A DNA stretch of 64,000 nucleotides from Arenicellales bacterium (GTDB taxonomy: Bacteria > Pseudomonadota > Gammaproteobacteria > Arenicellales > Poriferihabitantaceae). The stretch lies in the NCBI GenBank assembly GCA_965231905.1, contig CBDDOO010000001.1, positions 696,235-760,234 on the forward strand. The letters are read 5' to 3'. The position numbers and the translations under genes are program-made. Positions 1-64,000 of this stretch are shown one piece after another; the stretch's first letter is position 1; every line of letters begins with the position of its first letter. A model generated the notes under the pieces. It did no database searches, had not been told where the DNA came from, and worked only from the letters and a program-made list of their open reading frames with translations.

Positions 1-50
1 TGTGGCCGTCACATCCGCCCGGGAAAGTGGCCGGGTGGAGCATCTGTGGG

Positions 51-68
51 CTCCCGCGAAAGCGGGAG
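51..68. repeat. REP-like hairpin CTCCCGC-GAAA-GCGGGAG(TGA)
   Basis: A 7-bp stem with a GAAA loop. It shares the CTCCC...GGGAGTGA frame with the hairpins at 31298 and 38718. Confidence 0.4.
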
Positions 69-96
69 TGACGGAGTGGGAGATCCTGTGACCGAA

Positions 97-300
97 TCAG
101 TCGCAGTCGCCGATGAAATCCTGGCCGGTTTCAAAGTCGAATATCCGGTCAAGCTGAAACTCGCTGATTAGCTGGTCCACGGCTTTCTGGCCATGTTCCC
201 TGGCCACTTCGGTCAATATCAGTTGGGCCGAATGGCGATTGTAGGAACCGCCAAAGTCCGCCTGTACCTTGATCAGTTGGCGCGCCTTGTCCAGAGTCAT
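97..300 (-). CDS. hypothetical small protein (67 aa)
   Basis: ORF 12 nt downstream of the PFK gene on the same strand. No recognisable motif. Confidence 0.3.
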   Translation of the reverse strand: MTLDKARQLIKVQADFGGSYNRHSAQLILTEVAREHGQKAVDQLISEFQLDRIFDFETGQDFIGDCD

Positions 301-312
301 CTCATCCGGCCA

Positions 313-1578
313 TCATGGTTTGAAGTTTGCATGCAGTTTCTTCGCGACCGGCCGGTTCTGCAACCGGATGTAATCGGGCAGGCCGTTCCGGTAGGGGGGG
401 TAATCTTCCCCTTGCACGAGCGGGAGCAGATAATCACGGCACTCCCGGGTGATCCCGAAGCCGTCTGCGCTGATAAAGTTTCGCGGCATCCTTTTCTCCA
501 CGTTGGCGACCTGGTTCAATTCCGTTTTACCGATTTCCCAGCGATAGGGGCTGTCGCTGACCCGAACGATGGTTGGCATCACCGCATTTTCTCCATCCAG
601 CGCCATTTCAACCGCGGCTTTGCCCAATTCATAAGCCTGATCGACATCGGTCTTCGAGGCGATATGCCGGGCAGAGCGTTGCAGATAATCCGCGACCGCC
701 CAGTGGAATTTGTAGCCCAGATCCTGCTTTACCATATTTGCGACCACCGGAGCGACGCCACCGAGCTGGGCATGGCCAAAGGCGTCAACCAGTCCCTGAT
801 CCGACAAGAACCGGCCATTGGCGTCCATGACTCCTTCCGATACGACGATGGATACATACCCGTGTTTTTCAACCCGGCTTTTTACTTCGGCGATAAACCT
901 TTCCCGGTCAAAGGGAATTTCGGGAAACAGGACAATAATGGGTATCGGGGTCTCGCTGTCGGATGCCAGGGCGCCGGCGGCCGCAATCCAGCCGGCGTGG
1001 CGGCCCATCACTTCCAGCACAAAAACGCGGGTTGAAGTCTTGGCCATCGAAGCCACGTCAAAGCTGGCTTCCCGGGTGGAGGTGGCGATATATTTCGCTA
1101 CCGAACCGAAACCCGGGCAATTGTCGGTGACCGGCAGATCGTTATCCACGGTCTTCGGGATATGAATCGCCTGGATCGGATAATTCAGGCGCCTGGACAA
1201 CCCGGAAATCTTCAGGCAGGTATCCGCAGAGTCCCCACCGCCGTTATAGAAGAAATATTCGATCCGATGCGCTTCGAAAACTTCGATCAGGCGTTCGTAA
1301 TGTTGCCGGTGTTCGGACAGACTCCCCAGTTTATAGCGGCACGAACCAAATGCCCCGGACGGGGTATGGCGCAGCCTGGCGATGGATTCATCCGATTCTT
1401 TCGAGGTGTCGATCAGGTCCTCGGTCAGGGCTCCGATAATGCCGTTTCGACCGGCGTAGACATTGCCGATCCGGTTCCTGTTTTTACGCGCGGTCTCGAT
1501 CACGCCGGCAGCCGATGTGTTGATTACGGCGGTCACGCCGCCGGATTGCGCGTAAAACGCGTTTCTGGCCTCTGTCAT
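313..1578 (-). CDS. pfp: 6-phosphofructokinase, probably PPi-dependent (Pfp type)
   Basis: From the internal ATG the protein reads MTEARNAFYAQSGGVTAVINTS, with the PFK-family motifs NGGGDS and PKTVDNDL. The ORF-track start at 1644 adds an Arg/Pro-rich extension that overlaps the upstream ORF, so the ATG at 1578 is preferred. Confidence 0.8.
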   Translation of the reverse strand: MTEARNAFYAQSGGVTAVINTSAAGVIETARKNRNRIGNVYAGRNGIIGALTEDLIDTSKESDESIARLRHTPSGAFGSCRYKLGSLSEHRQHYERLIEVFEAHRIEYFFYNGGGDSADTCLKISGLSRRLNYPIQAIHIPKTVDNDLPVTDNCPGFGSVAKYIATSTREASFDVASMAKTSTRVFVLEVMGRHAGWIAAAGALASDSETPIPIIVLFPEIPFDRERFIAEVKSRVEKHGYVSIVVSEGVMDANGRFLSDQGLVDAFGHAQLGGVAPVVANMVKQDLGYKFHWAVADYLQRSARHIASKTDVDQAYELGKAAVEMALDGENAVMPTIVRVSDSPYRWEIGKTELNQVANVEKRMPRNFISADGFGITRECRDYLLPLVQGEDYPPYRNGLPDYIRLQNRPVAKKLHANFKP

Positions 1579-1940
1579 TTTGTATCGACGCCTTCGCGCT
1601 CGCGCTCGTGGTCCGACTGGGTTTGCAGGACGGCGGCCACACATTCATCGAGTTCGCTGAATTCCTCGATCCCGGTGCCATACTGTTCGTGCGGTGTATA
1701 GAAAAACTGGGATTTGAAGCGGAAAAAGCCGGTTTTGAACACGACAAAACTGGCGCCGCGTTCATGCCAGAAAACTGTCGGGCAGGCTGTGGTTTCTTCA
1801 GGATCGTCCTTATCCAGGCTGAGGTCGCAATCAGCCAGTTGTATTTCCACGTCCTTTTTGTAGCGTTGGGTCAGCATTTCGCGGATACCATGCAGCTCGA
1901 CGTCGGTAAATTCAGGTATGTGTTGCATGGGTTGTGCCAA
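1575..1940 (-). CDS. hypothetical protein (121 aa), translationally coupled to PFK
   Basis: Its TGA stop overlaps the pfp ATG (ATGA, 1575-1578). No motif recognised. Confidence 0.45.
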   Translation of the reverse strand: MAQPMQHIPEFTDVELHGIREMLTQRYKKDVEIQLADCDLSLDKDDPEETTACPTVFWHERGASFVVFKTGFFRFKSQFFYTPHEQYGTGIEEFSELDECVAAVLQTQSDHEREREGVDTK

Positions 1941-1972
1941 GTCTTTGTGTTCGTAAATTCATTATATTCTGG

Positions 1973-2200
1973 TTATCTGCGATGGGCCACGAATTCTTGC
2001 GCCGTCAACCCGATATCGCGAGCAATACGGCGTAGCAGAATTGGTGACAGGTCACGACCGCCATGCACTGGAACTGTCGTTGCCCGGCCATCAATATGGC
2101 GAAAGCGTTTGTGCGAACCGCGCTGGCGGACTTCTTCGAAGCCCAGGATTGAGAGGATGACAATGACCTCTCGTGGTTTGAGAACAGGAGTGCGAGTCAC
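1973..2200 (-). CDS. hicA: type II toxin-antitoxin system HicA-family toxin
   Basis: 75 aa. It has the KPREVI..L...GF..VRQRGSHKRF.H....TTVPVH pattern typical of HicA mRNA interferases. Confidence 0.85.
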   Translation of the reverse strand: MTRTPVLKPREVIVILSILGFEEVRQRGSHKRFRHIDGRATTVPVHGGRDLSPILLRRIARDIGLTAQEFVAHRR

Positions 2201-2208
2201 ACCCGGTA

Positions 2209-2694
2209 TCAGTCTACCACGACAACCTGCGTACCGACGAACTCCCCGACCATCATTGCAGGTATGTCGTCATCGAAAATCATAGCAATGACTTCTTTAA
2301 GATTGTTGTTGAGTTCTTCAAGCGTCTCGCCCTGACTTTGGGCGCCGGGAAGTCCGGGGACGTAGCCGACATAGAGTTTTGTGTCTGGGCAGCGTTCGAC
2401 AATAGCGGTGTGGATTTGGGGATTCGAGCAGTTTGAGGTATTCGGTTCCCGTTTGCCTGAATGAGGGATTATCCAGCGAGAATATTTCCCATCAGATTGA
2501 TAAGCATGCGGCAGCTTTCCTGTACGCAATAAATTACGAAGTGGCAAACCTGGGCTGCGGATGTCATCGCGAAGAAGTCCCTTTTCTTCAAGAAGCGTGT
2601 TTGCTTCACGGGGGGCAATGTCTCGCTTTCCTGTTTCTGTCAGAAAGTTGTCCAGACATTCAATAATCGCTTCAATATCAACACTCTCTTTCAT
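2209..2694 (-). CDS. hicB: HicB-like antitoxin with an extra N-terminal domain
   Basis: The C-terminal ~70 aa (TKLYVGYVPGLPGAQSQGETLEELNNNLKEVIAMIF) match the HicB/UPF0150 fold. The N-terminal ~85 aa are unassigned. The gene ends 8 nt upstream of hicA. Confidence 0.65.
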   Translation of the reverse strand: MKESVDIEAIIECLDNFLTETGKRDIAPREANTLLEEKGLLRDDIRSPGLPLRNLLRTGKLPHAYQSDGKYSRWIIPHSGKREPNTSNCSNPQIHTAIVERCPDTKLYVGYVPGLPGAQSQGETLEELNNNLKEVIAMIFDDDIPAMMVGEFVGTQVVVVD

Positions 2695-2871
2695 TGTTTT
2701 CGTTCGTTCAGTATGCAGATAATTTCATGTACGTTATGCCATGCACACACTCACTAAAGCACATCCAATCGTATCAGCCATCCTGTGGTATGTCCATCAA
2801 AATCAGGCGTTGCAGGGTAGAACTTCCTGTGAGCGCAAGTTGTATGTGCGGAGCCTGACCTGAAAGTGAAG

Positions 2872-4419
2872 TCAGTCAAGTGGCGTGGCGTGTTGATTGG
2901 ATGGTCTTGTTCGATATTGTTGTTTTGGTTCCATGAGTAACGCCATCTGCCGCTCAGGTTCACCATGCACTCTGGCATGAATGTGATTTTCCAGTTCATT
3001 CTGTCTTCCAAGCTCTTTCGCCAATTCAAAGAATGAAATTCTGCGAAGCACATCAATAGTCACGGGTCTCTTGGAATCCATGAAAACAAGTGAACGCAAA
3101 AATTCTAAAGCTGGTCGAGAAGACAGGAGCTCATATAAAAGTTGAGCTTCTTCTTCCGACTGACACGGAATCGAATAGCAAGTGTCGTCAACCATCACGG
3201 GACGGCCTTCAATCGGAGGCACCACAACGAAAGCAAAAGATTTGTAGAAACCGGATATAGCCACCTTCCACGGTGCGAATGAATAAGATCCGATTCCGAA
3301 CACAGAGAATTGAGGGCGGTTTTTGTAGATGGAGCTTCGCCGACCATCTAACAGTTCGCTGTGGCGCACCAGATAGTCCCAGGTTGATGGGGCTTGTGTC
3401 TTGACTATGGAAGTGTCATCGCCAGTATGAAATTGAGTCACTAGAACATACTTGCGAATATCAGCCCTGCCGTTACCAAGATCAGACGACTTTAGAAGAG
3501 GGTATATAAACTCATCTTCCAGTTCGACAGACTCACCAAAGCCATTGCACAGCCGTTCTCCATCAAGACTAAATTCCATAATCTTTGCAGCATCATGCTT
3601 GATGCCGGATCGCCAGGTATAGGAAAATGACCCCCCATCCAGATTTTGGCGCCGCCGATAAGTATCTATATCGGAAACCAAATCGCCATAAATGAAACCG
3701 AAGACTCTCGAATCCGAGTCCAAATCAAGGTCGGTATAAGTCGTCGCTGTCCGATCATTTGTTATTTTTCCAGTAGTTGTAAACAGACAGGCATCCACTG
3801 CGACACCAAATGCTGCTTTCGCATCAATATGGAATAGTTTTGATGCTTCCCGCCCTCCATCCGTCTTCCAGAAGTGTCGTAGAACTTTACGCGCTGTCAT
3901 GGTCTTGCAGAGCATTGCGAGAGTCCCTTCTGTGGGCAATGCTTCAATCAGTCGAATCAGCATCCATTCGGCTATATCAAAGTTCGACTTTCCAGTGCAG
4001 GCATCAAAACCACGCAACCGTTGGAAATTTGTCTTCTTCGGGAGATTTTGGCTACCCAACTGGCCCAGACCGGAATTGGTAACCCAGGGTGGATTCCCGA
4101 TAACCAAAATCCGCGACTGCCCGCTCTTTTTCAGATTGACCCTCCAATCCTCTGTAAAGAAGTCGCAGTGGTAAAATTCAACTCCCGAACTTTCAAGAGT
4201 CAGTGAGGCTCGATCAACATACTCCTGGTTGATCTCGTAAGCTTCATAACGTGGTTCATCACCCCAATATTGCACGGAAGCCTTCAGGAACGCTCCCAAA
4301 CCCGCCGTCGGCTCAACAACGACATCCGGTTTTCCGAAAATCCCGGAAACCAAAGCGACAACCTGCGTTGCCAATTCATCAGGGGTCTGAAAATCTCCAA
4401 ATTCCTTCCTGACGCTCAT
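2872..4419 (-). CDS. N6-adenine DNA methyltransferase (gamma class, Eco57I/TaqI-like family)
   Basis: Motif I is VVEPTAGLGAF and motif IV is IGNPPW. A long C-terminal region could serve as the target-recognition domain. The start overlaps the stop of the upstream nuclease gene (ATGA at 4416-4419). Confidence 0.85.
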   Translation of the reverse strand: MSVRKEFGDFQTPDELATQVVALVSGIFGKPDVVVEPTAGLGAFLKASVQYWGDEPRYEAYEINQEYVDRASLTLESSGVEFYHCDFFTEDWRVNLKKSGQSRILVIGNPPWVTNSGLGQLGSQNLPKKTNFQRLRGFDACTGKSNFDIAEWMLIRLIEALPTEGTLAMLCKTMTARKVLRHFWKTDGGREASKLFHIDAKAAFGVAVDACLFTTTGKITNDRTATTYTDLDLDSDSRVFGFIYGDLVSDIDTYRRRQNLDGGSFSYTWRSGIKHDAAKIMEFSLDGERLCNGFGESVELEDEFIYPLLKSSDLGNGRADIRKYVLVTQFHTGDDTSIVKTQAPSTWDYLVRHSELLDGRRSSIYKNRPQFSVFGIGSYSFAPWKVAISGFYKSFAFVVVPPIEGRPVMVDDTCYSIPCQSEEEAQLLYELLSSRPALEFLRSLVFMDSKRPVTIDVLRRISFFELAKELGRQNELENHIHARVHGEPERQMALLMEPKQQYRTRPSNQHATPLD

Positions 4420-5069
4420 AGTACATCAATTCCTGTAACGCTTCCGGCTTTCTGAATGACGCGGCCATACTGAAGCCGCCACTGGAGTGCGTTTGAGATC
4501 GTCAGGTATCCGATTTGTGGTGGGTGCGTGAGCACTTTTTCCGCAAGCGCTTGTGCCTGAATATCGTCCAGAGGAAGCATCCGCTCTCTGAAAAAAGCGA
4601 GAACATCATCGGCATTCCCGTCATTTTCAATGATTTGGATGAGGCCGGACGTGGTTTGGAAATCAGCGGTTCGTACTTGGTCTACAAAAACGGTGTGCTG
4701 GATATTCAGTCGTCCGGTCCTCGTTTCATCGTCATCCGACTTCTCATAAACGAAAACAAGTAAGTTGTAGCCGAGGCCATATATTTTTTGTTGCGCTGAT
4801 TTGAAAGGGCATGAGGATTGAGGTTGTCGGACACTTGTTACTTTGATGTCAACTTCGAGGTCAGGAAAATCAATCCCTTTTGCTGTGGAGCCTTCGGTGT
4901 ATTGATATTTCGTATGAAGATATGCCTGAAATTTATGCTCCAGATAGGTGCCGACAGCCTTCCCGTCGGTTACTCCAAACAAAGCCGGTTCCAGATGGGT
5001 GGATTCTCGGAGCGAGAAATCTGTGGCTTCGGATTTAAGGAGTGGTATTGTCAGTGTGCCTGGAGGCAT
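4416..5069 (-). CDS. putative Type II restriction endonuclease (PD-(D/E)XK, MutH/Sau3AI-like motif)
   Basis: 217 aa, overlapping the methyltransferase gene by 4 nt. GKAVGTYLEHKF...KGIDFPDLEVDIKVTS resembles the MutH segment DKGWIGVLLE...QDFAALGVELKTIP. Confidence 0.6.
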   Translation of the reverse strand: MPPGTLTIPLLKSEATDFSLRESTHLEPALFGVTDGKAVGTYLEHKFQAYLHTKYQYTEGSTAKGIDFPDLEVDIKVTSVRQPQSSCPFKSAQQKIYGLGYNLLVFVYEKSDDDETRTGRLNIQHTVFVDQVRTADFQTTSGLIQIIENDGNADDVLAFFRERMLPLDDIQAQALAEKVLTHPPQIGYLTISNALQWRLQYGRVIQKAGSVTGIDVL

Positions 5070-5124
5070 GGGTTTTCTTTTTGTTATGATGCGTCAGTGC
5101 TGTTCCAGAGTGCGGATGCCGCCC

Positions 5125-5529
5125 TTAAGACTTAGGTGGAACGAATGGCCGCATAATAAAATCATCATTCAATTCCAATTCGCGAATAGACACTTTCGCG
5201 GCCTTCGCCATCGCTTTAATGAGGCTCACTATGTTGTCGGGCAATCGCTCAGTTTGGCCAAGTTCTTCGTGCATTTTTCTGAGTGCTGAAATGACTTGAG
5301 GATGTTCTGCATACGCCACGAACACTTCGTTCAACGCGATGAAAGGTTCGCCCTTACTTTCCCGGAACTGACCGGTCAAGACGTAGCGGTTACCGACAAA
5401 ACGTCGGAGAACATCACGCTTTATCTCAAATTTTGTGTGTTGGCTATTCAGGTAAAAAGAAACACAAGTCGCAAGCAAGCCAGAAAGCAAAGCAGAGATC
5501 AGTATCATCAAGGTTTGTTGAACAGACAT
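5125..5529 (-). CDS. hypothetical membrane-anchored protein (134 aa)
   Basis: The internal ATG at 5529 gives MSVQQTLMILISALLSGLLATCVSFYL (one N-terminal TM helix) and a soluble domain. The longer 196-aa ORF overlaps the lpxL-family gene, so it was trimmed. Confidence 0.5.
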   Translation of the reverse strand: MSVQQTLMILISALLSGLLATCVSFYLNSQHTKFEIKRDVLRRFVGNRYVLTGQFRESKGEPFIALNEVFVAYAEHPQVISALRKMHEELGQTERLPDNIVSLIKAMAKAAKVSIRELELNDDFIMRPFVPPKS

Positions 5530-5641
5530 TGAACTCTCGTCTATTGGATGTGATTGATGCGACCGGGAAATCGGATGCTGCATTGGTGTTATTCTGAATG
5601 AAGTATAGCATAGCTCCTGCCCCGAAACACTTGACGGAAGG

Positions 5642-6547
5642 TCAGTAAAACGATTCTTCTCCGTCAGGCCGGGTCTTGAATCGCTTGTGCGACCAGAAGT
5701 ATTGGGCAGGCGCATTGGCGATCAGGTCTTCGATGGCCCGGTTCATAGCGCTGGCGTCCTCAAGCGCATCGCCGCAAGGATAATCTTTTAGCGGAGGGTG
5801 AAAAATGACTTCTATTCCCGCCCCGAAACTTTTAATCCTGGCCATGCAGGGGATTACTTTTGCCCGGGTTGTGGCGGCAATCTTGTTCAGGGATGGAAGG
5901 GTAGCCGTGCGGATGCCATAGAAGGATGCGAATACGCCTCTTTCTTCGCCAGGGTCCTGGTCCGGCAGGTAATAAAATGGGGCGCCATTGCGGATGGATT
6001 TGATCAGGCTGCTGGAAATTCCCTTGGAACTGTACATGGCGTCACCGAAGCGGGTGCGGCGTTTCAGCATGAACCGCTCCATGAACGGGTTTTTGTGTTT
6101 CTGATAAATACTCACCATATTGAATTGGCTGAACAGGAGTCCGCCGAGGAATTCCAGGCAGCAAAAATGCGGGACCAGCAGAATAACGTTTTCGCCCTTT
6201 GCCAGATGGTCATCGAGAATCGCCCGATTTCTGAATGTGGTAATGGCGGCCAGCCGCTTTGCAGGCGCCCACCATGCCCAGGATATCAACAAAAAACCCG
6301 TCGCCATGGCATGGAAATGGGCTCTCGCAAGGTTTCTGGTATCCTTATCCGAAAGGCCGGGGAAACAAAGCCTGAGATTGATTCTGGTGATGCGGCGTCT
6401 TGACCGGTAAAGCCAAAAGGCGATCTCGCCTACAGTCACGCCAACCGCATGGACCACCCTGAACGGGGCAAGACTGAAAAGCCACAGTAACCCCAGGGAT
6501 ATTCGAATCGGCAAATTCCGGATGGATGGGAGCGCGGGGAACGCCAT
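5642..6547 (-). CDS. lpxL: lipid A biosynthesis lauroyl/myristoyl acyltransferase (LpxL/HtrB family)
   Basis: It has an N-terminal TM helix, the RINLRLCFP motif and the HX4E catalytic motif (PHFCCLE). The length (301 aa) is typical of the family. Confidence 0.8.
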   Translation of the reverse strand: MAFPALPSIRNLPIRISLGLLWLFSLAPFRVVHAVGVTVGEIAFWLYRSRRRITRINLRLCFPGLSDKDTRNLARAHFHAMATGFLLISWAWWAPAKRLAAITTFRNRAILDDHLAKGENVILLVPHFCCLEFLGGLLFSQFNMVSIYQKHKNPFMERFMLKRRTRFGDAMYSSKGISSSLIKSIRNGAPFYYLPDQDPGEERGVFASFYGIRTATLPSLNKIAATTRAKVIPCMARIKSFGAGIEVIFHPPLKDYPCGDALEDASAMNRAIEDLIANAPAQYFWSHKRFKTRPDGEESFY

Positions 6548-6640
6548 TATTCATCAAACCTGAGTTTTAACCTTAAATAACACTGGATTAAGTGTTAGAA
6601 TCCGCCCGCCCGTTACCATACTACATCCCGGCATTTTACA

Positions 6641-6648
6641 TAAATTAT
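6641..6648. repeat. target-site duplication, left copy (TAAATTAT)
   Basis: An identical 8-mer directly abuts both ends of the IS element (6641-6648 and 8989-8996). Confidence 0.8.
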
Positions 6649-6675
6649 GGGAATTATATACTTGACGATCCCAAA
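6649..6675. repeat. IS left terminal inverted repeat GGGAATTATATACTTGACGATCCCAAA
   Basis: The exact reverse complement is present at 8962-8988. I checked this base by base. Confidence 0.9.
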
Positions 6676-6714
6676 ATATACTGATACAATTCAGCTTCAA
6701 CATAGGGGATCGCC

Positions 6715-7623
6715 ATGAATTTAATACAGTTTACTAAAGAGTTCGCCACAGTGGAAGCCTGCATTAAGCACTTGGAGAAAGTGCGCTGGACAGATGGGGC
6801 GTATTGCCCACATTGCGGGGGTTGCGAAAAAATCTATCATTACAGCGATGGCATTCGGCATAAATGCGGAGATTGCAGGCGCGTATTCCGCATTATAACC
6901 GGCACTATCTTTTCCGACAGTCCTATCAAATTACTGCCGCAATGGTTTGCGGCGATCTGGCTGGATACTTGCCATAGCAAGGGAATATCCAGCTTGCAGT
7001 TATCCAAAGACATAGGGGTTACTCAAAAAACCGCTTGGCACATGTTACAGCGCATCCGACACGCGGCTGGAAACAATGAAACGGGGATGCTTGGGGGCGA
7101 TGTTGAAATTGATGAAACCTATATCGGTGGCAAGGAGAAGAACAAACACGCCAACAAACGCACTGCTGGTACGCAAGGCCGGAGCACCAAAACAAAAACG
7201 GTTGCCTTTGGCATGAAAGAGCGCGGTGGCAAAGCCAGGGTATTTCAGGTTAAGGGCGCCAGTGCAGCCCACATAATGCCGCCAACGCTTCGCAATGTCG
7301 CGCTTGGAACACGGATTCACGCAGATGACAACCGGGGGTATTCAGCGCTTGACAGCTATTATGCGCTGGATCGCGTCAATCACAGTCGTGGTGAGTATGT
7401 ACGCGGTGATACGCATACAAACGGCATTGAAAGCCTGTGGTCTATGGTCAAGCGGGCATATATCGGCATTCATCACTTTTGGAGCATCAAACACACGCAA
7501 CGCTACCTTGATGCTTGCGCTTTCCGCCAGAACACAAAGGACGATAAACCATTGGACAGAATTTCAACCCTGCTTGATAATGGGATGTCTGTCAGCCTTC
7601 CCTATAAGGAGTTGGTATCATGA
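6715..7623 (+). CDS. IS1595-family transposase
   Basis: The N-terminal zinc ribbon reads RWTDGAYCPHCGG...KCGDCRRVF. It is followed by an HTH-like SSLQLSKDIGVTQKTAWHMLQRIR segment and a DDE-type core (EIDETYIGGKEKNKH). Confidence 0.9.
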   Translation: MNLIQFTKEFATVEACIKHLEKVRWTDGAYCPHCGGCEKIYHYSDGIRHKCGDCRRVFRIITGTIFSDSPIKLLPQWFAAIWLDTCHSKGISSLQLSKDIGVTQKTAWHMLQRIRHAAGNNETGMLGGDVEIDETYIGGKEKNKHANKRTAGTQGRSTKTKTVAFGMKERGGKARVFQVKGASAAHIMPPTLRNVALGTRIHADDNRGYSALDSYYALDRVNHSRGEYVRGDTHTNGIESLWSMVKRAYIGIHHFWSIKHTQRYLDACAFRQNTKDDKPLDRISTLLDNGMSVSLPYKELVS

Positions 7624-8426
7624 GCCAGGTTATCCCATTTAACAAGGTTCTGGGGCACACAATACGGCCTTATCTGAACAAAGCTCCTGCCACACCATTT
7701 GTTAAGTGGGCAGGAGGGAAACGCGCCTTGATTCCGGCCATCGCAAAACACTTTCCCGATCACATCGGGACATATTGGGAACCGTTTGTTGGAGGGGGCG
7801 CGGTGTTCTTCACAATGGCAGATCGTATAGATAGGGCGATATTGTCAGACATGAACGAGGAATTGGTAATTGCTTATCAGGTGGTCAAGGGTCAGGTGGA
7901 TGACTTGATAGATTCCCTGCGTAACCATGAGCGGAACCACAAACAAGATGAGGGGTATTTTTTACGGGTTCGGGCACAGGAACCGCAATCCGCTTTGGAA
8001 ATTGCATCCCGGTTTATCTATCTCAACAAAACCTGTTTTAATGGCCTGTATCGCGTCAACAAGTCTGGTAAATTCAACGTCCCGAAGGGCAAGTATAAAA
8101 ACCCTTCCATTTGCAACGAGGATGGTCTACGGGCAGCCAGTAAGGTTTTATCGAAAGCAACAATCCGGGTTGGTGATTTCGATACGGTAGTTCAACTCGG
8201 AGCAGATGACTTTGTTTATTGCGATCCACCTTATGATGACTGTTTTACCGATTACCAGGCCGGAGGGTTTGGCACAAGTGACCAGGAGCGTCTGCGTAAA
8301 ATGATTGATGTTTGGGTTGAACAGGGCGCTATGGTAATGGCCAGCAATGCAGATACGCCCTTAATCAGGCGTATCTATCGGGGGGGGGGGGGGGGGGCAA
8401 GCCAAGTACATCTTACACGAGGTTGA
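7620..8426 (+). CDS. Dam-family (D12 class) N6-adenine DNA methyltransferase, frameshifted in a G18 tract
   Basis: Motifs FVKWAGGKR, EPFVGGGAVFF and CDPPY are present, and the ATG overlaps the transposase stop (ATGA). The as-read frame ends at 8426. The conserved Dam C-terminus (AKYILHEVEAPRHISAKAESRNDATELIITSY) continues in the +1 frame to the TAG at 8509-8511. Confidence 0.85.
   Translation: MSQVIPFNKVLGHTIRPYLNKAPATPFVKWAGGKRALIPAIAKHFPDHIGTYWEPFVGGGAVFFTMADRIDRAILSDMNEELVIAYQVVKGQVDDLIDSLRNHERNHKQDEGYFLRVRAQEPQSALEIASRFIYLNKTCFNGLYRVNKSGKFNVPKGKYKNPSICNEDGLRAASKVLSKATIRVGDFDTVVQLGADDFVYCDPPYDDCFTDYQAGGFGTSDQERLRKMIDVWVEQGAMVMASNADTPLIRRIYRGGGGGASQVHLTRG
8380..8397. repeat. homopolymeric G18 tract inside the methyltransferase gene
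   Basis: I counted the run directly: 1+10+7 G. G17 or G20 would restore the full-length frame. Confidence 0.9.
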
Positions 8427-8503
8427 AGCGCCGCGACATATTAGCGCGAAAGCTGAAAGCCGGAATGATGCCACAGAGCTTATTATTACCAGCTATAGCG
8501 ATC

Positions 8504-8959
8504 ATGGCTAGGGGTGCGCGAGCAAACCGGCGCGGTCGAACGCTTGAGAATGCAATAAACGATCTTTTGAGTGAAGACTATCAGAGGGTGACTTCTGCCA
8601 GATTCTTTGCCCTTCGGGATTTGCGCCAGCCAATTTATGCCGAACAGTGCGTAATTGGCCGTGATATTTACAGCAAAAACAGGCGGGTAGACTTTATCCT
8701 GTATCATCCGCAACGCTGGCCTGATTGTCTGGTCATACAATGCAAGTGGCAAGCATCCAGTGGAAGCATTGAGGAGAAATATCCGTTTGAAGTGCTGTCG
8801 ATCCAGTTAAACGAGTTCCCTACCATCATTGTTCTGGATGGTGGCGGGTACACTAAAGGATCTGAAATGTGGCTGAAAGGGCAGGCAGGAAAGAACAAAC
8901 TGCTACACGTCTTGAGTCTGGGAGAAATAAGCCGTTTCCACAGTCAAGGCCGAATTTAG
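8504..8959 (+). CDS. putative restriction endonuclease (small PD-(D/E)XK-like protein, 151 aa)
   Basis: The ATG at 8504 overlaps the TAG of the restored methyltransferase frame. RVDFILYHP...CLVIQCKWQASSGSIEEKYPF fits a D...(E/Q)xK nuclease core. The ORF-track start at 8423 lies within the methyltransferase C-terminal coding region. Confidence 0.5.
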   Translation: MARGARANRRGRTLENAINDLLSEDYQRVTSARFFALRDLRQPIYAEQCVIGRDIYSKNRRVDFILYHPQRWPDCLVIQCKWQASSGSIEEKYPFEVLSIQLNEFPTIIVLDGGGYTKGSEMWLKGQAGKNKLLHVLSLGEISRFHSQGRI

Positions 8960-8961
8960 AC

Positions 8962-8988
8962 TTTGGGATCGTCAAGTATATAATTCCC
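8962..8988. repeat. IS right terminal inverted repeat
   Basis: Exact reverse complement of 6649-6675. Confidence 0.9.
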
Positions 8989-8996
8989 TAAATTAT
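8989..8996. repeat. target-site duplication, right copy (TAAATTAT)
   Basis: Identical to 6641-6648. Confidence 0.8.
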
Positions 8997-9069
8997 TCAA
9001 GGGTTCATCATAATCGTTTATGAATGGTTTATGCATATATTGTTTACAGATAATGGCTGTACCCGCTAA

Positions 9070-10926
9070 ATGATCGAGTCGATTCAACTGACCTTTGAAA
9101 TGGGTGTGGTCATGGTCATTCTGCTGCTGACCATCTGTCTGTTTGCGTTTGAAGTGGTTCGGGTGGACGTGGCCGCCATATCAATCATGGTTCTGATCGG
9201 CCTTACTTCTCTTGTTCCCGGTTACGACGGGCTGGTCGGAGTGGATCAACTGTTCAGTGGTTACTCCAGTAACGCGGTGATTTCGATCATGGCGGTGATG
9301 ATTATCGGGGCCGGAATGGACCGGACCGGCATCATGGGGCAGCTCGCGTCCAAAATCCTGAAAATCGGCGGCAGTACGGAAGGCCGGGTGATCCTGATTA
9401 TTTCCAGTGTGGTCGGAGTCGTTTCCAGTTTTCTGCAGAATATCGGCGCCGCCGCGTTGTTTTTGCCGGTCATCAACCGTATTGCCAGACGGGGGAATCT
9501 GCCGATTTCACGGTTGTTGATGCCGATGGGGTTTTGCGCCATTCTGGGTGGAACCATCACCATGGTGGGGTCAAGCCCGCTGATCCTGCTCAATGACCTG
9601 ATCGCCAACTCGATAGTGGAGTCGGGCGGTGGTGGAAGCCTGTACCAGTTTGGTCTTTTTTCGGTGGCGCCTATCGGTATCGCGCTGCTTTTATGCGGAG
9701 TCTGTTATTTCGTATTCCTGGGTCGATTCGTTCTTCCGGTGATCAAGGATAAGCCCGGTGAGTCCGGTAATATGCTGAAATACTTCCGGGATGTGTATGG
9801 CATAGAAGGAGAGGTTTATGAATGTGTCGTTACCCGGGACAGTCCGCTGGCTGCCACCACGCTGTCAGAAATTGACGCCGCTGGCAGGGCAGGCTGGATC
9901 ATTGCCATGAAAACCGGAAATGAGGTCGTGGTGGCGCCAAAGGGGGACTCTGAAATCTGGGCTGACAGTGAACTTGCCGTCATGGGACGCAGGGACGCGG
10001 TTTACCGGTTTGCGGAAGAAAACCGTCTTGAAATCAAACATCAGATGGATGTGTTCGCTGAACTGTTAAGTCCCGGCAGTTCAGGGATTGCTGAAGTCGT
10101 TATTCCGCCGGACTCTTCGGTAATCGGCAAAACCACCCGGGAGATTGCTCTCAGAAGACGCTATGACGCCACCATATTAACGGTTTTCCGGGTTGATGAC
10201 GTGATCGACACGGGTATAGCCGAACTGGCTTTGCAGGCCGGGGACACTCTGGTTCTGCATATCAAGTGGGAAAATCTGGGGGCGATTTCCGACAACAATG
10301 ACTATGTCGTGGTAACCGACTTCCCGCGTGAAAATCTGCGTCCCGAAAAGCTGAAATATGCCTGCGGGTTTTTTGCGCTCACCCTGTTTCTGGTTATTTT
10401 CACCGATATCCGTTTGTCGGCAGCATTGATGACTGGCGCGGTCGGCATGATTTTATGTGGTGTGATCAATATCGAGGAAGCCTATCGGTCGATAGGCTGG
10501 CAAAGCGTGTTTTTGCTCGCCAGCCTGATACCGCTCGGCATCGCAGTGGAAAGCAGCGGCACCGCGGCCTGGGTTGCCCAGCAGGTGCTCTATTATATGG
10601 GGGACGTGCCGATATGGGCGCTGCAAACTGTGCTGGCAGTGATGGCAACCATATTTACCCTGGTGATATCCAATGTCGGGGCGACCGTACTACTGGTTCC
10701 GCTGGCCATCAATATCGCCATTGGCGTGGGCGCGAACCCGTCCGTATTCGCATTGACGGTAGCCCTCGCGACCTCAAACTCCTTTCTGATCCCCACCCAT
10801 CAGGTTAACGCGCTGATCATGGGACCCGGAGGGTATCAGGTCATGGACTTCATCAAGGCCGGGGGCATCATGACCGTGATGTTTATCGCCGTCATGATCT
10901 CGATGCTCAACTGGCTTTATATATAG
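9070..10926 (+). CDS. SLC13/DASS-family anion permease with two central TrkA-C (RCK C) domains
   Basis: 618 aa. Polytopic N- and C-terminal halves flank a soluble ~200-aa insert with TrkA-C-like repeats (IAEVVIPPDSSVIGKT..., LQAGDTLVLH). Confidence 0.75.
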   Translation: MIESIQLTFEMGVVMVILLLTICLFAFEVVRVDVAAISIMVLIGLTSLVPGYDGLVGVDQLFSGYSSNAVISIMAVMIIGAGMDRTGIMGQLASKILKIGGSTEGRVILIISSVVGVVSSFLQNIGAAALFLPVINRIARRGNLPISRLLMPMGFCAILGGTITMVGSSPLILLNDLIANSIVESGGGGSLYQFGLFSVAPIGIALLLCGVCYFVFLGRFVLPVIKDKPGESGNMLKYFRDVYGIEGEVYECVVTRDSPLAATTLSEIDAAGRAGWIIAMKTGNEVVVAPKGDSEIWADSELAVMGRRDAVYRFAEENRLEIKHQMDVFAELLSPGSSGIAEVVIPPDSSVIGKTTREIALRRRYDATILTVFRVDDVIDTGIAELALQAGDTLVLHIKWENLGAISDNNDYVVVTDFPRENLRPEKLKYACGFFALTLFLVIFTDIRLSAALMTGAVGMILCGVINIEEAYRSIGWQSVFLLASLIPLGIAVESSGTAAWVAQQVLYYMGDVPIWALQTVLAVMATIFTLVISNVGATVLLVPLAINIAIGVGANPSVFALTVALATSNSFLIPTHQVNALIMGPGGYQVMDFIKAGGIMTVMFIAVMISMLNWLYI

Positions 10927-10951
10927 GATCGGGTTGTTCCACTGGTTCGTC

Positions 10952-10973
10952 GGACAGGCACGGAGACCTGTCC
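10952..10973. terminator. stem-loop between convergent genes (GGACAGG-N8-CCTGTCC)
   Basis: A 7-bp perfect stem lies between the ends of the SLC13 gene and the fumarase gene. There is no clear U-tract. Confidence 0.3.
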
Positions 10974-11056
10974 CTACGCTGTCGATTGCGAGCCATGATG
11001 CACAGGGGCGACCCGCTGTGGTCGCCCGTGATGGATGGCGCCTGAACGGGCAGGTC

Positions 11057-12580
11057 CTACGCTGGTTGCGGCGCCTTTACATTCAGTTTTTGCTTCCAGA
11101 TTTCAGGGGCGGTATGGTGAACCGATTGTCCGTTACTGTCGACGGCGACGGTGACCGGCATTTCATCCACTTCGAATTCATAAATCGCTTCCATGCCGAG
11201 GTCCTCAAACGCCACTACTCTGGCAGACCGGATCGCTTTCGACACCAGATAGGCGGCGCCGCCGACCGCGATCAGATAAACCGACCGATGGTCCCTGATT
11301 TTGTTGATCGTTTCCAACCCTCTTTCCGCCTTGCCGATCATTCCCAGTATGCCCATCTCGTCCAGCATCAGATCAGTATACTTGTCCATCCGGGTTGCGG
11401 TGGTCGGGCCGGCCGGACCGACCGCCTCATCACCCGTTGCATCGACCGGGCCAACGTAATAGATGAACCTGCCGGAAAAATCGATGTTATTCGGCAGGGG
11501 TTTGCCCTGTGCATGGTATTGGGCAATTCTTTTGTGAGCCGCATCTCTGCCGGTCAGGATTTTCCCTGATAACAGCAAAGTCTGCCCCGGCTGCCATTTC
11601 CTGATGTCTTTCCGCGTGACCCGGTCCAGGTTGACTGGAATCGTGCTATCACTTTTTTCCAGGGCGATGTCCGGCCAGTCAGACACCCTGGGCGGCTCCA
11701 GAGTGGCCGGGCCTGAACCATCCAGCACGAAACGGGCATGACGGGTGGCGGCGCAATTCGGAATCATCGCCACCGGCAGTGAAGCGGCATGGGTCGGGTA
11801 TTCCTTGACCTTTACGTCCAGAACCGTGGTTACCCCGCCAAGACCCTGGGCGCCGATTCCAAGCCGGTTCACCTTGTCGAACAGTTCCAGCCGCAGTTCT
11901 TCGGCCTGATTGGATGGCCCCCGGTCAATCAATTGCCGGATATCGATATGCTCCATCAATGCTTCCTTCGCCATCACCATGGCTTTTTCAGCGCTGCCGC
12001 CAAGCCCGATACCCAGAATCCCCGGCGGACACCATCCCGCGCCCATTTTCGGAACCGTTTCCAGCGCCCAGTCGACGACACTGTCACTTGGATTCAATAT
12101 GGTGAATCGGGATTTGTTTTCAGACCCTCCGCCTTTGGCGGAAACAGTGACTTCGAGGGTATCGCCGGGAACTATTTCAGTATGGATTACAGCCGGAGTA
12201 TTGTCCTGCGTGTTCTTCCGCGTGCGATACGGCGGCGAGACAATCGAGGGGCGCAAGGGATTGTCGGGATTGAGGTAAGCCTGACGTACCCCCTGGTTGA
12301 TCATGTCATGCAGCGATAATTGCGTATCCCAGCGAATATCCATACCCACTTTCAGGAATATCACAACGATTCCGGTATCCTGACAGACTGGTCGTCTGCC
12401 TTGTGCGCACAGCCTTGAATTGACCAGGATCTGGGAAATCGCGTTTTTAGCCGCTTGCGATTGCTCGCGTAGCCAGGCCTGATGCATGGCCTCCACGAAA
12501 TCCGGGGGGTGGTAAAAGGAAATATACTGAAGTGCGTCCGCCACACTTTGGATGAGGTCGTCTTGTCTGATTACGGTCAT
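11057..12580 (-). CDS. fumA: class I (Fe-S) fumarate hydratase
   Basis: 507 aa. The N-terminus reads MTVIRQDDLIQSVADALQYISFYHPPDF, and the CQDTGIV motif is present. The N- and C-terminal domains are fused. Confidence 0.9.
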   Translation of the reverse strand: MTVIRQDDLIQSVADALQYISFYHPPDFVEAMHQAWLREQSQAAKNAISQILVNSRLCAQGRRPVCQDTGIVVIFLKVGMDIRWDTQLSLHDMINQGVRQAYLNPDNPLRPSIVSPPYRTRKNTQDNTPAVIHTEIVPGDTLEVTVSAKGGGSENKSRFTILNPSDSVVDWALETVPKMGAGWCPPGILGIGLGGSAEKAMVMAKEALMEHIDIRQLIDRGPSNQAEELRLELFDKVNRLGIGAQGLGGVTTVLDVKVKEYPTHAASLPVAMIPNCAATRHARFVLDGSGPATLEPPRVSDWPDIALEKSDSTIPVNLDRVTRKDIRKWQPGQTLLLSGKILTGRDAAHKRIAQYHAQGKPLPNNIDFSGRFIYYVGPVDATGDEAVGPAGPTTATRMDKYTDLMLDEMGILGMIGKAERGLETINKIRDHRSVYLIAVGGAAYLVSKAIRSARVVAFEDLGMEAIYEFEVDEMPVTVAVDSNGQSVHHTAPEIWKQKLNVKAPQPA

Positions 12581-12691
12581 TGTGAGTTTTCGGAGTTGAA
12601 TTGTGGATTTGAAGGTAACTTGATTCTATTATCGCGTACAATACGCTTCGATTAACACTCTGTCGTTGAGCCCTGGAATCTGTAATCCGTA

Positions 12692-15058
12692 GTGAAGCCC
12701 TGTCCTGTCATCGCGATCTTCCTGTTTTGTTGTGTAGTCAGTGTATCATTTTACCCGGATACCGCTGCCGGACATCATCTGGTTGAGCGCTATCGGCTTG
12801 ATTGCAGCGAAGATTTTCCCTGCCCCGAGCCGTTGCGCCGACGTATTGATTTCTGGATACAGGTGTTCAAGGATTGGGGCAAGGAGACTGCCGTTTTTCA
12901 CAATCCGGATCACCCTGAGCGAGTCTACTCAGTCGTCCGTACTGGCAAAGGATGCAGCAGGAGCGTCCGGAAAAAGATAAAAAAGGAACGGAAGCGCCTG
13001 AAGACCGCGCTATATAACGCCGCCCACAAAATCGAGTCCGGCGGAAAATTGAGCTCTGAGGAACAGCATCTGGTTGCATTGTTCCCGGACAGGAACCCCC
13101 GGCGCGTGCGGCGGGCGGGAGAGAACATCCGTTGTCAAAGCGGGGTCAGAGACAGTTACATCGCAGGTTTGAGGAGATTTCAGGCTTATCATCCAATGGT
13201 GGATTCGGTGCTGGCTCAATACAAGTTGCCCTACGATATCCGCTATCTGCCCTTTGTCGAATCCTCGTACAATCCGGCAGCCTGGTCCAGGGCGGGGGCG
13301 GCGGGGATGTGGCAGATCATGCCGAAAACGGCAAGAAATCTGGGGCTGGAACTCAATGCCGCGATTGACGAACGCCTGGATCCGGAGGCATCGACCCATG
13401 CGGCCGCCCGCTATCTGGTGGAATCCAGAAAGACCCTGACCGAGGTGGCCAGATCAATTGACCCAAAGATCAAGAGCCAGGAAATCAATCCGTTCATCAT
13501 TACTTCCTACAATTATGGAGTAAACGGAATGCGCCGGGCGATCCTGAAGGTGAAACCGGATTACATGACGGTATTGGGGAAGTATAAATCGCCAAGCTTC
13601 CAGATTGCAGTCAAGAATTTTTATTCGAGCTTTCTGGCAGCCAGACACATCGCGAAAAATCCAGCCGCCTGGTTTGGCGAGATCAACCCCGACCAGGCAT
13701 CCCGATACCAGACCCTGGTTCTGAAGCGGGGCGCCTCGGTTGATCGGATCAAATCGGTCTTTGGTCTCCGGGAGAGCGAATTGAAGCCACTGAATCCGGC
13801 GTTGACCCGATTTGTCTGGAATGGGTGGCGGCTGATTCCGGCTGGTTACCGGCTCAAGCTGCCCGACCGGGCGGATGGCTATCGGTCCGCTCTCGCCCGG
13901 CTCGAAACCCTGCCGGCGGAAGCATTCGCTCCCGGAACGGACAGTTATGTCGTGCGCAGGGGAGACACCGCCTGCGGCATAGCGCGGGCGCTGAAAGTCA
14001 ATTGCCGACAATTGATCGATATCAATCGCCTGGGGAAAAAGGCGCTGATCCGGGTCGGACAGAAGCTCGCGATTCCCCGCAAACTGGCAGTGCTTTCGGA
14101 GGCCGGCGGCAAGAACCTGATCACCCGGGTGTCCAACACGGTCAATCCGGCTGTTCATACGGTTCGGCGCGGCGACACCGCTTGCGGGATTGCCGAACGG
14201 TATGGCGTTAAATGCCGGTTGTTGATCAGCACCAACAATCTGGACAGAAGGGCGACGATCCGGATTGGTCAAAAACTGACCATCCCCGGCGTTGCCGGAA
14301 ATCCGGGAGTGGTGGTATTGAATGAAAATAACCGGTTTATCGTTCGCCGGGGCGACACCGCCTGTTCCATCGCCGAATTGCTTTCGGTCAGTTGCCGGGA
14401 ACTGCGGAAAATCAACAAATTGAGCGGCAGGGCCACCATTTATCCCGGACAGAAACTGAAAGTTCCGGGACTGGTCGTTCCCGATACCACGGAAACGGCT
14501 GCACAGCTTGCCCAGGTGGATCAGGTGATTACAGAAGTCAATCAGGTTCCGTCAGACAACGGTCAGGGGGGGAAGGTCTTCGAAAGTCCGTCATTGACCA
14601 ACCTGCTCGACACCTTGCCGGATCTGAGTGTGTCGGTGAGCGAATCATCGGGAGAACCGGTATACAGAATCCGGGTGGAAGCAGATGAAACCCTGGGGCA
14701 CTACGCCGACTGGTTAGGTCTGGGATCAACCCGGAAGCTTCGTAAACTGAACAACACGACGGCCAAACGACTGCGCATCGGACAATCCCTGAAACTGCCG
14801 ATCAAATCCGGTAATGCTGTACAGACCTTTGAACAAAAGCGAATTGAATACCATCATGTTTTAAGCGAAGAGTTAAAATCGCACTATACCTTGACCGGGG
14901 TCCGGAAGCGCCAGGTCAGACCCGGTGAAACCCTGTGGTCGCTTTCCAATGAATTCGGTTTTCCTGTGTGGCTGTTCTACAGGTTGAACCCGACATTGGA
15001 AATCCGCCAGTTGCAGGCCAACCAGACCATACTTCTGCCGAAACTACAGAAGAAATAG
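12692..15058 (+). CDS. mltD: membrane-bound lytic murein transglycosylase D-like protein with five LysM domains
   Basis: GTG start and a signal or anchor sequence. The SLT catalytic region reads ESSYNPAAWSRAGAAGMWQIMPKTAR. Five LysM modules occupy the C-terminal half. Confidence 0.85.
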   Translation: MKPCPVIAIFLFCCVVSVSFYPDTAAGHHLVERYRLDCSEDFPCPEPLRRRIDFWIQVFKDWGKETAVFHNPDHPERVYSVVRTGKGCSRSVRKKIKKERKRLKTALYNAAHKIESGGKLSSEEQHLVALFPDRNPRRVRRAGENIRCQSGVRDSYIAGLRRFQAYHPMVDSVLAQYKLPYDIRYLPFVESSYNPAAWSRAGAAGMWQIMPKTARNLGLELNAAIDERLDPEASTHAAARYLVESRKTLTEVARSIDPKIKSQEINPFIITSYNYGVNGMRRAILKVKPDYMTVLGKYKSPSFQIAVKNFYSSFLAARHIAKNPAAWFGEINPDQASRYQTLVLKRGASVDRIKSVFGLRESELKPLNPALTRFVWNGWRLIPAGYRLKLPDRADGYRSALARLETLPAEAFAPGTDSYVVRRGDTACGIARALKVNCRQLIDINRLGKKALIRVGQKLAIPRKLAVLSEAGGKNLITRVSNTVNPAVHTVRRGDTACGIAERYGVKCRLLISTNNLDRRATIRIGQKLTIPGVAGNPGVVVLNENNRFIVRRGDTACSIAELLSVSCRELRKINKLSGRATIYPGQKLKVPGLVVPDTTETAAQLAQVDQVITEVNQVPSDNGQGGKVFESPSLTNLLDTLPDLSVSVSESSGEPVYRIRVEADETLGHYADWLGLGSTRKLRKLNNTTAKRLRIGQSLKLPIKSGNAVQTFEQKRIEYHHVLSEELKSHYTLTGVRKRQVRPGETLWSLSNEFGFPVWLFYRLNPTLEIRQLQANQTILLPKLQKK
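13946..14467 (+). repeat. three near-identical LysM modules (coding repeats) within mltD
   Basis: The modules lie at 13946-14077, 14156-14287 and 14336-14467. Each encodes x-V-RRGDTAC-x-IA....V.C..L...N.L......I..GQKL..P. Confidence 0.8.
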
Positions 15059-15062
15059 CGCT

Positions 15063-15881
15063 TTGAGCTTCTGTCAAAAACTATCGGCCAGCTGGCGCAG
15101 GCAACACTCACTGCTCTGTGTCGGACTGGATCCTGACCCTTCGATCCTGCCGCGTTCACTGAGAGACGGTGACAGCCCCCTGTTTGAATTTAACCGGGCG
15201 ATCATTGATGCAACGGCCGGATTTTGCTGTGCGTTCAAGCCCCAGATTGCCCATTATTCCGCTCACCGGGCAGAGCGTCAGCTGGAGAAAACCATTGATT
15301 ACATCAAAACCCGTTATCCCCTGATTCCGGTCATTCTAGACGCCAAGCGTGGTGACATAGGCGCCACTGCAATCCTGTATGCCCGGGAAGCCTTTGTGCG
15401 TTACAATGCCGATGCCGTTACCGTCAATCCTTATATGGGGGGAGACACGTTGGACCCGTTCCTGTCCTTCGCGGACCGGGGGGTGATCGTGCTTTGCAAA
15501 ACCTCGAACTCCGGGAGCGGGGACATCCAGGACCTGGCTGCCGCGGGCAAGGAGGTTTATGAGAGGGTGGCTGATCTGGCCGTCAACAGTTGGAACGCGA
15601 ATAACAATGTCGCTTTGGTGGTCGGCGCCACCTACCCGGAAATCATTGGCCGGATTCGACAGATTGTCGGTGACATGCCGTTACTGATTCCCGGTATCGG
15701 TACCCAGGGCGGAGACGTTGAATCCGTGCTGGTCAATGGATTGACCGCGGACAAGACCGGGTTGGTGATCAATGTTTCCAGGGCCATTATTTATGCCGGC
15801 ATCAGCGACCGGGACTTTGCCAGGGCTGCGGCCGACAAGGCCGAACAGTTGAATCGGGAAATCAATCAGTTGCGGGCCTGA
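15063..15881 (+). CDS. pyrF: orotidine 5'-phosphate decarboxylase (type 2)
   Basis: The LLCVGLDPD and DAKRGDIG motifs are present. A TTG start is implied. Confidence 0.9.
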   Translation: MSFCQKLSASWRRQHSLLCVGLDPDPSILPRSLRDGDSPLFEFNRAIIDATAGFCCAFKPQIAHYSAHRAERQLEKTIDYIKTRYPLIPVILDAKRGDIGATAILYAREAFVRYNADAVTVNPYMGGDTLDPFLSFADRGVIVLCKTSNSGSGDIQDLAAAGKEVYERVADLAVNSWNANNNVALVVGATYPEIIGRIRQIVGDMPLLIPGIGTQGGDVESVLVNGLTADKTGLVINVSRAIIYAGISDRDFARAAADKAEQLNREINQLRA

Positions 15882-15888
15882 GCGTTCC

Positions 15889-16731
15889 GTGGCCTTCAAT
15901 GCCAAAATGAATACTCAGCATAAAATCCAGTCCGACGGCAGCCGGGTCGGCCTGTTCGTTACCTGCCTGGTTGATTTGCTGCGTCCGCAGATCGGCTTTG
16001 CCGCGGCCCGGTTGATCCAGTCCTGCCAGCGCCGGGTTTTCGTTCCGACCCAAAGCTGTTGCGGCCAGCCGGTTTACAATGCCGGGGATGAAGCGAAAGC
16101 CGCTCAACTGGCCAGGCAGAATATCGAGATTTTCGGATCATTCGATTATGTAGTGGTTCCGTCCGGCTCCTGCGCGGCGATGATCCGGGAACATTACCCG
16201 AAGCTGCTCCGGGAAGATGCCGACTGGTATCCGAAGGCGCGCGACATGGCGGAGAAGACCTTCGAGTTGTCCCAGTTCCTGGTCGATGTCATGAAGGTCG
16301 AACCGGTTGCGAAGACCACTGATATGGAGGCTACTCATGACTGGCGCGATACGAAGGTCACCTATCATGATTCGTGTTCCGGGTTGCGGGAACTCGGTAT
16401 TCGCAACCAGCCCCGAACCCTGTTGCGGAAAAAGGCCGGAATCAGTCTGGATGAAATGACCAATTCCGAAATCTGCTGTGGGTTCGGCGGTACCTTTTGC
16501 GTCAAGTTTCCGGAAGTCTCCACGGCCATGGTGGATGACAAGATAGCCGGGATCCATCAAACCGGGGCGGAATTGTTGCTGGGCGGGGATCTGGGCTGTC
16601 TGATGAATATTGCCGGAAGATTGAAAAGAACCGGGAGCCGGGTCCGTGTCCTGCATTACGCCGAGTTACTGGCCGGGGACGACGTCATTCCCGCGGGGGC
16701 CGGACCCGACCAGCCGATTGCCGGTGAGTAG
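15889..16731 (+). CDS. lutA: lactate utilization protein A, (Fe-S)-binding CCG-domain oxidoreductase
   Basis: VGLFVTCLVD and two CCG-type cysteine motifs (CCGQPVYNAG, CCGFGGTF). The start is uncertain (GTG at 15889 or ATG at 15907). Confidence 0.8.
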   Translation: MAFNAKMNTQHKIQSDGSRVGLFVTCLVDLLRPQIGFAAARLIQSCQRRVFVPTQSCCGQPVYNAGDEAKAAQLARQNIEIFGSFDYVVVPSGSCAAMIREHYPKLLREDADWYPKARDMAEKTFELSQFLVDVMKVEPVAKTTDMEATHDWRDTKVTYHDSCSGLRELGIRNQPRTLLRKKAGISLDEMTNSEICCGFGGTFCVKFPEVSTAMVDDKIAGIHQTGAELLLGGDLGCLMNIAGRLKRTGSRVRVLHYAELLAGDDVIPAGAGPDQPIAGE

Positions 16732-16733
16732 CG

Positions 16734-18170
16734 ATGGAAGTCCGGTCCCGTAACTTCAAAAAAGCCTCCCGCGCCGCATTGCTGGACACCGAATTGCAGG
16801 CGGCGCTGGCCCGCGCCGAAGGCGGATTCGTCGATACCCGGCAAAAAGCGGTCGATGACCTGAAAAATTTTGAAGCTTTCCGGGAGTACGGCGAGAAGGT
16901 CAAGAACCACACGCTGGAACATCTGGATTACTACCTGGAACTGTTCGAGCAAAATGTGGAAAAGGCCGGAGGCCGGGTTCACTGGGCGCAAAACGGCGAG
17001 CAGGCGAATCAGATCATACTCGACATCTGTAAAAAGGCGAACGCTCGCAAGATCACCAAGGGCAAGTCGATGGTGTCGGAGGAGGCGGCGACCAATGCAG
17101 CGCTGGAGAGAAACGGTTACGAGGTACTGGAAACCGATCTCGGGGAATACATCATTCAGCTTGCCAACGAAACTCCGAGCCACATCATCGCGCCGGCCAT
17201 TCACAAATCGAAAGACGGGGTGACGGAGTTGTTTCATCAGCACCACGCCCGACTTGGATTTGACGGCAGGGTGACGGTTCACGAGGAGATCGTCGATCAG
17301 GCGCGCCAGGTCCTGAGAGGTCATTTTTGCAGCGCTGATGTCGGCATCACCGGCGCTAACTTTCTGGTGGCGGAAACCGGCTCTGTCGCGATCGTCACCA
17401 ACGAAGGGAACGGGGACTTGACCGCGACCCTGCCGAGGGTGCATATCGTCACGGCGAGTATCGAAAAGGTCATTCCCGACCTGACCGCGCTCGGTGGTTT
17501 CCTGCGATTGCTGGGGCGCAGCGCCACCGGCCAGATCATGAGTGTCTATACCACGTTATTCAACGGCCCCAAACGCGAGAACGACCTCGATGGCCCGGAT
17601 GAATTCCATGTCGTTCTGCTGGATAATGGCCGCAGCGAGATTCTGAACGGCAGCTTCCGGGACATATTGCGTTGCATCCGCTGTGGAGCCTGCCTGAATC
17701 ATTGTCCGGTCTATACCCGTATCGGCGGACATGCTTATGGGTGGGTTTACCCCGGACCGATGGGTTCGGTGTTGACACCGATCCTGGTTGGACAGAAAAA
17801 TGCGCCGGATCTGCCCCACGCCTGCACTATGAATGGTCGCTGCCAGACAGTCTGCCCGGTGAAGATCCCGTTGCCCGACCTGATTCGGACGCACCGTGTA
17901 CAACTCCATCGGATGAAGGCGGACAGCGCCATCGGCAGAGCAGGATTTTCATTGTGGTATCGACTGGCGAGGAACCCGAAGAGCTATGTCGTGTTTACCC
18001 GCATTGCGGCGCTGATCCTGAATGTCATGGACCGGCTCAAACCCGGCGGGTCCAGGGGGCGATTTCGATGGTTGCCCCTGCTTCGGTCATGGACTAAAAG
18101 CCGTGACTTTCCGGCGCCCGGCGCATCCACTTTCCAGCAAATGTGGAAAAAACACGGAGGCGGTCTGTGA
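16734..18170 (+). CDS. lutB: lactate utilization protein B, iron-sulfur cluster-binding
   Basis: 478 aa with two 4Fe-4S ferredoxin motifs (CIRCGACLNHCP, CTMNGRCQTVCP) and an LUD domain. Confidence 0.85.
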   Translation: MEVRSRNFKKASRAALLDTELQAALARAEGGFVDTRQKAVDDLKNFEAFREYGEKVKNHTLEHLDYYLELFEQNVEKAGGRVHWAQNGEQANQIILDICKKANARKITKGKSMVSEEAATNAALERNGYEVLETDLGEYIIQLANETPSHIIAPAIHKSKDGVTELFHQHHARLGFDGRVTVHEEIVDQARQVLRGHFCSADVGITGANFLVAETGSVAIVTNEGNGDLTATLPRVHIVTASIEKVIPDLTALGGFLRLLGRSATGQIMSVYTTLFNGPKRENDLDGPDEFHVVLLDNGRSEILNGSFRDILRCIRCGACLNHCPVYTRIGGHAYGWVYPGPMGSVLTPILVGQKNAPDLPHACTMNGRCQTVCPVKIPLPDLIRTHRVQLHRMKADSAIGRAGFSLWYRLARNPKSYVVFTRIAALILNVMDRLKPGGSRGRFRWLPLLRSWTKSRDFPAPGASTFQQMWKKHGGGL

Positions 18171-18790
18171 TGAATGCCAGGGAAACCATTCTGAAAACCA
18201 TCCGGCGCCATCAGCCGGAACGCGGTTCCCGCAAACCGGATTTCCGGATTCCGCTGCCTGCGCCCGATTTTGGTCCCGGCCAGCACGACCCTGTTGACCG
18301 GTTCATCAGCCGACTCTCACAGGTTCACGGGACCTGCGAGATCGTGCGCGGCTGGAATCGGATACCGGACGCGGTCAGCCGGTATCTGGCGGATGTCCGG
18401 CAGCCCGCGCAGGTGGTCGCTTCGCCGGATGAGGATTTCCACTGCCTGGACTGGGGCGGTATTGCAATCGAATACCGGGCCGCGACGGCCTCGGACGCGG
18501 TTTCTGTTACCCGCGCTTGCGCGGGGATTGCACAAACCGGCACCATCGCGATGGTTTCGTCTCCAGCTTCCCCGGTCACGCTCAATTTCCTGCCGGAAAT
18601 CCATATCGTCGTACTGGAGCGGACCAGACTAGTGTCATCAATGGAACAATTCTGGTCGATGCCGGAATCCCGGCCAAGGGCCATCAATTTTATCACCGGA
18701 CCCTCAAAAACCGCGGATATCGAGCAAACCATCGTTTATGGCGCCCATGGCCCACGTCGTTTCCATGTGTTGTTGATCGAGAGCGATTGA
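18170..18790 (+). CDS. lutC: lactate utilization protein C
   Basis: The ATG at 18170 overlaps the lutB TGA. LUD/YkgG-like, about 206 aa. It completes the lutABC order. Confidence 0.75.
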   Translation: MNARETILKTIRRHQPERGSRKPDFRIPLPAPDFGPGQHDPVDRFISRLSQVHGTCEIVRGWNRIPDAVSRYLADVRQPAQVVASPDEDFHCLDWGGIAIEYRAATASDAVSVTRACAGIAQTGTIAMVSSPASPVTLNFLPEIHIVVLERTRLVSSMEQFWSMPESRPRAINFITGPSKTADIEQTIVYGAHGPRRFHVLLIESD

Positions 18791-18826
18791 CGTGGGGGTG
18801 GTTATGACGGCGGTGTTGATGAATGG

Positions 18827-19741
18827 CTAATCCAGCCCGACATTCACCTTGAATCCGCCCTTGGCGTTCATCGTCAAATGCCCATCAACCACCGCATAAC
18901 TCCATTTGGCGCTTTTCCGTAGCCCGCCGAGCGGATAGACATGCACCCCGCTGATGCCGGAACCGGGGTCATTGGCTGCGTAATCCGCCAGATTGGCAAC
19001 CAGTTTATCGGGGGCATTGACAGACATCAACCGGGTCACGTTTTTTGTCTGTCGGGTCAGGAATTTAATGGAATTGCCGATACCGCAGTTCCTGGCATGC
19101 ATCAGCAGGGTTTTCAACGTCGCCAGTCCCGGTATGCCGATGTGAACCGGAAGGATGTTGCCGTCGGCCTGCAGCATCCGGTCCCAGGCAATGACCGGCG
19201 CGCTTTCGAAGGCGAACTGCGTGACCAGGTGCATTTTGGCGTCGGTTCGCTGGCTGAATTCATTTTTCCATCTCAAGGCGGACAGGATCGCCTCATCGGA
19301 CATGTCCGGGCTGCCTTCCGGATGGCCGGCCAGGCCAATCGTAGTGATGCCGTGTTTATCGAACAGTCCCGTATCGAGCAGTTGCATGGAGTCGTGGAAG
19401 TCGCCGACCGGATTATCGACCGCTCCGGCGATACACAGCGCCCGCTCCACTCCTGCCTCAGCCACAACCAGACTGAGATATTGATCCAGTGTCCTGCGGT
19501 TGGCAATACTGCGGGCCGCGAAATGCGGGACCGGAATGAAACCTTCATCACGAAGCCGTTTTGCCACGGCAACGGTGTCGTTAAAATCGGACCCCGGCAG
19601 GAAAGTGATATACACTACAGTACCATGGCGCAGATGTTCTCTGAAATCAGCTATTCTGGTTGCAGAAGCCGGGGTGGTTTCAGCGGTGAATCCGCTCATG
19701 AACTGCTGGATCTGCCGAACTTGTCGGCCTGTGTTTGCCAT
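18827..19741 (-). CDS. methylenetetrahydrofolate reductase family protein
   Basis: By eye it is collinear with E. coli MetF (PHF, AGHPEG, VTQFAFE, GIPG blocks). It starts 1 nt after the NO reductase stop. Confidence 0.7.
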   Translation of the reverse strand: MANTGRQVRQIQQFMSGFTAETTPASATRIADFREHLRHGTVVYITFLPGSDFNDTVAVAKRLRDEGFIPVPHFAARSIANRRTLDQYLSLVVAEAGVERALCIAGAVDNPVGDFHDSMQLLDTGLFDKHGITTIGLAGHPEGSPDMSDEAILSALRWKNEFSQRTDAKMHLVTQFAFESAPVIAWDRMLQADGNILPVHIGIPGLATLKTLLMHARNCGIGNSIKFLTRQTKNVTRLMSVNAPDKLVANLADYAANDPGSGISGVHVYPLGGLRKSAKWSYAVVDGHLTMNAKGGFKVNVGLD

Positions 19742-19742
19742 T

Positions 19743-22016
19743 TTATTTTCTTTGCCGGTATAGCTGGACGGTGAACACCACCAATGCCAGCACGCCTGCG
19801 GCGAAAACGATATCCCCCGGAACCCGCGCCCAGACCAGTCCCTCCATCAGTTCGCTGTGTACGAACTCTGCCGAGCGGGCATACCAGTAGCCGTGCTTGT
19901 AGGCGTTGATGGCCTGCCATGCCCCTTGCGGCAGCAGCGACAGGAATACCATCATTGCGAGGCCGATATTGAAACACCAGAATGAGATTTTCAGCCATTT
20001 GCCCTGCCAGGCGGCGGAGTCGGTCAGCCCGCGCAAACAGAACAGCATCAAGCCGATTCCGAGCATGCCATATACTCCGAACAGCGCGGCGTGGCCGTGG
20101 GTCGCGGTGGTATTCAGTCCCTGCATGTAGTACAGCGCCAGGGGAGGGTTGATCAGGAATCCGAGCAATCCGGCGCCGACGAAATTCCAGAACAATACCG
20201 CCGAGAAAAACATCAATGGCCATTTGTAGTAGTCTATCCACGGAGCTTCGCGTTCCATTTTCGAGTGGTTGTATGCTTCAAATCCAATCACCACCAGCGG
20301 GATCACTTCGAGCGCGGAAAAAACGCCGCCGAGCGCCAGTACCCCGATTGGCGTACCGCTCCAGTAGAGATGGTGAAACGTTCCGAGTACACCGCCACAC
20401 AGGAATATGATCGTTGCGAACAGTACCGAAATAGTGGCGGTGGATTGACGCAGCAGCCCCATTTTGACGAACAGCAGGGCAATGATGGTGGTTGCAAATA
20501 CTTCAAATACGCCTTCAACCCACAGGTGCACCACCCACCAGCGCCAGTATTCCATAATGCTGATATGGGTATTCTGCCCCCACATCAGGCCGGCGCCATA
20601 AAGCAGGCCGATGGACGTCGAAGCGACCACAAGCAGCCAGATCAGGGAAGTGTTGCCGCCGCTTTTGAAGGCTGGAAGCAGGGCCCGAAGCATCAGCGCC
20701 AGCCAGACGAGCAGCCCGATGAACAGGAACAGTTGCCAGAACCGGCCGAGGTCCACGTATTCGTAGCCCTGGTGCCCGAACCAGAAGTTGGCGGTCAGGC
20801 TTTCAAAGTACTGGTTGATGCCAAGCCATTCCCCGGTCAGCGACCCGACTACGATGATCAACAGGCAGATATACAGGAAATTGACCCCGAATCGCTGAAA
20901 GCGGGGTTCGTGCCCTGAAACCAGGGGCGCCACGTACAGGCCGGTTGCCAGCCACGCGGTCGCAATCCAGAATACGGCCAACTGGGTATGCCAGGTTCTG
21001 GTCACCGAGTAGGGCAGATATTCCGCTAACGGAAACCCATAAAAATCCTGTCCTTCCACGGCATAGTGGGCGGTCACTATACCGAGGAATATCTGCGCGC
21101 CGATCAACGCCACAACCGTCCAGAAATATTTTCCGGTGGCGCGCATGGAGGGGGTAATGGTAGCGGCGGCCAGCAGGTTGGTGGGGGAGGTTCCACCCTC
21201 CGGCGTCATGTCGTCCCGCCACAAATCGTATTGTTTCGCATAAAACCAGACCAGAGCGCCGATTCCGGCCAGCAGCAGGAAGATGCTGACGAAGGTCCAT
21301 ACGAACAATTCCACGCTCGGAGTATTCCCGACCAGCGGCTCATACGGCCAGTTACTGGTATAGGAGATCGAAGCGCCGGGCCGGGTCGCGGTAGCGCTCC
21401 AGGCAGTCCAGAAAACAAAGGCGGTCAGCGCGTGCATATCGCCGTCCGCCAGGGTGGTGGATGGAGAAAATGCGTATTGCTCTCTCAGCCGTTGCGAGGT
21501 TTCGGAGCCGGTGTTCTGGAATATATCCGCGTAATGGGCGCTTACCTGTCTGATTGCGCGCGCCCGGTTTTGTGAAACCGTGACCGCGCCGGTCCCGGGG
21601 TCCCAGGTATTTTCCTTCATCTCAAGACGCGCCTGCACTTTCAGCGCTTCTTGTTGCGCGATGGGGAGCGCCGCATAGCCGGTATTCCAGGTTTCCTGCG
21701 CCGAGAGTTCGAGCAACGCCACGACTTCCCTGTGCAGCCAGTCAGCGCTCCAGTCGGGCGCCAGATAGCTGCCATGCCCCCAGATTGAGCCTTTCTGCAT
21801 TCCACCCAGCGACTGCCATATATTCTGCCCCCGGTTTATATCGTTGTCGGAAAACAGCGATTCCCCATCAATGGATTGAACAACGGCTGGAATGGGCGGG
21901 GCCTTCTGATAAATCTGGCCGCCGAAATAAAGCAGTATTGAAAACATTACAATCATGGATAAAACAAAAATCATCCATAATCGGCGAACCGTAAATGTGA
22001 TGTTGTAATCAGTCAT
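19743..22016 (-). CDS. norB: quinol-dependent nitric-oxide reductase (single-subunit qNOR)
   Basis: 757 aa. The N-terminal extension (GSIWGHGSYLAPDWSADWLHRE) is fused to a heme-copper oxidase subunit-I-like core (HGHAALFGVYG). Confidence 0.9.
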   Translation of the reverse strand: MTDYNITFTVRRLWMIFVLSMIVMFSILLYFGGQIYQKAPPIPAVVQSIDGESLFSDNDINRGQNIWQSLGGMQKGSIWGHGSYLAPDWSADWLHREVVALLELSAQETWNTGYAALPIAQQEALKVQARLEMKENTWDPGTGAVTVSQNRARAIRQVSAHYADIFQNTGSETSQRLREQYAFSPSTTLADGDMHALTAFVFWTAWSATATRPGASISYTSNWPYEPLVGNTPSVELFVWTFVSIFLLLAGIGALVWFYAKQYDLWRDDMTPEGGTSPTNLLAAATITPSMRATGKYFWTVVALIGAQIFLGIVTAHYAVEGQDFYGFPLAEYLPYSVTRTWHTQLAVFWIATAWLATGLYVAPLVSGHEPRFQRFGVNFLYICLLIIVVGSLTGEWLGINQYFESLTANFWFGHQGYEYVDLGRFWQLFLFIGLLVWLALMLRALLPAFKSGGNTSLIWLLVVASTSIGLLYGAGLMWGQNTHISIMEYWRWWVVHLWVEGVFEVFATTIIALLFVKMGLLRQSTATISVLFATIIFLCGGVLGTFHHLYWSGTPIGVLALGGVFSALEVIPLVVIGFEAYNHSKMEREAPWIDYYKWPLMFFSAVLFWNFVGAGLLGFLINPPLALYYMQGLNTTATHGHAALFGVYGMLGIGLMLFCLRGLTDSAAWQGKWLKISFWCFNIGLAMMVFLSLLPQGAWQAINAYKHGYWYARSAEFVHSELMEGLVWARVPGDIVFAAGVLALVVFTVQLYRQRK

Positions 22017-22175
22017 GAGAGCGGGCCTTTTCTAAAACCGGATTTTACCTGAAAAAATGGCTTTCGAGCAGAACCGGTCTGTTTATGTTGTTCATATTTG
22101 ATTTGTTCGCATTGTCTTTCACCGGGTATAATTCAGCGCCTGATTTGAACCACAGATAAAAACTCCTGCCCGGAA

Positions 22176-25055
22176 TTGGATTTGATCACCCGGATTTTAC
22201 TCGTTGCGCTGCTTTTTTGTTCGAGCTTTGCCGCCCTGGCCGAAACTTGCCCCACCATTGTGGTCAGCAGTCCCGCCGACCGCAAGGACTATTGTTATAT
22301 CGAACTGGACAATCGACTGAAGGTTCTGCTGGTTTCCGACCCGACTACGGATCTGTCGGCGGCGGCGCTGGATGTTTATACCGGCAGCGGTTCCGACCCC
22401 GATGACTGGCAGGGGCTGGCGCACTTTCTGGAACACATGCTCTTCCTCGGTACCCGAAAATACCCGCAAGTGGACGGGTATCAGGAATTTCTCAAGAATC
22501 ACGGAGGTTTCGGCAACGCCTGGACCTCGTTCAGTCATACCAACTATCATTTCAGTGTCGGCACGGATTATCTGGAACCGGCGCTGGACCGGTTTTCACA
22601 GTTCTTTATCGCGCCGACATTCGACCAGACCTATGTAGACCGCGAGAGGTCGGTGGTTCATTCTGAATATCAGGCCAGGAAAAAAAACGAGCGGCGACGC
22701 CTTTGGGATGCGCGCAAACAATGGCTGAATCCATCCCATCCGGCATCACGGTTTTCAATCGGCTCGCTCGATACGTTGCGCGACCGGGATGGGGTTTCAG
22801 CCCGTGACAGGCTGATCGAATTTTATGACCAGCGCTATTCGGCCAATATCATGACGCTGGTTATTCTCGGGAAAGAGTCGCTTGATCAACTGGAACGAAT
22901 GGCCAGACAATATTTCTCAGCAATACCGGATAAAAATCTGGCCCCGCAGAAGTTTACCCAACCCTACATGAATCCCGACCTGGCCCCGGCCCGGCTGAAC
23001 AGTGTCCCGGAAGAAGAGCGGAACAGTGTCAGTTTCGTGTTTCCGATACCGTCGACGCTGAACGAGTATCACGCCAAGCCGCTCGATTATCTTGCCGGAT
23101 TGCTGGGCCACGAGGGGGATGGGTCACTGTATGCCGCGCTCAAGGATGCCGGCTGGGTGGAGGGACTGCGAGCGGGCCGGGGTTACATGGATCAGGTGCA
23201 GGGACAGATTGAAATCCACATCAGGTTGACCCGGCAGGGCTTGCAGCGGATTGACCGGATCGGAGAGGCTCTGTTCCGGGCTATCGCGCTGATAAGGGAC
23301 ACGGGCATCCGGAAATGGAGATTCGAGGAGCAGGGTAAACTCGCGCAACTCGATTTTCGCTTCGCCCAGGAACGCGATCCGGCAAGGGTCGTACAATCGC
23401 TGGCTTCACGTTTGCATCTTTACCAGCCGCTTGATGTCTTGCAGGGACCGTATCTTTTCCGTACTTTTGACGCGGAGCGCGTCCGGGGGTTGCTGGCCCG
23501 GCTGAACCCGGAGAATGTCTATGTCAATGTGGTTTCGCAAGACCTCGAGGCCGACCGGGTTACCGGGTACTATGATGTTCACTACAGCATCGAGAAAATA
23601 CCCGATGAATGGATCGCCCGCTGGAGCGAAGCGCTGAGCGGTGACGCCGCCTTGTCGATAACCGGAGAGGTCGGGGAATTGAGCCTGCCGGCGGCCAACC
23701 CGTATATCCCGCAACGGCTGGACCTGATCGGATTCGAGCATCCCTCGCCCGCTCCACAACCCATCCAGACCGGCTCCGGCATCATGCTGTGGTATCAGCC
23801 AGACGATGAATTCGCTACGCCGCGGGCCAATTTTTACTGTGGTATCCTGTCGCCGGCGGCCAATAGCAGCGCGGATAACGCGACGCTGGCGGAACTGGTT
23901 GTGCGCTTGGTTGCAAGCCAGCTCGACAAGGCTGTCTATCCGGCTTTGCTGGCCGGTCTGGATTACGACCTGTATCGCCATAGCAAGGGGATTTCGGTAA
24001 AACTGGGCGGCTATGAGGACAGGCAATCGGAGCTTCTCCGGCTGATTGTCGACGCATTCGCGCATCCGCGATTCGATGAGCGGCGTTTCGAGGTGGTCAA
24101 GGCCGGATTGCAGCGTGAATTGAATAATGTTGGCAGGCAAACACCATCAAACCAGTCGATCCATGAATTATACCGATTATTGCTGTTGCCTTACTGGACC
24201 GAGTCGGAAAGATTGCAGGCGCTGGCGAATATAACCCTGCAGGACGTTGAGGAATATCTCGCCCGGTTTTTCCGGTTCGTTACGGTGAATTGCCTGTCTC
24301 ACGGAGACGTCAGCCTGGAAAGCTCACTTGAGCGGGTAGCCATTATTGACTCGCTGTTCGTCAACAGCGAATTCGTTGAAGAAGACTTCGCCCCTGAAGT
24401 TCGTATTCTTGAGCGGTCAAAACGGTATCTGAGGACAGTCGGGACGGAACATACCGACTCAGCCTTGTCATGGTACTATCAGGGTTGGCGACCCACGGTC
24501 CGGGAAAGGGCGAAAGCGGCGTTGTTGGCGAATTTGCTTGAATCGCCTTTTTATACCCGGTTGCGCACCGATAACCGGGCAGGGTACCTTGTTTACAGTA
24601 GCGTCCTGAATATCCTGCGAATGCCGGCGCTGTTATTTTCCGTACAAAGTCCGAGCCATTCCCCGGTGCAGATCAAGGCGCTGTTTGACGAGTTCATAAC
24701 GGATTTCTCCGGGCAGTTGGATCAGATGACCCAGGCCCGGTTCGAAACGATCAGGTCAGGATTGCTGATTGAGGTGCGACGACAAGACAACAATCTCGCC
24801 GAACGCAGTGATCGCTACTGGACGGAAATTGATCGGGGGGAATTCGGTTTCGACAGCCGGAAGCAATTTGATGACGCATTGTCGGTGTTGACCCTGGACG
24901 AAATGCGGCAATACTTTCAGGTTCTGATTGCCACGCCGGGAGGAGAACTGGTCGTGCAGATGGCCGGTAATCCGGAGCATTCAGACGATGGTCTGATTCG
25001 GGGGCAGGGCTTTGAGGTAACCGGAGACGCGACCGTATTTCGGGAACGATACTAA
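22176..25055 (+). CDS. M16 (insulinase/pitrilysin) family zinc protease, secreted
   Basis: Signal peptide, the inverted zinc motif HFLEHMLF, and 959 aa with a four-domain length typical of protease III-like enzymes. TTG start implied. Confidence 0.85.
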   Translation: MDLITRILLVALLFCSSFAALAETCPTIVVSSPADRKDYCYIELDNRLKVLLVSDPTTDLSAAALDVYTGSGSDPDDWQGLAHFLEHMLFLGTRKYPQVDGYQEFLKNHGGFGNAWTSFSHTNYHFSVGTDYLEPALDRFSQFFIAPTFDQTYVDRERSVVHSEYQARKKNERRRLWDARKQWLNPSHPASRFSIGSLDTLRDRDGVSARDRLIEFYDQRYSANIMTLVILGKESLDQLERMARQYFSAIPDKNLAPQKFTQPYMNPDLAPARLNSVPEEERNSVSFVFPIPSTLNEYHAKPLDYLAGLLGHEGDGSLYAALKDAGWVEGLRAGRGYMDQVQGQIEIHIRLTRQGLQRIDRIGEALFRAIALIRDTGIRKWRFEEQGKLAQLDFRFAQERDPARVVQSLASRLHLYQPLDVLQGPYLFRTFDAERVRGLLARLNPENVYVNVVSQDLEADRVTGYYDVHYSIEKIPDEWIARWSEALSGDAALSITGEVGELSLPAANPYIPQRLDLIGFEHPSPAPQPIQTGSGIMLWYQPDDEFATPRANFYCGILSPAANSSADNATLAELVVRLVASQLDKAVYPALLAGLDYDLYRHSKGISVKLGGYEDRQSELLRLIVDAFAHPRFDERRFEVVKAGLQRELNNVGRQTPSNQSIHELYRLLLLPYWTESERLQALANITLQDVEEYLARFFRFVTVNCLSHGDVSLESSLERVAIIDSLFVNSEFVEEDFAPEVRILERSKRYLRTVGTEHTDSALSWYYQGWRPTVRERAKAALLANLLESPFYTRLRTDNRAGYLVYSSVLNILRMPALLFSVQSPSHSPVQIKALFDEFITDFSGQLDQMTQARFETIRSGLLIEVRRQDNNLAERSDRYWTEIDRGEFGFDSRKQFDDALSVLTLDEMRQYFQVLIATPGGELVVQMAGNPEHSDDGLIRGQGFEVTGDATVFRERY

Positions 25056-25078
25056 AGAGGCAGCCAGACAGGCAATTG

Positions 25079-25573
25079 ATGCCAGGTGAACGAAGACAAT
25101 CGCTGGTTGCAGAGCTCGCTGACCGGTTGACGACCGCTTCTGCCAGGGTGACCACGGTGGAGTCGTGCACCGGAGGCGGTATCGCCTTTGCCTTGACTGA
25201 AATGGCGGGAAGTTCAAACTGGTTCGAGCGCGGCCTGGTCACATACAGCAATCAGGCGAAATCGGAGTTGGCGGGGGCGCCGATGGAATTGATTATCGCC
25301 AATGGCGCGGTCAGTGAAGCCGTTGCGGCGGCGATGGCTGCCGGTGGCCGGGTCAGGGCAGGCGCTGAATACTGCATGTCAGTCACCGGTATTGCCGGGC
25401 CGGGCGGCGGCTCAACGGGCAAGCCGGTTGGTATGGTTTGTTTTGGCTGGGTCGGTCCGCGTCATGTCCCGCAGACGGATACGGCGCTGTTCGATGGTGA
25501 CCGGCACAGGGTCCGGGAACAGGCGATTGACTTTGCCCTGTGCGGATTGCTGGACCGTTGGCAGTCCCTTTGA
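25079..25573 (+). CDS. pncC: nicotinamide-nucleotide amidohydrolase (CinA C-terminal domain protein)
   Basis: VESCTGGGIAFALTEMAGSS...VTYSNQAK is the characteristic CinA/PncC motif. Confidence 0.85.
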   Translation: MPGERRQSLVAELADRLTTASARVTTVESCTGGGIAFALTEMAGSSNWFERGLVTYSNQAKSELAGAPMELIIANGAVSEAVAAAMAAGGRVRAGAEYCMSVTGIAGPGGGSTGKPVGMVCFGWVGPRHVPQTDTALFDGDRHRVREQAIDFALCGLLDRWQSL

Positions 25574-25605
25574 TGTGAGCGTGTGAGAGCGCGCTGAAAC
25601 GGATA

Positions 25606-25627
25606 CTCACCGCTGGTGGCCGGTGAG
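25606..25627 (+). terminator. stem-loop downstream of pncC (CTCACCG-N8-CGGTGAG)
   Basis: A 7-bp perfect stem 33 nt after the stop. The U-tract is weak. Confidence 0.3.
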
Positions 25628-25733
25628 TGAATATAATTGCGTTTATGTTTGAATTTATGGATTGAATCAGTTACAGTTGACTTTTCTGTATCAGGTGGAT
25701 TTCTTCGGAACAATTACTGGCGGATAGAACGTT

Positions 25734-26828
25734 ATGAGTGACAATAATGCATTGGTCCGGTTTGAGAACATCCAGAAGAGTTATGACGGCGAAACTCTGG
25801 TAGTCAAGAACCTGAATCTGGATGTGGCGGAGGGGGAATTTCTCACTATGTTGGGGCCTTCCGGCTCCGGCAAAACCACCTGCCTGATGATGCTGGCCGG
25901 ATTTGAACCCGCCACCCATGGTGAAATCTGGCTGAAAGGCCAGGGCATCAACAATGTGGCTCCGCACAAGCGCGGGATCGGCATGGTTTTCCAGAATTAC
26001 GCCCTGTTCCCGCACATGACGGTCGCTGAAAATCTGGCATTCCCTCTCGAGGTTCGCAGAATGAGCAAAAGCGAACGTGAGCAGCGAGTCAAACGGGCGC
26101 TGGACATGGTACAGCTTGGAGCGTTTGGAGACAGGCGACCGGCCCAGCTTTCCGGGGGGCAGCAACAGCGTGTCGCAGTCGCCAGGTCACTGGTTTTTGA
26201 TCCGGATCTGGTGTTGATGGACGAGCCGCTCGGCGCGCTCGACAAGAACCTGCGTGAGCAGATGCAGTATGAAATCAAGCACATGCACGAGAATCTTGGC
26301 CTGACCGTGGTCTACGTGACTCACGACCAGAGCGAAGCGTTGACCATGTCGAACCGTATCGCCGTATTTGACGACGGGATCATCCAGCAGTGCGCCCCGC
26401 CGGCCGTGCTCTACGAGAAACCGGAAAACGCATTCTGCGCCAACTTCATAGGCGAAAACAATCGCTTTCTGGGCGTGGTTTCCGAGGATCTCGGTGATAG
26501 CGTCAAGGCTGAAATTGATGGTGGCGGCGTGATCCATGCGAACAAGATCAATGTGGAAGGCGTCGGTCAGCGAACCACGTTGTCCCTGCGCCCGGAGCGG
26601 GTCGTCGTTTCCCCACCGGCTGGCAGCCTGCCGAACATTTTCACGGCCAGGGCAGAAGAACTGATTTACCTCGGTGACCATATCAGGACGCGGTTTACTG
26701 TTTGCGGTCATGACGACTTTATTTGTAAAATCCCGAATTCCGCCGGGATGACCAGCCTCCAGGAGGGGGATTCTGTGTCGATTGGCTGGAATGTGGAGGA
26801 TTGCCGTGCACTGGATGCGTCCGATTGA
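25734..26828 (+). CDS. ABC transporter ATP-binding protein (PotA/CysA-like)
   Basis: Walker A GPSGSGKTT, signature LSGGQQQRV, Walker B LVLMDEP, and a C-terminal TOBE-like domain. Confidence 0.9.
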   Translation: MSDNNALVRFENIQKSYDGETLVVKNLNLDVAEGEFLTMLGPSGSGKTTCLMMLAGFEPATHGEIWLKGQGINNVAPHKRGIGMVFQNYALFPHMTVAENLAFPLEVRRMSKSEREQRVKRALDMVQLGAFGDRRPAQLSGGQQQRVAVARSLVFDPDLVLMDEPLGALDKNLREQMQYEIKHMHENLGLTVVYVTHDQSEALTMSNRIAVFDDGIIQQCAPPAVLYEKPENAFCANFIGENNRFLGVVSEDLGDSVKAEIDGGGVIHANKINVEGVGQRTTLSLRPERVVVSPPAGSLPNIFTARAEELIYLGDHIRTRFTVCGHDDFICKIPNSAGMTSLQEGDSVSIGWNVEDCRALDASD

Positions 26829-26913
26829 CGGTCACGGGATGCGGGCAAGCCATAGTTTTCCGTTTTATTTTTTGACAACAAATGTTTCTTGAATCAGGAG
26901 GAGAATTCCTACA

Positions 26914-28005
26914 ATGAACAAAACCCTTAAACAAACCCTGCTGGCGACGGCGGCATTCGGTCTGGTCACCGCGGCGCACGCGGAAACCGAACTGGTGATC
27001 GTGTCATGGGGCGGCGCTTATACCGCAAGCCAGCAAAACGCTTATCATGAACCGTATATGGCGCTCAATCCCGATGTCAAGATCATCAATGATGATTCCG
27101 CCGGTGAAGCGGTCGCCAAGATTCGGGCCATGAATGAAGCTGGCAACGTGACCTGGGCGCTGGTCGATATGGTGCCATCCGACGCCATCCTGTTGTGCGA
27201 CGAAGGCTTGCTGGAAGAAGTCAACCATGATGAAATTCTGGCTCCGGCGCCGGACGGCTCTCCCGCTTCTGTCGATTATGGCGACATGATCGTATCCCCG
27301 TGCTTTATCCCGACCATCGTTTATTCGACCACATTCGGTTATCGCACCGACCTGGTCAGCGAAGCGCCGACTTCCATCCATGATGTATTTGATCTGGAGA
27401 AAATTCCAGGCAAGCGGGCGCTTGAGAAAAAGCCGATCGGCAATCTGGAATGGGCATTGATCGCGGATGGCGTGGACCCTGCTGACGTCTATGACGTAAT
27501 GAGTACCGATGAGGGCATAGAACGCGCCCTGGCCAAGCTCGATACCATCAAGGATAGCGTGATCTGGTGGGACAAGGGAGCGCAGACTCCGCAGTTGCTG
27601 GCGGATGGCGAAATCGTAATGGGCTCCACCTATAACGGTCGCTTGTTCTCGGTTATTGAAGAGGAAAAACAACCGATCGCAATGATGTGGGACTGGCAGG
27701 TGTTTGATCTGGACGGCTGGGTTATTCCGAAAGGCGCGCCGCATCGTGAGGAAGTTCTTGAATATCTGAACTACGCGACCGATACCCAGCGTCTGGCGGA
27801 TCAGGCGAAATTTATTTCCTACGGTCCGGCCCGCGCTTCGTCCGCGACCATGATCGGCAGGCATGCGACCCTGGATATTGAAATGGCGCCACACATGCCG
27901 ACCGCTCCGGATAACGCAAAAACGACCCTTCTGTTCAACTATGAGTTCTGGGCGGACAATCGGGACGACCTGACTGAACGGTTCAATTCCTGGCTGGCTC
28001 AATAA
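26914..28005 (+). CDS. ABC transporter periplasmic substrate-binding protein (PotD/PotF-like family)
   Basis: Signal peptide, LVIVSWGGAY start of the mature protein, and operon context. Confidence 0.8.
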   Translation: MNKTLKQTLLATAAFGLVTAAHAETELVIVSWGGAYTASQQNAYHEPYMALNPDVKIINDDSAGEAVAKIRAMNEAGNVTWALVDMVPSDAILLCDEGLLEEVNHDEILAPAPDGSPASVDYGDMIVSPCFIPTIVYSTTFGYRTDLVSEAPTSIHDVFDLEKIPGKRALEKKPIGNLEWALIADGVDPADVYDVMSTDEGIERALAKLDTIKDSVIWWDKGAQTPQLLADGEIVMGSTYNGRLFSVIEEEKQPIAMMWDWQVFDLDGWVIPKGAPHREEVLEYLNYATDTQRLADQAKFISYGPARASSATMIGRHATLDIEMAPHMPTAPDNAKTTLLFNYEFWADNRDDLTERFNSWLAQ

Positions 28006-28038
28006 GGCTGGTTGGGTGACTTGTACCAGGTCACAATG

Positions 28039-28080
28039 GATCATCGGGGCGACTGGTTTATGCCCCGATGATCTTGTTTT
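28039..28080 (+). terminator. intrinsic-terminator-like hairpin between the binding-protein and permease genes
   Basis: An 11-bp perfect stem (GATCATCGGGG / CCCCGATGATC) is followed by TTGTTTT. Confidence 0.55.
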
Positions 28081-28115
28081 ATGAAGACAAGCAGATTGTA
28101 TGAGTGATATTCAGG

Positions 28116-29396
28116 ATGGCTGACGCAACGGCAACGATGAATCAACCGACGGCGGAAACCCTGGTTACCGCCGACGGTGTTCCTCTGAAGGTCAGTCTGG
28201 CCCGCGCCCAGCGTCGTGGCAAACTGAAAGCCATCGGACTGGTTGTTCCGCTCTTTCTTTTTATTCTCGTTGCCTTTTTCGTTCCGATACTCGACATGTT
28301 GTTTCGCAGTGTCGAAAATCAACTGGTCGGACAGGTCATGCACCGAACCGCTCCGATGCTGCACCAATGGGATGATCAAAGTGGAGAATTACCCGATGAG
28401 GCTGTATTTGCGGCGCTGGCTGAAGATTTCAGGGAAGCAAAAGAAGCGAAATCGTCCGGCAAGGTAGGTCGACGACTGAATTACGAAAAACCCGGTTTCT
28501 CCGGCTTGTTCAGAAAAACCGCGCGGAAAATAAATACGGTCGAACCGCCCTATCAGCAGGCGTTTATCGAACTGGACAAAAAGTGGGGCGACATCGAGAA
28601 CTGGAAGGTTTTCAAGAGGGAAAGCTCGGCATTTACCGTTTCCTATTATCTGGCGGCAATGGATATGGGATACGGCGAGACCGGAGACATTGTACGCAAC
28701 GATGACAAAAGGCGGATATATCTGAAGCTGTTCTGGCGGACGATCTGGATGAGTTTGTTGATCACCGCAGTCTGCCTGATTCTGGCTTATCCGATTTCAT
28801 ACCTGCTGTCGGTGCTGCCCACCCGGAAAAGTAACCTGCTCATCATCCTGGTATTGCTGCCGTTCTGGACGTCGTTGCTGGTCAGGACTACGGCATGGAT
28901 TGCGTTGCTGCAGCAAGAAGGCGTGATCAACGATTTTCTGGTCTGGCTGGGACTCGTTGCCACCGATGATCGTCTGGCGATGATTCACAATCGCACCGGG
29001 ACAATCGTGGCCATGGTGCATATCCTGCTGCCGTTCATGGTATTGCCCCTGTTCAGTGTCATGAAAACCATTCCGCCGAGTTATATGCGAGCGGCAAAAT
29101 CGCTGGGCGCCACACCGTTTACCGCATTTGTACGGGTTTATATGCCGAACACGGTTTCGGGGATTGGCGCGGGCGCCATTTTAGTGTTCATTCTTGCCAT
29201 TGGTTACTATATCACTCCGGCGCTGGTTGGCGGTCAAAGCGGTACACTGATCAGTAACTTTATCGCCTTCCACATGTCCAGTTCACTGAATTGGGGTCTG
29301 GCAGCCGCATTGGGTTCGATTTTACTGGTGATCGTGCTGGTTCTGTACTTCCTGTACGATAAACTGGTCGGCATCGACAATATGAAACTGGGATAG
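28116..29396 (+). CDS. ABC transporter permease (PotB-like) with a long N-terminal extension
   Basis: Multi-TM protein with an EAA-type loop (AAKSLGATPFTAFVRVYMP). The ATG at 28116 is preferred to the GTG at 28104. Confidence 0.8.
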   Translation: MADATATMNQPTAETLVTADGVPLKVSLARAQRRGKLKAIGLVVPLFLFILVAFFVPILDMLFRSVENQLVGQVMHRTAPMLHQWDDQSGELPDEAVFAALAEDFREAKEAKSSGKVGRRLNYEKPGFSGLFRKTARKINTVEPPYQQAFIELDKKWGDIENWKVFKRESSAFTVSYYLAAMDMGYGETGDIVRNDDKRRIYLKLFWRTIWMSLLITAVCLILAYPISYLLSVLPTRKSNLLIILVLLPFWTSLLVRTTAWIALLQQEGVINDFLVWLGLVATDDRLAMIHNRTGTIVAMVHILLPFMVLPLFSVMKTIPPSYMRAAKSLGATPFTAFVRVYMPNTVSGIGAGAILVFILAIGYYITPALVGGQSGTLISNFIAFHMSSSLNWGLAAALGSILLVIVLVLYFLYDKLVGIDNMKLG

Positions 29397-29409
29397 AGCC
29401 GAGGAGATC

Positions 29410-30261
29410 ATGTCCTTACCCGCATACACAACTCCGTTGGAAAGAACCTGGCACTACACTTATCTGGTGATTTGCGGGTTGATATTCTTTTTCCTGATCG
29501 CGCCTATCGTGATCATTATCCCGTTGTCCTTCAACGCCGTGCCTTTTTTCACCTTTACTGAAAAAATGCTGACCTTTGATCCGTCAGGGTACTCGCTCAA
29601 ATGGTATGAGGATTTTTTCACCAACCTGAACTGGCAGGGCGCTGTGGAGAACAGTTTTATCATTGCCGTATTTTCGACGCTGATTTCTACCAGTCTGGGA
29701 ACCGTGGCTGCCCTGGGACTCAGTCGCGAAGACATGCCGTACAAATCTGTCGTCATGGGTATACTGATTTCCCCGATGATTGTGCCGCTGATCATCTCTG
29801 CCGCCGGAATGTATTTTTTCTACACCAAGATCGGGCTGTCTTCCACCCATCTCGGTGTGATACTGGCGCATGCGGCATTGGGCACCCCGTTCGTCGTCAT
29901 AACGGTCACCGCAACACTGGTTGGTTTCGACCATAGTCTGATACGGGCCGCAGCCACCCTTGGCGCATCGCCGACGACCACATTTTTCAAAATCATCGTG
30001 CCGCTGATTCTGCCGGGCGTGATTTCCGGCGCATTGTTCGCATTCATCACCTCATTTGACGAGGTGGTCGTGGTGCTGTTCGTCGGTAGCTATGAACAGC
30101 GTACCATTCCCTGGCAGATGTTCTCTGGTATTCGCGAACAGATCAGCCCGACCATTCTGGCGGTGGCGACACTGCTGGTCATAATGTCGATTATGTTATT
30201 GTCCTCTATCGAGTTGTTGCGCCGGCGTGGTGAGAGATTGCGCGGCATCACCCCGCATTGA
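29410..30261 (+). CDS. ABC transporter permease (PotC-like)
   Basis: GAGGAG Shine-Dalgarno, six predicted TM segments, and the loop AAATLGASPTTTFFKIIVP. Confidence 0.85.
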   Translation: MSLPAYTTPLERTWHYTYLVICGLIFFFLIAPIVIIIPLSFNAVPFFTFTEKMLTFDPSGYSLKWYEDFFTNLNWQGAVENSFIIAVFSTLISTSLGTVAALGLSREDMPYKSVVMGILISPMIVPLIISAAGMYFFYTKIGLSSTHLGVILAHAALGTPFVVITVTATLVGFDHSLIRAAATLGASPTTTFFKIIVPLILPGVISGALFAFITSFDEVVVVLFVGSYEQRTIPWQMFSGIREQISPTILAVATLLVIMSIMLLSSIELLRRRGERLRGITPH

Positions 30262-30274
30262 GCTAATCCCGCCC

Positions 30275-31180
30275 CTACCACCCCGATTCCCCTGCCACCC
30301 CGGACTGGTGGATGAAATTGGCTTCCAGCAGTTCTTCATGCTCCGGCCACCACATACCCTCCGGTGGATGGCTGAATATCTTCTGTAGAAACGATTCCGA
30401 AACCCCTTGTGCCCTGAACAGGGCAATGTCTTTGGCCTGCTCCTCTTCGAGGTTGAAGTTCGGGTGAATTGTGAATGTCTGGTACTGATGAAATCCGAGC
30501 CTGGCATTTACTGCGAGAGTGCGCCTGACACCTGCGGCAAATGCCGTGGTGCAGGCGGACATACAGTGGTCAAGGCTATAGGTGTTCAATTGGTTTTCCC
30601 TGATTACCCTGGCCAGCCCCCGGCCTTCTGAGATCTGTCCGCCATCACTGTCCAGAATCACCCCGGCAACTTGTGGATTCTGTTCGATAAACTCGGAAAA
30701 CCGCCGGGTGATTCCGGACTGGATGGGTCCACGCAAATGCACTATAGCGCCCTGGTTGACCAGATCAAAAGTATATTCCGGTGGAATCACAAAACCCTCG
30801 TGCGGGTTCAGACTGTGTCTGTATTCTGTCAATGACTGGTAGCTGGAAAATGCCGATGCCAGGGTTGCAACGATACTCAGCACTACAACTCCCTGGACGA
30901 CGATGATCCAGCTTCTGTCAATACCCTGTTGCAGAGACTTCTCGCAGGTACGCAAGACCCCGATGGCCTGCCAGGGATAGATAATCAATCGCACCAGAAT
31001 CGAGAAGATCAGCACGGCGACGCTGACCACGGTTTCTCCTTCGAGCCAGGGAGGATAGATGAATCTTTCCAGGAAATTCAGTATGAAAAACAACAAAACC
31101 AGATTGACCAGGCAGGCGCGGGCCAACGGTAAATCCCCCCGCCAATGACGCTGGACGTACTGGATCAAATTGTCCCTCAC
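30275..31180 (-). CDS. hypothetical membrane protein with a C-terminal soluble domain
   Basis: Three to four N-terminal TM helices are followed by a ~170-aa domain (VILDSDGGQISEGRGL) that resembles ClpP/NfeD-like serine-peptidase folds. This is a weak call. Confidence 0.4.
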   Translation of the reverse strand: MRDNLIQYVQRHWRGDLPLARACLVNLVLLFFILNFLERFIYPPWLEGETVVSVAVLIFSILVRLIIYPWQAIGVLRTCEKSLQQGIDRSWIIVVQGVVVLSIVATLASAFSSYQSLTEYRHSLNPHEGFVIPPEYTFDLVNQGAIVHLRGPIQSGITRRFSEFIEQNPQVAGVILDSDGGQISEGRGLARVIRENQLNTYSLDHCMSACTTAFAAGVRRTLAVNARLGFHQYQTFTIHPNFNLEEEQAKDIALFRAQGVSESFLQKIFSHPPEGMWWPEHEELLEANFIHQSGVAGESGW

Positions 31181-31297
31181 CAGCTCACCGGCGGCGGACA
31201 GGCACAGCGCTCCCCGATCAAGGCCTGCCCTTGACCTGATCGGGGGCCGGGGACAGGCTCTGCAACGGACGAAAACTGTCTCGGACCGACACCATCA

Positions 31298-31337
31298 CTC
31301 CCCCCTCGAGGGGGAGTCACAATCCGCGAAGCGGATG
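31298..31337. repeat. REP-like hairpins (ACTCCCCCCTCGAGGGGGAGT and ATCCGC-GAA-GCGGAT)
   Basis: Two adjacent stem-loops in a 202-nt GC-rich gap between convergent genes. Confidence 0.4.
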
Positions 31338-31382
31338 TGGTGGGGGGAGAGGGGCGCAAGGATCTATACTTACGCCCCTGGT

Positions 31383-32867
31383 TCACCGAGCAACCCGTTG
31401 ATTGAATTCGTCGATCAATCTGTCCCATTCATCCGCCTGCCCGGAAATGTCGTCCCAAAAGGACTGCTTCCTCCTCAAGTTGAAATCCTGAACCGGGATT
31501 CCCCGCTGCTCGACCCAGGTATAGTAGCCGAGATTGAAAATACGTTGTTTGTCGTTTGATGAAAGTTCGAGTACATGGGCAGGTTCACATCCCGACAAGG
31601 TGCGGCCGAAAACTTCGGCAGCCTGTGTTTCGCCGAACTGGCCATTGAAGTATTTTTGTTTGACATGCCCGATTTCGCTGGAATAGAGCTTTGCCCCATC
31701 CGTCGCTATGCAGATGATGATGTCGTTGTTGTCCAGGTCCTGATGCCGGGCTATCTTGATGGCGGTCTGAATATTCGCCAGACCCGATAGCCCGATGTGC
31801 CTGAATTGCGTAAGCAATGGCTCAGAAACCCCGCTCCTCGCCGCCACAAACTCCAATCCCTCACGGGTGTTGAACAGAACATTCAGCAGGTCAGGGCCGG
31901 AATCTGAAATACCGACCACATAGTCCATGTTCAGGACATTGTGTATCAGCGGAATATGCTTGTCACCAATACCCTGTATACGGTGTTCTCCGTAGCCGTT
32001 GTTAAGCATGGTAGGGCATTCGAGGGGTTCTGTCGCAATGATGTTCGAACCGAACCTGGACTTCAGGTAATCACCGGCAGCGATCGTGCCGGCAGACCCG
32101 GTTCCGGCTACCAGCCCATACAGGCGGTCATCCTTCCCGGCTAACTGTTCATACAGCCTGCCCATTGAAGGGCCGGTAATATTCCTGTGGCACAGATAAT
32201 TCGCGAATTCGCTGAACTGATTCAGAATCACATTGGAAGGGTCCTGGGCGAGGGCATCGCAGGCGTCATAAATTTCCTTGACGTTACTCTCCGAGCCGGT
32301 CGTTCGGATAATGTCCTGTTCCGGTTGAAGGGTCCATTGTTGCAGCCAGTCAAATCTTTCCTGACTCATCTGTTCGGGCAATACCGCCACCCCGCGACAC
32401 CTTAAGATTCGGGAAATAGCAATGCCACCCCGGCAATAGTTGCCGGTTGACGGCCAGATTGCCCGGTTGTTCACCGGGTCAATGCCGCCAGTGACCAGCC
32501 GGGTCACCAGACAGGCATAAGCAGCCAGCGCCTTGTGAGCCGCGATCATCGGAAATGTGTCGCCGATTGCAACCACGATCCGCGCCCTGACACCACTCAG
32601 CCCGGTGGGGATTTCCAGCCAGGCGGGCGATGGCAGTATCCGGCTGCCCTGATGATCGTTGAACCAGTGAATACGGAACAGGTTCAACGGGTCGGCCTGA
32701 TTCACGGAGATGCTCCGCAGTCTGTCCAGGATGTCCGCCGGAATTTTGGCGGGATTCGCAAGTTCAGCGAAAGCAGGCAGTACAATACGATGCCTGCGGG
32801 CGTGGGCAATCGACCGGTCAAGAATGTCCTGATTGTGCACTACGGGCTTGATGAGCAGTTCTGACAT
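31383..32867 (-). CDS. PLP-dependent enzyme, fold type II (cysteine synthase / Trp synthase beta-like) family
   Basis: FPMIAAHKALAAY (candidate PLP lysine), PSTGNYCRGG and AGTGSAGT blocks. The start is taken at MSELLIKP (32867) to avoid overlap with pyrE. Confidence 0.55.
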   Translation of the reverse strand: MSELLIKPVVHNQDILDRSIAHARRHRIVLPAFAELANPAKIPADILDRLRSISVNQADPLNLFRIHWFNDHQGSRILPSPAWLEIPTGLSGVRARIVVAIGDTFPMIAAHKALAAYACLVTRLVTGGIDPVNNRAIWPSTGNYCRGGIAISRILRCRGVAVLPEQMSQERFDWLQQWTLQPEQDIIRTTGSESNVKEIYDACDALAQDPSNVILNQFSEFANYLCHRNITGPSMGRLYEQLAGKDDRLYGLVAGTGSAGTIAAGDYLKSRFGSNIIATEPLECPTMLNNGYGEHRIQGIGDKHIPLIHNVLNMDYVVGISDSGPDLLNVLFNTREGLEFVAARSGVSEPLLTQFRHIGLSGLANIQTAIKIARHQDLDNNDIIICIATDGAKLYSSEIGHVKQKYFNGQFGETQAAEVFGRTLSGCEPAHVLELSSNDKQRIFNLGYYTWVEQRGIPVQDFNLRRKQSFWDDISGQADEWDRLIDEFNQRVAR

Positions 32868-32874
32868 GGATTTA

Positions 32875-33549
32875 TCAGGAAGCCGCGGCACGGCGCTTGT
32901 CCGCATCCGCTCCATAACGATCCCGATAGCGCGATATCGCTTCAAAATGAGTTACGAACTTCGGGTCTTCCCGCAGAAAGGCAATCAGGTCTTCCAGTTT
33001 GAGCAAGGCATGTACCGGTATCCGGCAGCGCCGCTCAATCACCTGGGCTGCCGAAAGATTCTCGTTGGCTACGATCTCTTGCCGATCCAGGGCGATGATG
33101 AGCGCGCAAGGTGTGGCTCCGGCGGCTCGAATCCGTTCAATGGATTCGACAACCGAGGTTCCCTTTGTGATGACATCATCCAGGATCACCACATTTCCTT
33201 TCAATCCGGCGCCTACGATACTTCCGCCCTCGCCATGGTCTTTTTCCTCCTTGCGGTTGAATGCGTAGTCAACGCCGACGCCGTGGTGATGCGCCAGTTG
33301 CACGGCGGTCGCGGCTACCAGCGGGATTCCCTTGTAGGCCGGACCATACAGCATATAATCATGCGTTATCTTTTCCGACAGCAATATGGCATAACATCTG
33401 GCTATCCGGGCAAGCAGACGGCCATTATTGAACAATCCGGCATTGAAAAAATATGGGCTTTTCCTCCCTGATTTGAGTGTATACTCCCCAAACCTCAAAA
33501 TATCATTTTCAATACAGGTTTGCAGAAGTTCGATCTGATATGACTTCAT
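32875..33549 (-). CDS. pyrE: orotate phosphoribosyltransferase
   Basis: FGEYTLKSGRKSPYFFN and the PRPP-binding motif VVILDDVITKGTS. Confidence 0.92.
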   Translation of the reverse strand: MKSYQIELLQTCIENDILRFGEYTLKSGRKSPYFFNAGLFNNGRLLARIARCYAILLSEKITHDYMLYGPAYKGIPLVAATAVQLAHHHGVGVDYAFNRKEEKDHGEGGSIVGAGLKGNVVILDDVITKGTSVVESIERIRAAGATPCALIIALDRQEIVANENLSAAQVIERRCRIPVHALLKLEDLIAFLREDPKFVTHFEAISRYRDRYGADADKRRAAAS

Positions 33550-33682
33550 GTTTTCAGTCTGATCCCGAATTTCCCCGCTTGTCTCAAGTTAAGTATATTA
33601 TACAGGTCTGATTGATCGGGCGGGATTTTATCAACGCGCCCGAATGCACCCCGATGCCTGGATATGGCTATGGAGATAACCC

Positions 33683-35263
33683 GTGACTGACACTCCCACG
33701 CAAGCGGGAATCCATTCGGCATCCGATATACGATGGACCGCGACATTACGTTCATTTGCCCATCCGCGAGTGATTACGATGTTGTTTTTCGGATTCTCGG
33801 CGGGGTTGCCGCTAATGCTGATATTCTCTTCGCTGTCGCTGTGGCTCAGAGAAGCGGGAATCGAGCGTTCTGTGGTCACCCTGTTCAGTTGGGCCGCGCT
33901 CGGCTATTCGTTCAAATTCATCTGGGCGCCGCTGGTCGATTCTCTGCCGATACCCGGACTGAACCGTAAACTGGGCAGACGCCGAAGCTGGATCCTGCTC
34001 GCGCAATTGATGGTTATTCTGTCGATATCCCTGATGGCGTTGCAGGACCCGTCATCAGGCGGCGACAGTCTGACTTATATGGCAGTTGCCGCAGTGTTGC
34101 TCGGGTTTTCTTCGGCCACCCAGGATATTGTCATTGACGCCTACCGCATCGAGTCGGCGGAAGTAAGGTTACAGGCGCTGATGTCGTCAACATACATCGC
34201 GGGGTATCGGATTGGAATGCTGGTCGCTGGCGCCGGGGCGCTTTATCTGGCGAGCTGGTTCGGTTCCACCTCCGGGCAGTACCTCTATGCGGCGTGGAAA
34301 TTCACTTACTTCGCGATGGCGGCCTTTATGCTGGTGGGAATTGTGACTACGTTACTGATTCCCGAACCCGATGACCATTCAGGCCATGCCCGGGCCGGGG
34401 GGAGTCAGGTCCATGAAAAGTTTCATGTTCTGGTCTTGTTCGTTTTTTGTGTCACCGCCTTTATTTTAACCTACCGGATCTCGGCAGATCTCGCGTCCCG
34501 GTCCAGCGCCATATTGCAGTCGATTCTGCATAATAAGGCGATTGCCGGCATCGTGATTGAATTTGCAAGGCTGGCGGGGGGGGCATTGATCGCCGCCGCT
34601 ACCGCAATTTCACTGGTCAAACTGAACGTGGTTAAAGGGGGTGGGATGAACGTGCTTTATCTTAAACCTGTACAGGACTTCTTCCAGCGATACGGGTTGA
34701 CCAGCGCCTTGTTCCTGCTTGCCCTGGTCGGGCTGTATCGAATCTCGGATATCGTTCTGGGGGTTATCTCGAATGTGTTTTATCAGGATATCGGATACTC
34801 CAAAATCGAGATCGCGACGGTTTCCAAGGCGTTTGGTCTGATCATGACTCTGCTTGGCGGATTCCTCGGCGGGGTACTGGCGATCCGGTTTGGTGTAATC
34901 CGGATTCTCCTGCTCGGCGCCATCCTGTCCGCCGTTACCAATCTGTTATTCCTGTTGCTGGCGCGTATCGGTTATGACATGAACTGGCTGTACATTGTGA
35001 TTGGCGCAGACAATTTGAGCGCCGGAATTGCGACGGCCTCCTTTGTCGCTTTTTTATCGGCCTTGACCAATATCAAATTTACCGCTATGCAGTTTGCCAT
35101 TTTCTCATCGGTGATGACCCTGGTCCCCAAGATGCTGGGTGGATATTCGGGGGCAATGGTCGATACTATCGGGTATTCGCAGTTCTTCATTATCACGACC
35201 CTGCTCGGTATTCCGGTGATTATCCTGATTCTGTTTCTGGCGCGGGATTCCAGATTTTCCTGA
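33683..35263 (+). CDS. ampG: AmpG-family muropeptide MFS transporter
   Basis: FGFSAGLPLMLIFSSLSLWLREAG...KFIWAPLVD...LGRRRSW is the AmpG signature region. It has at least 12 TM segments. GTG start. Confidence 0.85.
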   Translation: MTDTPTQAGIHSASDIRWTATLRSFAHPRVITMLFFGFSAGLPLMLIFSSLSLWLREAGIERSVVTLFSWAALGYSFKFIWAPLVDSLPIPGLNRKLGRRRSWILLAQLMVILSISLMALQDPSSGGDSLTYMAVAAVLLGFSSATQDIVIDAYRIESAEVRLQALMSSTYIAGYRIGMLVAGAGALYLASWFGSTSGQYLYAAWKFTYFAMAAFMLVGIVTTLLIPEPDDHSGHARAGGSQVHEKFHVLVLFVFCVTAFILTYRISADLASRSSAILQSILHNKAIAGIVIEFARLAGGALIAAATAISLVKLNVVKGGGMNVLYLKPVQDFFQRYGLTSALFLLALVGLYRISDIVLGVISNVFYQDIGYSKIEIATVSKAFGLIMTLLGGFLGGVLAIRFGVIRILLLGAILSAVTNLLFLLLARIGYDMNWLYIVIGADNLSAGIATASFVAFLSALTNIKFTAMQFAIFSSVMTLVPKMLGGYSGAMVDTIGYSQFFIITTLLGIPVIILILFLARDSRFS

Positions 35264-35278
35264 CTGGACTGGCGGCGC

Positions 35279-35851
35279 TCAAATCAGCATGCCGCGGCCC
35301 AGGTCAGTCAACGGGTGAACGACCAGGCGCTGTACCAGATTCAATGCCAGCAACGCCAGAATCGGGGTCAGGTCAATACCCGAAATTGCGGGAATCAGTT
35401 GCCGGAATGGTCGCAGGATGGGTTCACTCATACTCGATACCAGCCAGGCTGCCGGATGTCTTGACACGGGCGCCACCCAGCTTAATATCGCGCTGGCGAG
35501 AATGATGATGATCAATATCCAGGTCAATATATTGACCGACTCACCGAGCGCGAGCACAAATGCGCCGGCGGGATGGGTCGGGAATCCCGAAACCGACAAC
35601 AGCAGCATGGTCTTGACAAAGGCTGTTATCAGGATGAGCGCCATGGTTGCCAGGTCAAACCCGAAAAGCCCGGGGATGAACCGGCGGAGGATCTGCAGGG
35701 GAAGGTTTGTAGCGCCGATGACAAGCTGACAGAGCGGATTCCTGAAATCCGCCCGGAAAAGCTGGAACAGGAATCTCAAAACCGCGATGATCAGGTAAAA
35801 ACCGAGGATGGTTTCGATTGTAAAGCTGAGTGCGTTCTGTATATAGGGCAT
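35279..35851 (-). CDS. yggT: YggT-family membrane protein
   Basis: Two YGGT repeats. It lies directly after proC (0-nt gap) in the conserved yggS-proC-yggT order. Confidence 0.85.
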   Translation of the reverse strand: MPYIQNALSFTIETILGFYLIIAVLRFLFQLFRADFRNPLCQLVIGATNLPLQILRRFIPGLFGFDLATMALILITAFVKTMLLLSVSGFPTHPAGAFVLALGESVNILTWILIIIILASAILSWVAPVSRHPAAWLVSSMSEPILRPFRQLIPAISGIDLTPILALLALNLVQRLVVHPLTDLGRGMLI

Positions 35852-36691
35852 TCAGGTTCCTCCCAGCGCGTCCGCCAGTTCATTGGATTTTTCGATGGCC
35901 GCCTGGATTCCATCCGCTATGATCCGGTCAATTCCGTTTCCCTCCATGGATGACAGGGCGGCCTGGGTGGTTCCCCCGGGCGAAGTGACTTGCCGGCGAA
36001 GCTGGTCGGGTGGATATTCGCTGGCCAGAGCCAGTCTGGCAGCCCCCAGGGCGGTTTCGAGAACCAGAGTCTGCGCAGTCTGTTCGTCAAGCCCGTTGTT
36101 TCTCGCCGAGTGGATCATAATTTCCATCAGCTTGAAATAATAAGCCGGGCCGCTGCCGGAAATACCCGTTACGATATCGATATCCCGTTCACTTTCCACC
36201 TGCACCACGGGGCCGACGGATTGCATCACGGACTTCGCGGCCCTGCGTTGATGGTCAGTAGTCCGAGAGTTCGCCAGCATTGCGGTTACGCCGCTGTTGA
36301 CCAGGGCCGGCGTGTTCGGCATTACCCGCACTACCGGCAACTCTGCGCCAATCCAGCGGATGATGTCGGCAATCCGGATACCGGCGACAATCGACAGGAT
36401 CAGGGGTTGGTTCGTTCTTAACAGGTGGTTTGCCGAGGAGACAGCCTGTTGCATCATTTGCGGCTTGACCGCGAAAACGATGATTCCGCCGTGCTGTACA
36501 CAGGGTGGATTATCTGCGTATACCTGAACGCCAAATTGCTGTTGCAGCCGGATTCGCTGATCTTCCATCGGGTCCGAAACGTGGATATGATCGGCTGTCC
36601 AGCCGGATGCAATCAGCCCGCCGATTATGCTGTGCGCCATGTTGCCGCCACCGATAAACGAGATCGTCTGATTTTTTGTCGTTTGATTCAT
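35852..36691 (-). CDS. proC: pyrroline-5-carboxylate reductase
   Basis: ISFIGGGNMAHSIIGGL Rossmann motif and the C-terminal VTSPGGTT motif. The ATG at 36691 is preferred to the longer ORF. Confidence 0.9.
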   Translation of the reverse strand: MNQTTKNQTISFIGGGNMAHSIIGGLIASGWTADHIHVSDPMEDQRIRLQQQFGVQVYADNPPCVQHGGIIVFAVKPQMMQQAVSSANHLLRTNQPLILSIVAGIRIADIIRWIGAELPVVRVMPNTPALVNSGVTAMLANSRTTDHQRRAAKSVMQSVGPVVQVESERDIDIVTGISGSGPAYYFKLMEIMIHSARNNGLDEQTAQTLVLETALGAARLALASEYPPDQLRRQVTSPGGTTQAALSSMEGNGIDRIIADGIQAAIEKSNELADALGGT

Positions 36692-36716
36692 AACTTTAAG
36701 TTCAGTGAAACTCAAG

Positions 36717-37445
36717 CTACAGTGGCCTTGGTCCGAAGATGGCAGTACCAACCCTGAGTTGGGTGGAGCCTTCGGCGATGGCCGCCTCCATATCCGCAGT
36801 CATACCCATCGACAGTTGATCGAGGTTATGCCCTTTCCCGTTCAGGCACTCGAAATGTTCCCGGCACTGACCAAACACGGCGCGCTGCTTTTCAAAATCC
36901 GATTCCGGTTTCGGAATGATCATCAAACCGCGCAGCCTGAGGTTGGGCAGCGTTTCGATATGGTCGGCGAGCTTTTCGGATTCGCGTATCCGGATACCGG
37001 ATTTGGATTCTTCCTGTTGCAGGTTCAGCTGGATCAGTACATTGAGCGGCTTTGATCCGGTTCTGTATCGATCCAGCCGGTCGGCCACTTTTGTCGATTC
37101 GATGGTATGCACCCAGTCAAATTTCTCAGCGATCATCTTGCTCTTTCTGCTTTGTATATGTCCGATGAAGTGCCAGCGGGGTGATCGGGCAATCCTGTTT
37201 TGCCGGTTTTGGGCGCAATATCGAGAAACCTGATCTATTTTCTCTGTCCCCTCCTGCAGAAAATTCTCGGCAAATTCGATGTGCGCGTTCTCCAGCAGTG
37301 TAATGATTTTCTCGATCGGGTGACGCTTGCTGACTGCGATCAAGGATATTGAATCACGCGAACGCCGGTACTTTTGGGCATACCGGTCCATTCGTTCCCG
37401 GGTTTGTTGATAGCGTTGCAGAAGTAAATTTTCTTCGCTTGTCAT
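36717..37445 (-). CDS. yggS: YggS-family PLP homeostasis protein
   Basis: LIAVSKRHP (PLP lysine), HFIGHIQSRK, SMGMTADMEAAI. Confidence 0.9.
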   Translation of the reverse strand: MTSEENLLLQRYQQTRERMDRYAQKYRRSRDSISLIAVSKRHPIEKIITLLENAHIEFAENFLQEGTEKIDQVSRYCAQNRQNRIARSPRWHFIGHIQSRKSKMIAEKFDWVHTIESTKVADRLDRYRTGSKPLNVLIQLNLQQEESKSGIRIRESEKLADHIETLPNLRLRGLMIIPKPESDFEKQRAVFGQCREHFECLNGKGHNLDQLSMGMTADMEAAIAEGSTQLRVGTAIFGPRPL

Positions 37446-37545
37446 CGCGTATCGCGGATCGTTGTCGTGAACAGGTTGTATGGGATTGTACCAGACCGGG
37501 CGTGTCGGATATGATATTATCGACTTCGTTAAACAGATAGCATGA

Positions 37546-38640
37546 ATGTGCGCGAACGCATGCTGGACACCCCTTGTGAAGATTGATCATCCACCTCTTG
37601 ATGTCGGAATTATTGGCGGTACCGGTTATACCGGGATGGAACTGCTGCGGCTGCTGGCCTTCCACCCTTGCGCTAATGTATTGTTCATCACCTCCCGCGA
37701 GGAGGCCGGGACCCCTGTCACAGAACCGTTTCCTTTCCTGCGGGGGAACTGTGACCTGGTTTTCACTGACCCGGCTGAAGCGGACCTGGAATCTTGCGAT
37801 CTGATATTCAGCGCGACTCCCGGCGGGGTGGCGATGAAACATGCCCGGTTGTTGATGGATCGCTCCGTCAAATTGATTGATTTGTCTGCGGATTTCCGCA
37901 TCCGGGATGTCGCTGTCTGGGAGCGTTGGTATGGACTCAGGCACGCTTGCCCGGAGCTGGTCAACGAGGCGGTTTACGGTCTGCCGGAAGTCCACCGGGA
38001 GTCGATTAAAACCGCCCGGCTGATTGCCAACCCTGGATGCTACCCGACCGTCATTCAACTGGGATTCCTGCCGCTGATCGAAAACCGGTTGATTGATGTC
38101 ACCACCCTGATCGCTGACGCCAAGTCCGGCGTCTCCGGCGCCGGCCGGGGATTGAGTCGGGCGACCGCGTTTTCTGAGGTAGCGGAATCGTTCAAGGCTT
38201 ATTCGGCATCGGGTCATCGTCACTTGCCGGAGATCAAACAGGGGTTGCAGGAAGCATCCGCCGACCCGGTTGAGCTGGTGTTCACGCCGCATTTGCTGCC
38301 GCTGATCCGGGGTATCCATGCGACCCTGTACGCCCGCCTGTCAAGAAAAGGCGCGGCGCTGGGCCTGGATCAGATCCAGCAGATTTTTATCGAGCGTTAC
38401 AGCGAAGAACCGTTTGTTGATGTGCTGGAGCCAGGACTGCATCCGGATACGCGCAGTGTCCGTGGTTCGAACCACTGTCGGTTATCGATTCATCGTCCAC
38501 AGGGTGGTGATACCATCGTTATCCTGGCAGTGGAAGACAATCTGGTAAAGGGCGCCGCCGGCCAGGCCATCCAGAACATGAACCTGATGTCAGGATTCGA
38601 AGAAACCACCGGCCTTACAGACATCGCGCTGGTCCCCTGA
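37546..38640 (+). CDS. argC: N-acetyl-gamma-glutamyl-phosphate reductase
   Basis: [18 protein letters not shown] and the active-site motif ANPGCYPT. The start is uncertain (ATG at 37546 or GTG at 37576). Confidence 0.9.
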
Positions 38641-38717
38641 GCGTTTGATTCACGGGCCGGCTCCATCGGTTGTAGCCCCCCACCGGCTCTCCGGCGAGCT
38701 ACGCTCTTGTATCGCCG

Positions 38718-38737
38718 ACTCCCCTCAAGGAGGGAGT
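38718..38737. repeat. REP-like hairpin ACTCCCCTCAAGGAGGGAGT
   Basis: A stem-loop in the 163-nt gap after argC, with the same CTCCC...GGGAGTGA frame. Confidence 0.4.
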
Positions 38738-38803
38738 GATTATCGGTTGGTTCGGGTTCCATCGGTTGCGGGGGATGACGTTTGATGGGGGGCGCAGTAC
38801 CAG

Positions 38804-41344
38804 CTATCGGCTTGCCTGACGCCGTATCCGGATGAACACGCCCAGCATCATCACCAACAGCGGGCCGCTCAATACATTGATTACGGTCAGGCGGTGTCCC
38901 AGTTGGTCTATGCGTTGGCGAATTTGCAGTCGGATATTTCTCAAATCGCGCCGCATCGCGACCAGCTCGGATTGAACGGTTATGGCCTGTTCTTTCAACG
39001 GTGATGGCAGCGCGGACAAATCATTGACCCCGGCGACAGTGCGGATTTCGGCCAGTTGACGCTCAAGCTCTTCCACGTTTTGCCAGGTGGATTGCTCACT
39101 GCTCCTGATTTCCTTCTGAGTGTCCCTGAACAACTGTTCAACCCGGCTGAACGGACGGCTGGTCGGGCCTCTGGCCTGGATGGTCGTCAGCTGGCCCTCG
39201 CTGCCGGTTGCGATCATGTTGCCGAGAAACGCCAGATTATCGTTAATCGGCCGGGTCATCACACGGTCGCCCAACTGCGATGTCTGCAACGCGAATTGAT
39301 CGAATAACCAATCCACGTCAGCAATGGCGAAAACCCGCGGCTGTCCGGTGGAGGAGGCGCCCGCCACCGGATCGGATGACTGGAAGGCCGACTCGATTCT
39401 GCCGCTGATCAGGGCCGCCACCATCCGCTTGTGACCATCCGGCTCGAAGTCCCGGGCCAGAGCCGAGGGTGTCCGGGTGGCGTAGGTCAGGCGTGATTCC
39501 GACCCCGAATCGGCTGTAGCGCTGACCAGCGGGGTGAGGTTCGCGCCTTCGGGTGGATCGCCCGTAATTTCGAACCAGCCGGGTTCTATCAGCAACAGGT
39601 TGTCGAGGCTGGCTGTTCCGGCAAATCCGGATGCCATTTGCGCCCGGTTGAATCGCATCCAGTACGGGAAACTGACTCTGGAGTGGTCATCGCTGAGCGC
39701 GACCGGCGTGCCCAGTTCCCGGTCTCCCGCTATCCGGTCACCGACATATCTTAACCCCCAGGACAGAAGCAGGTCCGAAATATCGTTAATTTCCGCCGAT
39801 GGCTGGAATTGCAGTTCATTGCTGGCCTGATCAGACCGGACATACGGATCCATCATCACAATCAATGTACCGCCCTCGACCACGAATCGGTCAATCGCCC
39901 GTAACATCGCTTTCTTCAGCACGGCGCTTTGCACCACGATCAGTACGTCGATATTTTCCGGTAGCCGCTCATCAAAAAAAGGAACCAGCGCCAGATTGTG
40001 GCTGCGCTTCAATTCCTCTACAAATGACAGCCCGACACGGGGATTGTTCAGCGAGCCGGGCGGAATCAGCGGCCCGAGCAGGGCAATCCGGCTTGAATCC
40101 TCCCGGATGACCTGACGGACAGATGAAATCAAATCGTATTCCAGAAAATGCTCGCGTTGAATGTCGAGATACGGCAGCGTCTTCACCCGTTGCCGGTACT
40201 CAATCGTCATGCCCAGATAAAAAGTGTCTCCGGATGACATCGGAACGGATTGCAACCCGGAGCGGATTGCGAGCAATTCGGCATCGGTATCCGGCACAGG
40301 GTCAATTTCCTCGATTTTCAGATTCCCTCCACTGTGCCAGACAAGTCGTTCCAGCAGGTTTTTTGTCCGGCGCGCATGCGACTGGATAGCTACCGGCACG
40401 TTGCCCTGGCTGGCGCTCCAGAAAAACCGGACCCGGGTCCCATCCGGTGTTCGGACCAGCTCATCCAGGGTCGCGTCGCTTAAGGTAAATTCCTTCTGTT
40501 CGGTCAGGTCCAGGTTGATCGGTAAACCGGCGGCAAGAGCCTGTATCACTGCGAGTGTGATGGCAAAAGGCAGAACGGAGCGCGCCATCCGAAGCAGTTC
40601 CCTGTGCGGGGGGCCGATTCGCCGGGTGGCTACTGTCACCGAGCAGACGACCAGGGCCAGCGTGGTCAGGAACAGGAAATAACTCAAATCGGACAGCGTC
40701 ACAAACCCGGAGCAGAGCGCGTCGAAATGAGCACCCGGGGCGAGCGAGTTGAGCCATTCAAGCGCCTTTGGTGAGGCAATATTAGTGAGCAGTGAGTCAA
40801 ATTCCGATGAGCCGAAAATCATCATTGTGAACAGTACAAGTACGCTGACTGTGAAAACCGAAACCGGCTCTTCCAGAATGGCTGCAAGCATAAGCGAAAT
40901 GGCCAGGTACAGGGCCAGCAGCAGGAATGCGGCCAGCCAGGCGGAGAACACCACTCCCGGATCCGGTTCACCCAGATAAGCCAGCGTGATCGGGAAGGGC
41001 AACGTGAACAGCAGGACAACCGCGATGACGGCAAGGCCGGCGAAAAATTTACCACTGACCAGTTCTGCATCGTTGACTGGCAACGTCATCGCCAGTTCGA
41101 CGCTGCGGTCAGTGTACTCGTCCGGCCATGATCGCATGGCCAGCGCCGGCATGAAAATCAGCCCGAGCCACGGAATGAATATTTGCCAGGTTCGCATGCT
41201 GGCTTCGTCGGTGGTATAGAAATCCGCCACCATGAATACGCAAAGGTTGAGCGATACCAGCAGCCCGGCTATAAAAATGCAGGTTAGCGGGGAATAGAAG
41301 AGGATGCGCAATTCATGCCGGGTAACTGCGATAACCCGCGTCAT
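38804..41344 (-). CDS. fused ABC-2-type permease / GldG-like auxiliary protein
   Basis: The N-terminal ~250 aa form a multi-TM ABC-2 permease. This is followed by a large periplasmic GldG-like domain and a C-terminal TM anchor. The ATG at 41344 is preferred to the TTG at 41371. Confidence 0.65.
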   Translation of the reverse strand: MTRVIAVTRHELRILFYSPLTCIFIAGLLVSLNLCVFMVADFYTTDEASMRTWQIFIPWLGLIFMPALAMRSWPDEYTDRSVELAMTLPVNDAELVSGKFFAGLAVIAVVLLFTLPFPITLAYLGEPDPGVVFSAWLAAFLLLALYLAISLMLAAILEEPVSVFTVSVLVLFTMMIFGSSEFDSLLTNIASPKALEWLNSLAPGAHFDALCSGFVTLSDLSYFLFLTTLALVVCSVTVATRRIGPPHRELLRMARSVLPFAITLAVIQALAAGLPINLDLTEQKEFTLSDATLDELVRTPDGTRVRFFWSASQGNVPVAIQSHARRTKNLLERLVWHSGGNLKIEEIDPVPDTDAELLAIRSGLQSVPMSSGDTFYLGMTIEYRQRVKTLPYLDIQREHFLEYDLISSVRQVIREDSSRIALLGPLIPPGSLNNPRVGLSFVEELKRSHNLALVPFFDERLPENIDVLIVVQSAVLKKAMLRAIDRFVVEGGTLIVMMDPYVRSDQASNELQFQPSAEINDISDLLLSWGLRYVGDRIAGDRELGTPVALSDDHSRVSFPYWMRFNRAQMASGFAGTASLDNLLLIEPGWFEITGDPPEGANLTPLVSATADSGSESRLTYATRTPSALARDFEPDGHKRMVAALISGRIESAFQSSDPVAGASSTGQPRVFAIADVDWLFDQFALQTSQLGDRVMTRPINDNLAFLGNMIATGSEGQLTTIQARGPTSRPFSRVEQLFRDTQKEIRSSEQSTWQNVEELERQLAEIRTVAGVNDLSALPSPLKEQAITVQSELVAMRRDLRNIRLQIRQRIDQLGHRLTVINVLSGPLLVMMLGVFIRIRRQASR

Positions 41345-41367
41345 GCACTCCCTGCCGACAGACAGTT

Positions 41368-42081
41368 TCAAGCGACCAGCCTGTGAAACGAAGGAGCCAG
41401 ACTGCCCCGGTCATCAACCAGGTCGGCCACCGCCCGGTCGGCGACGATGACTCCATGATCAATAATGATGGCGCGATCACAGATCTGCTCCGCTTCTTCG
41501 AGTATATGGGTGGAAAGAATAATCGTCCGGCTCGTGGACAGCCTGGTGATCAGATTCCGGATCTGGTGTTTCTGTATCGGGTCCAGTCCATCGGTCGGCT
41601 CGTCCAGAATCAGCGCCGGCGGATCATGCAGCAGGGCCTGGGTCAGCCAGACCCGTTGCCTCCAGCCTTTGGAAAGATGGCGCAGGGGGGTGGACATCAC
41701 ACTGCCGAGATCCAGTTCCATACAACCCCGATCAATAGCCTGTTTTGCCCGATGGCCAGACATTCCCCGGGCTTCGCTGCAAAACGTGAGGAATTCGGTG
41801 GTGGTCAGGCGCCCGAATCCACCGGCCGCCTCGGGCAGATAACCGGTCATACTCTGGGCCTGACGCCGCTGACGCACCACGTCAAAACCGGCAATGGATG
41901 CGTTGCCTGAGGCGGGAACGCGGAAGCCGGCCAGCATCCGCATGGTCGAGGACTTGCCTGCGCCGTTGGCTCCCAGAAAGCCCACTGTCGAGCCTTTCGG
42001 AATGGAAAAACTGACTTCCGATACGGCGGTTTTACCGCCGTATCGGATCGTTAATTTGTCGGCGATGATCAGAGCGCTCAC
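41368..42081 (-). CDS. ABC transporter ATP-binding protein (ABC-2 / GldA-like)
   Basis: Walker A GANGAGKSS, signature LSKGWRQRV, Walker B LILDEPTDGLD. Confidence 0.88.
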   Translation of the reverse strand: MSALIIADKLTIRYGGKTAVSEVSFSIPKGSTVGFLGANGAGKSSTMRMLAGFRVPASGNASIAGFDVVRQRRQAQSMTGYLPEAAGGFGRLTTTEFLTFCSEARGMSGHRAKQAIDRGCMELDLGSVMSTPLRHLSKGWRQRVWLTQALLHDPPALILDEPTDGLDPIQKHQIRNLITRLSTSRTIILSTHILEEAEQICDRAIIIDHGVIVADRAVADLVDDRGSLAPSFHRLVA

Positions 42082-42270
42082 TCAGTCATTGAGAAATCCG
42101 GCGATAATGAACAGCAAAACACTGCATCCGGTCACAATATATCCCGCCATGCTCCATTGCCTGCGTTGTGCCACTTGCCGGGCCGGGCGGCTGGCGAACG
42201 TCACGATTGCAGCTCCGATTATGGCAAGGGCAAAAACCACCTTGCGCTGGGTAAGAAAGTCGAGCAGCAC
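42082..42270 (-). CDS. small membrane protein (62 aa, two predicted TM helices)
   Basis: It is wedged with 3-nt and 0-nt gaps between two ABC ATPase genes. GTG start, hydrophobic sequence. Confidence 0.4.
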   Translation of the reverse strand: MLLDFLTQRKVVFALAIIGAAIVTFASRPARQVAQRRQWSMAGYIVTGCSVLLFIIAGFLND

Positions 42271-42273
42271 GGG

Positions 42274-43161
42274 TTAATCCTGTTTGGTAAAAGCTTCGAG
42301 CAGCCCGGATGACTGATCGGTTTGCTCGCCCTTGAAACTCTTCATCGCTTCTTCATGCAATATCTCCAGGGCGGTCGCCTTGTATTGGTATGCTTCCCTG
42401 GAGTTCAGCATGTGGAAGTCCCGCGGACGCGGCAGGTCGATATTAATCGTGTGCCTGACCTGTGCCGGTCGGTTTGACAGGATGATCAGTTTATCGGCCA
42501 GAATGATCGCTTCTTCGATTTCTGACGTCACAAACAGGTTGGTGCGCCTGTTTTCTTCAAACAGTTGCAGGAAGAACTGTTGCATCAGTTCTCGTGTCAT
42601 CGCGTCGAGACCCCGGAACGGCTCATCCATGATCAGTACCTGGGGATGGTTGATAATGGCTCTCGCCAGTTCAGCCCGGCGCTGCATTCCGCCTGACAGT
42701 TGAATCTGGTATTTGTCCTTGAAATCACTCAGGCCGACCTTGTCGAGCAGCCGGATCGCTTCTTCATGCAGTTCTTTTTTCGGCATGTCGCCGCGTACTT
42801 TTGGTCCGAACACGATGTTCTGGTAGGTTGTCATCCAGGGCATCAGGGCGGTTTCCTGAAATACCACCATGCGATCATGCGACGGGCCTGTAATCCGGTT
42901 GCCATTCAGCAGCAGTTTGCCGGATTCCGGTTTCTCGAATCCGGCGACCAGGTTAACCAGGGTTGATTTTCCGCAGCCCGACGCGCCGACCACTGCGGTC
43001 AGTTTGCCCGGTTCGATTTCCATGCTGAGATTGAGTACGACATCGTGCCAATCCCACGATTCGCCGTAGCCCTTGCTGACGTTGCGCAGTTCGATGTGGC
43101 CGTTTTCCGGGCTGATCACGGAGGCGGCGTTCCTGGGTTCGGGTTTTGAATTCGCAGTCAT
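42274..43161 (-). CDS. ABC transporter ATP-binding protein (NitT/TauT family), copy 1
   Basis: GASGCGKST, LSGGMQRRA, LIMDEPFRGLD. The ATG at 43161 shares one base with the upstream permease stop. Confidence 0.88.
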   Translation of the reverse strand: MTANSKPEPRNAASVISPENGHIELRNVSKGYGESWDWHDVVLNLSMEIEPGKLTAVVGASGCGKSTLVNLVAGFEKPESGKLLLNGNRITGPSHDRMVVFQETALMPWMTTYQNIVFGPKVRGDMPKKELHEEAIRLLDKVGLSDFKDKYQIQLSGGMQRRAELARAIINHPQVLIMDEPFRGLDAMTRELMQQFFLQLFEENRRTNLFVTSEIEEAIILADKLIILSNRPAQVRHTINIDLPRPRDFHMLNSREAYQYKATALEILHEEAMKSFKGEQTDQSSGLLEAFTKQD

Positions 43162-43988
43162 CAGAACAGTCTTCGCCACGGCATGCAGTAATCACCCAGG
43201 GTGCGGATGGCGCTGCTCGACAGATATCCGGCAATGCCGATACTGATCATGCCGACCACGATCTGCTCCAGAGAACCGCCCATATAGGAATTCCAGATAA
43301 AGAAGCCGAGACCGCCGCCGCCCTGGGTGCCGCCGCCGGAAATCATTTCCGCCGCCACCACCACTTCCCAGGTGATACCCATGCCTACGGCGGCCCCGGT
43401 GAAGATCGAGGGCAGGGATGCCGGCAAGACGATTCGCCAGAACATGTCCCATCGGGTAGCGCCCATCGACTGGGCAGAGCGGAGCAGCCGGATGTCGATA
43501 CTCCTGGCGCCACCAAGCACATTGATTACAACCGTGAAGAACGCGCCGAGAAAGGTCACGAACGCGATTGATAATTCGTTGGTTGGCCAGAAGATCAGCG
43601 ATGCCGGTACCCATGCCAGTGGCGGGATCGGTCGCAGCATTTCAAATGGCGGGAAAAATATCTTCCGGAAGTAACGGTTGACAGCCATCAGCAGGCCGAG
43701 CGGGATACCCACCGCCATCGCGGCCAGAAATCCGAGCAAAACCCGTCTGAAACTCAAATACCAGCTTTCCCAGTAGCCAACCAGCGGAATAACTTCAGTC
43801 CAGGCGAGAAACACCGCTGTCGGTGGTGGGATCAGTCCGATAAACGGCAGCATCGTTCCAGACCAATCGTCCCATCGTGAACCCGTCTCCCACAGTATCA
43901 GCGCGATCATGACGGCTCTAATGCCGCGCCACAGCGAGAGATTCTGTCGCAGTTTCTGCCATCGTGTGCGTCGAACTGTGGTCATCAT
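43161..43988 (-). CDS. ABC transporter permease (NitT/TauT family), copy 1
   Basis: Binding-protein-dependent transport inner-membrane motif (SAQSMGATRWDMFWRIVLP). The ATG at 43988 is preceded by AGGAG. Confidence 0.85.
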   Translation of the reverse strand: MMTTVRRTRWQKLRQNLSLWRGIRAVMIALILWETGSRWDDWSGTMLPFIGLIPPPTAVFLAWTEVIPLVGYWESWYLSFRRVLLGFLAAMAVGIPLGLLMAVNRYFRKIFFPPFEMLRPIPPLAWVPASLIFWPTNELSIAFVTFLGAFFTVVINVLGGARSIDIRLLRSAQSMGATRWDMFWRIVLPASLPSIFTGAAVGMGITWEVVVAAEMISGGGTQGGGGLGFFIWNSYMGGSLEQIVVGMISIGIAGYLSSSAIRTLGDYCMPWRRLF

Positions 43989-44045
43989 CGCTCCTTCAGA
44001 AATATCCGGCTTCTGTTTCCATGTCAAGGTTACTGTGTCTGTTCA

Positions 44046-44879
44046 TCAGGCCAGTTCCCGCTCGCCCGCTTCGAACGCTTTCAGCGCCTCTTCATGCACG
44101 GCCTCATTCGCCTCATCAGCCAGCAAGCGGAATTGCTCCGAGGACAGAACATGGTAATCACGCGGGCGCGGTATCTCTACGTTGAGTATTTTTTTAACCC
44201 GGCACGGTCGGGTGGTCATGACCACCACCCGGTCACCGAGGAATATGGCTTCCTCCAGGTCATGGGTAATAAAAAACAGGGTGACTCTGGTGCGATCATA
44301 CATTTCAAGCAGGGTTTCGTGCATGATGGACTTGGTCAGTTCGTCCATGGCCCGGTACGGTTCATCCAGCAACAGGACTTTCGGATCATTGATCAGCGCC
44401 CGGACGATTTCCGCGCGCCGCGCCATCCCGGACGAGACTTCTCCGGGGTATTTTTCGCAAAAGTCACCCAGTCCGGCTTCAGCCAGCATGTCCCGCGCCT
44501 TCTCCCCGGCCTGCTTTTTGCTCAGCAATCCCTGTACGATCGGGCCATAAGCGACATTGTCAGACAGGGTTTTCCAGGGGAACAGGGCGCCATTCTGGAA
44601 CACTACCACACGGTCCGAGCCCTGGTCGGCGAGAGGCCTGGATGGGCCGCACAACAGTTCTCCGTCAAGATGGATTTCACCTGAGGTGATCGAATGAAAC
44701 CCCGCAATCGCGTTCAGCAGGGTGGTTTTTCCACAGCCACTCGGACCGACCACCATGCAGACTTCTCCTGCCGCGATTTCCAGCGAGCAGTCGTCCACCG
44801 CCATCACATTGACCCCTTCCGGATCGTAGATCTTGGTGACGCTGCGAATGCTTATTTCGCCTTTGCCTGTTTCGGTCAA
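44046..44879 (-). CDS. ABC transporter ATP-binding protein (NitT/TauT family), copy 2
   Basis: GPSGCGKTT, VSSGMARRA, LLLDEPYRAMD. TTG start implied. Confidence 0.85.
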   Translation of the reverse strand: MTETGKGEISIRSVTKIYDPEGVNVMAVDDCSLEIAAGEVCMVVGPSGCGKTTLLNAIAGFHSITSGEIHLDGELLCGPSRPLADQGSDRVVVFQNGALFPWKTLSDNVAYGPIVQGLLSKKQAGEKARDMLAEAGLGDFCEKYPGEVSSGMARRAEIVRALINDPKVLLLDEPYRAMDELTKSIMHETLLEMYDRTRVTLFFITHDLEEAIFLGDRVVVMTTRPCRVKKILNVEIPRPRDYHVLSSEQFRLLADEANEAVHEEALKAFEAGERELA

Positions 44880-44897
44880 GTCATTGTCCCATGGGTA

Positions 44898-45776
44898 TTA
44901 TCTGTTTTCCATAGCCAGCGCGCGGGTGCGCCACTGCATCATCCGGTTGCCGACCATTCGCACCATCACCGAAGTCAGCCAGCCCACAAAGCCGAGAGTA
45001 ATCATGCCGATCACCATTGGAACGGTGACATTATTCATGTAGGCAGCCACAATCAGATACCCCAGCCCATAGTCTCCGGAAACCATCTCGGCTGCAACCA
45101 GGGAAAACCAGGCGACCCCGATACTGATCTGCAAGCCGGTGAACATGAACGGCAGCGCTCCCGGAACCACCACGTTCCAGAAGATATGACGGGGTTTGGA
45201 ACCGAGACAGCCGGCGGCGCGGAAATAGGATTCATCAATGGAGTTGACACCGAGCAGGGTGTTCAATGTCGTGACGAACAGCGAAGCCAGCGTAGCCAGG
45301 AATATGACCGGCGCCTCAAACCCCTTGAACATCAGGATGGATAATGGCACCCATGCCAGAATCGGTATCGGCCGCAGGATTTCGAGGAGCGGGAATGTGT
45401 AGTCGCGGAACTTCCGCGACCAGCCCATGAACAGGCCAAGCGGCACCCCGATTCCGGTCGCAATCAAAAAGGCAAAGAAGATGCGGCGGCAACTGACATA
45501 AATGTGCTCGTAGAATTCCTCGGTGAATACCGATATTCCGAGGAACGGTTCCGGTGAGAACAACTCTTTCATCACCACCACCGGACCGGGCATTTTTTCG
45601 AATCGGGGAACCTCGAACGCTTCGCACAATATCCACCACAGCCCGATCCAGAGGCCAATTCCGAGAACCATCAGGTACGGGCCGGATGTTCCCATACGCT
45701 GGCGGAAGCGCACTAAAAAGATGGCTGCGTTACCGGGTGGGCGCCTGTTTGATTGTGCGGGTGCAGTGTTATCCAT
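44898..45776 (-). CDS. ABC transporter permease (NitT/TauT family), copy 2
   Basis: AAGCLGSKPRHIFWNVVVP loop and six TM segments. Confidence 0.85.
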   Translation of the reverse strand: MDNTAPAQSNRRPPGNAAIFLVRFRQRMGTSGPYLMVLGIGLWIGLWWILCEAFEVPRFEKMPGPVVVMKELFSPEPFLGISVFTEEFYEHIYVSCRRIFFAFLIATGIGVPLGLFMGWSRKFRDYTFPLLEILRPIPILAWVPLSILMFKGFEAPVIFLATLASLFVTTLNTLLGVNSIDESYFRAAGCLGSKPRHIFWNVVVPGALPFMFTGLQISIGVAWFSLVAAEMVSGDYGLGYLIVAAYMNNVTVPMVIGMITLGFVGWLTSVMVRMVGNRMMQWRTRALAMENR

Positions 45777-45810
45777 GTCTCGATTACTGATATTATGTTA
45801 CTACGGTATC

Positions 45811-45846
45811 GGCATCCCCGCCCAAATCCGTCAGGGCAGGGATGCC
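45811..45846 (-). terminator. intercistronic stem-loop after the binding-protein gene
   Basis: An 8-bp stem (GGCATCCC / GGGATGCC) sits in the 83-nt gap between the binding-protein and permease genes. Confidence 0.35.
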
Positions 45847-45859
45847 CGTGTGCCCGAAA

Positions 45860-46993
45860 TCAGTTCATTGAAGCCTTGATTACGGCAAGCGGACTGGTCA
45901 GACCCCGTTCTTCAAGAATCTGTCGAGCCACGCTGTCAGATACGCCGCCATCGCGGATAGTCGGCGCTGCAGCGGGTTTTTTCGGCAGGCTGTAAAGGAA
46001 CGCGGTGGCGTTGTCGAGCAAGGTCTGTACGCGCTCGGTCACGATGAAATCAAGTTGTACCTTGACTTCGCCGCCACCCTGGTTGGCAGGCCAGCCACCG
46101 AACATCGCATGCCACAGCACCGACTGGTCAATTTTCTCGGTCTGGGATTCGGCCAGCGCCGCAACTTCATCCGCATTGGCTGGATCTGCCATGAAAAGCT
46201 GTGCGTCCAGTTCAGCTTCCAGCCAGCCCTTGTGCACGTCCGGCCGTTGCGAGATCAGGTCGTTCAGCATGACCATGAACGCGCCATCCAGCGCATCGAA
46301 ATCTTCGCCACTGGCCGCGCGCCGGGCGATACCGGACATGACGATCTTGGATGCGGTGGGTTCCCAGATTGCCGCCGCGTCGAGTTTGCCGGCGCGGAAG
46401 TTGGTGGTAATGACCTCAATGTTCTGGTTCAGGTAACGCTCTGGAGTAATCCCCGCTTTCTGGAACGCCAGTTGGGCGAACCGGTCGGTACAGGCGCCAT
46501 GAGGGGCGGAGGTGATCTTGCCGTCCATCCACTTGACTGCTTCGCCGCCATTGGCGAATTCAGGCGCGTCGTTGCGTACCAGGAAAATGTTGCACTGTTG
46601 TTTGGATGTGCCCAGAGCCGCGACGATACGCATGTCTGTACCGCCCCGTTCCTTGATATTGCGGAAAGTCGAGGCAATCGCGGGCATGTCGCCCATGTAA
46701 CCGATGTGCTGCTTTTCGCCGGTCATGGCGTTGACGATAACCGAACCCTGTAACCCGATCTGAAACTCGACGGTTGAACCTTCCGGTAAATACTTTTTCC
46801 ATAATTGCTTACCGTTGTTGACTACTCCAGACCAGGATTCCGTGTAATAAGGCTGGTAACCCACGACCAGATCAACCTCCTCACCCGGGTTCCCGAAATC
46901 GACATCGGCTGACGCCATTTGTGACACGCCGGTTGCCAGTACACAGGCGGCTCCCAGCCTTGTTATTAAACTTGCATACGATTTTCTCATCAT
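45860..46993 (-). CDS. ABC transporter periplasmic substrate-binding protein (NMT1/TauA-like)
   Basis: Signal peptide MMRKSYASLITRLGAACVLATGVSQMASA. It lies 18 nt downstream of the reductase gene. It could be the MsmE equivalent (inference). Confidence 0.75.
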   Translation of the reverse strand: MMRKSYASLITRLGAACVLATGVSQMASADVDFGNPGEEVDLVVGYQPYYTESWSGVVNNGKQLWKKYLPEGSTVEFQIGLQGSVIVNAMTGEKQHIGYMGDMPAIASTFRNIKERGGTDMRIVAALGTSKQQCNIFLVRNDAPEFANGGEAVKWMDGKITSAPHGACTDRFAQLAFQKAGITPERYLNQNIEVITTNFRAGKLDAAAIWEPTASKIVMSGIARRAASGEDFDALDGAFMVMLNDLISQRPDVHKGWLEAELDAQLFMADPANADEVAALAESQTEKIDQSVLWHAMFGGWPANQGGGEVKVQLDFIVTERVQTLLDNATAFLYSLPKKPAAAPTIRDGGVSDSVARQILEERGLTSPLAVIKASMN

Positions 46994-47011
46994 TTTCTCC
47001 TATTGGTAGTA

Positions 47012-48055
47012 TTAATTGAACTTGTCGTAGCGCACCATTTGCGCCGGTATCCGCAAATCCAGAATCAGGGGGCGGATGCAGGCATCCACCATCGGCTGTG
47101 GCCCGGCGATATAGACCATGGTATTGGCCGCTTCCGGCGTGATCGCGGCCAGAGCCGTGTCATGTACCAGCCCGTAGCGGGTAGGCATTGACTCGCCATC
47201 AGAGGAGGTCACGTTGCCGGACGCTTCATCGGATAGCACGACGTTGATCGACAAGGTGTCCGGATGGCGCGCCCGCATCGCTGACAGGCGATCTGCATAG
47301 AACATGTCGGCACGGGTCCTGACACCGAAAAACAAGCTGACCCTGTGTGTATCGAGGTAATCGGTCATTGAAGCCTTTTCGAGGATCGACATCAACCCCG
47401 CGATACCTGAGCCGCCGGCGATCAGAAAAAGGTCGTGTCCTTCATCGGTGTGAAAGGTTGCGCGTCCCAGCGGCCCGAACAATTCAACTTCGTCCCGGTC
47501 GCGCGCTTCATCGAAAGCCCACCCAGAAAAAGCGCCGTCCGGTTTTCTCTTGATGACGAACTCAAGGGTATCCGTCTGCGGTTCAAAATTAACCATTGAG
47601 TAGGCGCGGCGCCCGGATATTCCCGGAGCCTGGATGGCAAAAAACTGACCGGCATGGAACCGCGCCGGCCGGGGTAGCCTGACTTCAAAGCGGGCCACAT
47701 CCGCAGTCAGCCGACCCCAGTTTGAGGCGACGCCGATGTAATGGTCGGGGCGGAAGTCGTCATCGCGAAAAGGCTGGAGCCGGGCCGGGACGGTCAGGTT
47801 GCAGTCCGATTGCGCGGTGGCCTGGCACAACAGGAATTCCTTTCTCGCCGCCCGCAGGTTTTTCCGTCCGGGCGCCTCGGCCCAGCCCGGGTCCAGTTCG
47901 CCCTGATCCAGTCGCGCGCGACAGGTCCCACAGGTTCCGGTCGCGCATTCGTAGGGCAATGGAATGCCGGCTCGCAATCCGGCATACAACAGCTTTTCAT
48001 TGGCCAGAGCGTCAAATCGGTGAACCTGGTCCTTTTTTGCAATTTCGATCAGCAT
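47012..48055 (-). CDS. msmD: oxygenase reductase component (plant-type 2Fe-2S ferredoxin + FAD/NAD(P)-binding domains)
   Basis: CATGTCGTCRA cluster motif at the N-terminus, then FNR-like RAYS and GGSGIAG motifs. Fourth gene of the oxygenase set. Confidence 0.75.
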   Translation of the reverse strand: MLIEIAKKDQVHRFDALANEKLLYAGLRAGIPLPYECATGTCGTCRARLDQGELDPGWAEAPGRKNLRAARKEFLLCQATAQSDCNLTVPARLQPFRDDDFRPDHYIGVASNWGRLTADVARFEVRLPRPARFHAGQFFAIQAPGISGRRAYSMVNFEPQTDTLEFVIKRKPDGAFSGWAFDEARDRDEVELFGPLGRATFHTDEGHDLFLIAGGSGIAGLMSILEKASMTDYLDTHRVSLFFGVRTRADMFYADRLSAMRARHPDTLSINVVLSDEASGNVTSSDGESMPTRYGLVHDTALAAITPEAANTMVYIAGPQPMVDACIRPLILDLRIPAQMVRYDKFN

Positions 48056-48085
48056 GGCCGCGTCCAACTTGCTTGAAAATCCCGC

Positions 48086-48433
48086 TTAATCATCGTCTTC
48101 GTCATCAAACTCATATTCCAGTTCCTGCTCCAGGAAAACCAGGATCTGACCCTCTTCGTCTTTTATCGGGTACATCAGCAGGGGCTTTTCAGCCGGACCG
48201 CGCGGCTCTCCGGTTTTCATATCCCATTGCCAGAGGTGGCGGTCGCAGGTCAGGATCCCGTCCTGACACAGCCCCGAGTTTTCCAGGTATTCCTCCATGT
48301 GAGGACAGACCGGCGGATAAGCCCGATAGGTCTCGCCGATTTTGGCGATTACCAGTTCAATACCGTCAATCTTCACCGCTTTTAGCGCATGATCCGATAT
48401 GTCATCTGCCGCACAGGCAATTTTCCAGCTCAT
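48086..48433 (-). CDS. msmC: Rieske-type [2Fe-2S] ferredoxin component
   Basis: CPH-X17-CDRH motif. 115 aa with an acidic tail. Confidence 0.8.
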   Translation of the reverse strand: MSWKIACAADDISDHALKAVKIDGIELVIAKIGETYRAYPPVCPHMEEYLENSGLCQDGILTCDRHLWQWDMKTGEPRGPAEKPLLMYPIKDEEGQILVFLEQELEYEFDDEDDD

Positions 48434-48479
48434 TGTCGGTTTTTGCCTTAAGGTTCCTGTTCAGTAAAATCGGATTGAT

Positions 48480-49007
48480 TCAAATCGGCCAGTGCGAACC
48501 CTTGTCCAGCCGCCGCGTGTCCAGCCGCACCTCCCTTTCGGCAAATTTGATTTCGTCTTCTCCAATCAGGAAGCGATCATTGTAACGGCCGACCAGAAAC
48601 AGCCTTGATTCACCTGCGTCAACATGCGAGTTGATGCCGTCCAGTTGCGTCTGAAAAACCGTGAAAGAGGTTACCGCAGTAGCGGATTTGCCGTCATCGG
48701 CAATATCGACCCGGTACACCACGCCATGCCGTTTCAGGGGCGAGGTATCCGAGTTATGTTTCGGCAGCATCCCGGTCAATTTCGCCATGTAGTCCCGGTT
48801 GCCGCTGATATAGGTCATGTCGGCCTGGATCTCGGGACTGTATGCCCGGATCGCATACTCGAAGTTCTCAGCGCACAGATTCAGCCATGAGTCCCAGTCC
48901 AGGTCGTCCTGGAGCAGGCAGGTGGTGTAGATCAATTCCTTGATCTTCTCCCGGGTCAGGGAGTTGTCTGCGGGCATTGCCATTTTCTGGTTGGTCTTTT
49001 GATTCAT
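48480..49007 (-). CDS. msmB: ring-hydroxylating-oxygenase-type small (beta) subunit
   Basis: 175 aa with the length and pattern of the NTF2-like beta-subunit family. It starts 16 nt after the alpha subunit gene. Confidence 0.7.
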   Translation of the reverse strand: MNQKTNQKMAMPADNSLTREKIKELIYTTCLLQDDLDWDSWLNLCAENFEYAIRAYSPEIQADMTYISGNRDYMAKLTGMLPKHNSDTSPLKRHGVVYRVDIADDGKSATAVTSFTVFQTQLDGINSHVDAGESRLFLVGRYNDRFLIGEDEIKFAEREVRLDTRRLDKGSHWPI

Positions 49008-49023
49008 TGGTTACACTCCCGGA

Positions 49024-50304
49024 TTACATGCTCGCGCTGGCGCGTTGTGTGTTGTCCGCGACACTTTGCATCTTGTGAGCGGCAAAGTTCATATCCGGAT
49101 TGCCTGGCGATCGGTCCAGCCAGCGTCCCCATTCCTCATAATAGTGGCGCATGCCGTTTTCATCGTGGATAGTCTCGTTCTCATGCCGGCCGTGCAGGAT
49201 AGTCCGCTTTTCGGCGGAAGGGTGCATGCAGGCGCCCTGGGCGGTTACCGCGAGCAGGTCTTCATGCAGGTTGCGACCGAACGGCCCCCAGATCGAATTA
49301 TGATGGTCAATTCTGGTCTGGCGCTCGGCTGGCGTATCGCTGGCCAGGCCCAGCCCCCGAAACTCGATCATCACCCGGTCCGGTCCAAGCGGGGTCATCA
49401 GGTCGCAGCGCAGCGCCGAGCCGCGCAGGTTGAAATTGACTCCCGGGAACATGTCGATCATGTACCAGTGATTCGGCGGCAGGTGCGGGAAAGACAGCGC
49501 TTCACGCGATTCAAACCCTTCATACTGGTCATACTGAACCTCAAAACTGCCGACATTGATATGACCATTCCTGAAACCGCTGTTCTTGCGCGCGAAGTAG
49601 GCGTCGTTAAACCCGGTGATCCGGTTATGGTAATGCAGAAAGTCATGATAGAACTCACAGTTGGTATCATGCCACAATTTGTAATTGCAGGGGATGATCG
49701 CCTTGTGGTAGTGAAACACTTCCAGCGGCTCCTCGTTGAGTGACGGCGCCAGACAATCCAGAGCGCCGGCTGCGAATTCATCGACAGTCATGCTGATGTC
49801 GTCATCCAGGCTGACCCATACGAAACCACCGAACCAGACCTCACACTTGAGTTCCCGCAAGCCGACGTCCGCAGTGCACAGGCGATCCTGATAACCTTCT
49901 TCCCGGCGCGTGATATTGACACATCGGCCCCTCATGTCGAATTGCCAGGCGTGGAACATGCAGGTCATGGTTTTCGGCGTACCCGACGGGGCGCCGCGCT
50001 TGAAGCTGCCGGCCGGCCGGCGCTCGATCATGTTGCCGCGATGAGGGCATACATTCAGAAAGGCGCGAACCTTGAGGTCCTTGCCGCGTACCACGATTAC
50101 CGGCTCCCTGGCGATGGTCATGGTGCGAAAGTCATAGGCATTTTTCAATTCGGATTCATGGCAGACCGGAATCCAGGTTCTTTTCCAGATCTTTTCCAGT
50201 TCTTCCTCGAAGATGCGCTGGTCGGAATAGATTCTGCTGTCCACCCATTCACCGGGTTGCAGGTTCGGGGTTGCGGTCCATTGGGCATGATTTCTTGATG
50301 ACAT
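49024..50304 (-). CDS. msmA: Rieske oxygenase large (alpha) subunit with CXH-X26-CXXH spacing, candidate methanesulfonate monooxygenase hydroxylase
   Basis: The motif CPH-RGNMIERRPAGSFKRGAPSGTPKTMT-CMFH has 26 residues between the Cys-His pairs (counted). This unusual spacing was reported for MsmA. The four-component context fits. Confidence 0.7.
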   Translation of the reverse strand: MSSRNHAQWTATPNLQPGEWVDSRIYSDQRIFEEELEKIWKRTWIPVCHESELKNAYDFRTMTIAREPVIVVRGKDLKVRAFLNVCPHRGNMIERRPAGSFKRGAPSGTPKTMTCMFHAWQFDMRGRCVNITRREEGYQDRLCTADVGLRELKCEVWFGGFVWVSLDDDISMTVDEFAAGALDCLAPSLNEEPLEVFHYHKAIIPCNYKLWHDTNCEFYHDFLHYHNRITGFNDAYFARKNSGFRNGHINVGSFEVQYDQYEGFESREALSFPHLPPNHWYMIDMFPGVNFNLRGSALRCDLMTPLGPDRVMIEFRGLGLASDTPAERQTRIDHHNSIWGPFGRNLHEDLLAVTAQGACMHPSAEKRTILHGRHENETIHDENGMRHYYEEWGRWLDRSPGNPDMNFAAHKMQSVADNTQRASASM

Positions 50305-50361
50305 GTATGGTCTCCTGTGTTGACGAATAGGATTTTGATGATCATGAGCTGGTTGGCGGAA

Positions 50362-51252
50362 TCAGCCGGCCTGTTTCAGCCGGGATTCCCAGTTAACCTG
50401 TTTGGCGAACTTTTCCAGTTCTTCGGGTTTCATGTAGATAGTGTGTTCCGGGCCAGGGTAGATCCGTTCCCTGACTTCGTCCCGGTAGCGGATAAACACG
50501 TCTTCCATGATCGGAATCAGGTCGGTGTAGATTTTCGAGTGTCTCGGTACATGTTCCTCATACAGATGGAACAGGTCGGACGTAATGATATGCACCCCAT
50601 GCGCCTTGTTGCCGGCGCCCAGACTGATGACAGGCACCGGCAACACTTCCGTCAGGTATTGACACAATTCCTCGGAAGTGACTTCGCACATAATCGAGAA
50701 ACAGCCCGCATCCACCATGGCCCAGGCGTCATCGACCAGTTCTTTCGCCCGGTCAGCGGTTTTCCCCTGCGCGAAGAAGCCGCCCAGTTGTGGCATCCGC
50801 ATCGGCGTAATGCCGATGTGGCCCTGCACCGGAATACCGGCCTTCACAATCGCCTCGATATTTTTAGCGTGATGCTGGTTGCCTTCGCATTTCATCACCT
50901 CGGCATTGGCCTCGGAAACGAACCGGCCCGCGTTTTCAACTGCCTGGTCAGGAGAGACATGGAAGCTCCAGTAAGGCATATCCACCATCCGCAGGCCATA
51001 CTGGCTGCCACGGTCAATCGCTTTCGCCATCATCATGACTTCGTCGAAAGTCACCGTGACGGTTGACTTGTGTCCGAACAGAATCATGCCGCCGGTATCG
51101 GATACACACAGAATGTCGATTCCCAGGCGGTCTGCGATGACGGCGCTGCGGTAATCATAGATTGCCATTTGCACGATCTGGTCATCTTCGCGCATCTTTC
51201 GTTGCAGGTCTCTGATCGTGACCTTTTTTCTTCTCGTGGCCGCTTCCGACAT
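50362..51252 (-). CDS. 3-methyl-2-oxobutanoate hydroxymethyltransferase (PanB) family paralogue
   Basis: By eye it is collinear with E. coli PanB (AIYDY, VSDTGGM, DMPY, KCEG, GHIGITP, ISLGAG, YPGPEH). It is the first gene of the msm string, 57 nt upstream of msmA. Confidence 0.75.
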   Translation of the reverse strand: MSEAATRRKKVTIRDLQRKMREDDQIVQMAIYDYRSAVIADRLGIDILCVSDTGGMILFGHKSTVTVTFDEVMMMAKAIDRGSQYGLRMVDMPYWSFHVSPDQAVENAGRFVSEANAEVMKCEGNQHHAKNIEAIVKAGIPVQGHIGITPMRMPQLGGFFAQGKTADRAKELVDDAWAMVDAGCFSIMCEVTSEELCQYLTEVLPVPVISLGAGNKAHGVHIITSDLFHLYEEHVPRHSKIYTDLIPIMEDVFIRYRDEVRERIYPGPEHTIYMKPEELEKFAKQVNWESRLKQAG

Positions 51253-51295
51253 TATTGTCTCCCCGGTGTTTTAATTCGTGTTATAAAAATTTGTT

Positions 51296-51314
51296 GGGCA
51301 TGCAACATGCCATT
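51296..51314 (-). promoter_or_regulatory. perfect palindrome GGCATG-CAA-CATGCC upstream of the panB-like/msm operon
   Basis: It lies about 45-60 nt upstream of the panB-like ATG in an AT-rich 189-nt gap. On the coding strand it reads TGGCATGTTGCATGC (GG-N10-GC spacing), loosely like sigma54 -24/-12 elements. Confidence 0.25.
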
Positions 51315-51441
51315 GAATATGCAACCATATAATCAGGCAATGATTTGACTGTCAAAGAGCTTTTTCTTATGAATTGATAGATTACACCTTAATATATTCA
51401 TAAAACAGCTTGTCTGTCTATTATCCGTCGCCGGGGCATCG

Positions 51442-52191
51442 TCATGATCCCGCTATTTTGAACAGAATGAACAGGCCGACCAGAATCATCAGTATCGAGA
51501 CGCCTTTTTTCAGGTAATCGGTGGGTACGGCATGAGCGAGGCTGGCGCCCACGATTGACCCGCACGCCAGCGCCAGCGCAAGGCCGGCGCTCAACCTGAG
51601 GTCAATCTGCCCATACAGGGCATTCCCCAGGGTGGCCAGCAGGGAAATCGGGATCTGGATGACCTGGGACAAACCGATTGCGGTCAATATCGGTACCCGC
51701 AACCAGATCAGAACAGGTACCAGCAGCAGTGGTCCGCCGGTCCCGGTCAGCGCCGAACCGACGCCGGTAGCGAAGCCGATCACCAGCAGAGCGTTGCCCA
51801 GTGTTGCCGGTTTACGCCCGCTTTCGTGTTGCCTGTCGGCAAGAGTATGGATACCGGAAAAAAGAACAGCTGCGGCGATGCCGGCTTCGAGCGCAAGGGC
51901 CGGGACAAAGGGCAGCAAAAAGGCGCCGAGAAAAGCTCCCGGCAGGGCGCCCAGACAAACCCGGGCCGCCATGCCATGGTCAATCGTGCCATGTCGCGCA
52001 TAGATGACGGCCCCTACCGTGCCGGTCACGATGTAACTCAGATTGCAGGCCGGTATGGCGACATGGAGCGCCACGTCACCGAGGTACTTCAGCGCGGGTA
52101 CCAGCAGAACCCCGCCGATGCCGATACTACCGATCAGCGCGCCGATGAGGATGATGACGATAGCGAGTGACAGGCTGAACGGGAAAAACAT
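51442..52191 (-). CDS. TauE/SafE-family sulfite exporter-like membrane protein
   Basis: Glycine-rich polytopic protein (IGIGGVLLVPAL, GVGSALTGTGGPLLLVP). The ATG at 52191 is preferred to the longer ORF. Confidence 0.75.
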   Translation of the reverse strand: MFFPFSLSLAIVIILIGALIGSIGIGGVLLVPALKYLGDVALHVAIPACNLSYIVTGTVGAVIYARHGTIDHGMAARVCLGALPGAFLGAFLLPFVPALALEAGIAAAVLFSGIHTLADRQHESGRKPATLGNALLVIGFATGVGSALTGTGGPLLLVPVLIWLRVPILTAIGLSQVIQIPISLLATLGNALYGQIDLRLSAGLALALACGSIVGASLAHAVPTDYLKKGVSILMILVGLFILFKIAGS

Positions 52192-52326
52192 GTTGGCTGA
52201 CTTCGGTTCGGGTATCTGCACAATCGAGCGCCGGATCATGCCAAAGTTTGCGGTTCGATGATAGACTAGCGGGCAAGCCTCCATAAAGATCCTTGCGCCA
52301 TGCCCTGTACAAACCGGTAATCAGCC

Positions 52327-53244
52327 TTGTTTCTCAGACAGTTTCAATATCTGGTTGCTCTGGAACAGGAAGGCCACTTTGGCCGCGCTGCGGAAAAATG
52401 CCACGTTTCCCAGCCCAGTCTGTCCAGCGCGCTGAAAAGCCTCGAAGAAGAACTTGGTATTCCGATCATTCTCAGGCAGCACAAATTCCAGGGTTTTACC
52501 GAAGAAGGCAAGCGGGTGGTCAGTTGGGCAAAGCGGTTGCTGGCGGACCGGTCGGCGATGCTGGAAGAGTTGGCCATCATGCAGAAAGACCTGCATGGCC
52601 GACTCAGAATCGGCGCTACCCCGATGAGTTCACCCCTGTTTCCGACCGTTAGCCAGTTGTTCCAGAAGCGCCATCCGGGCTTGCAGATCGACATTCAGTT
52701 CATGGCGCTGGATCGGCTGGTACTGGGGCTGACCAACTTTGAGATTGATGTCGGCATCACCTATCTGGACGATCCATCCCTTGCGCGTTTTGTCGCCTTG
52801 CCCTTGTATGAAGAGCCTCTTTATCTGCTGCTTCCCGACAATGACTGGCTGGATGACAGTTCCACCATTTCATGGCAGGAAGCGGCTGCGCTGCCACTAT
52901 GCCTGCTTTCCAAATCAACCCGTGAACGGCGGGTGATGGATGACGCATTCACCAGTGTCGGCCGTCAGCCGACCCCGATCCTGGAATCCAATTCCATTTT
53001 CCAGCTCGCCTTCCATGCGATGGCGGGGGACCTGGCCACCATCGTACCGAAACGCTTTGCGCATTTGCCCAACACACGGCAGAAAATGCTGGTCAAGCCA
53101 AGCGTGGTGCAAACTCTCGGCCTGATCTGGGTCTACGGTAATCCGGTTTTGCCGATGGCCAGCGCGACCAGTACGCTGTTGCGCGAAGCGCTGGAATCCG
53201 GCTTGCTGGAAGAATTCAGCCTGGTCGGCAACAAGGGCGGCTGA
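52327..53244 (+). CDS. LysR-family transcriptional regulator
   Basis: The N-terminal HTH reads LRQFQYLVALEQEGHFGRAAEKCHVSQPSLSSALKSLEEELG. It is divergent from the TauE-like gene. TTG start implied. Confidence 0.88.
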   Translation: MFLRQFQYLVALEQEGHFGRAAEKCHVSQPSLSSALKSLEEELGIPIILRQHKFQGFTEEGKRVVSWAKRLLADRSAMLEELAIMQKDLHGRLRIGATPMSSPLFPTVSQLFQKRHPGLQIDIQFMALDRLVLGLTNFEIDVGITYLDDPSLARFVALPLYEEPLYLLLPDNDWLDDSSTISWQEAAALPLCLLSKSTRERRVMDDAFTSVGRQPTPILESNSIFQLAFHAMAGDLATIVPKRFAHLPNTRQKMLVKPSVVQTLGLIWVYGNPVLPMASATSTLLREALESGLLEEFSLVGNKGG

Positions 53245-53278
53245 TGACGACAGTTGCGGGTTGGCACGGAGACCGGTT

Positions 53279-53297
53279 CCCCCGATCAAGCCGGGGG
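53279..53297. terminator. GC-rich stem-loop between convergent genes (CCCCCG-N7-CGGGGG)
   Basis: It lies in the 71-nt gap between the ends of the LysR gene and phnY. Confidence 0.35.
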
Positions 53298-53315
53298 GCA
53301 GACCACCGCATCTGC

Positions 53316-54755
53316 CTACCCCCAGGGCAGTGAGAAGGTCTTGACGGTGGTGTAGCTTTTCATGGCTTCGATTACGCCTTCCTTGTAACCGAGGCCGGAA
53401 TCCTTGACGCCGCCGAATGGCGACATCTCGGTACGGTATCCGGGCACCTCGCGGATGTTGACGGTGCCGGTCATCAGTTCATTGACGAATCGGTTGATGT
53501 ATTCGAGGTTGTTGGTGCAGACCCCGCTGGAAAGTCCGAAAGCCGTCGAGTTTGCAACCCGGATGGCGTGATCGATGCCGGTTACCCGGATAATCGGAAT
53601 CGGCGGGCCAAAGGTTTCCTCGCGCACCAGCTCACAATCAAACGGAACGTGATCAAGTACTGTGGGCGAATAGACCGCGCCCTGGCGGTCGTTGCCGTAT
53701 AACAGCTTCGCGCCCTTGCCGATGGCGTCATTCACCCGCGCCTCGAACAGGAGCGCCGCCTGTTCGGTGATCACGGTACCGACATCGGTGTCGGGGTCCA
53801 CAGGGTCCCCGTATTTGAGCCGGGCGGCTTTTTCGGCCACCCGCTCCGCAAACTCATCGGCAATTGACTCGACCGCCAATATGCGTTTTACCGCGGTACA
53901 TCGTTGCCCGGAATTGCGGGTGGCGCCCTGCACCGCCATTTCCGCCGCCTCATCCAGGTCCGCGTCCTCCATGACAATCAATGGTGAATTGCCGCCGAGT
54001 TCCAGTACCGTGCGTTTGTAACCGGCGGTCGCGGCGATATATTTACCGACCGGAACACTGCCGGTGAAGGTGATCAGGTCGATATTCGGATTGGTGATCA
54101 TTTCGTCGCCGATATCGCCGGGCAGCCCGGTCACGACAGACAGCATCGGTGGCGGCAGTCCCGCCTCAAGCAGTACATCCGCCAGCGCCAGTGCGGTCAG
54201 CGGGGTCAGTTCGGTGGGCTTGGCCACCATACAGTTGTTGGTCGCAATCGCCGGAGCGATCTTGTGGGAGATCATGTTCAGCGGATGGTTGAAAGGCGTG
54301 ATCGCCGAGATGGCGGTCAATGGCTCACGCTGCGTGAAAATCTTTCTTTTCTTGCCGTGGGGGGTCAGGTCGCAGGAGAAAATTTCGCCGTCATCCAGAA
54401 TACACAACTGGCTGGTCAGATTGAAAACGTCACAGGCGCGTCCGACTTCATACAGACTGTCCCTTTTTGACAGGCCGCATTCGGCAGTGATCAGATCCGA
54501 GAACCGATCCTTTTGTGTAGCCAGCGATTGTGCGGTTTTCGCCAGGATCTGCTGGCGTTGATAGCGGCTCAGTTGTGGCCGGTAAGCGGCGGCGGCCGCA
54601 AATGCGTCCGCCACCTGTTCGCGGCTGGCGCGGGGAACCGTACCCACCACTTCGTCGGTAAAGGGGTTGATGACTTCAACCAATTTGCCCGTATCCCCAT
54701 CCACCAGCACTCCTGCAATACGCATTTTCCACTGGTTGGCGCTGGAAGTATTCAT
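53316..54755 (-). CDS. phnY: aldehyde dehydrogenase, GapN-like; candidate phosphonoacetaldehyde dehydrogenase
   Basis: ALDH motifs ELGGNSP and the catalytic [12 protein letters not shown] (GapN/PhnY-like). It lies immediately downstream of the phnA-like gene. Confidence 0.6.
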
Positions 54756-54794
54756 CAGGGACTCTCCTGTTCGGTCAGGGGCAAAAGTCGTCCG

Positions 54795-56114
54795 CTAGTG
54801 AGCAAGGCGGTTGAGAACGATGTCGAATATATCGAAATTCCGCAGTCGGGGAGGCCAGTCCGTATCCAGGGCCGGATCCGGCTTGCGGTTGAAAATCAAC
54901 GGTACGGTTTGCTCGCTGATACCCCCGTGCGAACGCAACGGCGCTTCCAGTCCTGAGAGATCGTGCCGGTCTGCGCTGGTACCGATCACGGCGCTCCTGT
55001 CTGACAGCACGATGAGGTCGCCCATACGGTCCCGGGCCAGCCCGAATTGCGCACATCCGTCCGCGTTGGAAATCGCCAGCTCAATACCCGCAATCTCGAC
55101 CAGCCTGGAGGCGAGTTCACCCAGTCGGGCAGTGTCTTCAAGATAAATGGTCGCAAAAGAACCGAGCGCGCCATGATGAACGACGTAAGGGTCGGTGATC
55201 GGCAGTATGACCCGGCCATTACCCGCGCCCAGCAGATCGTCCACCTCGTCCTGCAGGTATATTACATTGGGTTGGCCATCGCTATCGTGTTTGGCGTTCA
55301 TGCCGTGGTCCGCAGTCAGGCCGATGATCGCGCCCAGCTCGTCCAGTTGGCTCCAGTAATCGTCCATCATGGCATAGAACCGGTTGGCGTCGGCGCTGCC
55401 GGGGGCGAATTTATGCTGAATGTAATCCGTTGTGGACAGATACATGATATCCGGCCGGACCGATTCCATCAGTTTTACCCCGGCCTTGAAAATAAATTCC
55501 GAAAGCCCGGCGCTGTAGACCGGAGGCACGTCCATACCCACCATATCAACCACATTGTCGATGCCGTTGCGGTGGATGCTGGCCTCGCCGGATTTCTCCG
55601 ACGAGAAACAGATCGCCGCATTGCTGTCACGGCTGCCGTCCAGACACAATCCATGGCCAAGCAGCTTTCTGAGCTTGTCTTTCGCGGTGATGATGGCGAT
55701 TTTCGCGCCGGCGTCCTGGAATGCCTTGAACAGGGTCGGAGCGCGCAGTAATGCCGGGTCATTCATCATGACTTCAGCCCCCGTCTCCCGGTCATAATAG
55801 AAGTTCCCGCAGATACCGTGAACTTCCGGGAGGACCCCGGTGACGATGGACATGTTGTTCGGATTGGTGAAGCTGGGTATCACGCAATCTCCCCGTAAAT
55901 CGAGGCCGCGTCCAGCGGCGCCATGCTCGTCTGCCTCCCTTGAATCAGTCCGTTTGCCGCCGATCAACTGCGCCATCCAGGGCATGGCTCCCGCCCGGAT
56001 CGCCTCGGTGATATAGTCCGGTTCCGACCCGTCGACACAGACGACCACGACGGGTTGTTGCGGCCAGGCATATTCCCGGTCATTGACGATAATGGCAGGC
56101 TTGATGGGTGGCAT
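54795..56114 (-). CDS. phnA: phosphonoacetate hydrolase (alkaline phosphatase superfamily)
   Basis: The metal-site start reads VVVCVDGSEPDY and the nucleophile motif is IPSFTNPNNMSIVTG, as in PhnA/NPP enzymes. 439 aa. Confidence 0.7.
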   Translation of the reverse strand: MPPIKPAIIVNDREYAWPQQPVVVVCVDGSEPDYITEAIRAGAMPWMAQLIGGKRTDSREADEHGAAGRGLDLRGDCVIPSFTNPNNMSIVTGVLPEVHGICGNFYYDRETGAEVMMNDPALLRAPTLFKAFQDAGAKIAIITAKDKLRKLLGHGLCLDGSRDSNAAICFSSEKSGEASIHRNGIDNVVDMVGMDVPPVYSAGLSEFIFKAGVKLMESVRPDIMYLSTTDYIQHKFAPGSADANRFYAMMDDYWSQLDELGAIIGLTADHGMNAKHDSDGQPNVIYLQDEVDDLLGAGNGRVILPITDPYVVHHGALGSFATIYLEDTARLGELASRLVEIAGIELAISNADGCAQFGLARDRMGDLIVLSDRSAVIGTSADRHDLSGLEAPLRSHGGISEQTVPLIFNRKPDPALDTDWPPRLRNFDIFDIVLNRLAH

Positions 56115-56220
56115 GAGTCAGGGTATCAGGTGTGAGGATTTCCAAATTGACGCCGATTATACGATAATAACCGGCATAGTAACCCGCTATTTGCAAACCC
56201 GTACAATAACGATTCATTTC

Positions 56221-56233
56221 ATTATCTGATAAT
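56221..56233 (+). promoter_or_regulatory. palindrome ATTATC-T-GATAAT just upstream of the PCu(A)C gene RBS
   Basis: A perfect 6-1-6 palindrome built from Fur-box-like hexamers, 12 nt upstream of the ATG at 56245. The arrangement is not the canonical 19-bp Fur box. Confidence 0.2.
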
Positions 56234-56244
56234 CTGGAGTAATC

Positions 56245-56742
56245 ATGAAGTCTCGTTTTCCCCTGCCGGTCGCCTTGTTCTTCGGAATCTGTCTTGTGGT
56301 TTCCTCGTCCATGGCACAGGCACAGGGCAATCATCAAATCGTGATCGAAAATGCGTGGTCGTTGCCGCTGCCTGCCGTTGCGGTCAATGGCGCCTCGTAT
56401 CTGACGATTCGCAATCACGGACAGGATGACGCTCATGCCGATAACCTGATTGGCGGCTATTCACCGATCGCCGCGCAGGTGGAAATCCACAATATGATCC
56501 ACAGCGAAGGGCAGATGAAAATGCAGGAAACAGACCGCGTCGGCATTCCGGCGCAAGGCACGGTGGTATTCGAGCCGGGCGCTACGCACATCATGCTGAA
56601 AGGTCTGACCAAACCGTTGGTCGAGGGGGAAATGTTTCCGCTCACCCTGGAGTTCGAGAAAGCGGGGGAGGTCGATGTGATGGTGATGATCGGGCTGCAA
56701 CATGACATGGATCATGACGTACCGAAGAAGCATGCGCATTGA
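56245..56742 (+). CDS. periplasmic copper chaperone PCu(A)C
   Basis: Signal peptide plus the H-X-M ... M-X-M ... HIM pattern (VEIHNMIHSEGQMKMQE, GATHIML) typical of DUF461/PCuAC. Confidence 0.8.
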   Translation: MKSRFPLPVALFFGICLVVSSSMAQAQGNHQIVIENAWSLPLPAVAVNGASYLTIRNHGQDDAHADNLIGGYSPIAAQVEIHNMIHSEGQMKMQETDRVGIPAQGTVVFEPGATHIMLKGLTKPLVEGEMFPLTLEFEKAGEVDVMVMIGLQHDMDHDVPKKHAH

Positions 56743-56779
56743 CCCCCTGCCAGGCGCCGGTATTGACGAATCAGACCCG

Positions 56780-57778
56780 ATGCAGACGTTCACCATCGAC
56801 AATCTTGAATTGCAGTGTGGGGTTACGCTGCGACAAGCCAGACTGGTCTACAAGACTTACGGTGAATTGAACTCCGCCCGCGACAATGTGGTGGTGTTGC
56901 CGACATTCTATACGGGAACCCATATCCGCAACGAGGGCTTTTTCGGGCCGGGCCGGGCGATTGATCCCGGGCGGCATTTCATTATCTCGATCAACCTGTT
57001 CGGTAACGGTTATTCCTCCTCTCCGAGCAACACTCCGCCGCCCCATGACGGACCCCGCTTCCCGGTCGTCACGTTGTATGACAATGTGTATGCCCAGAAC
57101 CGATTGCTGGAGGAACGGTTCGATATACAGGAAATCGCGCTGGTTACGGGTTGGTCGATGGCGGGCTGCCAGTCCTGGCAGTGGGGGGCGCAGTACCCGC
57201 ACAAGGTGCGGGCGATCCTGCCGTTTTGCGGATCCGCTAAAACATCGGTTCACAATCGGGTTTTCCTGGAGGGGGTGAAGGCCGCGTTGACCGCTGACCA
57301 GAGTTTCAATCGGGGAGACTATTCGGCGCCGCCGGTCGCCGGGTTGAAAGCCTTTGCCCGTGTCTACGCCGGATGGGCGTTTTCCCAGTCTTTTTATCGG
57401 CAGGGGCTTTTCCGGCAGCTTGGCTTCGATACCGCCGAAGCGTTGTTGCAGGACTGGGAAGCGGATCACCTTGCCTGGGATGCCAATGACCTGTTGTGCA
57501 AGCTCGATACCTGGCAACGGGGCGATATCAGCGCCAACCCGGTCTACAATGGCGATTTCGAGCGGGCCTTGTCATCGATTCGGGCCAGGACGATTGTTAT
57601 CGCCTGTGACCGCGACCTGTATTTCAGGCCCGCTGACAACAAAATCGAGGTGGCCCATGTACCCGGCGCACAACTGATGGTTTACCAATCCCCCTGGGGG
57701 CACTGCGTCGCTTCTCCCGGTAACGACCCCGGGTTTACCGACTTCCTGGATGCCGCCATCCGCCGGTTGCTGGACTGA
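56780..57778 (+). CDS. alpha/beta hydrolase of the homoserine O-acetyltransferase (MetX-like) family
   Basis: [23 protein letters not shown], the nucleophile elbow GWSMAG and a C-terminal HC pair. The ATG at 56780 is preferred. Its stop overlaps the mcm start. Confidence 0.65.
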
Positions 57779-59940
57779 TGGCTGCCGTCCGCGATCCTGC
57801 TTCATCCGGTCTTGACGACTGGCAACGGCGCGCTGCCGGGGAACTGAAGGACCGGAGCCTGTCGGACCTGCACTGGCATACCCCGGAGGGCATTGAGATC
57901 AAGCCGTTGTACACCGCCGAAGATCTGGACCGGATTGCCCATCTGTCTTCGTTGCCGGGGAGCGCTCCGTTTACCCGTGGACCGAGGGCGACCATGTATG
58001 CCGGGCGTCCCTGGACCGTGCGCCAGTACGCCGGATTTTCCACCGCGGAAGAATCGAACGCATTTTATCGAGCCAACCTGGAGGCTGGCCAGACCGGGTT
58101 GTCGGTGGCGTTTGATCTGGCAACCCACCGTGGTTACGATTCCGACCATCCGAGGGTCGAAGGTGATGTCGGCAAGGCAGGGGTAGCGATTGATTCGGTC
58201 GAAGACATGAAAATCCTGTTCGACCGGATTCCGCTCGACCGGATGTCCGTTTCGATGACGATGAATGGCGCCGTATTGCCGATCATGGCGATGTTCATCG
58301 TAGCCGCCGAAGAGCAGGGTGTCGACCAGGCCGTACTGTCCGGCACGTTGCAAAACGACATCCTGAAGGAATTCATGGTGCGCAACACCTATATCTACCC
58401 GCCGCAACCGTCGATGAAAATCGTCTCCGACATTATTGGTTATACTGCCCGCAACATGCCCCGTTTTAACCCGGTTTCGATATCGGGGTATCATATTCAG
58501 GAAGCTGGAGCCACCCTCGTTCAGGAACTCGCCTATACCCTGGCGGACGGGGTGGAATACGTGCGCAGCGCGATTGAAAGCGGCCTGGAAGTCGACCAGT
58601 TCGCGCCGAGGCTGTCTTTTTTCTTTGGCATTGGGATGAATTTCTTCATGGAGATCGCGAAATTGCGCGCCGCGCGAACCCTGTGGTCAACTCTGATGGA
58701 GAAACATTTTTCACCATCAAACCCGGCATCGAAAATGCTGCGGACGCATTGCCAGACTTCGGGGGTCAGCCTGACCAGCCGGGACCCCTACAACAATGTG
58801 ATTCGAACCACGATCGAGGCCCTGGCCGCGGTACTGGGCGGAACCCAGTCGCTGCATACCAATTCCTTCGATGAGGCGCTGGCCCTGCCGACCGGGAATT
58901 CCGCGCGTATTGCCAGAAATACCCAGCTCATCCTCAATCATGAGGCCGGTATCCCCCATGTCATTGATCCGTTAGGCGGCTCCTACTACCTCGAAAGCCT
59001 GACCGACAGCCTGGTCCGGGAAGCCGACAGTCTGATTGATGAAATCGAACAGATGGGAGGCATGACCCGGGCGGTCGAGGCCGGTTTGCCGAAACTGCGT
59101 ATCGAGGAGGCATCGGTCAAGAGGCAGGCCAGGATTGACCGGGGTGAGGAGATCATTGTTGGCGTGAACCGCTATCAGGTCGAGGAGGAAGACGAGATCG
59201 ACATTCTCGTGGTGGACAATCATGCGGTTCGCGAATCCCAGATTGGGCGATTGAAAAACGTACGCAAAAACCGCGATCCCGGCCAGTTCCGCGCGGCGCT
59301 GGACGCATTGAAACAGGCCGCAATTACCGGACAGGGCAATCTGTTGGCCGCAGCCATTCTTGCGGCCCGCGCCCGCGCCAGTGTCGGTGAGATATCCGAC
59401 GTGCTGGAGTCGGTATATAATCGGCATCATGCACAGCCGGGAACCCTGGGCGGGGTGTATGGCAGGGCCTGGCAGGGCGATCAGGAATTTGACAGGTTGA
59501 AGACCCGAATCGAGAAATTCGCGAAGCTCTGCGGACGTCGGCCACGCATGCTGGTGGTCAAGCTGGGACAGGATGGTCATGACCGCGGCGCCCGCACCAT
59601 TGCCACCGCATTCGCTGACATGGGGTTCGATGTTGATATCGGCCCCTTGTTCCAGACTCCGTGTGAGGCGGTCAATCAGGCTATCGAAAACGACGTGCAC
59701 ATCATCGGTATCTCGTCTCAGGCAGGCGGGCACCGTACCCTGGTATCGGCGGTAATGGCAGAACTCAAAGCGGCTGACTGCGATGAAATACAAGTTGTCT
59801 GCGGTGGTGTAATCCCTCCGGCAGATCATGAAATATTGTATGCGGCCGGTGTATCCGCGATCTTTGGCCCAGGCACCCATATCCTGAAGGCGGCTGAACG
59901 GATTCTGGAGCTTCTGGAAAATCAACAGGGTCCGAATTGA
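57778..59940 (+). CDS. methylmalonyl-CoA mutase (single-chain, B12-dependent)
   Basis: [31 protein letters not shown] and the C-terminal B12-binding DGHDRGA motif. Confidence 0.93.
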
Positions 59941-59941
59941 T

Positions 59942-61474
59942 ATGTCTGAAATAATCGAACAACTGGAGAGAAAGCGCGCCCTGGCCAAGCTCGGCGGTGG
60001 AGAGGCGCGCATCCAGGCCCAGCATGCCAAGGGTAAACTGACTGCCAGGGAGAGAATCGACATCCTGTTCGACGAAGGCAGTTTTGAGGAATGGGACATC
60101 TTCGTGGAACATCGTTGTACCGATTTCGGCATGCAGGACAAAACCATCCCCGGCGACGGCGTGGTGACCGGTTTCGGCGCCATCAACGGACGGCTGGTTT
60201 TTGTTTACAGCCAGGATTTCACGGTATTCGGCGGTTCCCTGTCGGAAGCCCATGCGGAGAAAATCTGCAAGGTGATGGATCAGGCCATCAAGGTAGGCGC
60301 CCCGCTGATCGGGATCAGCGATTCAGGCGGCGCCCGTATCCAGGAAGGGGTGGCATCGCTTGGCGGCTATGCCGAAGTGTTTCAGCGCAATGTGATGGCT
60401 TCGGGGGTGATCCCCCAGATTTCCCTGATCATGGGTCCCTGTGCCGGCGGCGCGGTCTATTCCCCCGCAATCACCGATTTTATTTTCATGGTCGAAGACA
60501 GTTCCTACATGTTTGTCACCGGGCCGGATGTGGTCCGTACCGTGACCCATGAAGAAATCACCGCGGAAGACCTCGGCGGAGCCAGAACCCACACTACCCG
60601 TTCCGGAGTGGCTGATCTGTCGTTCGAGAACGATGTGCAGGCGCTGTTGATGACCCGGCGGTTTGTCAATTTCCTGCCGCTCAGCAATCGGCACAAACCG
60701 CCTCACCGGGATACGACCGACGAACAGGGCCGGTCGGAACCATCGCTGGATACCCTGATACCCGACAATCCGAACCTGCCTTATGACATGAAGGAGTTGA
60801 TCTTCAAGGTAGTCGATGAGGGGGATTTCTTCGAATTGCAGACCCATTACGCCAAGAACATCATTATCGGGTTCGGCAGAATGGAAGGGCGTACAGTCGG
60901 CCTGGTCGCCAATCAGCCGATGGTTCTGGCCGGTTGTCTGGATATCAGCGCCTCCGTCAAGGGCGCCCGGTTTGTGAGATTCTGCGACGCCTTCAATATC
61001 CCGATCATCACTTTTGTCGATGTGCCCGGATTCATGCCCGGCGCCAGTCAGGAATACGGTGGTATCATCACTCACGGCGCCAAGCTGCTGTTCGCCTACG
61101 CCGAATGCACCGCCCCGAAAGTGACCGTAATCACGCGCAAGGCGTATGGCGGCGCCTACGATGTGATGGCTTCAAAACATCTGCGCGGAGACATCAACTT
61201 CGCCTGGCCGAGCGCTGAAATCGCGGTGATGGGACCCAAGGGCGCGGTCGAAATCATTTTTCGCGAGGAAGCCAGGGCGCCGGAACACCTGGAACGCCGG
61301 ACCGAAGATTATCGCCGCAAGTTCGCCAACCCGTTTGTCGCCGGGAGACGAGGCTATATAGATGACGTGATTTTCCCCCGCAACACCCGAAAACGGATTT
61401 GCCGGGCACTCGCGATGCTACAGAACAAGAGTCTGAAAAATCCGTACAAGAAGCATGACAATATCCCGCTTTGA
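59942..61474 (+). CDS. pccB: propionyl-CoA carboxylase beta subunit (carboxyltransferase)
   Basis: 510 aa with an N-terminus ([22 protein letters not shown]) and body typical of acyl-CoA carboxyltransferases. Confidence 0.9.
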
Positions 61475-61514
61475 TCGGAAATCCCGCAGACCCTGTGACA
61501 ATTCTTGAGAAAAT

Positions 61515-63513
<1,999 letters not shown>

Positions 63514-63530
<17 letters not shown>

Positions 63531-64000
63531 CATTGACGCCCTGCGCTCGGCAGACCGCAAGTCACTGGCCCGGAGTATCACATTGCTGGAGTCGACCCGT
63601 GATGACCACCGCCGGCAGGCCGAAGCGCTGATTCAGCGAATCCTGCCATTTAGCGGCCATGCCGTTCGCATCGGCCTGACCGGCGTCCCCGGAGCGGGCA
63701 AATCCAGCCTGATCGAAGTATTGGGGAATTATGTGATTGCGCAAGGACACCGGATCGCCGTGCTGGCGGTGGACCCAAGTTCGACCTTGACCGGAGGCTC
63801 GATTCTCGGTGACAAAACCCGGATGCCGACGCTGGCGACTAACCCCGATGCCTTTATTCGTCCCACTCCGGCCGGGGGAACCCCAGGCGGAGTGGCGCGT
63901 CGTACCCGCGAATCCATTTTGCTGTGCGAGGCGGCCGGATTTGATGTGGTTGTGGTCGAAACCGTCGGCACGGGGCAATCCGAAACCCTGGTCAGCCAGA
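63514..64000 (+). CDS. meaB: methylmalonyl-CoA mutase-associated GTPase MeaB/ArgK (partial, runs off the window)
   Basis: An open frame absent from the ORF track because it has no stop. It reads [11 protein letters not shown]...[12 protein letters not shown]...VDPSS...[11 protein letters not shown]. The start is uncertain (TTG at 63514 is assumed). Confidence 0.8.

Follow-up and report, generated by a model that had tools for sequence, protein, structure and literature searches.

An IS1595-family transposable element carrying a putative, translationally chained restriction-modification operon with a variable G tract in the methylase gene

The window (the whole 64-kb stretch of DNA analyzed here, whose host appears to be a gammaproteobacterium) contains a 2,340-bp transposable unit in which an IS1595-family transposase gene (tnp) is followed by two cargo genes, one for a Dam/DpnM-like DNA methyltransferase (M) and one for a nuclease (R). 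Very probably, and taking the explanation as a whole, this unit is an autonomous passenger-carrying insertion sequence (tIS) of the IS1595 family with a captured M-R cargo, a chained operon, and a switch formed by a G tract within M. Judging by its domain content, the cargo is a two-gene Type II restriction-modification (R-M) operon consisting of a Dam/DpnM-like methylase followed by a small PD-(D/E)XK nuclease. The cargo is predicted to be a defense module for the host, and for the insertion sequence (IS) it is probably a stabilizing, host-beneficial passenger.

Sequence comparison within the 64-kb window places the unit at positions 6649 to 8988, where it is bounded by inverted repeats. The left repeat (IRL; 27 bp, + strand, 6649 to 6675, GGGAATTATATACTTGACGATCCCAAA) has its exact reverse complement, at 27 of 27 positions, in the right repeat (IRR; 27 bp, - strand, 8962 to 8988). 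These two are the only matches to the repeat in the window even when three mismatches are allowed, and a search of 100 shuffles returned zero matches. Both repeats contain a GATC (6667 to 6670 and 8967 to 8970), and an outward-facing TATAAT lies within IRR at 8979 to 8984. Immediately outside the repeats are identical 8-bp target-site duplications, TAAATTAT, at 6641 to 6648 and 8989 to 8996, and this 8-mer has only these two copies in the window. A preliminary description of this DNA had given exact 27-bp inverted repeats and an 8-bp duplication as the limits of a 2,340-bp unit, and on recomputation both are exact. Rfam and tRNA scans of the 64-kb window were empty.

The same description had placed M and R inside the mobile unit, moving with the transposase, and had suggested that a related genome might hold an empty site with a single TAAATTAT. 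Such a site is present in the related genome L110, whose flanks are 87% identical to those of the element over 4 kb and in which lpxL directly neighbors a permease gene. The L110 spacer reads ...CATTTTACA TAAATTAT TCAAGGGTT..., with a single TAAATTAT exactly at the position of the window's element, and tnp, M, and R are absent together. Because this spacer is uninterrupted and holds one copy of the 8-mer, the trio must have arrived in a single event, in which the 2,340-bp unit with both M and R entered an AT-rich 8-mer in the lpxL-permease spacer and duplicated it.

In many other bacteria, too, the trio moves as one transposing unit, and it can reach at least five copies per genome. The same three genes with the same repeat core were found in at least nine lineages with differing AT-rich 8-bp duplications, and individual copies with their own duplication include L002 (TATCATTA), L003 (TAAAATTT), L014 (AAAAATAT), L100 (TTTGTGAT), L101 (ACTATTTT), and L109 (TTAAATTG). 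Copies ending elsewhere, which the preliminary description had named as contrary to its view, are not what was found: the copies share their ends, each with its own 8-bp duplication. Most trio lineages keep the repeat core TTATATACTTGACGATCC, and all of them keep CGATCC, which contains the GATC. A closed 2.43-Mb genome contains five full copies that differ by 0 to 6 mismatches over 2,320 bp, and flanks have been swapped between copies within one genome. Flank swapping accounts for the lack of matching duplications at L015, L099, and L102, an explanation that does not extend to L019 and L098, which also lack them. At the right end, an L106-type element is cut by an IS630-like insertion. The labels of metagenome-assembled genomes carrying the element include Alphaproteobacteria and Paracoccaceae.

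Transposase and cargo are also linked across relatives. Among the fetched loci, all eight transposase relatives with at least 68% identity carry M (plus R), and 78 relatives at 46% identity or less do not. Trios also occur at 62 to 65% transposase identity (L106 to L108 and L109), and no cargo-less transposase relative at 62% identity or more was found among the loci examined, a sample of the 7,315 homologs detected at E < 1e-40. Sixteen contigs coincide, judged by their length, between the best 120 transposase matches and the best 120 nuclease matches. M-R pairs also occur outside any IS, as ordinary chromosomal operons: pairs lacking both transposase and repeats were found at 62 to 68% nuclease identity (L004 to L013 and L105), and an ISNwi1-like IS may have captured such a preexisting operon. 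The existence of these IS-free operons, and nothing further, speaks for a chance juxtaposition in which a small IS came to lie beside a resident R-M operon, with the right repeat being solo or coincidental. Set against it are the L110 site without all three genes, the 27/27 repeat that has zero matches in shuffles, and at least seven independent whole-trio insertions with their own duplications; with the empty site and the duplication-flanked copies, chance juxtaposition is refuted, and we give it next to no probability.

Searches of other sequence collections returned little. The DNA of the whole element matched plasmid records only through two 60- to 80-bp methylase fragments, and the nuclease protein had one distant match among plasmids and no match among phages. 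The repeat core was not found in viral contigs, nor was a degenerate repeat pattern found in JGI metagenome contigs, and a transposase-based scan of the JGI metagenome contigs identified only two close relatives. As a separate observation, a transposase-less cassette at L001 contains a 212-amino-acid (aa) open reading frame (ORF) without a Pfam match.

The transposase (302 aa, + strand, 6715 to 7623) was assigned to the IS1595 family by Pfam and NCBIfam, with matches to DDE_Tnp_IS1595 (PF12762, 9e-41), Zn_ribbon_IS1595 (PF12760, 4e-9), and transpos_IS1595 (NF033547, 172 bits against a cutoff of 75). Its N-terminal Zn ribbon contains C31, C34, C51, and C54, and its DDE domain contains D133, D204/205, E239, and K246. 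The closest annotated transposases in plasmid records have no more than 43% identity and bear the generic name "IS1595 family transposase" without a specific IS name. The ends of the element look like those of the ISNwi1 type, since GGGAATTAT fits what we take to be the consensus of that subgroup, ggnnatTAT. The total length of 2.3 kb likewise falls within the range of 1.75 to 4.75 kb that we assume for ISNwi1+ elements, and the assignment to the ISNwi1 subgroup is presumptive in this sense.

At 6662 to 6690 (+ strand), the sequence TTGACG-17-TACAAT, preceded at its -10 by a TG extension, matches the sigma-70-type consensus and is a putative promoter. Its -35 hexamer falls within IRL, overlapping the GATC there, and a comparable layout, in which the repeat supplies the -35 and the -10 follows some 17 nt further inside, recurs in L003, L014, L015, and L106.

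The product of M (+ strand, 7620 to 8511 in the restored frame) is a Dam/DpnM-like N6-adenine DNA methyltransferase with matches to MethyltransfD12 (3e-59) and TIGR00571 dam (1e-79) and with the motifs FVGGGAV and DPPY. Its best solved relative is DpnM (2dpm, 1e-54), followed by Escherichia coli Dam. Identical counterparts of Dam residues K9, N120, L122, R124, N126, N132, and P134, which we take to read GATC in the Dam structure, are present in the methylase alignment. Given its similarity to DpnM and Dam, the methylase is most likely GATC specific. The window contains 370 GATC sites and shows no avoidance; the element has 12 sites compared to 13 expected, and the host has a mild deficit at 0.82. 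As there is no avoidance in the element and only this mild deficit in the host, the counts are uninformative on specificity.

As assembled, M contains a run of 18 G (+ strand, 8380 to 8397) that sets the frame, and the ORF starting at 7620 stops at 8424 to 8426 after 268 aa. With 17 or 20 G, the frame runs to a TAG at 8509 to 8511 and encodes 296 aa. The restored methylase frame of the preliminary description, with its stop at this TAG, was accurate for these tract lengths. Its "complete" R-M pair needs more care: both genes are present, but the methylase frame is broken by the assembled run, and the pair is complete only at a tract length other than 18 G, which shifts the frame.

The product of R (151 aa, + strand, 8504 to 8959) is a PD-(D/E)XK nuclease and putative Type II restriction endonuclease that matches PDDEXK_11 (6e-26) and, weakly, DpnII. 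Among its 371 homologs, one of which is annotated as DpnII family, D63, Q79-C-K81, and E96 are invariant or nearly so. An AF2 model of the nuclease has a pLDDT of 88.6, and its weak Foldseek matches are mostly PD-(D/E)XK or restriction nucleases; because these matches have E values of 0.016 or higher, we claim no specific structural relative. A PDB sequence search with the nuclease gave no credible match.

The three genes are chained by overlaps of starts and stops, as had been claimed from the start. The transposase TGA overlaps the methylase ATG as ATGA (7620 to 7623), with an AGGAG 9 nt upstream of this ATG within the C-terminal codons of the transposase. The nuclease ATG lies in the restored methylase frame's last codons, 5 nt before its stop (ATGGCTAG), giving an 8-nt overlap. 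The ATGA junction and the ATGnnTAG or TAATG junction are kept in every lineage, and in every lineage there is no Shine-Dalgarno sequence upstream of the nuclease start. We propose that the three genes would be read as one operon from a promoter with its -35 in the left repeat, and that translation would be handed along, with M starting at the transposase stop from a Shine-Dalgarno sequence embedded in transposase codons. Since R starts 5 nt before the M stop without its own ribosome-binding site, R output would depend on ribosomes finishing M. With M ahead of R in this way, an R-M system could be established safely in a new host.

Within this operon, the G tract would be a hypermutable repeat that switches M between a full-length form (17 or 20 G here) and a truncated form (18 G). 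When M is truncated, translation would end about 78 nt short of the R start, so R should fall too, and slippage in the tract would turn down the toxic half of the cargo along with the protective half. A difficulty for this switch is that, given the unavoided GATC sites of the window, a GATC nuclease that is active while methylation is missing would kill the cell, and survival in the OFF state would call for a loss of coupling, a further Dam, or slippage during transcription. Because the third frame of the window is open from the tract into R, we also weighed a programmed M'-R fusion, and we rejected it as a conserved feature since other lineages have stops in that frame.

The tract behaves like a contingency switch in its sequence and distribution, with homopolymer sequencing error being possible for individual copies. 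No other homopolymer in the window exceeds 8, and the Gly-rich loop encoded by the 18-G run is inserted relative to DpnM and Dam, which lack it. A tract of 9 to 18 G occurs at the same codon in six lineages that form one subclade, including the window, and that have saturated synonymous sites; the tract is absent from the IS-free M-R relatives and from deeper IS-borne relatives. Elsewhere in the genes of the G-tract lineages, GGG makes up only 20% of Gly codons. In one closed genome sequenced at 59x, copies that are at least 99.7% identical have tracts of 9, 14, and 16 G and, twice, G6AG7, and tract length is the only indel among the five copies in one genome. Between L016 and L017 the tract differs (9 versus 14 G) while the encoded nucleases are identical. 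Eight of the 12 scored copies are out of frame, which equals the random expectation and gives no sign of selection for either state.

A simpler account would be a plain tIS with a constitutive R-M system, in which the tract is a Gly-rich loop, the frameshifts are homopolymer errors of long-read assembly, and nothing switches. Most out-of-frame copies do come from long-read metagenome assemblies, and such assemblies do hold homopolymer indels, including 1-nt frameshifts in the short G4-5 runs of L010 and L012. The short-read-derived copies at L017 and L019 are both in frame, as is L015 on a 59x contig, and an error of one base would explain L003 (9 versus 8), L014 (10 versus 9), L016 (9 versus 8), and the window (18 versus 17). 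Individual ON/OFF calls, including that for the window's 18 G, may therefore be one base off. However, the spread of tract lengths among the near-identical copies of the closed genome exceeds an off-by-one error, and neither the difference between L016 and L017 nor the window's 18 G is of that kind. An uninterrupted G run has moreover been kept in six lineages with saturated synonymous sites despite the low share of GGG among their Gly codons, and such long runs are intrinsically unstable in replication. We consider assembly error an unlikely explanation for the tract as a whole.

It is less likely still that the cargo is decaying, with the methylase being inactivated, the nuclease inert or tolerated through a host Dam, and the IS carrying dead weight. 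The out-of-frame state of M in 8 of 12 copies would fit decay, as would the fossil M-R genes at L103 and L104, where M is fragmented, the transposase is missing, and the right repeat is degenerate. A change of TTGACG to TTAACG at the -35 in four of the five element copies of the multicopy genome points the same way. However, with dS saturated, dN is 0.08 to 0.31 for tnp, M, and R, and in all lineages M and R have a dN well under their dS; this pattern of codon divergence indicates that purifying selection keeps all three genes. The nuclease is the most conserved of the three proteins (74 to 87%), has a length of 150 to 152 aa, is intact in every full copy, and retains its catalytic residues almost without exception, and the sole lesion in M is the tract itself, which slippage can reverse.

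Another reading gives the methylase a role mainly in the service of the transposon, marking the GATC in both repeats and in the -35/spacer of the promoter and tying transposase expression and end usage to replication and to the state of the tract, with the nuclease as an addiction partner. GATC occurs in both repeats of every M-R lineage, including those at 62 to 65% transposase identity; relatives that carry other cargo have TTGACTCACC, TTGACACACC, TTTACACCGG, or TTTATAACC at that place in their repeats. The GATC overlaps the -35 hexamer, three lineages have a GATC in the stretch that separates the Shine-Dalgarno sequence from the start of the transposase, and IS10, IS50, and IS903 are known to be controlled by Dam (PMC9296519). 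However, the M-R lineages are one clade, so the shared GATC may reflect common descent; the GATC may also be part of a transposase-binding site, and lineages without a G tract keep M constitutively. We regard this reading as possible, if on balance doubtful, and it is compatible with the captured, chained, and switchable cargo that we favor. Combining the two, one could tentatively picture a self-regulating epigenetic transposon whose own methylase marks GATC in its repeats and promoter and whose tract slippage switches everything at once. If this were true, slippage would switch the methylation of the ends (affecting transposase expression and end usage), the methylation of the host genome, and the nuclease, the last through lost translational coupling, and a single ON copy would be enough to protect a multicopy genome from all of its nucleases.

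R-M systems are mobile and are usually seen on plasmids, phages, or islands. In the element described here, a Type II R-M operon would instead be built into, and translationally chained within, a minimal autonomous transposon that is spread over several bacterial groups. Passenger-carrying IS are a known kind, but this widespread and sometimes multicopy family with its hypervariable G run appears, to our knowledge, to be undescribed. Neither "transposase" nor "insertion sequence" occurs as a word in a recent comprehensive review of R-M systems (PMC12707154). The element offers a simple, testable route for spreading defense genes and methylation patterns, one that multiplies within a single genome, and its copies are repeated homology that rearranges genomes. 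The clade-specific hypervariable tract, together with the dependence of the nuclease on M translation, suggests reversible silencing of a toxic cargo and would mean that phase-variable methylation is not confined to host-adapted pathogens. In practice, elements of this kind will mislead binning and strain typing that rely on methylation.

Among known systems, the passenger-carrying IS come closest in architecture. The term tIS was defined on the IS1595 family by Siguier et al. in 2009, as cited in PMC3129680 and PMC11891212, and the passenger classes listed in PMC11891212 are regulators, methyltransferases, and resistance genes. The element shares with the ISNwi1/"ISNwi1+" tIS (Siguier, Gagnevin & Chandler 2009) a DDE transposase with an N-terminal Zn ribbon, catalytic residues that fit the D, D, E(+7)K pattern, an 8-bp duplication, and short terminal repeats that enclose passengers downstream of the transposase; unlike those tIS, it carries a full R-M pair, which is not among the classes in that list. 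MTnSag1 of Streptococcus agalactiae and tISCpe8 of Clostridium perfringens are likewise IS1595-type transposase units with a passenger gene, 25-bp repeats, and 8-bp duplications (PMC5704250), but their cargo is a lincosamide resistance gene plus mobilization functions, with no R-M system, translational chaining, or repeat tract. A transposon-like R-M unit was described in Neisseria gonorrhoeae NCCP11945 by Furuta, Abe & Kobayashi 2010 (PMC2853133, Fig. 11b), combining R-M genes and a transposase-like gene with perfect 26-bp repeats, an 8-bp duplication, and an empty site in a related genome. In contrast to the element described here, that unit is a single copy with a truncated Type IIG RM gene and an S subunit as cargo, its transposase-like gene was considered probably inactive, and the description includes no family, operon coupling, or repeat tract. 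The impression in the preliminary description that this arrangement had not been described before holds for the trio family, which appears to be new, and gives way where the tIS and the N. gonorrhoeae unit precede it.

The cargo and its putative switch also have known counterparts. DpnII/MboI-type GATC systems resemble the cargo in that the methylase is closest to DpnM and the nuclease weakly matches the DpnII family. DpnII systems have two methylases, whereas the element carries its R-M genes inside an IS with a single methylase, and its nuclease is about half the size of DpnII, matching positions 141 to 248 of a 278-position profile. For IS10, IS50, and IS903, the likeness is a GATC in the transposon end and transposase promoter region; those elements rely on the host Dam, whereas this one carries its own Dam-like enzyme, whose regulatory role is hypothetical. 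Phase-variable R-M systems (phasevarions) are similar in that a long homopolymer within a methylase ORF sets the frame and varies in length (PMC12707154, PMC4209511). Known examples are chromosomal loci of host-adapted pathogens, mostly of Type I or III and some of Type II, with homopolymer-controlled methylases in Helicobacter, Neisseria, Haemophilus, and Campylobacter. The tract described here differs in lying within a Type II methylase on a multicopy transposable element of environmental bacteria and in preceding a translationally dependent nuclease, with its switching being inferred from sequence.

The 2,340-bp element is an IS1595-family transporter insertion sequence (IS) that carries a Type II restriction-modification (R-M) operon as cargo. 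Its left terminal inverted repeat, GGGAATTATATACTTGACGATCCCAAA (6649 to 6675, forward strand), has an exact reverse complement at 8962 to 8988 (reverse strand), and an 8-bp duplication, TAAATTAT, lies outside both repeats (6641 to 6648 and 8989 to 8996) and has no further copy in the 64-kb window. A search of the window for the repeat, allowing three mismatches, returned just these two matches, and 100 dinucleotide-preserving shuffles returned 0. The repeats, duplication, and ORFs were re-found at the positions of the preliminary description, and the recent insertion that it suggested is borne out to the extent that the element inserted recently enough for perfect ends and a perfect duplication to persist.

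Three genes are present on the forward strand. An IS1595-family transposase of 302 amino acids (aa; 6715 to 7623) that combines a Zn ribbon with a DDE domain is followed by an adenine methyltransferase of the Dam family (D12 class), whose start at 7620 falls within an ATGA that also holds the transposase stop, and by a 151-aa PD-(D/E)XK nuclease (8504 to 8959), which matches PDDEXK_11 at 6e-26 and DpnII weakly. Within the methylase gene is a run of 18 G (8380 to 8397), the sole homopolymer of more than 8 nt anywhere in the 64 kb, which puts 37 downstream codons out of frame; as assembled, the ORF stops at 8424 to 8426. With 17 or 20 G, the methylase would have 296 to 297 aa and a TAG at 8509 to 8511, overlapping the nuclease ATG by 8 nt. 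Both overlaps described earlier were confirmed, the second at these two tract lengths; of the proposed complete R-M pair, both genes are present but the methylase is broken in the assembly by the 18-G run. A tract of 16 or 19 G would let the methylase frame continue without a stop into the nuclease frame (8380 to 8959; ORF 8423 to 8959 is open upstream) and yield a methylase-nuclease fusion protein; because the third frame is closed in the other lineages, this is probably incidental rather than a conserved feature.

The three-gene unit is the mobile unit. In a related genome (L110; 2.1-Mb contig), flanks 87% identical to those of the window over 4 kb surround the empty site that had been proposed as a check: an lpxL-type acyltransferase gene directly adjoins the gene of a 618-aa permease, and their spacer aligns with both window flanks across the junction, with a single TAAATTAT exactly at the insertion point. 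An exact-match repeat scan of one genome per species recovered three further elements, and context look-ups around nuclease and transposase homologues recovered many more. At six other loci, the transposase-methylase-nuclease order and the repeat core are conserved and each has its own perfect AT-rich 8-bp duplication (TATCATTA in L002, TAAAATTT in L003, AAAAATAT in L014, TTTGTGAT in L100, ACTATTTT in L101, and TTAAATTG in L109). Together with the empty site, these copies bear out the proposal that methylase and nuclease lie inside the mobile unit. Genome ERZ26167216 (circular 2.43-Mb contig) has one partial and five full copies, the latter separated by 0 to 6 substitutions over 2,320 bp. Three of its copies (L015, L099, and L102; ctg495665) have exchanged flanking 8-mers, with ATTATTTT left of L015 and right of L102, and AACGCTTT right of L015 and left of L099, which argues for recombination between element copies, with rearrangements. 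A Dehalococcoidia MAG (L001, 1293 to 2097) contains an 805-bp cassette without a transposase, bounded by these terminal repeats with 0 and 2 mismatches and flanked by an 8-bp duplication of its own, TAAAACAA; its only ORF (212 aa) has no Pfam match, and it looks like a mobile insertion cassette mobilized in trans.

The G tract occurs at one codon (..LeuTyr-Arg-Gly(n).., TATC then G(n)) in the window, L002/L003, L014, L015 and its sister copies, L016/L017, and L019, with lengths of 9 to 18 G, and the residues that it encodes are an insertion relative to DpnM and Dam. It is absent from IS-free relatives (LYAGEPF, LYQGKAY, and LYKGAQF there) and from the deeper IS-borne L106 (LYANYEI) and L109 (LYRDFTR) and therefore arose within the IS-borne clade. 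The run is uninterrupted even though synonymous sites are saturated and, outside the tract, GGG accounts for only 20% of the Gly codons of these genes. In the five-copy genome, length varies at the tract and at no other site: three copies have 9, 14, and 16 G and two have G6AG7, with only the 9-G copy, L015, in frame; L016 and L017 have identical nucleases with 9 and 14 G. On this comparative evidence, the tract probably behaves as a hypermutable contingency repeat that would switch a mobile R-M system. Of 12 scored tracts, 4 are in frame, equal to random expectation. Most copies come from long-read metagenome assemblies with demonstrable 1-nt homopolymer indels, which makes single-base in-frame or out-of-frame calls, that of the window included, unreliable, unlike multi-base tract-length differences, which are reliable; both short-read-derived copies (2/2) are in frame. 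If the out-of-frame state in the window is real, its 370 GATC sites demand less nuclease translation, another Dam, or slippage-derived in-frame transcripts. The premature methylase stop lies 78 nt upstream of the nuclease ATG.

A promoter-like site (TTGACG-17-TACAAT with a TG extension; 6662 to 6690) has its -35 hexamer inside the left repeat, and a comparable arrangement recurs in other lineages. At left-repeat position 16, the in-frame L015 keeps TTGACG, and four out-of-frame copies of the same genome (L098 to L101) have TTAACG. An AGGAG embedded in conserved transposase C-terminal codons precedes the methylase start. No purine-rich ribosome-binding site precedes the nuclease start in any lineage compared, and that start is always at or just 5' of the methylase stop (ATGnnTAG or TAATG); the genes would therefore form one operon in which nuclease translation depends on ribosomes completing the methylase, and this gene order would favor methylation ahead of restriction. 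Because no terminator-like site was found on the forward strand between the nuclease gene and the permease gene at 9070, and the right repeat contains an outward-facing TATAAT (8979 to 8984), permease expression may change via read-through or a hybrid promoter (8955 to 9070). On its other side, the insertion is 101 bp upstream of the lpxL-type gene, which is divergently transcribed.

The best solved relative of the methylase is DpnM (1e-54), the GATC methylase of the DpnII system, followed by Escherichia coli Dam (4e-32). In the DpnM/Dam alignment, it has identical counterparts of Dam K9, N120, L122, R124, N126, N132, and P134, which we take to be the GATC-contacting residues of Dam-DNA structures. 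D63, Q79-C-K81, and E96 are invariant in the nuclease family; the confident α/β model (pLDDT, 88.6) has weak Foldseek neighbors that are mostly PD-(D/E)XK or restriction nucleases (BstEII, Can2, MspJI, Ecl18kI, and PfoI), and NCBI labels one homologue as DpnII family. Given the methylase kinship, these nuclease features, and the DpnII annotation, our best guess is that the cargo would be a GATC-specific Type II system. In the window, GATC is mildly low (370 observed versus 450 expected), and for CTAG, with 5 sites against a trinucleotide expectation of 22, depletion is strong.

Both repeats of every lineage carrying the R-M pair contain CGATCC, mostly as CTTGACGATCC; relatives with other cargo have otherwise similar termini (GGGAAtTATATAC..) with TTGACTCACC, TTGACACACC, TTTACACCGG, or TTTATAACC at that place. 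In the left repeat, GATC overlaps the -35 hexamer. By analogy with host Dam, which modulates IS10, IS50, and IS903, the element's own methylase would modulate its ends and promoter, an idea that we consider unlikely; shared descent explains the motif equally well, as the R-M carriers form one clade.

Among 97 fetched loci, transposase relatives of at least 68% identity are followed by this methylase in 8 of 8 cases, and, on contigs that extend far enough, by the nuclease, versus 0 of 78 at 46% identity or less. In a large protein search, transposase relatives form a continuum from 80% down to 55% identity, and the two looked up within that range (L106 to L108 and L109; 62 to 65%) both have the three-gene order; judged by length, 16 of the contigs behind the best 120 transposase matches coincide with contigs behind the best 120 nuclease matches. 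In comparisons between lineages, all three genes combine saturated synonymous sites with a dN of 0.08 to 0.31, which argues that the trio is old and maintained by selection; the nuclease is its most conserved protein. Nuclease homologues at 62 to 68% identity (L004 to L013 and L105) belong to plain methylase-nuclease pairs with the same overlapping stop and start and no transposase or repeats. A Rhodobacteraceae pair (L103/L104, 3189 to 4478; nuclease 71% identical, methylase fragmented) is without a transposase and has a 19/27 right-repeat remnant after the nuclease stop, exactly at the expected place, and looks like a fossil of the element. The simplest history is that an IS captured a preexisting methylase-nuclease operon, followed by spread and occasional decay. 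The deeper-branching trio of L106 to L108 (4456 to 4868), without a G tract, has two additional small ORFs of 77 and 56 aa downstream of the nuclease gene, and an IS630-like insertion cuts the right side of the element in all three contigs.

Just beyond lpxL is a second Type II R-M pair (within 2209 to 5715, reverse strand): a 217-aa restriction endonuclease (4416 to 5069; NCBIfam NF052465, 1e-103) whose gene overlaps by 4 nt that of a 515-aa protein (2872 to 4419) that has a methylase motif, GNPPW, and no Pfam or NCBIfam match, with a HicB-like gene at 2209 to 2694. L110 has an AEP-TOTE/DEAD helicase gene in place of this block (about 3146 to 5636), which marks it as a variable defense islet. 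Scans of the 64-kb window for tRNA genes and Rfam families detected none.

The ends, GGGAATTAT, and the 2.3-kb size presumably fit the ISNwi1/"ISNwi1+" subgroup. Many relatives at about 35 to 45% transposase identity are 2.4 to 3.2 kb long with other cargo. Four human-gut metagenome contigs (L022, L025, L027, and L032; transposase 43% identical) share the terminal 12 to 13 nt (GGGAATTATATA) in elements of 2.4 to 2.8 kb that carry different unannotated cargo and have no GATC in their repeats; L027 has a perfect duplication, CTGTATTA. A second IS1595-type element, of ~2.0 kb, is present in the five-copy genome in at least four copies (L098, 1 to 1029; L099, 4930 to 6687; L102, 1711 to 3468 and 6345 to 8102), with a 231-aa transposase (38% identical to that of the window), a 288-aa N6/N4 DNA methylase, and ends beginning GGGAACTATATACTT; no matching duplications were found around these copies. 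Given the relatives with other cargo and this second methylase-carrying element, cargo, especially DNA methylases, is usual in this branch.

In the literature searched, we found no description of this widespread transposase-Dam-nuclease family, its translational chaining, its multicopy state, or its clade-specific hypervariable G tract. The arrangement has more precedent than the preliminary description allowed. The IS-plus-cargo principle is established: PMC3129680, PMC7986276, and PMC11891212 credit Siguier et al. (2009) with defining passenger-carrying transporter ISs on the IS1595 family. Furuta et al. (2010) described a Neisseria R-M unit that contains a transposase-like gene, lies between 26-bp repeats with an 8-bp duplication, and has a corresponding empty site; they cite Siguier et al. 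among reports of IS-associated R-M or solitary methylase genes (PMC2853133). The IS1595-type MTnSag1 and tISCpe8 have 25-bp repeats and 8-bp duplications (PMC5704250) and, like the window element, combine cargo with an 8-bp duplication, although theirs is resistance rather than R-M. Overall, the original observation is confirmed and its interpretation supported; against this known principle, what is new and testable is the picture across the family, together with the probable contingency switch in an R-M system borne by a transposon.

What the first reader, a model, noticed from the sequence alone, without database searches (positions are those of the whole stretch)
47012..50304. Four-component Rieske oxygenase with the MsmA-type CXH-X26-CXXH motif: candidate methanesulfonate monooxygenase
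The alpha subunit has exactly 26 residues between CPH and CMFH. The usual Rieske spacing is 16-18 residues. From memory, the 26-residue spacing is the hallmark reported for MsmA of Methylosulfonomonas methylovora. The gene order is alpha, beta, Rieske ferredoxin (CPH-X17-CDRH), then a reductase with an N-terminal plant-type 2Fe-2S domain. This order and the subunit sizes (426/175/115/347 aa) match msmABCD. A sulfonate-type (NitT/TauT) ABC importer follows directly. The described MSA degraders I recall are mostly Alphaproteobacteria, so this cluster in an apparently gammaproteobacterial context would be notable.
Basis: partly seen in the sequence, partly recalled or inferred. Interest (0 to 1): 0.6.

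Follow-up and report, generated by a model that had tools for sequence, protein, structure and literature searches.

The report
Methanesulfonate monooxygenase and importer gene cluster
This is a complete, intact set of genes for importing methanesulfonate and splitting it into formaldehyde and sulfite, a well-known system, here in a sponge-associated type of gammaproteobacterium, where it turns out to be common rather than unusual.

Summary
On the minus strand, 47012-50304 encodes a Rieske oxygenase alpha subunit (426 aa, CPH-X26-CMFH), a beta subunit (175 aa), a Rieske ferredoxin (115 aa, CPH-X17-CDRH) and a reductase with plant-type 2Fe-2S, FAD and NAD domains (347/351 aa). A NitT/TauT-type ABC importer follows directly.

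The alpha subunit nests in a tight MsmA clade (at least 68% identity, 161/161 full-length members with X26). It is 71-73% identical to MsmA of Filomicrobium, a genus with strains isolated on methanesulfonate. It matches 179 of 183 positions conserved in the alphaproteobacterial subclade. The whole locus (LysR, TauE, PanB-like, msmABCD, msmEFGH, a second ATPase) is syntenic with published msm loci.

The claim that a gammaproteobacterial setting is notable is not supported. The 36 best of the 80 related species genomes listed are nearly all Gammaproteobacteria. A 2015 tree already had a Beta/Gamma branch, and IMG already names these proteins methanesulfonate monooxygenase.

One nuance: X26 also occurs in a 46-47%-identical sister clade with an unrelated gene context, so the spacer alone is not diagnostic.

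Verdict: a new member of a known kind, of low to moderate interest. The most interesting side point is a very highly conserved PanB paralog immediately upstream of msmA.

The parts
49024..50304 (-). msmA: hydroxylase alpha subunit, 426 aa. Rieske ligands are C86/H88/C115/H118 with a 26-residue spacer. The catalytic domain carries invariant E217, H220, H224 and H226.
   Evidence: SD AGGAGA upstream. RHO alpha fold, TM about 0.7.
48480..49007 (-). msmB: hydroxylase beta subunit, 175 aa, 20.1 kDa.
   Evidence: SnoaL_4 / Ring_hydroxyl_B. Homolog present in 77/80 msm loci; 55% identical to Filomicrobium.
48086..48433 (-). msmC: Rieske-type ferredoxin, 115 aa, CPH-X17-CDRH, with an acidic C-terminal tail EYEFDDEDDD.
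   Evidence: The same acidic tail is present in Filomicrobium MsmC. Present in 77/80 loci.
47012..48067 (-). msmD: NADH-dependent reductase with plant-type 2Fe-2S (C41-X4-C-X2-C-X29-C), FAD and NAD domains. It is 351 aa from TTG 48067 or 347 aa from ATG 48055.
   Evidence: (BenC/MmoC-like). Present in 72/80 loci.
45860..46993 (-). msmE: periplasmic substrate-binding protein, 377 aa, NMT1_2/SsuA family. The N-terminal signal peptide was read by eye.
   Evidence: 70% identical to Filomicrobium MsmE.
44898..45776 (-). msmF: ABC permease, 292 aa.
   Evidence: BPD_transp_1, TauC/SsuC/NtrB-like. 69% identical to Filomicrobium.
44046..44879 (-). msmG: ABC ATPase, 277 aa.
   Evidence: ABC_tran, TauB-like. 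82% identical to Filomicrobium.
43161..44027 (-). msmH: second ABC permease, 288 aa.
   Evidence: BPD_transp_1. 76% identical to Filomicrobium.
42274..43179 (-). Second ABC ATPase, 301 aa, overlapping msmH by 19 nt. It is the probable second nucleotide-binding subunit of the importer and is unnamed in the msm literature.
   Evidence: Present in 61/80 loci. Listed after msmH in Filomicrobium Y (PMC4433239, Table 1).
50362..51252 (-). PanB paralog (ketopantoate hydroxymethyltransferase family), 296 aa, 57 nt upstream of msmA. It is a putative C1/formaldehyde-handling partner.
   Evidence: Pfam 265.8 bits but below both NCBIfam panB cut-offs. 31.7% identical to E. coli PanB, with active-site equivalents conserved. 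Present in 67/80 loci at a median of 82% identity. Adjacent to msmA in all 6 independent places examined.
51442..52284 (-). TauE/SafE-family sulfite exporter. The true start is probably the internal ATG near 52192.
   Evidence: Pfam TauE, 123.5 bits. Present in 55/80 loci and in the Filomicrobium Y cluster (PMC4433239). Sequence read.
52327..53244 (+). Divergently transcribed LysR-family regulator, the probable regulator of the cluster.
   Evidence: HTH_1 + LysR_substrate. Present in 65/80 loci in the same divergent position. Also in the Filomicrobium Y cluster (PMC4433239).
38804..42081 (-). GldA-like ABC ATPase (41368-42081) and a fused GldF/GldG-like ABC-2 permease/auxiliary protein (38804-41371). 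Membership of the system is uncertain.
   Evidence: Homologs follow the msm transporter in 25/80 loci. A 243-aa + 875-aa ABC pair sits at the same place in Filomicrobium Y (PMC4433239, Table 1).

Best explanation
The region is a functional msm locus: a four-component, NADH-dependent Rieske monooxygenase (MsmABCD, methanesulfonate monooxygenase) co-transcribed with its dedicated ABC importer.

Proposed mechanism (inferred from the characterised enzyme, not shown here):
- MsmE binds methanesulfonate in the periplasm.
- MsmF/MsmH, with MsmG and the second ATPase, import it.
- Electrons pass from NADH to the MsmD FAD, then to the MsmD plant-type 2Fe-2S cluster, the MsmC Rieske ferredoxin, the MsmA Rieske cluster (C86/H88/C115/H118), and finally the mononuclear iron of the neighbouring alpha subunit.
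- O2 is activated there and the methyl group is hydroxylated.
- The resulting hydroxymethanesulfonate collapses to formaldehyde and sulfite.
- Sulfite leaves via TauE or is oxidised elsewhere.
- Formaldehyde is probably passed into the folate C1 pool, possibly with the help of the PanB paralog encoded just upstream.
- The divergent LysR protein probably controls the operon.

Shown here: gene content, motifs, clade membership and synteny. Inferred: substrate, electron path, operon structure, and the roles of TauE, PanB-like and LysR.
For: - **Motifs and domains:** all confirmed.
- **Homologs:** there are 1335 homologs. The top 120 are at least 69% identical, and many are named methanesulfonate monooxygenase large subunit by IMG, including a member of the window protein's own 90% cluster.
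- **Spacer distribution:** 161/161 full-length homologs carry X26. Among 50%-identity cluster representatives, X26 is confined to this clade and one sister group; all other relatives have X16-18, with rare X12, X19, X20, X23 and X24.
- **Tree:** the NJ tree nests the window protein in a gammaproteobacterial subclade. That subclade is sister to the alphaproteobacterial one holding Filomicrobium and Methylobacterium. Both are separated by a long branch from X17 relatives at 39% identity or less.
- **Conserved positions:** 179 of 183 positions that are at least 97% conserved in the alpha-like set are identical in the window. The four differences are R/K, M/L, G/A and G/A.
- **Synteny:** all eight msm genes plus the second ATPase, PanB-like, TauE and LysR are syntenic with 80 species genomes. 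They are also syntenic with the published cluster of the MSA-grown Filomicrobium strain Y. Locus L059 from F. insigne reproduces that cluster's gene lengths and spacings exactly (PMC4433239 Table 1; PMC4424283).
- **Gene arrangement:** the colinear ABCD-EFGH arrangement matches Sargasso Sea clone EF103447 (PMC4433239).
- **Subunit masses:** they match the purified enzyme (PMC4433239).
- **Alternatives score poorly:** no NCBIfam equivalog for another oxygenase comes close to its cut-off; the best is 93.9 bits against 830.
Against: - No enzyme from the gammaproteobacterial subclade has, to my knowledge, been assayed.
- 70-73% identity to the alphaproteobacterial enzymes leaves room for a shifted substrate range.
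- The sequence of the biochemically characterised M. methylovora M2 enzyme could not be retrieved under its own name. The anchor is therefore a congener of an MSA-growing strain plus Methylobacterium sequences, not M2 itself.
- The window shows no sulfite dehydrogenase, GcvT-like gene or recognisable formaldehyde-oxidation genes. The physiological use (sulfur, energy or carbon) is open.
- X26 alone is not proof of function.
- The AF2 model is unreliable over residues 86-147, so the role of the insertion is untested.
Confidence: 0.85

Rival explanations
1. It is the same enzyme architecture, but the physiological substrate in this gammaproteobacterial subclade is a different small sulfonate rather than methanesulfonate. 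Candidates are ethane- or propanesulfonate, isethionate, sulfoacetate, or a host- or alga-derived C2-C3 sulfonate.
For: - Identity to the alphaproteobacterial enzymes is only 68-74%.
- MsmE, the specificity-determining binding protein, is 70% identical to the Filomicrobium one and only 47-60% identical to many others.
- A sister X26 clade evidently has another substrate.
- The window also carries other organo-phosphonate scavenging genes typical of symbionts.
Against: - 179/183 highly conserved positions are retained.
- The accessory set (TauE, PanB-like, LysR) is the same as in MSA growers (PMC4433239).
- A conserved C1-transfer-type gene next to msmA fits a one-carbon product.
- A C2 or longer product would give an aldehyde needing a dehydrogenase, and the conserved cluster has none.
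Confidence: 0.08
2. It is an aromatic ring-hydroxylating dioxygenase, as NCBI's pipeline names it, acting on an aromatic acid or a sulfonated aromatic compound.
For: - NCBI names for close homologs are 'aromatic ring-hydroxylating dioxygenase subunit alpha'.
- The best PDB sequence hits are cumene and biphenyl dioxygenases.
- The best folds are salicylate 5-hydroxylase and terephthalate dioxygenase.
Against: - Those matches cover mainly the Rieske domain (residues 21-221), at 94 bits or less. NCBIfam scores are about one tenth of the cut-offs.
- Identity to any solved structure is 22% or less.
- There are no cis-dihydrodiol dehydrogenase or ring-cleavage genes nearby.
- The transporter is sulfonate-type, and a sulfite exporter is linked.
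Confidence: 0.02
3. It is a quaternary-amine Rieske monooxygenase (glycine betaine GbcAB, carnitine CntAB or stachydrine type) that releases formaldehyde or trimethylamine.
For: Weak NCBIfam hit to GbcA (83.8 bits). CntA is among the best structural matches. Sponge symbionts are rich in such substrates.
Against: - The GbcA cut-off is 670 bits.
- Those enzymes are two-component, with no beta subunit or separate ferredoxin.
- The linked importer is the NitT/TauT sulfonate type, not BCCT/ProU.
- The protein belongs to a clade with proven MSA oxidisers.
Confidence: 0.01
4. The cluster is present but not used: a decaying or silent remnant in a reduced symbiont genome.
For: The nearest relatives are MAGs of host-associated bacteria of 2.1-2.5 Mb, where gene loss is common. 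The GcvT-like gene present in many other msm loci is missing here.
Against: - All 12 or more ORFs are intact with tight spacing, and the SD sequence is good.
- All metal ligands and conserved positions are retained.
- Three sister MAGs keep the whole locus at 84-97% protein identity, which indicates purifying selection.
Confidence: 0.03

Closest known systems
Methanesulfonate monooxygenase MsmABCD of Methylosulfonomonas methylovora M2, Marinosulfonomonas methylotropha TR3 and 'Ca. Filomicrobium marinum' Y (EC 1.14.13.111)
   Same: - Four components in the order A-B-C-D.
- CXH-X26-CXXH in the alpha subunit, a Rieske ferredoxin, and a reductase with plant-type 2Fe-2S, FAD and NAD domains.
- Subunit masses agree.
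- MsmA is 71-73% identical to the Filomicrobium protein.
- The same accessory genes are present: LysR, TauE, PanB-like and the extra ATPase.
   Different: - The host is a gammaproteobacterium (Arenicellales-type), not an alphaproteobacterial methylotroph.
- msmEFGH lies colinear downstream of msmD instead of divergent.
- MsmB, MsmC and MsmD are only 44-55% identical.
- There is no adjacent SoxCD or GcvT-like gene.
- Activity is untested.
Sargasso Sea metagenome msm clone EF103447 and SAR116 (Ca. Puniceispirillum marinum IMCC1322) msm loci
   Same: These are marine, uncultured-type msm clusters with X26. In EF103447 the two operons point the same way, as they do here (PMC4433239).
   Different: Those sequences are low-GC (36-38%) and alphaproteobacterial. 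This window is about 55-58% GC and gammaproteobacterial.
MsmEFGH methanesulfonate ABC importer (NitT/TauT family; relatives SsuABC, TauABC)
   Same: It has an SsuA-family binding protein, two TauC/SsuC-like permeases and a TauB-like ATPase in the order E-F-G-H. The components are 69-82% identical to the Filomicrobium ones.
   Different: A second ATPase gene overlaps msmH, giving a two-permease, two-ATPase importer. The literature names only four genes, although the fifth is present in Filomicrobium Y too.
X17 'MsmA-annotated' Rieske oxygenases (Methylibium, Methyloversatilis type) and the X26 sister clade (P0168)
   Same: They are homologous alpha subunits with beta and ferredoxin partners. 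P0168 shares the 26-residue spacer.
   Different: They are only 34-47% identical. The X17 proteins lack the insertion. P0168 sits with GntR, SDR, aldehyde dehydrogenase and TctC genes and has no sulfonate importer, TauE or PanB-like gene. The window protein is not of these types.
FMNH2-dependent alkanesulfonate / methanesulfonate monooxygenases SsuD / MsuD
   Same: They carry out the same net chemistry on methanesulfonate (C-S cleavage to aldehyde plus sulfite) and are used for sulfur scavenging.
   Different: They are an unrelated fold (TIM-barrel luciferase family) with a flavin reductase partner. Nothing of that kind is in this locus.

Membership tests
MsmABCD methanesulfonate monooxygenase | Alpha subunit Rieske motif CXH-X26-CXXH (the 26-residue spacer reported in every proven MSA grower) | tested here: met
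   C86PH-X26-C115MFH. The spacer consensus is shared with 161/161 homologs. Literature: PMC4433239, PMC5068391.
MsmABCD methanesulfonate monooxygenase | Alpha subunit falls inside the clade containing MsmA of organisms shown to grow on methanesulfonate | tested here: met
   The NJ tree and identities place it in the tight clade (at least 68% identity) with Filomicrobium and Methylobacterium sequences. Caveat: the M2 and TR3 sequences themselves were not available, and the tree is NJ without bootstrap.
MsmABCD methanesulfonate monooxygenase | Mononuclear non-heme iron site in the catalytic domain (two His plus a carboxylate) and a bridging acidic residue | tested here: inconclusive
   E217 and H220 align with the D-x-x-H of cumene dioxygenase. 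H220, H224, H226, D349 and D381 are invariant in the family. The second His and the carboxylate ligand could not be assigned without coordinates.
MsmABCD methanesulfonate monooxygenase | Separate beta subunit (about 20 kDa), Rieske-type ferredoxin and reductase (about 38 kDa) with plant-type 2Fe-2S, FAD and NAD domains, encoded in the order A-B-C-D | tested here: met
   The same order is seen in 72-77 of 80 related loci.
MsmABCD methanesulfonate monooxygenase | Genetic linkage to the msmEFGH importer | tested here: met
   msmE starts 18 nt after msmD. The components are 69-82% identical to the Filomicrobium MsmE-H proteins.
MsmABCD methanesulfonate monooxygenase | NADH- and O2-dependent conversion of methanesulfonate to formaldehyde plus sulfite; induction by, and growth on, methanesulfonate | not testable with these tools
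   This requires enzyme assays or culture. No cultured representative of this lineage was identified.
Aromatic ring-hydroxylating dioxygenases (HcaE, BenA, AntA, AndAc equivalogs) | Score above the curated NCBIfam equivalog cut-off, with a full-length match | tested here: not met
   The best hit is HcaE at 93.9 bits against a cut-off of 830, matching residues 21-221 only.
PanB (3-methyl-2-oxobutanoate hydroxymethyltransferase), for the upstream gene | Score above the curated panB equivalog cut-off; conserved Mg2+ and catalytic residues | tested here: inconclusive
   Scores are 204.1 against 207.55 (TIGR00222) and 245 against 272 (NF001452), both just below the cut-off. Equivalents of E. coli D45, D84, K112, E114, H136 and E181 are conserved (the residue roles are from my own knowledge of the 1M3U structure).

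The most novel reading that the evidence does not exclude
The PanB paralog immediately upstream of msmA is an unrecognised, near-universal component of methanesulfonate catabolism. The evidence for the linkage:
- It is present in 67 of 80 msm loci across Alpha- and Gammaproteobacteria.
- Its median identity is 82%, better conserved than MsmB, C, D or E.
- Catalytic residues are kept, but it scores below the curated panB cut-offs.
- It was next to msmA in all six independent metagenomic places checked.

On this reading it does not make pantoate. Often together with a GcvT-family protein, it captures the formaldehyde released by the monooxygenase and transfers it to tetrahydrofolate or to a 2-oxoacid. 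This would make the pathway non-toxic and would feed the C1 pool in non-methylotrophic marine and sponge-associated bacteria.
Probability: 0.35. Interest if true: 0.5.

Novelty: new member of a known kind. Interest (0 to 1): 0.25.

Why it matters
Methanesulfonate is a major atmospheric oxidation product of dimethylsulfide, and it returns to the sea in very large amounts. Knowing which organisms can mineralise it matters for sulfur-cycle budgets.

This locus adds a complete, intact msm system in an Arenicellales / Poriferihabitaceae-type, sponge-associated gammaproteobacterium. Together with the 80 related genomes, it shows that the system is widespread in marine Gammaproteobacteria, not mainly an alphaproteobacterial methylotroph trait.

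It also exposes an annotation gap. NCBI's pipeline has no MsmA model and calls these proteins generic aromatic ring-hydroxylating dioxygenases.

The conserved PanB paralog and the second ATPase suggest that the textbook 'msmABCD + msmEFGH' description of the system is incomplete.

Tried and rejected
- **M2 sequence:** I tried to obtain the characterised M. methylovora M2 MsmA sequence by searching with the Filomicrobium protein and by listing members of ten clusters. No entry was labelled as M2, so Filomicrobium insigne L059 and Methylobacterium sequences were used as anchors.
- **Primary papers:** De Marco 1999 (PMC93639) and Jamshad 2006 (PMC1352215) are not held.
- **Source record:** an exact look-up of the window's own MsmA contig failed, so the source record is unknown. 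Taxonomy rests on near-identical syntenic MAGs.
- **Structure:** the AF2 model has pLDDT below 50 across residues 86-147, which include the X26 insertion. Nothing can be said about the insertion's structure. The fold search only confirms a generic RHO alpha fold.
- **Promoters and terminators:** the scan found no more sites than shuffled sequence gives. The sigma-70-like site at 51420-51391 upstream of the PanB-like gene is only a lead.
- **Palindrome:** a 14-bp perfect palindrome at 42017-42047 looked like a terminator. It lies inside the GldA-like ORF and is not conserved in 90 related loci, so it was dropped.
- **Rejected functions:** aromatic dioxygenase and quaternary-amine monooxygenase readings were considered and rejected.
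- **Mobile element:** a mobile-island origin was considered. GC content is uniform and the flanks are syntenic with sister MAGs.

Full report
**Observation**

The region 47012-50304 carries four consecutive minus-strand ORFs:
- 49024-50304, 426 aa
- 48480-49007, 175 aa
- 48086-48433, 115 aa
- 47012-48067, 351 aa from TTG, or 347 aa from an ATG four codons in

Pfam assigns them as follows:
- first ORF: Rieske + Ring_hydroxyl_A
- second ORF: SnoaL_4 / Ring_hydroxyl_B
- third ORF: Rieske
- fourth ORF: Fer2 + FAD_binding_6 + NAD_binding_1

A regex count confirms three motifs:
- C86-P-H, 26 residues, C115-M-F-H in the alpha subunit
- CPH-X17-CDRH in the ferredoxin
- C-X4-C-X2-C-X29-C in the reductase

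An AGGAGA ribosome-binding site precedes the alpha-subunit ATG. Calculated masses are 49.4, 20.1, 13.2 and 38.4 kDa. The purified methanesulfonate monooxygenase components are reported as 48, 20, 16 and 38 kDa (PMC4433239).

**Surroundings**

The same strand continues without a break. Gaps are 16-83 nt, and one gene pair overlaps by 19 nt. The downstream genes are:
- an SsuA/NMT1-family binding protein (45860-46993)
- a permease (44898-45776)
- an ATPase (44046-44879)
- a second permease (43161-44027)
- a second ATPase (42274-43179)

A GldA-like ATPase and a fused GldF/GldG-like 855-aa protein follow.

Upstream of the alpha subunit lie three further genes:
- a ketopantoate-hydroxymethyltransferase (PanB) paralog (50362-51252)
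- a TauE/SafE sulfite exporter (51442-52284)
- a divergently oriented LysR regulator (52327-53244)

The rest of the window is ordinary chromosomal content with uniform GC. It includes PfkA, fumarase, LutABC-like genes, NorB, a peptidase, an ABC sugar/polyamine-type system, ProC, Asd, methylmalonyl-CoA mutase and propionyl-CoA carboxylase.

**What the oxygenase is**

A search of 5.8 billion proteins gave 1335 homologs. The best 120 are 69-100% identical, and many carry IMG's name 'methanesulfonate monooxygenase large subunit'. A member of the window protein's own 90% cluster has that name too.

NCBI's pipeline calls the same proteins 'aromatic ring-hydroxylating dioxygenase subunit alpha'. No NCBIfam model fits. 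The best is HcaE at 93.9 bits against a cut-off of 830, covering only the Rieske half.

No solved structure is closer than about 22% identity. The best sequence hit is cumene dioxygenase at 9e-26. An AlphaFold model has the Rieske-oxygenase alpha fold (TM about 0.7 to NagG, TPADO and CntA). It is unreliable over residues 86-147, which include the insertion.

**Is X26 diagnostic?**

The literature states that every organism proven to grow on methanesulfonate has the 26-residue spacer. It states that other oxygenases have 16-18 residues, and that X17 proteins annotated as MsmA have no supporting data (PMC4433239, PMC5068391).

I tested the distribution directly. All 161 full-length homologs of at least 68% identity have X26. 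Among the best 150 representatives of 50%-identity clusters from 1.84 billion proteins, X26 occurs only in this clade and in one sister group (P0168 at 47%, plus the shorter, probably partial P0169, P0174, P0188 and P0190). Almost every other relative has X16-18. Rare X12, X19, X20, X23 and X24 spacers occur among relatives of about 34% identity or less (X23 and X24 at 25-28%). Two relatives lack the Cys/His ligands entirely.

The sister group's context is GntR, alpha, beta, ferredoxin, short-chain dehydrogenase, aldehyde dehydrogenase and TctC. It has no sulfonate importer, TauE or PanB-like gene. So the spacer is a clade-specific nine-residue insertion. It is a good marker only together with overall similarity. 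It is rare, but not strictly exclusive to msm loci.

**Placement**

An NJ tree puts the window protein in a gammaproteobacterial subclade with Arenicellales, Poriferihabitaceae, Njordibacter and Granulosicoccaceae sequences. That subclade is sister to an alphaproteobacterial one containing Filomicrobium, Methylobacterium, Hansschlegelia, Methyloligella and Methylocella. All of these lie on a long branch away from X17 relatives of 39% identity or less.

In a 199-sequence alignment, 183 columns are at least 97% conserved among the 108 sequences closer to Filomicrobium. The window matches 179 of them. The four differences are R/K, M/L, G/A and G/A.

I could not retrieve the M. methylovora M2 sequence under its own name. 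The anchor is locus L059 of Filomicrobium insigne. Its msmA-D and msmE gene lengths and intergenic spacings are the same, to within one base, as those tabulated for the MSA-isolated strain Y (PMC4433239 Table 1). Strain Y shares 97.9% 16S rRNA identity with F. insigne (PMC4424283).

**Synteny**

tblastn of fifteen window proteins against 80 species-representative genomes carrying a relative gave the following:

| Gene | Loci with homolog (of 80) |
|---|---|
| msmB | 77 |
| msmC | 77 |
| msmD | 72 |
| msmE-H | 58-62 |
| second ATPase | 61 |
| PanB paralog | 67 |
| TauE | 55 |
| LysR | 65 |

Against Filomicrobium, identities are:

| Protein | Identity (%) |
|---|---|
| MsmA | 73 |
| MsmB | 55 |
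| MsmC | 45 |
| MsmD | 44 |
| MsmE | 70 |
| MsmF | 69 |
| MsmG | 82 |
| MsmH | 76 |
| second ATPase | 70 |

This matches the published remark that MsmA is well conserved while MsmB, C and D are not (PMC5068391).

Of the 58 loci with msmE in the held DNA, 25 have the transporter colinear downstream of msmD, as here and as in Sargasso clone EF103447. In 27 it is divergent, as in M2 and Filomicrobium, and in 6 it lies upstream on the same strand (PMC4433239). The published Filomicrobium Y cluster lists the same accessory genes: LysR, TauE, 3-methyl-2-oxobutanoate hydroxymethyltransferase, an extra NitT/TauT ATPase, and a 243-aa + 875-aa ABC pair. It also has GcvT and SoxCD, which the window lacks.

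**Host and novelty**

The three closest loci (95-97% MsmA identity, syntenic over 21 kb including the neighbouring phosphonate genes) are MAGs labelled Arenicellales or Candidatus Poriferihabitaceae. This is a family of Arenicellales, Gammaproteobacteria, and the family name appears in a sponge metagenome report. So the gammaproteobacterial context is real.

It is not unusual, however:
- The 36 best of the 80 species genomes listed are almost all Gammaproteobacteria: Njordibacter, Granulosicoccaceae, Chromatiales, Thioglobus and Acidiferrobacterales.
- The 2015 MsmA tree already shows a Beta/Gamma branch (PMC4433239).
- Landry et al. 2018 list methanesulfonate monooxygenase in the E01-9C-26 gammaproteobacteria, a group first seen in sponges (PMC6003095).

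What remains missing, to my knowledge, is any biochemical or physiological test in a gammaproteobacterium with msmABCD.

**Mechanism (inferred from the characterised enzyme and Rieske oxygenase biochemistry)**

- MsmE binds methanesulfonate, and MsmF/MsmH with two ATPases import it.
- NADH reduces the MsmD FAD.
- Electrons pass through the MsmD plant-type cluster and the MsmC Rieske ferredoxin to the MsmA Rieske centre, then to the mononuclear iron of the adjacent alpha subunit. E217 and H220 align with the bridging Asp and first His of cumene dioxygenase. H224, H226, D349 and D381 are invariant.
- Hydroxylation of the methyl group gives hydroxymethanesulfonate, which falls apart into formaldehyde and sulfite.
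- TauE would export sulfite.
- The fate of the formaldehyde is not encoded in the window, apart from the PanB paralog.

**Side finding**

The PanB paralog is the best conserved accessory gene. Its median identity across msm loci is 82%, and all of its 120 best database hits are at least 87% identical. It is 31.7% identical to E. coli PanB, with the residues I recall as the Mg2+ and catalytic residues conserved. It scores just below both curated panB cut-offs.

In six independent metagenomic places, close homologs sit immediately upstream of msmABCD-EFGH, usually after a GcvT-family gene. A role in trapping or transferring the C1 unit released from methanesulfonate is plausible but untested.

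**Verdict**

The functional interpretation is supported with a confidence of about 0.85. The claimed taxonomic novelty is not supported. This is a new member of a known system, useful mainly as an annotation correction and as a pointer to two conserved but unnamed components of msm loci.

Noticed in passing
window 50362-51252 (-); also L085-L090 9001-9879: A PanB paralog lies directly upstream of msmA. It is present in 67/80 msm loci at a median of 82% identity, which is better conserved than MsmB-E. It is 31.7% identical to E. coli PanB with active-site equivalents kept, and it scores just below the NCBIfam panB cut-offs. It was adjacent to msmA in all six independent metagenome places checked.
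   Followed up: partly
window 42274-43179 (-): A second TauB-like ATPase gene overlaps msmH by 19 nt and is present in 61/80 msm loci and in the Filomicrobium Y cluster. The importer therefore seems to have five genes (E, F, G, H plus a second nucleotide-binding subunit), not the four named in the literature.
   Followed up: partly
window 38804-42081 (-): A GldA-like ABC ATPase and a fused GldF/GldG-like 855-aa protein (ABC2_membrane + DUF7088 + ABC_transp_aux) follow the msm importer. A pair of matching size sits at the same place in Filomicrobium Y, and homologs follow the transporter in 25/80 loci. Its function and its relation to methanesulfonate are unknown.
   Followed up: partly
L081-L084 (P0168, gene at L081 1240-2511): A sister clade of alpha subunits (46-47% identical) also has the 26-residue Rieske spacer. 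It lies in a GntR, alpha, beta, ferredoxin, SDR, aldehyde dehydrogenase and TctC context in soil metagenomes. Its substrate is probably different, so X26 alone does not identify MsmA.
   Followed up: partly
window 53316-56114 (-): Phosphonoacetaldehyde dehydrogenase PhnY (763.8 bits, cut-off 635.65) and phosphonoacetate hydrolase PhnA (525.9 bits, cut-off 407.55) lie next to the LysR gene. This is a 2-aminoethylphosphonate degradation module, shared only with the three closest MAGs (L001-L003).
   Followed up: partly
L085-L090 (about 14867-16219 in L085; 13679-14398 in L088): In other marine msm loci the MsmF permease carries an N-terminal cyclic-nucleotide-binding domain (450 aa). Some loci have an extra Rieske + cNMP_binding gene between msmD and msmE. 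Most have a GcvT-family gene between TauE and the PanB-like gene. The window lacks all three.
   Followed up: no
proteins P0177 and P0184 (relatives at 34-36% identity): These are full-length relatives of the alpha subunit with no Rieske Cys/His ligands. They are reminiscent of the ligand-less 'MsmA' of GOS, virome and phage HMO-2011 sequences mentioned in PMC4433239.
   Followed up: no
window 6715-8426 (+): An IS1595-family transposase (DDE_Tnp_IS1595 + zinc ribbon) is followed, with a 4-nt overlap, by a D12-class N6-adenine DNA methyltransferase. GC content is lower across 2-10 kb (0.48-0.50 against about 0.56 elsewhere).
   Followed up: no
window 42017-42047: A 14-bp perfect palindrome with a 3-nt loop lies inside the 5' end of the GldA-like ORF, in frame, encoding RYGGKTAVS. 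It was flagged by the terminator scan but is not conserved in any of 90 related loci.
   Followed up: yes
window 15889-22016: There is a LutA/LutB/LutC-like lactate-utilisation cluster (CCG, LUD and 4Fe-4S domains) on the plus strand. A NorB-type nitric oxide reductase with a fused cytochrome c-like domain lies at 19743-22016 on the minus strand.
   Followed up: no

Follow-up and report, generated by a model that had tools for sequence, protein, structure and literature searches.

A divergent PanB-family gene at the head of the methanesulfonate monooxygenase genes: a putative accessory for passing the methanesulfonate-derived C1 unit to tetrahydrofolate

Among the major products of dimethyl sulfide oxidation in the atmosphere is methanesulfonate (MSA), whose breakdown by bacteria is usually drawn as one enzyme step followed by the "spontaneous" release of formaldehyde and sulfite. 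In the window analysed here (the whole 64-kb stretch of DNA from an Arenicellales bacterium), the genes for the MSA monooxygenase are preceded by one whose product resembles ketopantoate hydroxymethyltransferase (PanB), raising the question of what a PanB-family protein does at the front of an MSA-degrading gene cluster. The features of this island are the following:

38804..42081, minus strand: ABC2-type pair (237-aa ATPase and 855-aa membrane/auxiliary protein) that travels with the island
42274..46993, minus strand: msmEFGH-type sulfonate ABC importer, assigned from SsuA_fam / NMT1_2 for its binding protein and from the translations
42274-43179 and 44046-44879, minus strand: importer ATPases
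43161-44027 and 44898-45776, minus strand: importer permeases
45860-46993, minus strand: importer binding protein (SsuA_fam / NMT1_2)
47012..48067, minus strand: msmD, reductase (Fer2, FAD and NAD domains)
48086..48433, minus strand: msmC, Rieske-type ferredoxin (Rieske domain)
48480..49007, minus strand: msmB, hydroxylase small subunit (SnoaL_4 / Ring_hydroxyl_B)
49024..50304, minus strand: msmA, MSA monooxygenase hydroxylase large subunit (Rieske and Ring_hydroxyl_A domains; CXH-X26-CXXH motif)
50305..50361, minus strand: spacer between the PanB-like gene and msmA, 57 nt from stop to start, with an AGGAG ribosome-binding site 7 nt before the msmA ATG
50362..51252, minus strand: PanB-like gene (ATG at 51252, 296 aa), which opens the msm unit and is divergent within the ketopantoate hydroxymethyltransferase family
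51253..51441, minus strand: AT-rich leader/promoter region (189 nt, 36.5% GC against 55% for the window)
51442..52284, minus strand: putative sulfite exporter of the TauE/SafE family (PF01925, E=1.4e-35), directly upstream of the PanB-like gene and its leader
52327..53244, plus strand: divergent LysR-family regulator (HTH_1 and LysR_substrate domains)

The product of 49024-50304 is, judged by its motif, a genuine MsmA, since it carries at residue 86 the Rieske signature CPH-X26-CMFH. CXH-X26-CXXH is diagnostic of MsmA, the spacer being 16-18 residues in other oxygenases (PMC4433239), and the X26 spacer is found in 149 of 151 related loci. The window's order of large subunit, small subunit, ferredoxin, reductase and sulfonate-type importer is that of Table 1 and Fig. 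1 of the same paper (PMC4433239). The importer gene order recurs, with Pfam labels, in loci L001-L007, where the msm transporter is also followed by the ABC2 pair (PF12679, PF09822, DUF7088).

The sequence-only reading had described the neighbouring protein as collinear with PanB, and this description holds along its whole length. The protein matches Pfam PF02548 (Pantoate_transf) with E=5.1e-79 and 265.8 bits over model positions 1-258 of 259, where the gathering score is 28.7 bits, and the solved PanB structures 1OY0 and 1M3U align with it end to end (E=2.5e-45 and 4.2e-42), a resemblance far above chance. Its AlphaFold model (mean pLDDT 94.9) is predicted to form the PanB-type (beta/alpha)8 barrel of the isocitrate lyase/PEP mutase superfamily: the best 28 PDB matches to the model are all PanB, with isocitrate lyase/PEP mutase members next, and 1OY0 superimposes at a TM-score of 0.96 (target-normalised) and an rmsd of 1.6 A. 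A Pfam scan for homology to the formaldehyde-activating enzyme Fae returned PF02548 only. The protein is nonetheless a divergent family member and not a standard PanB, as had been proposed. Its identity is 31% to E. coli PanB and 29-31% to the solved structures, and it bears a C-terminal extension of ~25 aa with predicted helices at 276-285 and 289-295. It also falls below both NCBIfam cut-offs, the TIGR00222 equivalog (204.1 against 207.55 bits) and the NF001452 subfamily (245 against 272), and replaces residues at canonical positions. Other members of its clade score 197-210 and 242-252 bits, respectively, which puts the clade on both sides of the first cut-off and below the second.

Where these replacements fall suggests what has been kept and what has changed. 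Six pocket residues are strictly conserved in PanB, namely D46, D84, K112, E114, H136 and E181 (PMC13488298); counted on the E. coli sequence, the first is D45. All six catalytic and metal residues are retained, with D52, D91, K121, E123, H145 and E190 of the window protein corresponding to D45, D84, K112, E114, H136 and E181. With the fold and length also shared, Mg2+-dependent hydroxymethyl transfer involving methylene-THF (THF, tetrahydrofolate) is plausible. Conversely, at 16 positions where conservation among 56 canonical PanBs is 80% or higher, the msm-linked clade has different residues of its own, fixed within it to 62-100% (in 13 cases to 99% or above). These positions lie mostly in, or right after, the barrel beta-strands as predicted in the model. 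They touch all four PanB pocket motifs, changing LVGDS to CVSDT, HLGLTPQS to HIGITPMR, IPVIGIGAG to VPVISLGAG and DGQILVMHD to HGVHIITSD; the clade is invariant for G44S, S46T, Q142M, G201S and Q211V, at positions whose canonical residues are 84-96% conserved across the 56 PanBs. In the window protein, the altered pocket residues include S51, T53, N125, M151 and V220. These patterns argue for an enzyme whose substrate pocket was remodelled around the retained Mg2+ and general-base machinery of PanB. All Mg2+ and 2-oxoacid carboxylate ligands are present (S46 as T), and ordinary 2-oxoacid enolisation chemistry may also be retained.

The gene's position is equally distinctive. As first described, it lies on the same strand as msmA at a stop-to-start distance of exactly 57 nt, with no terminator-like site between the two genes. 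The AT-rich segment in front of it, previously noted as a putative promoter region, contains a -35 element TTGACA (51355-51350) within the palindrome TTGACAGTCAA, a 17-nt spacer and a -10 element TTATAT (51332-51327). This core is nearly invariant in the two closest relatives (L008 and L009), and conservation among these three close relatives is the basis on which TTGACA-N17-TTATAT is a candidate promoter; a consensus promoter scan gave a second, weaker site at 51420-51391 and no enrichment over shuffles. No Rfam element, THF or ZTP riboswitches included, reaches its gathering score in the window, with matches at chance level only around the PanB-like gene. The uninterrupted 57-nt gap and the conserved promoter-like core upstream place the gene at the head of the msm string, co-transcribed or at minimum co-located and co-oriented with msmABCD.

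We found this arrangement to recur widely, in line with the co-occurrence check that the first reading had called for. Of 80 species-level genome loci found via the PanB-like protein, 64 have msmA within the retrieved sequence. In 58 it is no more than 600 nt downstream on the same strand; it follows an inserted formate-THF ligase gene in two, sits elsewhere in the locus in four, and is missing from the available flank (at least 3 kb on each side) in 12. In the reverse direction, 18 of 80 metagenome loci found via MsmA were informative, with 1.5 kb or more of sequence upstream and 9 kb or more downstream, and 14 of these carry the PanB-like gene, the other four having none nearby. Across many genomes the gene's tie to msmA is thus specific and runs in both directions; the four msmA loci lacking it and the 12 of 80 genomes lacking a nearby msmA show that it is neither strictly required for msmA nor confined to it.

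The clade to which the gene belongs is rare and tightly conserved, occurring in 267 of ~185,000 species representatives with identities of 74-97% across Alpha- and Gammaproteobacteria. A library clustered at 50% identity contains one full-length cluster (77%); the matches after it reach 47% and 44%, and canonical PanB stays at or below 40%. Measured against the window over 85 loci, the PanB-like protein has a median identity of 84%, compared with 73 for MsmA, 61 for LysR, 60 for MsmB, 52 for MsmC, 47 for TauE and 45 for MsmD, and in 74 of the 85 it is better conserved than MsmA. By this measure no other protein of the island evolves as slowly. Between the PanB-like protein and MsmA, identity to the window is uncorrelated (Spearman rho 0.08), which means that simple inheritance of the pair as a single block does not hold. 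Complete genomes with the gene include OY761989.1, OZ243941.1, NZ_CP159830.1 and CP179198.1, and public records name the proteins of the clade PanB. PLSDB yielded no plasmid copy, all 649 matches being ordinary panB at less than 60% identity. Sister-clade proteins (P0130 and the Arthrobacter protein P0278) are 41-45% identical to the window protein, P0130 reaching 47% in the clustered-library search, and their genes adjoin TauE, MTHFR, PurU and folate-synthesis genes. They were considered as a guide to the chemistry of the msm-linked clade and set aside, as both have lost D84 and K112.

Further neighbours of the PanB-like gene handle sulfite or folate-bound C1 units. A TauE gene lies within 2.5 kb of it in 46 of 72 genome loci, loci without msmA included, and 58 of the 72 have a LysR homologue within 4 kb. 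In 28 of the 72, the gene immediately upstream codes for a GcvT-like folate-binding protein, a stand-alone protein of 333 aa whose best matches are GcvT, SoxA, Tdm and DmdA models at scores far under their cut-offs; soil-type loci such as L103 and L109 show the order LysR-TauE-GcvT-PanB-like. The GcvT-like gene is absent from the 64-kb window, as from most marine loci, and the window holds no gene of THF-linked C1 metabolism. Elsewhere, neighbours include MTHFR (L013), FolD (L052), a formate-THF ligase inserted after the PanB-like gene and ahead of msmA (L035, L037 and L132, the last adding a FocA-like formate channel) and a SoxC-like sulfite dehydrogenase (L052, L085 and L109). Loci in which msmA is not next to the gene have as its neighbours TauE, the SoxC-like sulfite dehydrogenase, the GcvT-like folate protein, MTHFR, FolD or formate-THF ligase. 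A clade member from a Burkholderiales MAG adjoins TauE, GcvT, a DAO oxidase and a sulfonate-type binding protein.

The reading that we favour, with roughly even confidence and from sequence and genomic context, is that the gene encodes a neofunctionalised PanB-family enzyme, a dedicated accessory of MSA catabolism that putatively transfers the MSA-derived C1 unit to THF. MsmABCD would hydroxylate MSA to hydroxymethanesulfonate (HOCH2-SO3-), the adduct of formaldehyde with bisulfite. Canonical PanB works in a C1-donating direction when ketopantoate gives up its hydroxymethyl group to THF, and the PanB-like enzyme would run PanB chemistry the same way, passing the hydroxymethyl or formaldehyde unit to THF and yielding 5,10-methylene-THF and free sulfite. 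Its substrate could be the adduct itself or free formaldehyde, possibly via a bound 2-oxoacid carrier. Sulfite would then exit through TauE, or in other genomes be oxidised by SoxCD-type enzymes, and the C1 unit would continue through FolD, formate-THF ligase, PurU or MTHFR. More tentatively, and at lower confidence than for this broader role, the msm-linked clade might be a hydroxymethanesulfonate:THF hydroxymethyltransferase, a THF-dependent "formaldehyde-activating" enzyme that splits the MsmABCD-made adduct into 5,10-methylene-THF and sulfite. The hydroxyl pKa of the adduct was reportedly placed near 11.7 by Sorensen and Andersen in 1970. The adduct is thermodynamically favoured (Kd ~2e-4 M above the pKa of bisulfite) and decays only via its alkoxide form, at ~43 s-1 (PMC6459274). 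From this rate and pKa, we infer a half-life of minutes for the adduct at cytoplasmic pH. MsmA may also release formaldehyde and sulfite directly, which would count against the reading favoured here. Formaldehyde's spontaneous condensation with THF is too slow in vivo for growth (~24-day doubling), and PanB has been named as a candidate promiscuous catalyst of this very reaction (He et al. 2020, PMC7073904). The earlier suggestion that formaldehyde is channelled either into the THF pool or onto a 2-oxoacid is therefore sustained in part: the recurrent THF-C1 and sulfite neighbours fit the THF pool, and the acceptor may be either THF or a 2-oxoacid.

The 2-oxoacid alternative would have the enzyme run PanB's forward chemistry on a different 2-oxoacid, fixing or detoxifying the MSA-derived C1 as a 4-hydroxy-2-oxoacid, with either free formaldehyde (THF-independently) or methylene-THF made by the GcvT-like protein as C1 donor. 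Conservation of every Mg2+ and 2-oxoacid ligand would suit this, altered pocket residues are what a different 2-oxoacid would lead one to expect, some PanB variants are reported, in work cited in PMC7073904, to condense formaldehyde with 2-oxoacids without THF, and in one locus lacking msmA (L057) the gene adjoins a class-III aminotransferase. Over ~170 loci, however, no hydroxy-oxoacid-processing neighbour (reductase, aminotransferase or kinase) recurs, the recurrent ones being THF-oxidation and sulfite genes, and a methylene-THF supply from the GcvT-like protein cannot be general, given the absence of its gene from the window and most marine loci; we consider such an aldol role unlikely. A role in handling sulfite or another sulfonate, and not the C1 unit of MSA, is suggested by the company that TauE keeps with the gene where msmA is not nearby (L062, L086), with sister-clade proteins (L168, L170) and with the clade member adjoining a DAO-type oxidase (L171). 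The enzyme might accordingly cleave another hydroxyalkyl- or oxo-sulfonate, or the carbonyl-bisulfite adduct of a cellular 2-oxoacid, its link to msm being secondary to that with TauE. We find this quite improbable, as msmA adjacency is by far the commonest context (58 of 80) and the recurrent THF-enzyme neighbours imply that a C1 unit is handled.

Least credible, and in our view very improbable, is that the protein is an ordinary PanB making ketopantoate for pantothenate and CoA, next to msmA for historical or regulatory reasons. It is a full-length homologue with complete catalytic residues, some clade members just clear the TIGR00222 cut-off (209.8 and 208.0 bits), the PanB name is attached to clade members in public records, and the window has no second panB; a tblastn search with E. 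coli PanB found none either in the window or in loci L001-L087, and locus L170 holds two PanB-family genes, both divergent. Against this stand the window protein's scores under both NCBIfam cut-offs and its 16 replaced canonical positions, and a genomic setting unlike that of a housekeeping gene. Neither the window (52 ORFs, of which 40 are Pfam-annotated, four labelled via synteny with Pfam-labelled L007 and eight unlabelled) nor the Pfam-labelled loci L001-L007 contain panC, panD, panE or folK. Identities of 81-97% between bacterial classes are not those of a vertically inherited housekeeping gene, the gene's presence in so few species representatives (267 of ~185,000) does not suit one, and it is linked reciprocally to msmA and also to TauE and THF genes.

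Compared with known systems, the protein thus shares with PanB (EC 2.1.2.11; E. coli 1M3U, M. tuberculosis 1OY0; PF02548) its fold, length, end-to-end alignment and six residues, and differs in its low identity, C-terminal extension, extreme cross-class conservation and altered pocket motifs, as well as in a context of msm, TauE and THF-C1 genes instead of panC, panD and folK. The proposed role resembles that of the tetrahydromethanopterin-dependent Fae, which loads formaldehyde onto a pterin C1 carrier beside a formaldehyde-producing oxidation, but there is no kinship in sequence or fold, and the carrier would be THF, not H4MPT. The GcvT-type folate domains of sarcosine oxidase SoxA, TMAO demethylase Tdm and DmdA follow the same logic of a THF-binding protein beside a releaser of formaldehyde-level carbon; they belong to another fold and family, and here the PanB-like gene is the constant member whereas the GcvT-like gene is absent in the window.

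The gene had been taken not to be a described part of the pathway, which needs correcting. Table 1 of Henriques & De Marco 2015 (PMC4433239) has, beside the msm genes in Filomicrobium strain Y, one ORF annotated [quoted passage not shown] and another annotated "glycine cleavage T protein"; the PanB-type ORF receives one sentence and no analysis there. That ORF (3640-4548 of KM879220) is very probably an orthologue of the PanB-like gene, given its annotation and its shared neighbours (LysR, TauE/SafE, GcvT, the ABC2 pair, msmEFGH and msmABCD). The two arrangements differ in that the Filomicrobium gene lies within a TauE-GcvT-PanB-SoxCD block apart from msmA, whereas in the window it stands at the front of msmABCD and GcvT is missing. 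A literature search for the gene as a named msm component, covering few subscription-journal papers, gave this one mention, as an unnamed neighbouring ORF.

A protein at the head of the msm genes that is more conserved than the monooxygenase itself, across many marine and soil species, suggests an unrecognised enzymatic step of product handling in the MSA pathway. The PanB label in public records may also falsely imply pantothenate prototrophy when the metabolism of marine oligotrophs and sponge symbionts is reconstructed. Fae has no known counterpart specific to THF (PMC7073904), and THF loading by the PanB-like enzyme, if true, would answer the question in C1 metabolism that this gap and the slow spontaneous condensation leave open (PMC7073904). 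The enzyme would then be the first known in nature to place carbon of the formaldehyde level directly on THF; it would also offer synthetic methylotrophy a ready-made part and supply a missing, widespread step in the turnover of MSA in sea and soil.

The gene at 50362-51252 encodes a 296-aa protein that covers 258 of the 259 model positions of ketopantoate hydroxymethyltransferase (PF02548, Pfam profile search, E=5.1e-79) and aligns from one end to the other with the PanB structures solved for M. tuberculosis and E. coli. The best 28 PDB matches of its AlphaFold model (mean pLDDT 94.9, input alignment of 55 sequences) are all PanB (1OY0: TM 0.96, rmsd 1.6 Å), followed in the ranking by other members of the isocitrate lyase/PEP mutase superfamily. 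Its stop codon lies 57 nt from the start of msmA on the same strand, with AGGAG as the msmA ribosome-binding site, so placing it at the head of the methanesulfonate (MSA) monooxygenase (msm) genes. Judged from its sequence, this neighbor is a real MsmA, since it features Rieske and Ring_hydroxyl_A domains and the CXH-X26-CXXH motif diagnostic of the protein (PMC4433239), and since msmB, msmC and msmD are next in line. The sequence-only reading had described the gene and its setting correctly (PanB match, 57-nt gap, AT-rich upstream region); we add only the strand, minus throughout.

Features of the window around and beyond the PanB-like gene
50362-51252, minus: PanB-like gene
downstream, minus, in order: msmA, msmB, msmC, msmD, five-gene sulfonate-type ABC importer, ABC2-type pair
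42274-43179, minus, after the msmH-type permease: second ABC ATPase, 301 aa
38804-42081, minus, after the importer: the ABC2-type pair, a 237-aa ATPase and an 855-aa protein (ABC2_membrane, DUF7088 and ABC_transp_aux domains)
upstream, same strand: TauE/SafE sulfite-exporter homolog (TauE)
upstream, divergent: LysR regulator
53316-56114, minus, directly past the LysR gene: phosphonoacetaldehyde dehydrogenase (TIGR03250, 764 bits) and phosphonoacetate hydrolase PhnA (TIGR02335, 526 bits)
6715-8959, plus: IS1595-family transposase, then Dam-type (D12) adenine methyltransferase and PD-(D/E)XK/DpnII-like nuclease, a small mobile restriction-modification cassette

The msm importer is usually drawn with four genes; the second ATPase, likewise present in L001-L007 (loci carrying relatives of the PanB-like protein or MsmA), brings it to five (E, F, G, H and the extra ATPase). 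The ABC2-type pair recurs in L001-L007 and is listed in the Filomicrobium Y gene table, so it seems to belong to the MSA island as a constant component. A phosphonate-catabolic pair adjoins this sulfonate island, and the LysR regulator probably belongs to msm, because its homologs accompany TauE and msm in loci devoid of phn genes.

The 189 nt ahead of the PanB-like gene have a GC content of 36.5%, versus 55% window-wide, and contain a putative promoter, TTGACA-N17-TTATAT, called from three close relatives and near-invariant in the two closest ones. No terminator-like site was found between the PanB-like gene and msmA. A perfect palindrome, TTGACAGTCAA (51345-51355, minus), overlaps the -35 hexamer of this putative promoter; it is kept in relatives and is a candidate operator, with the LysR protein perhaps as its binder. 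The gap between TauE and the leader is ~46 nt longer in the two closest relatives (51420-51441 versus L008:9780-9830 and L009), where the extra stretch, absent from the window, includes a GC-rich hairpin (CCCCGG..CCGGGG); either the window has lost a terminator/REP-like element by deletion or the relatives have gained it by insertion.

At the sequence level the protein departs clearly from canonical PanB. It is 31% identical to the E. coli enzyme and scores under both NCBIfam PanB cut-offs (204.1 versus 207.55 and 245 versus 272), while other members of its clade, the tight group of its closest relatives, score on either side of the first cut-off and under the second. Among 1.84 billion representatives at 50% identity, one full-length cluster holds the family (representative 77% identical); the next matches are at 47% and 44%, and canonical PanBs at 40% or less. 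Comparison of 56 canonical PanBs with 74 clade sequences, using the pocket residues and motifs defined in PMC13488298, revealed retention of all six pocket residues (D45, D84, K112, E114, H136 and E181, E. coli numbering), as well as 16 positions with conservation of 80% or more among the canonical PanBs where the clade has a different residue at or near fixation (62-100%, and at least 99% in 13 of the 16): T23A, L42C, G44S, S46T, M65V, V72I, F87Y, Y90F, A110V, V111M, G116N, Q142M, P184S, G201S, Q211V and G220H. These replacements touch each of the four pocket motifs of the E. coli structure, and the majority map, in the predicted model, within or right after the barrel β-strands, that is, to the catalytic face; several introduce bulkier residues into the pocket, and the clade further carries a C-terminal extension of ~25 residues, predicted to be helical. 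Overall, the pocket is remodeled while family, fold and catalytic residues stay those of PanB.

The gene and msmA are associated reciprocally. Co-occurrence across genomes, a check that the sequence-only reading had suggested, holds among loci anchored on the PanB-like gene (below) and in the reverse direction, where an independent set of 80 MsmA-anchored JGI metagenome loci has the PanB-like gene in 35, and in 14 of the 18 whose flanks reach 1.5 kb or more upstream and 9 kb or more downstream (none in the other 4).

Position of msmA in PanB-like-anchored loci from 80 species (absence calls depend on the flank present on the contig)
within 600 nt downstream, same strand: 58
downstream beyond an intervening formate-THF (tetrahydrofolate) ligase gene: 2
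elsewhere in the locus: 4
undecided, short contig: 4
no msmA, flanks of 3 kb or more on both sides: 12

Two layouts recur: a marine one, as in the window (LysR / TauE-(GcvT)-PanB-like-msmABCD-EFGH), and a soil-type one (msmEFGH <-> msmABCD ... LysR-TauE-GcvT-PanB-like-(second TauE or SoxC-like)), which agrees with the Filomicrobium strain Y gene table.

A GTDB scan with one genome per species returned relatives in 267 species, the best 80 of which are 81-97% identical to the window protein and span Gammaproteobacteria (Arenicellales, Ca. Poriferihabitaceae, Granulosicoccaceae, Ca. Njordibacter, Acidiferrobacterales, SUP05) and Alphaproteobacteria (Hyphomicrobiales, Rhodospirillales, Kiloniellaceae), with the caveat that loci come mostly from MAGs and metagenomes and certain taxonomic labels are doubtful. 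The nearest, at 97%, are one Arenicellales and one Poriferihabitaceae MAG with the gene order of the window, which is therefore likely to derive from this group. Of the island's proteins the PanB-like one evolves most slowly: over 85 loci its median identity to the window is 84%, versus 73 for MsmA, 60 for MsmB, 52 for MsmC, 45 for MsmD, 47 for TauE and 61 for LysR. Its divergence is uncorrelated with MsmA divergence (rho 0.08); L010, L017, L019 and L022, for instance, combine a PanB-like protein at 89-91% with MsmA at 65-67%. The pairing has therefore persisted with MsmA partners of different lineages and was not passed on as a single frozen block.

MAGs labeled Polaribacter, Crocinitomicaceae, Deltaproteobacteria and Acidimicrobiia (L028, L035, L037, L087) contain near-identical PanB-like/msm loci, at 82-87% identity to the window, through mis-binning or else through a recent lateral transfer of the island. 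The sponge-associated MAG STY4_bin_4 holds two copies (L015, L020), both at 88%, each preceded by TauE and LysR and followed immediately by msmA, which in L020 is truncated where the contig stops.

Genes for THF-linked C1 metabolism and sulfite handling recur as neighbors. Of 72 loci, 46 have TauE no more than 2.5 kb away and 58 have LysR no more than 4 kb away; in 28 the gene directly upstream is a stand-alone GcvT-like one (333 aa), absent from the 64-kb window, whose product comprises the folate-binding part only and best matches the GcvT, SoxA, TMAO demethylase and DmdA models, all far under cut-off. A Burkholderiales MAG clade member, 70% identical, sits beside TauE, GcvT, a DAO-family oxidase and a sulfonate-type binding protein.

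Neighbors of the PanB-like gene where msmA is not adjacent
L013: MTHFR and GcvT-like gene
L052: FolD and SoxC-like sulfite dehydrogenase
L085: SoxC-like and cytochrome c
L062, L086: TauE
L132: formate-THF ligase, with a FocA-like formate channel and TauE just upstream

The formate-THF ligase gene lies between the PanB-like gene and msmA at L035:1210-2877, L037:10953-12620 and L132:8208-9875 (555 aa each; Pfam-confirmed in L035, assigned by equal length and position in L037 and L132).

Among distant PanB-like proteins (41-45% identical), one has a TauE neighbor (L168), and a cluster in Arthrobacter mangrovi (L170, BRVS01000027.1, 1608-16439) holds two very divergent PanB-family genes without canonical metal ligands (D45N/D84H in one, D84A/K112S in the other) alongside TauE, a PabB-like gene, FolE, MTHFR, PurU, ThyA, an aldehyde dehydrogenase and two DUF202 genes. 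As D84 and K112 are lost, these proteins serve as context only; the L170 cluster suggests that the PanB scaffold is used more widely in folate-linked C1 metabolism. At L169:2148-3548, PanB-like P0133 (44% identical) lies ~4.5 kb from a gene of the SBP56 family, which includes methanethiol oxidase, another enzyme releasing formaldehyde; this proximity may be coincidence.

In the PanB reaction a hydroxymethyl group moves reversibly between a Mg2+-stabilized carbanion equivalent and THF, and MSA hydroxylation gives hydroxymethanesulfonate, the formaldehyde-bisulfite adduct, with a hydroxyl pKa near 11.7. The adduct has a dissociation constant of ~2e-4 M or lower and decays via its alkoxide only, at ~43 s-1 (PMC6459274). 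Pairing rate and pKa, literature chemical constants rather than in-cell values, gives a half-life of minutes at pH 7-7.5, which is slow for a growth substrate. Condensation of formaldehyde with THF in vivo is likewise too slow for catabolic or assimilatory flux, no THF-specific formaldehyde-activating enzyme is known, and PanB has been proposed as a possible promiscuous catalyst via a ketopantoate shuttle (PMC7073904). PanB reversibility and the slowness of both steps make THF coupling attractive, and we give roughly even credence to a putative THF-linked capture of the MSA-derived C1 unit by the PanB-like enzyme. Its specific version, a putative formaldehyde-activating enzyme acting on hydroxymethanesulfonate and THF, is more tentative: a general base (the E181/H136 equivalents) and a Lewis-acid metal would deprotonate the hydroxyl of the adduct, whereupon sulfite would be expelled and the C1 unit handed to THF. 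Such a mechanism would account for the company of both TauE and THF enzymes, for the altered pocket with its several bulkier residues, and for the strong selection on the gene.

A hydroxymethylating aldolase using another 2-oxoacid would be consistent with the retained 2-oxoacid ligands, but is unlikely, as the downstream enzymes do not recur among the neighbors, and a primary link to sulfite or another sulfonate appears improbable. That the gene is simply an ordinary PanB is very unlikely in view of sub-threshold NCBIfam scores, replaced pocket motifs, gene context, phyletic pattern and conservation across bacterial classes.

The sequence-only reading did not recognize the gene as a described part of the pathway. 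Its existence beside msm is in fact already known, as Henriques & De Marco 2015 (PMC4433239) tabled PanB-like and GcvT genes as extra ORFs of the Filomicrobium msm region, but under the labels 'C1-moiety transfer' and 'methylotrophic metabolism' and with no further analysis. Later msm surveys do not discuss it, and the full-text literature searched, with subscription journals mostly outside, holds no other mention of the gene; its distinctness from PanB, breadth, conservation and specific role appear in none of it. The protein is probably a neofunctionalized PanB-family enzyme with a putative role in a known pathway.
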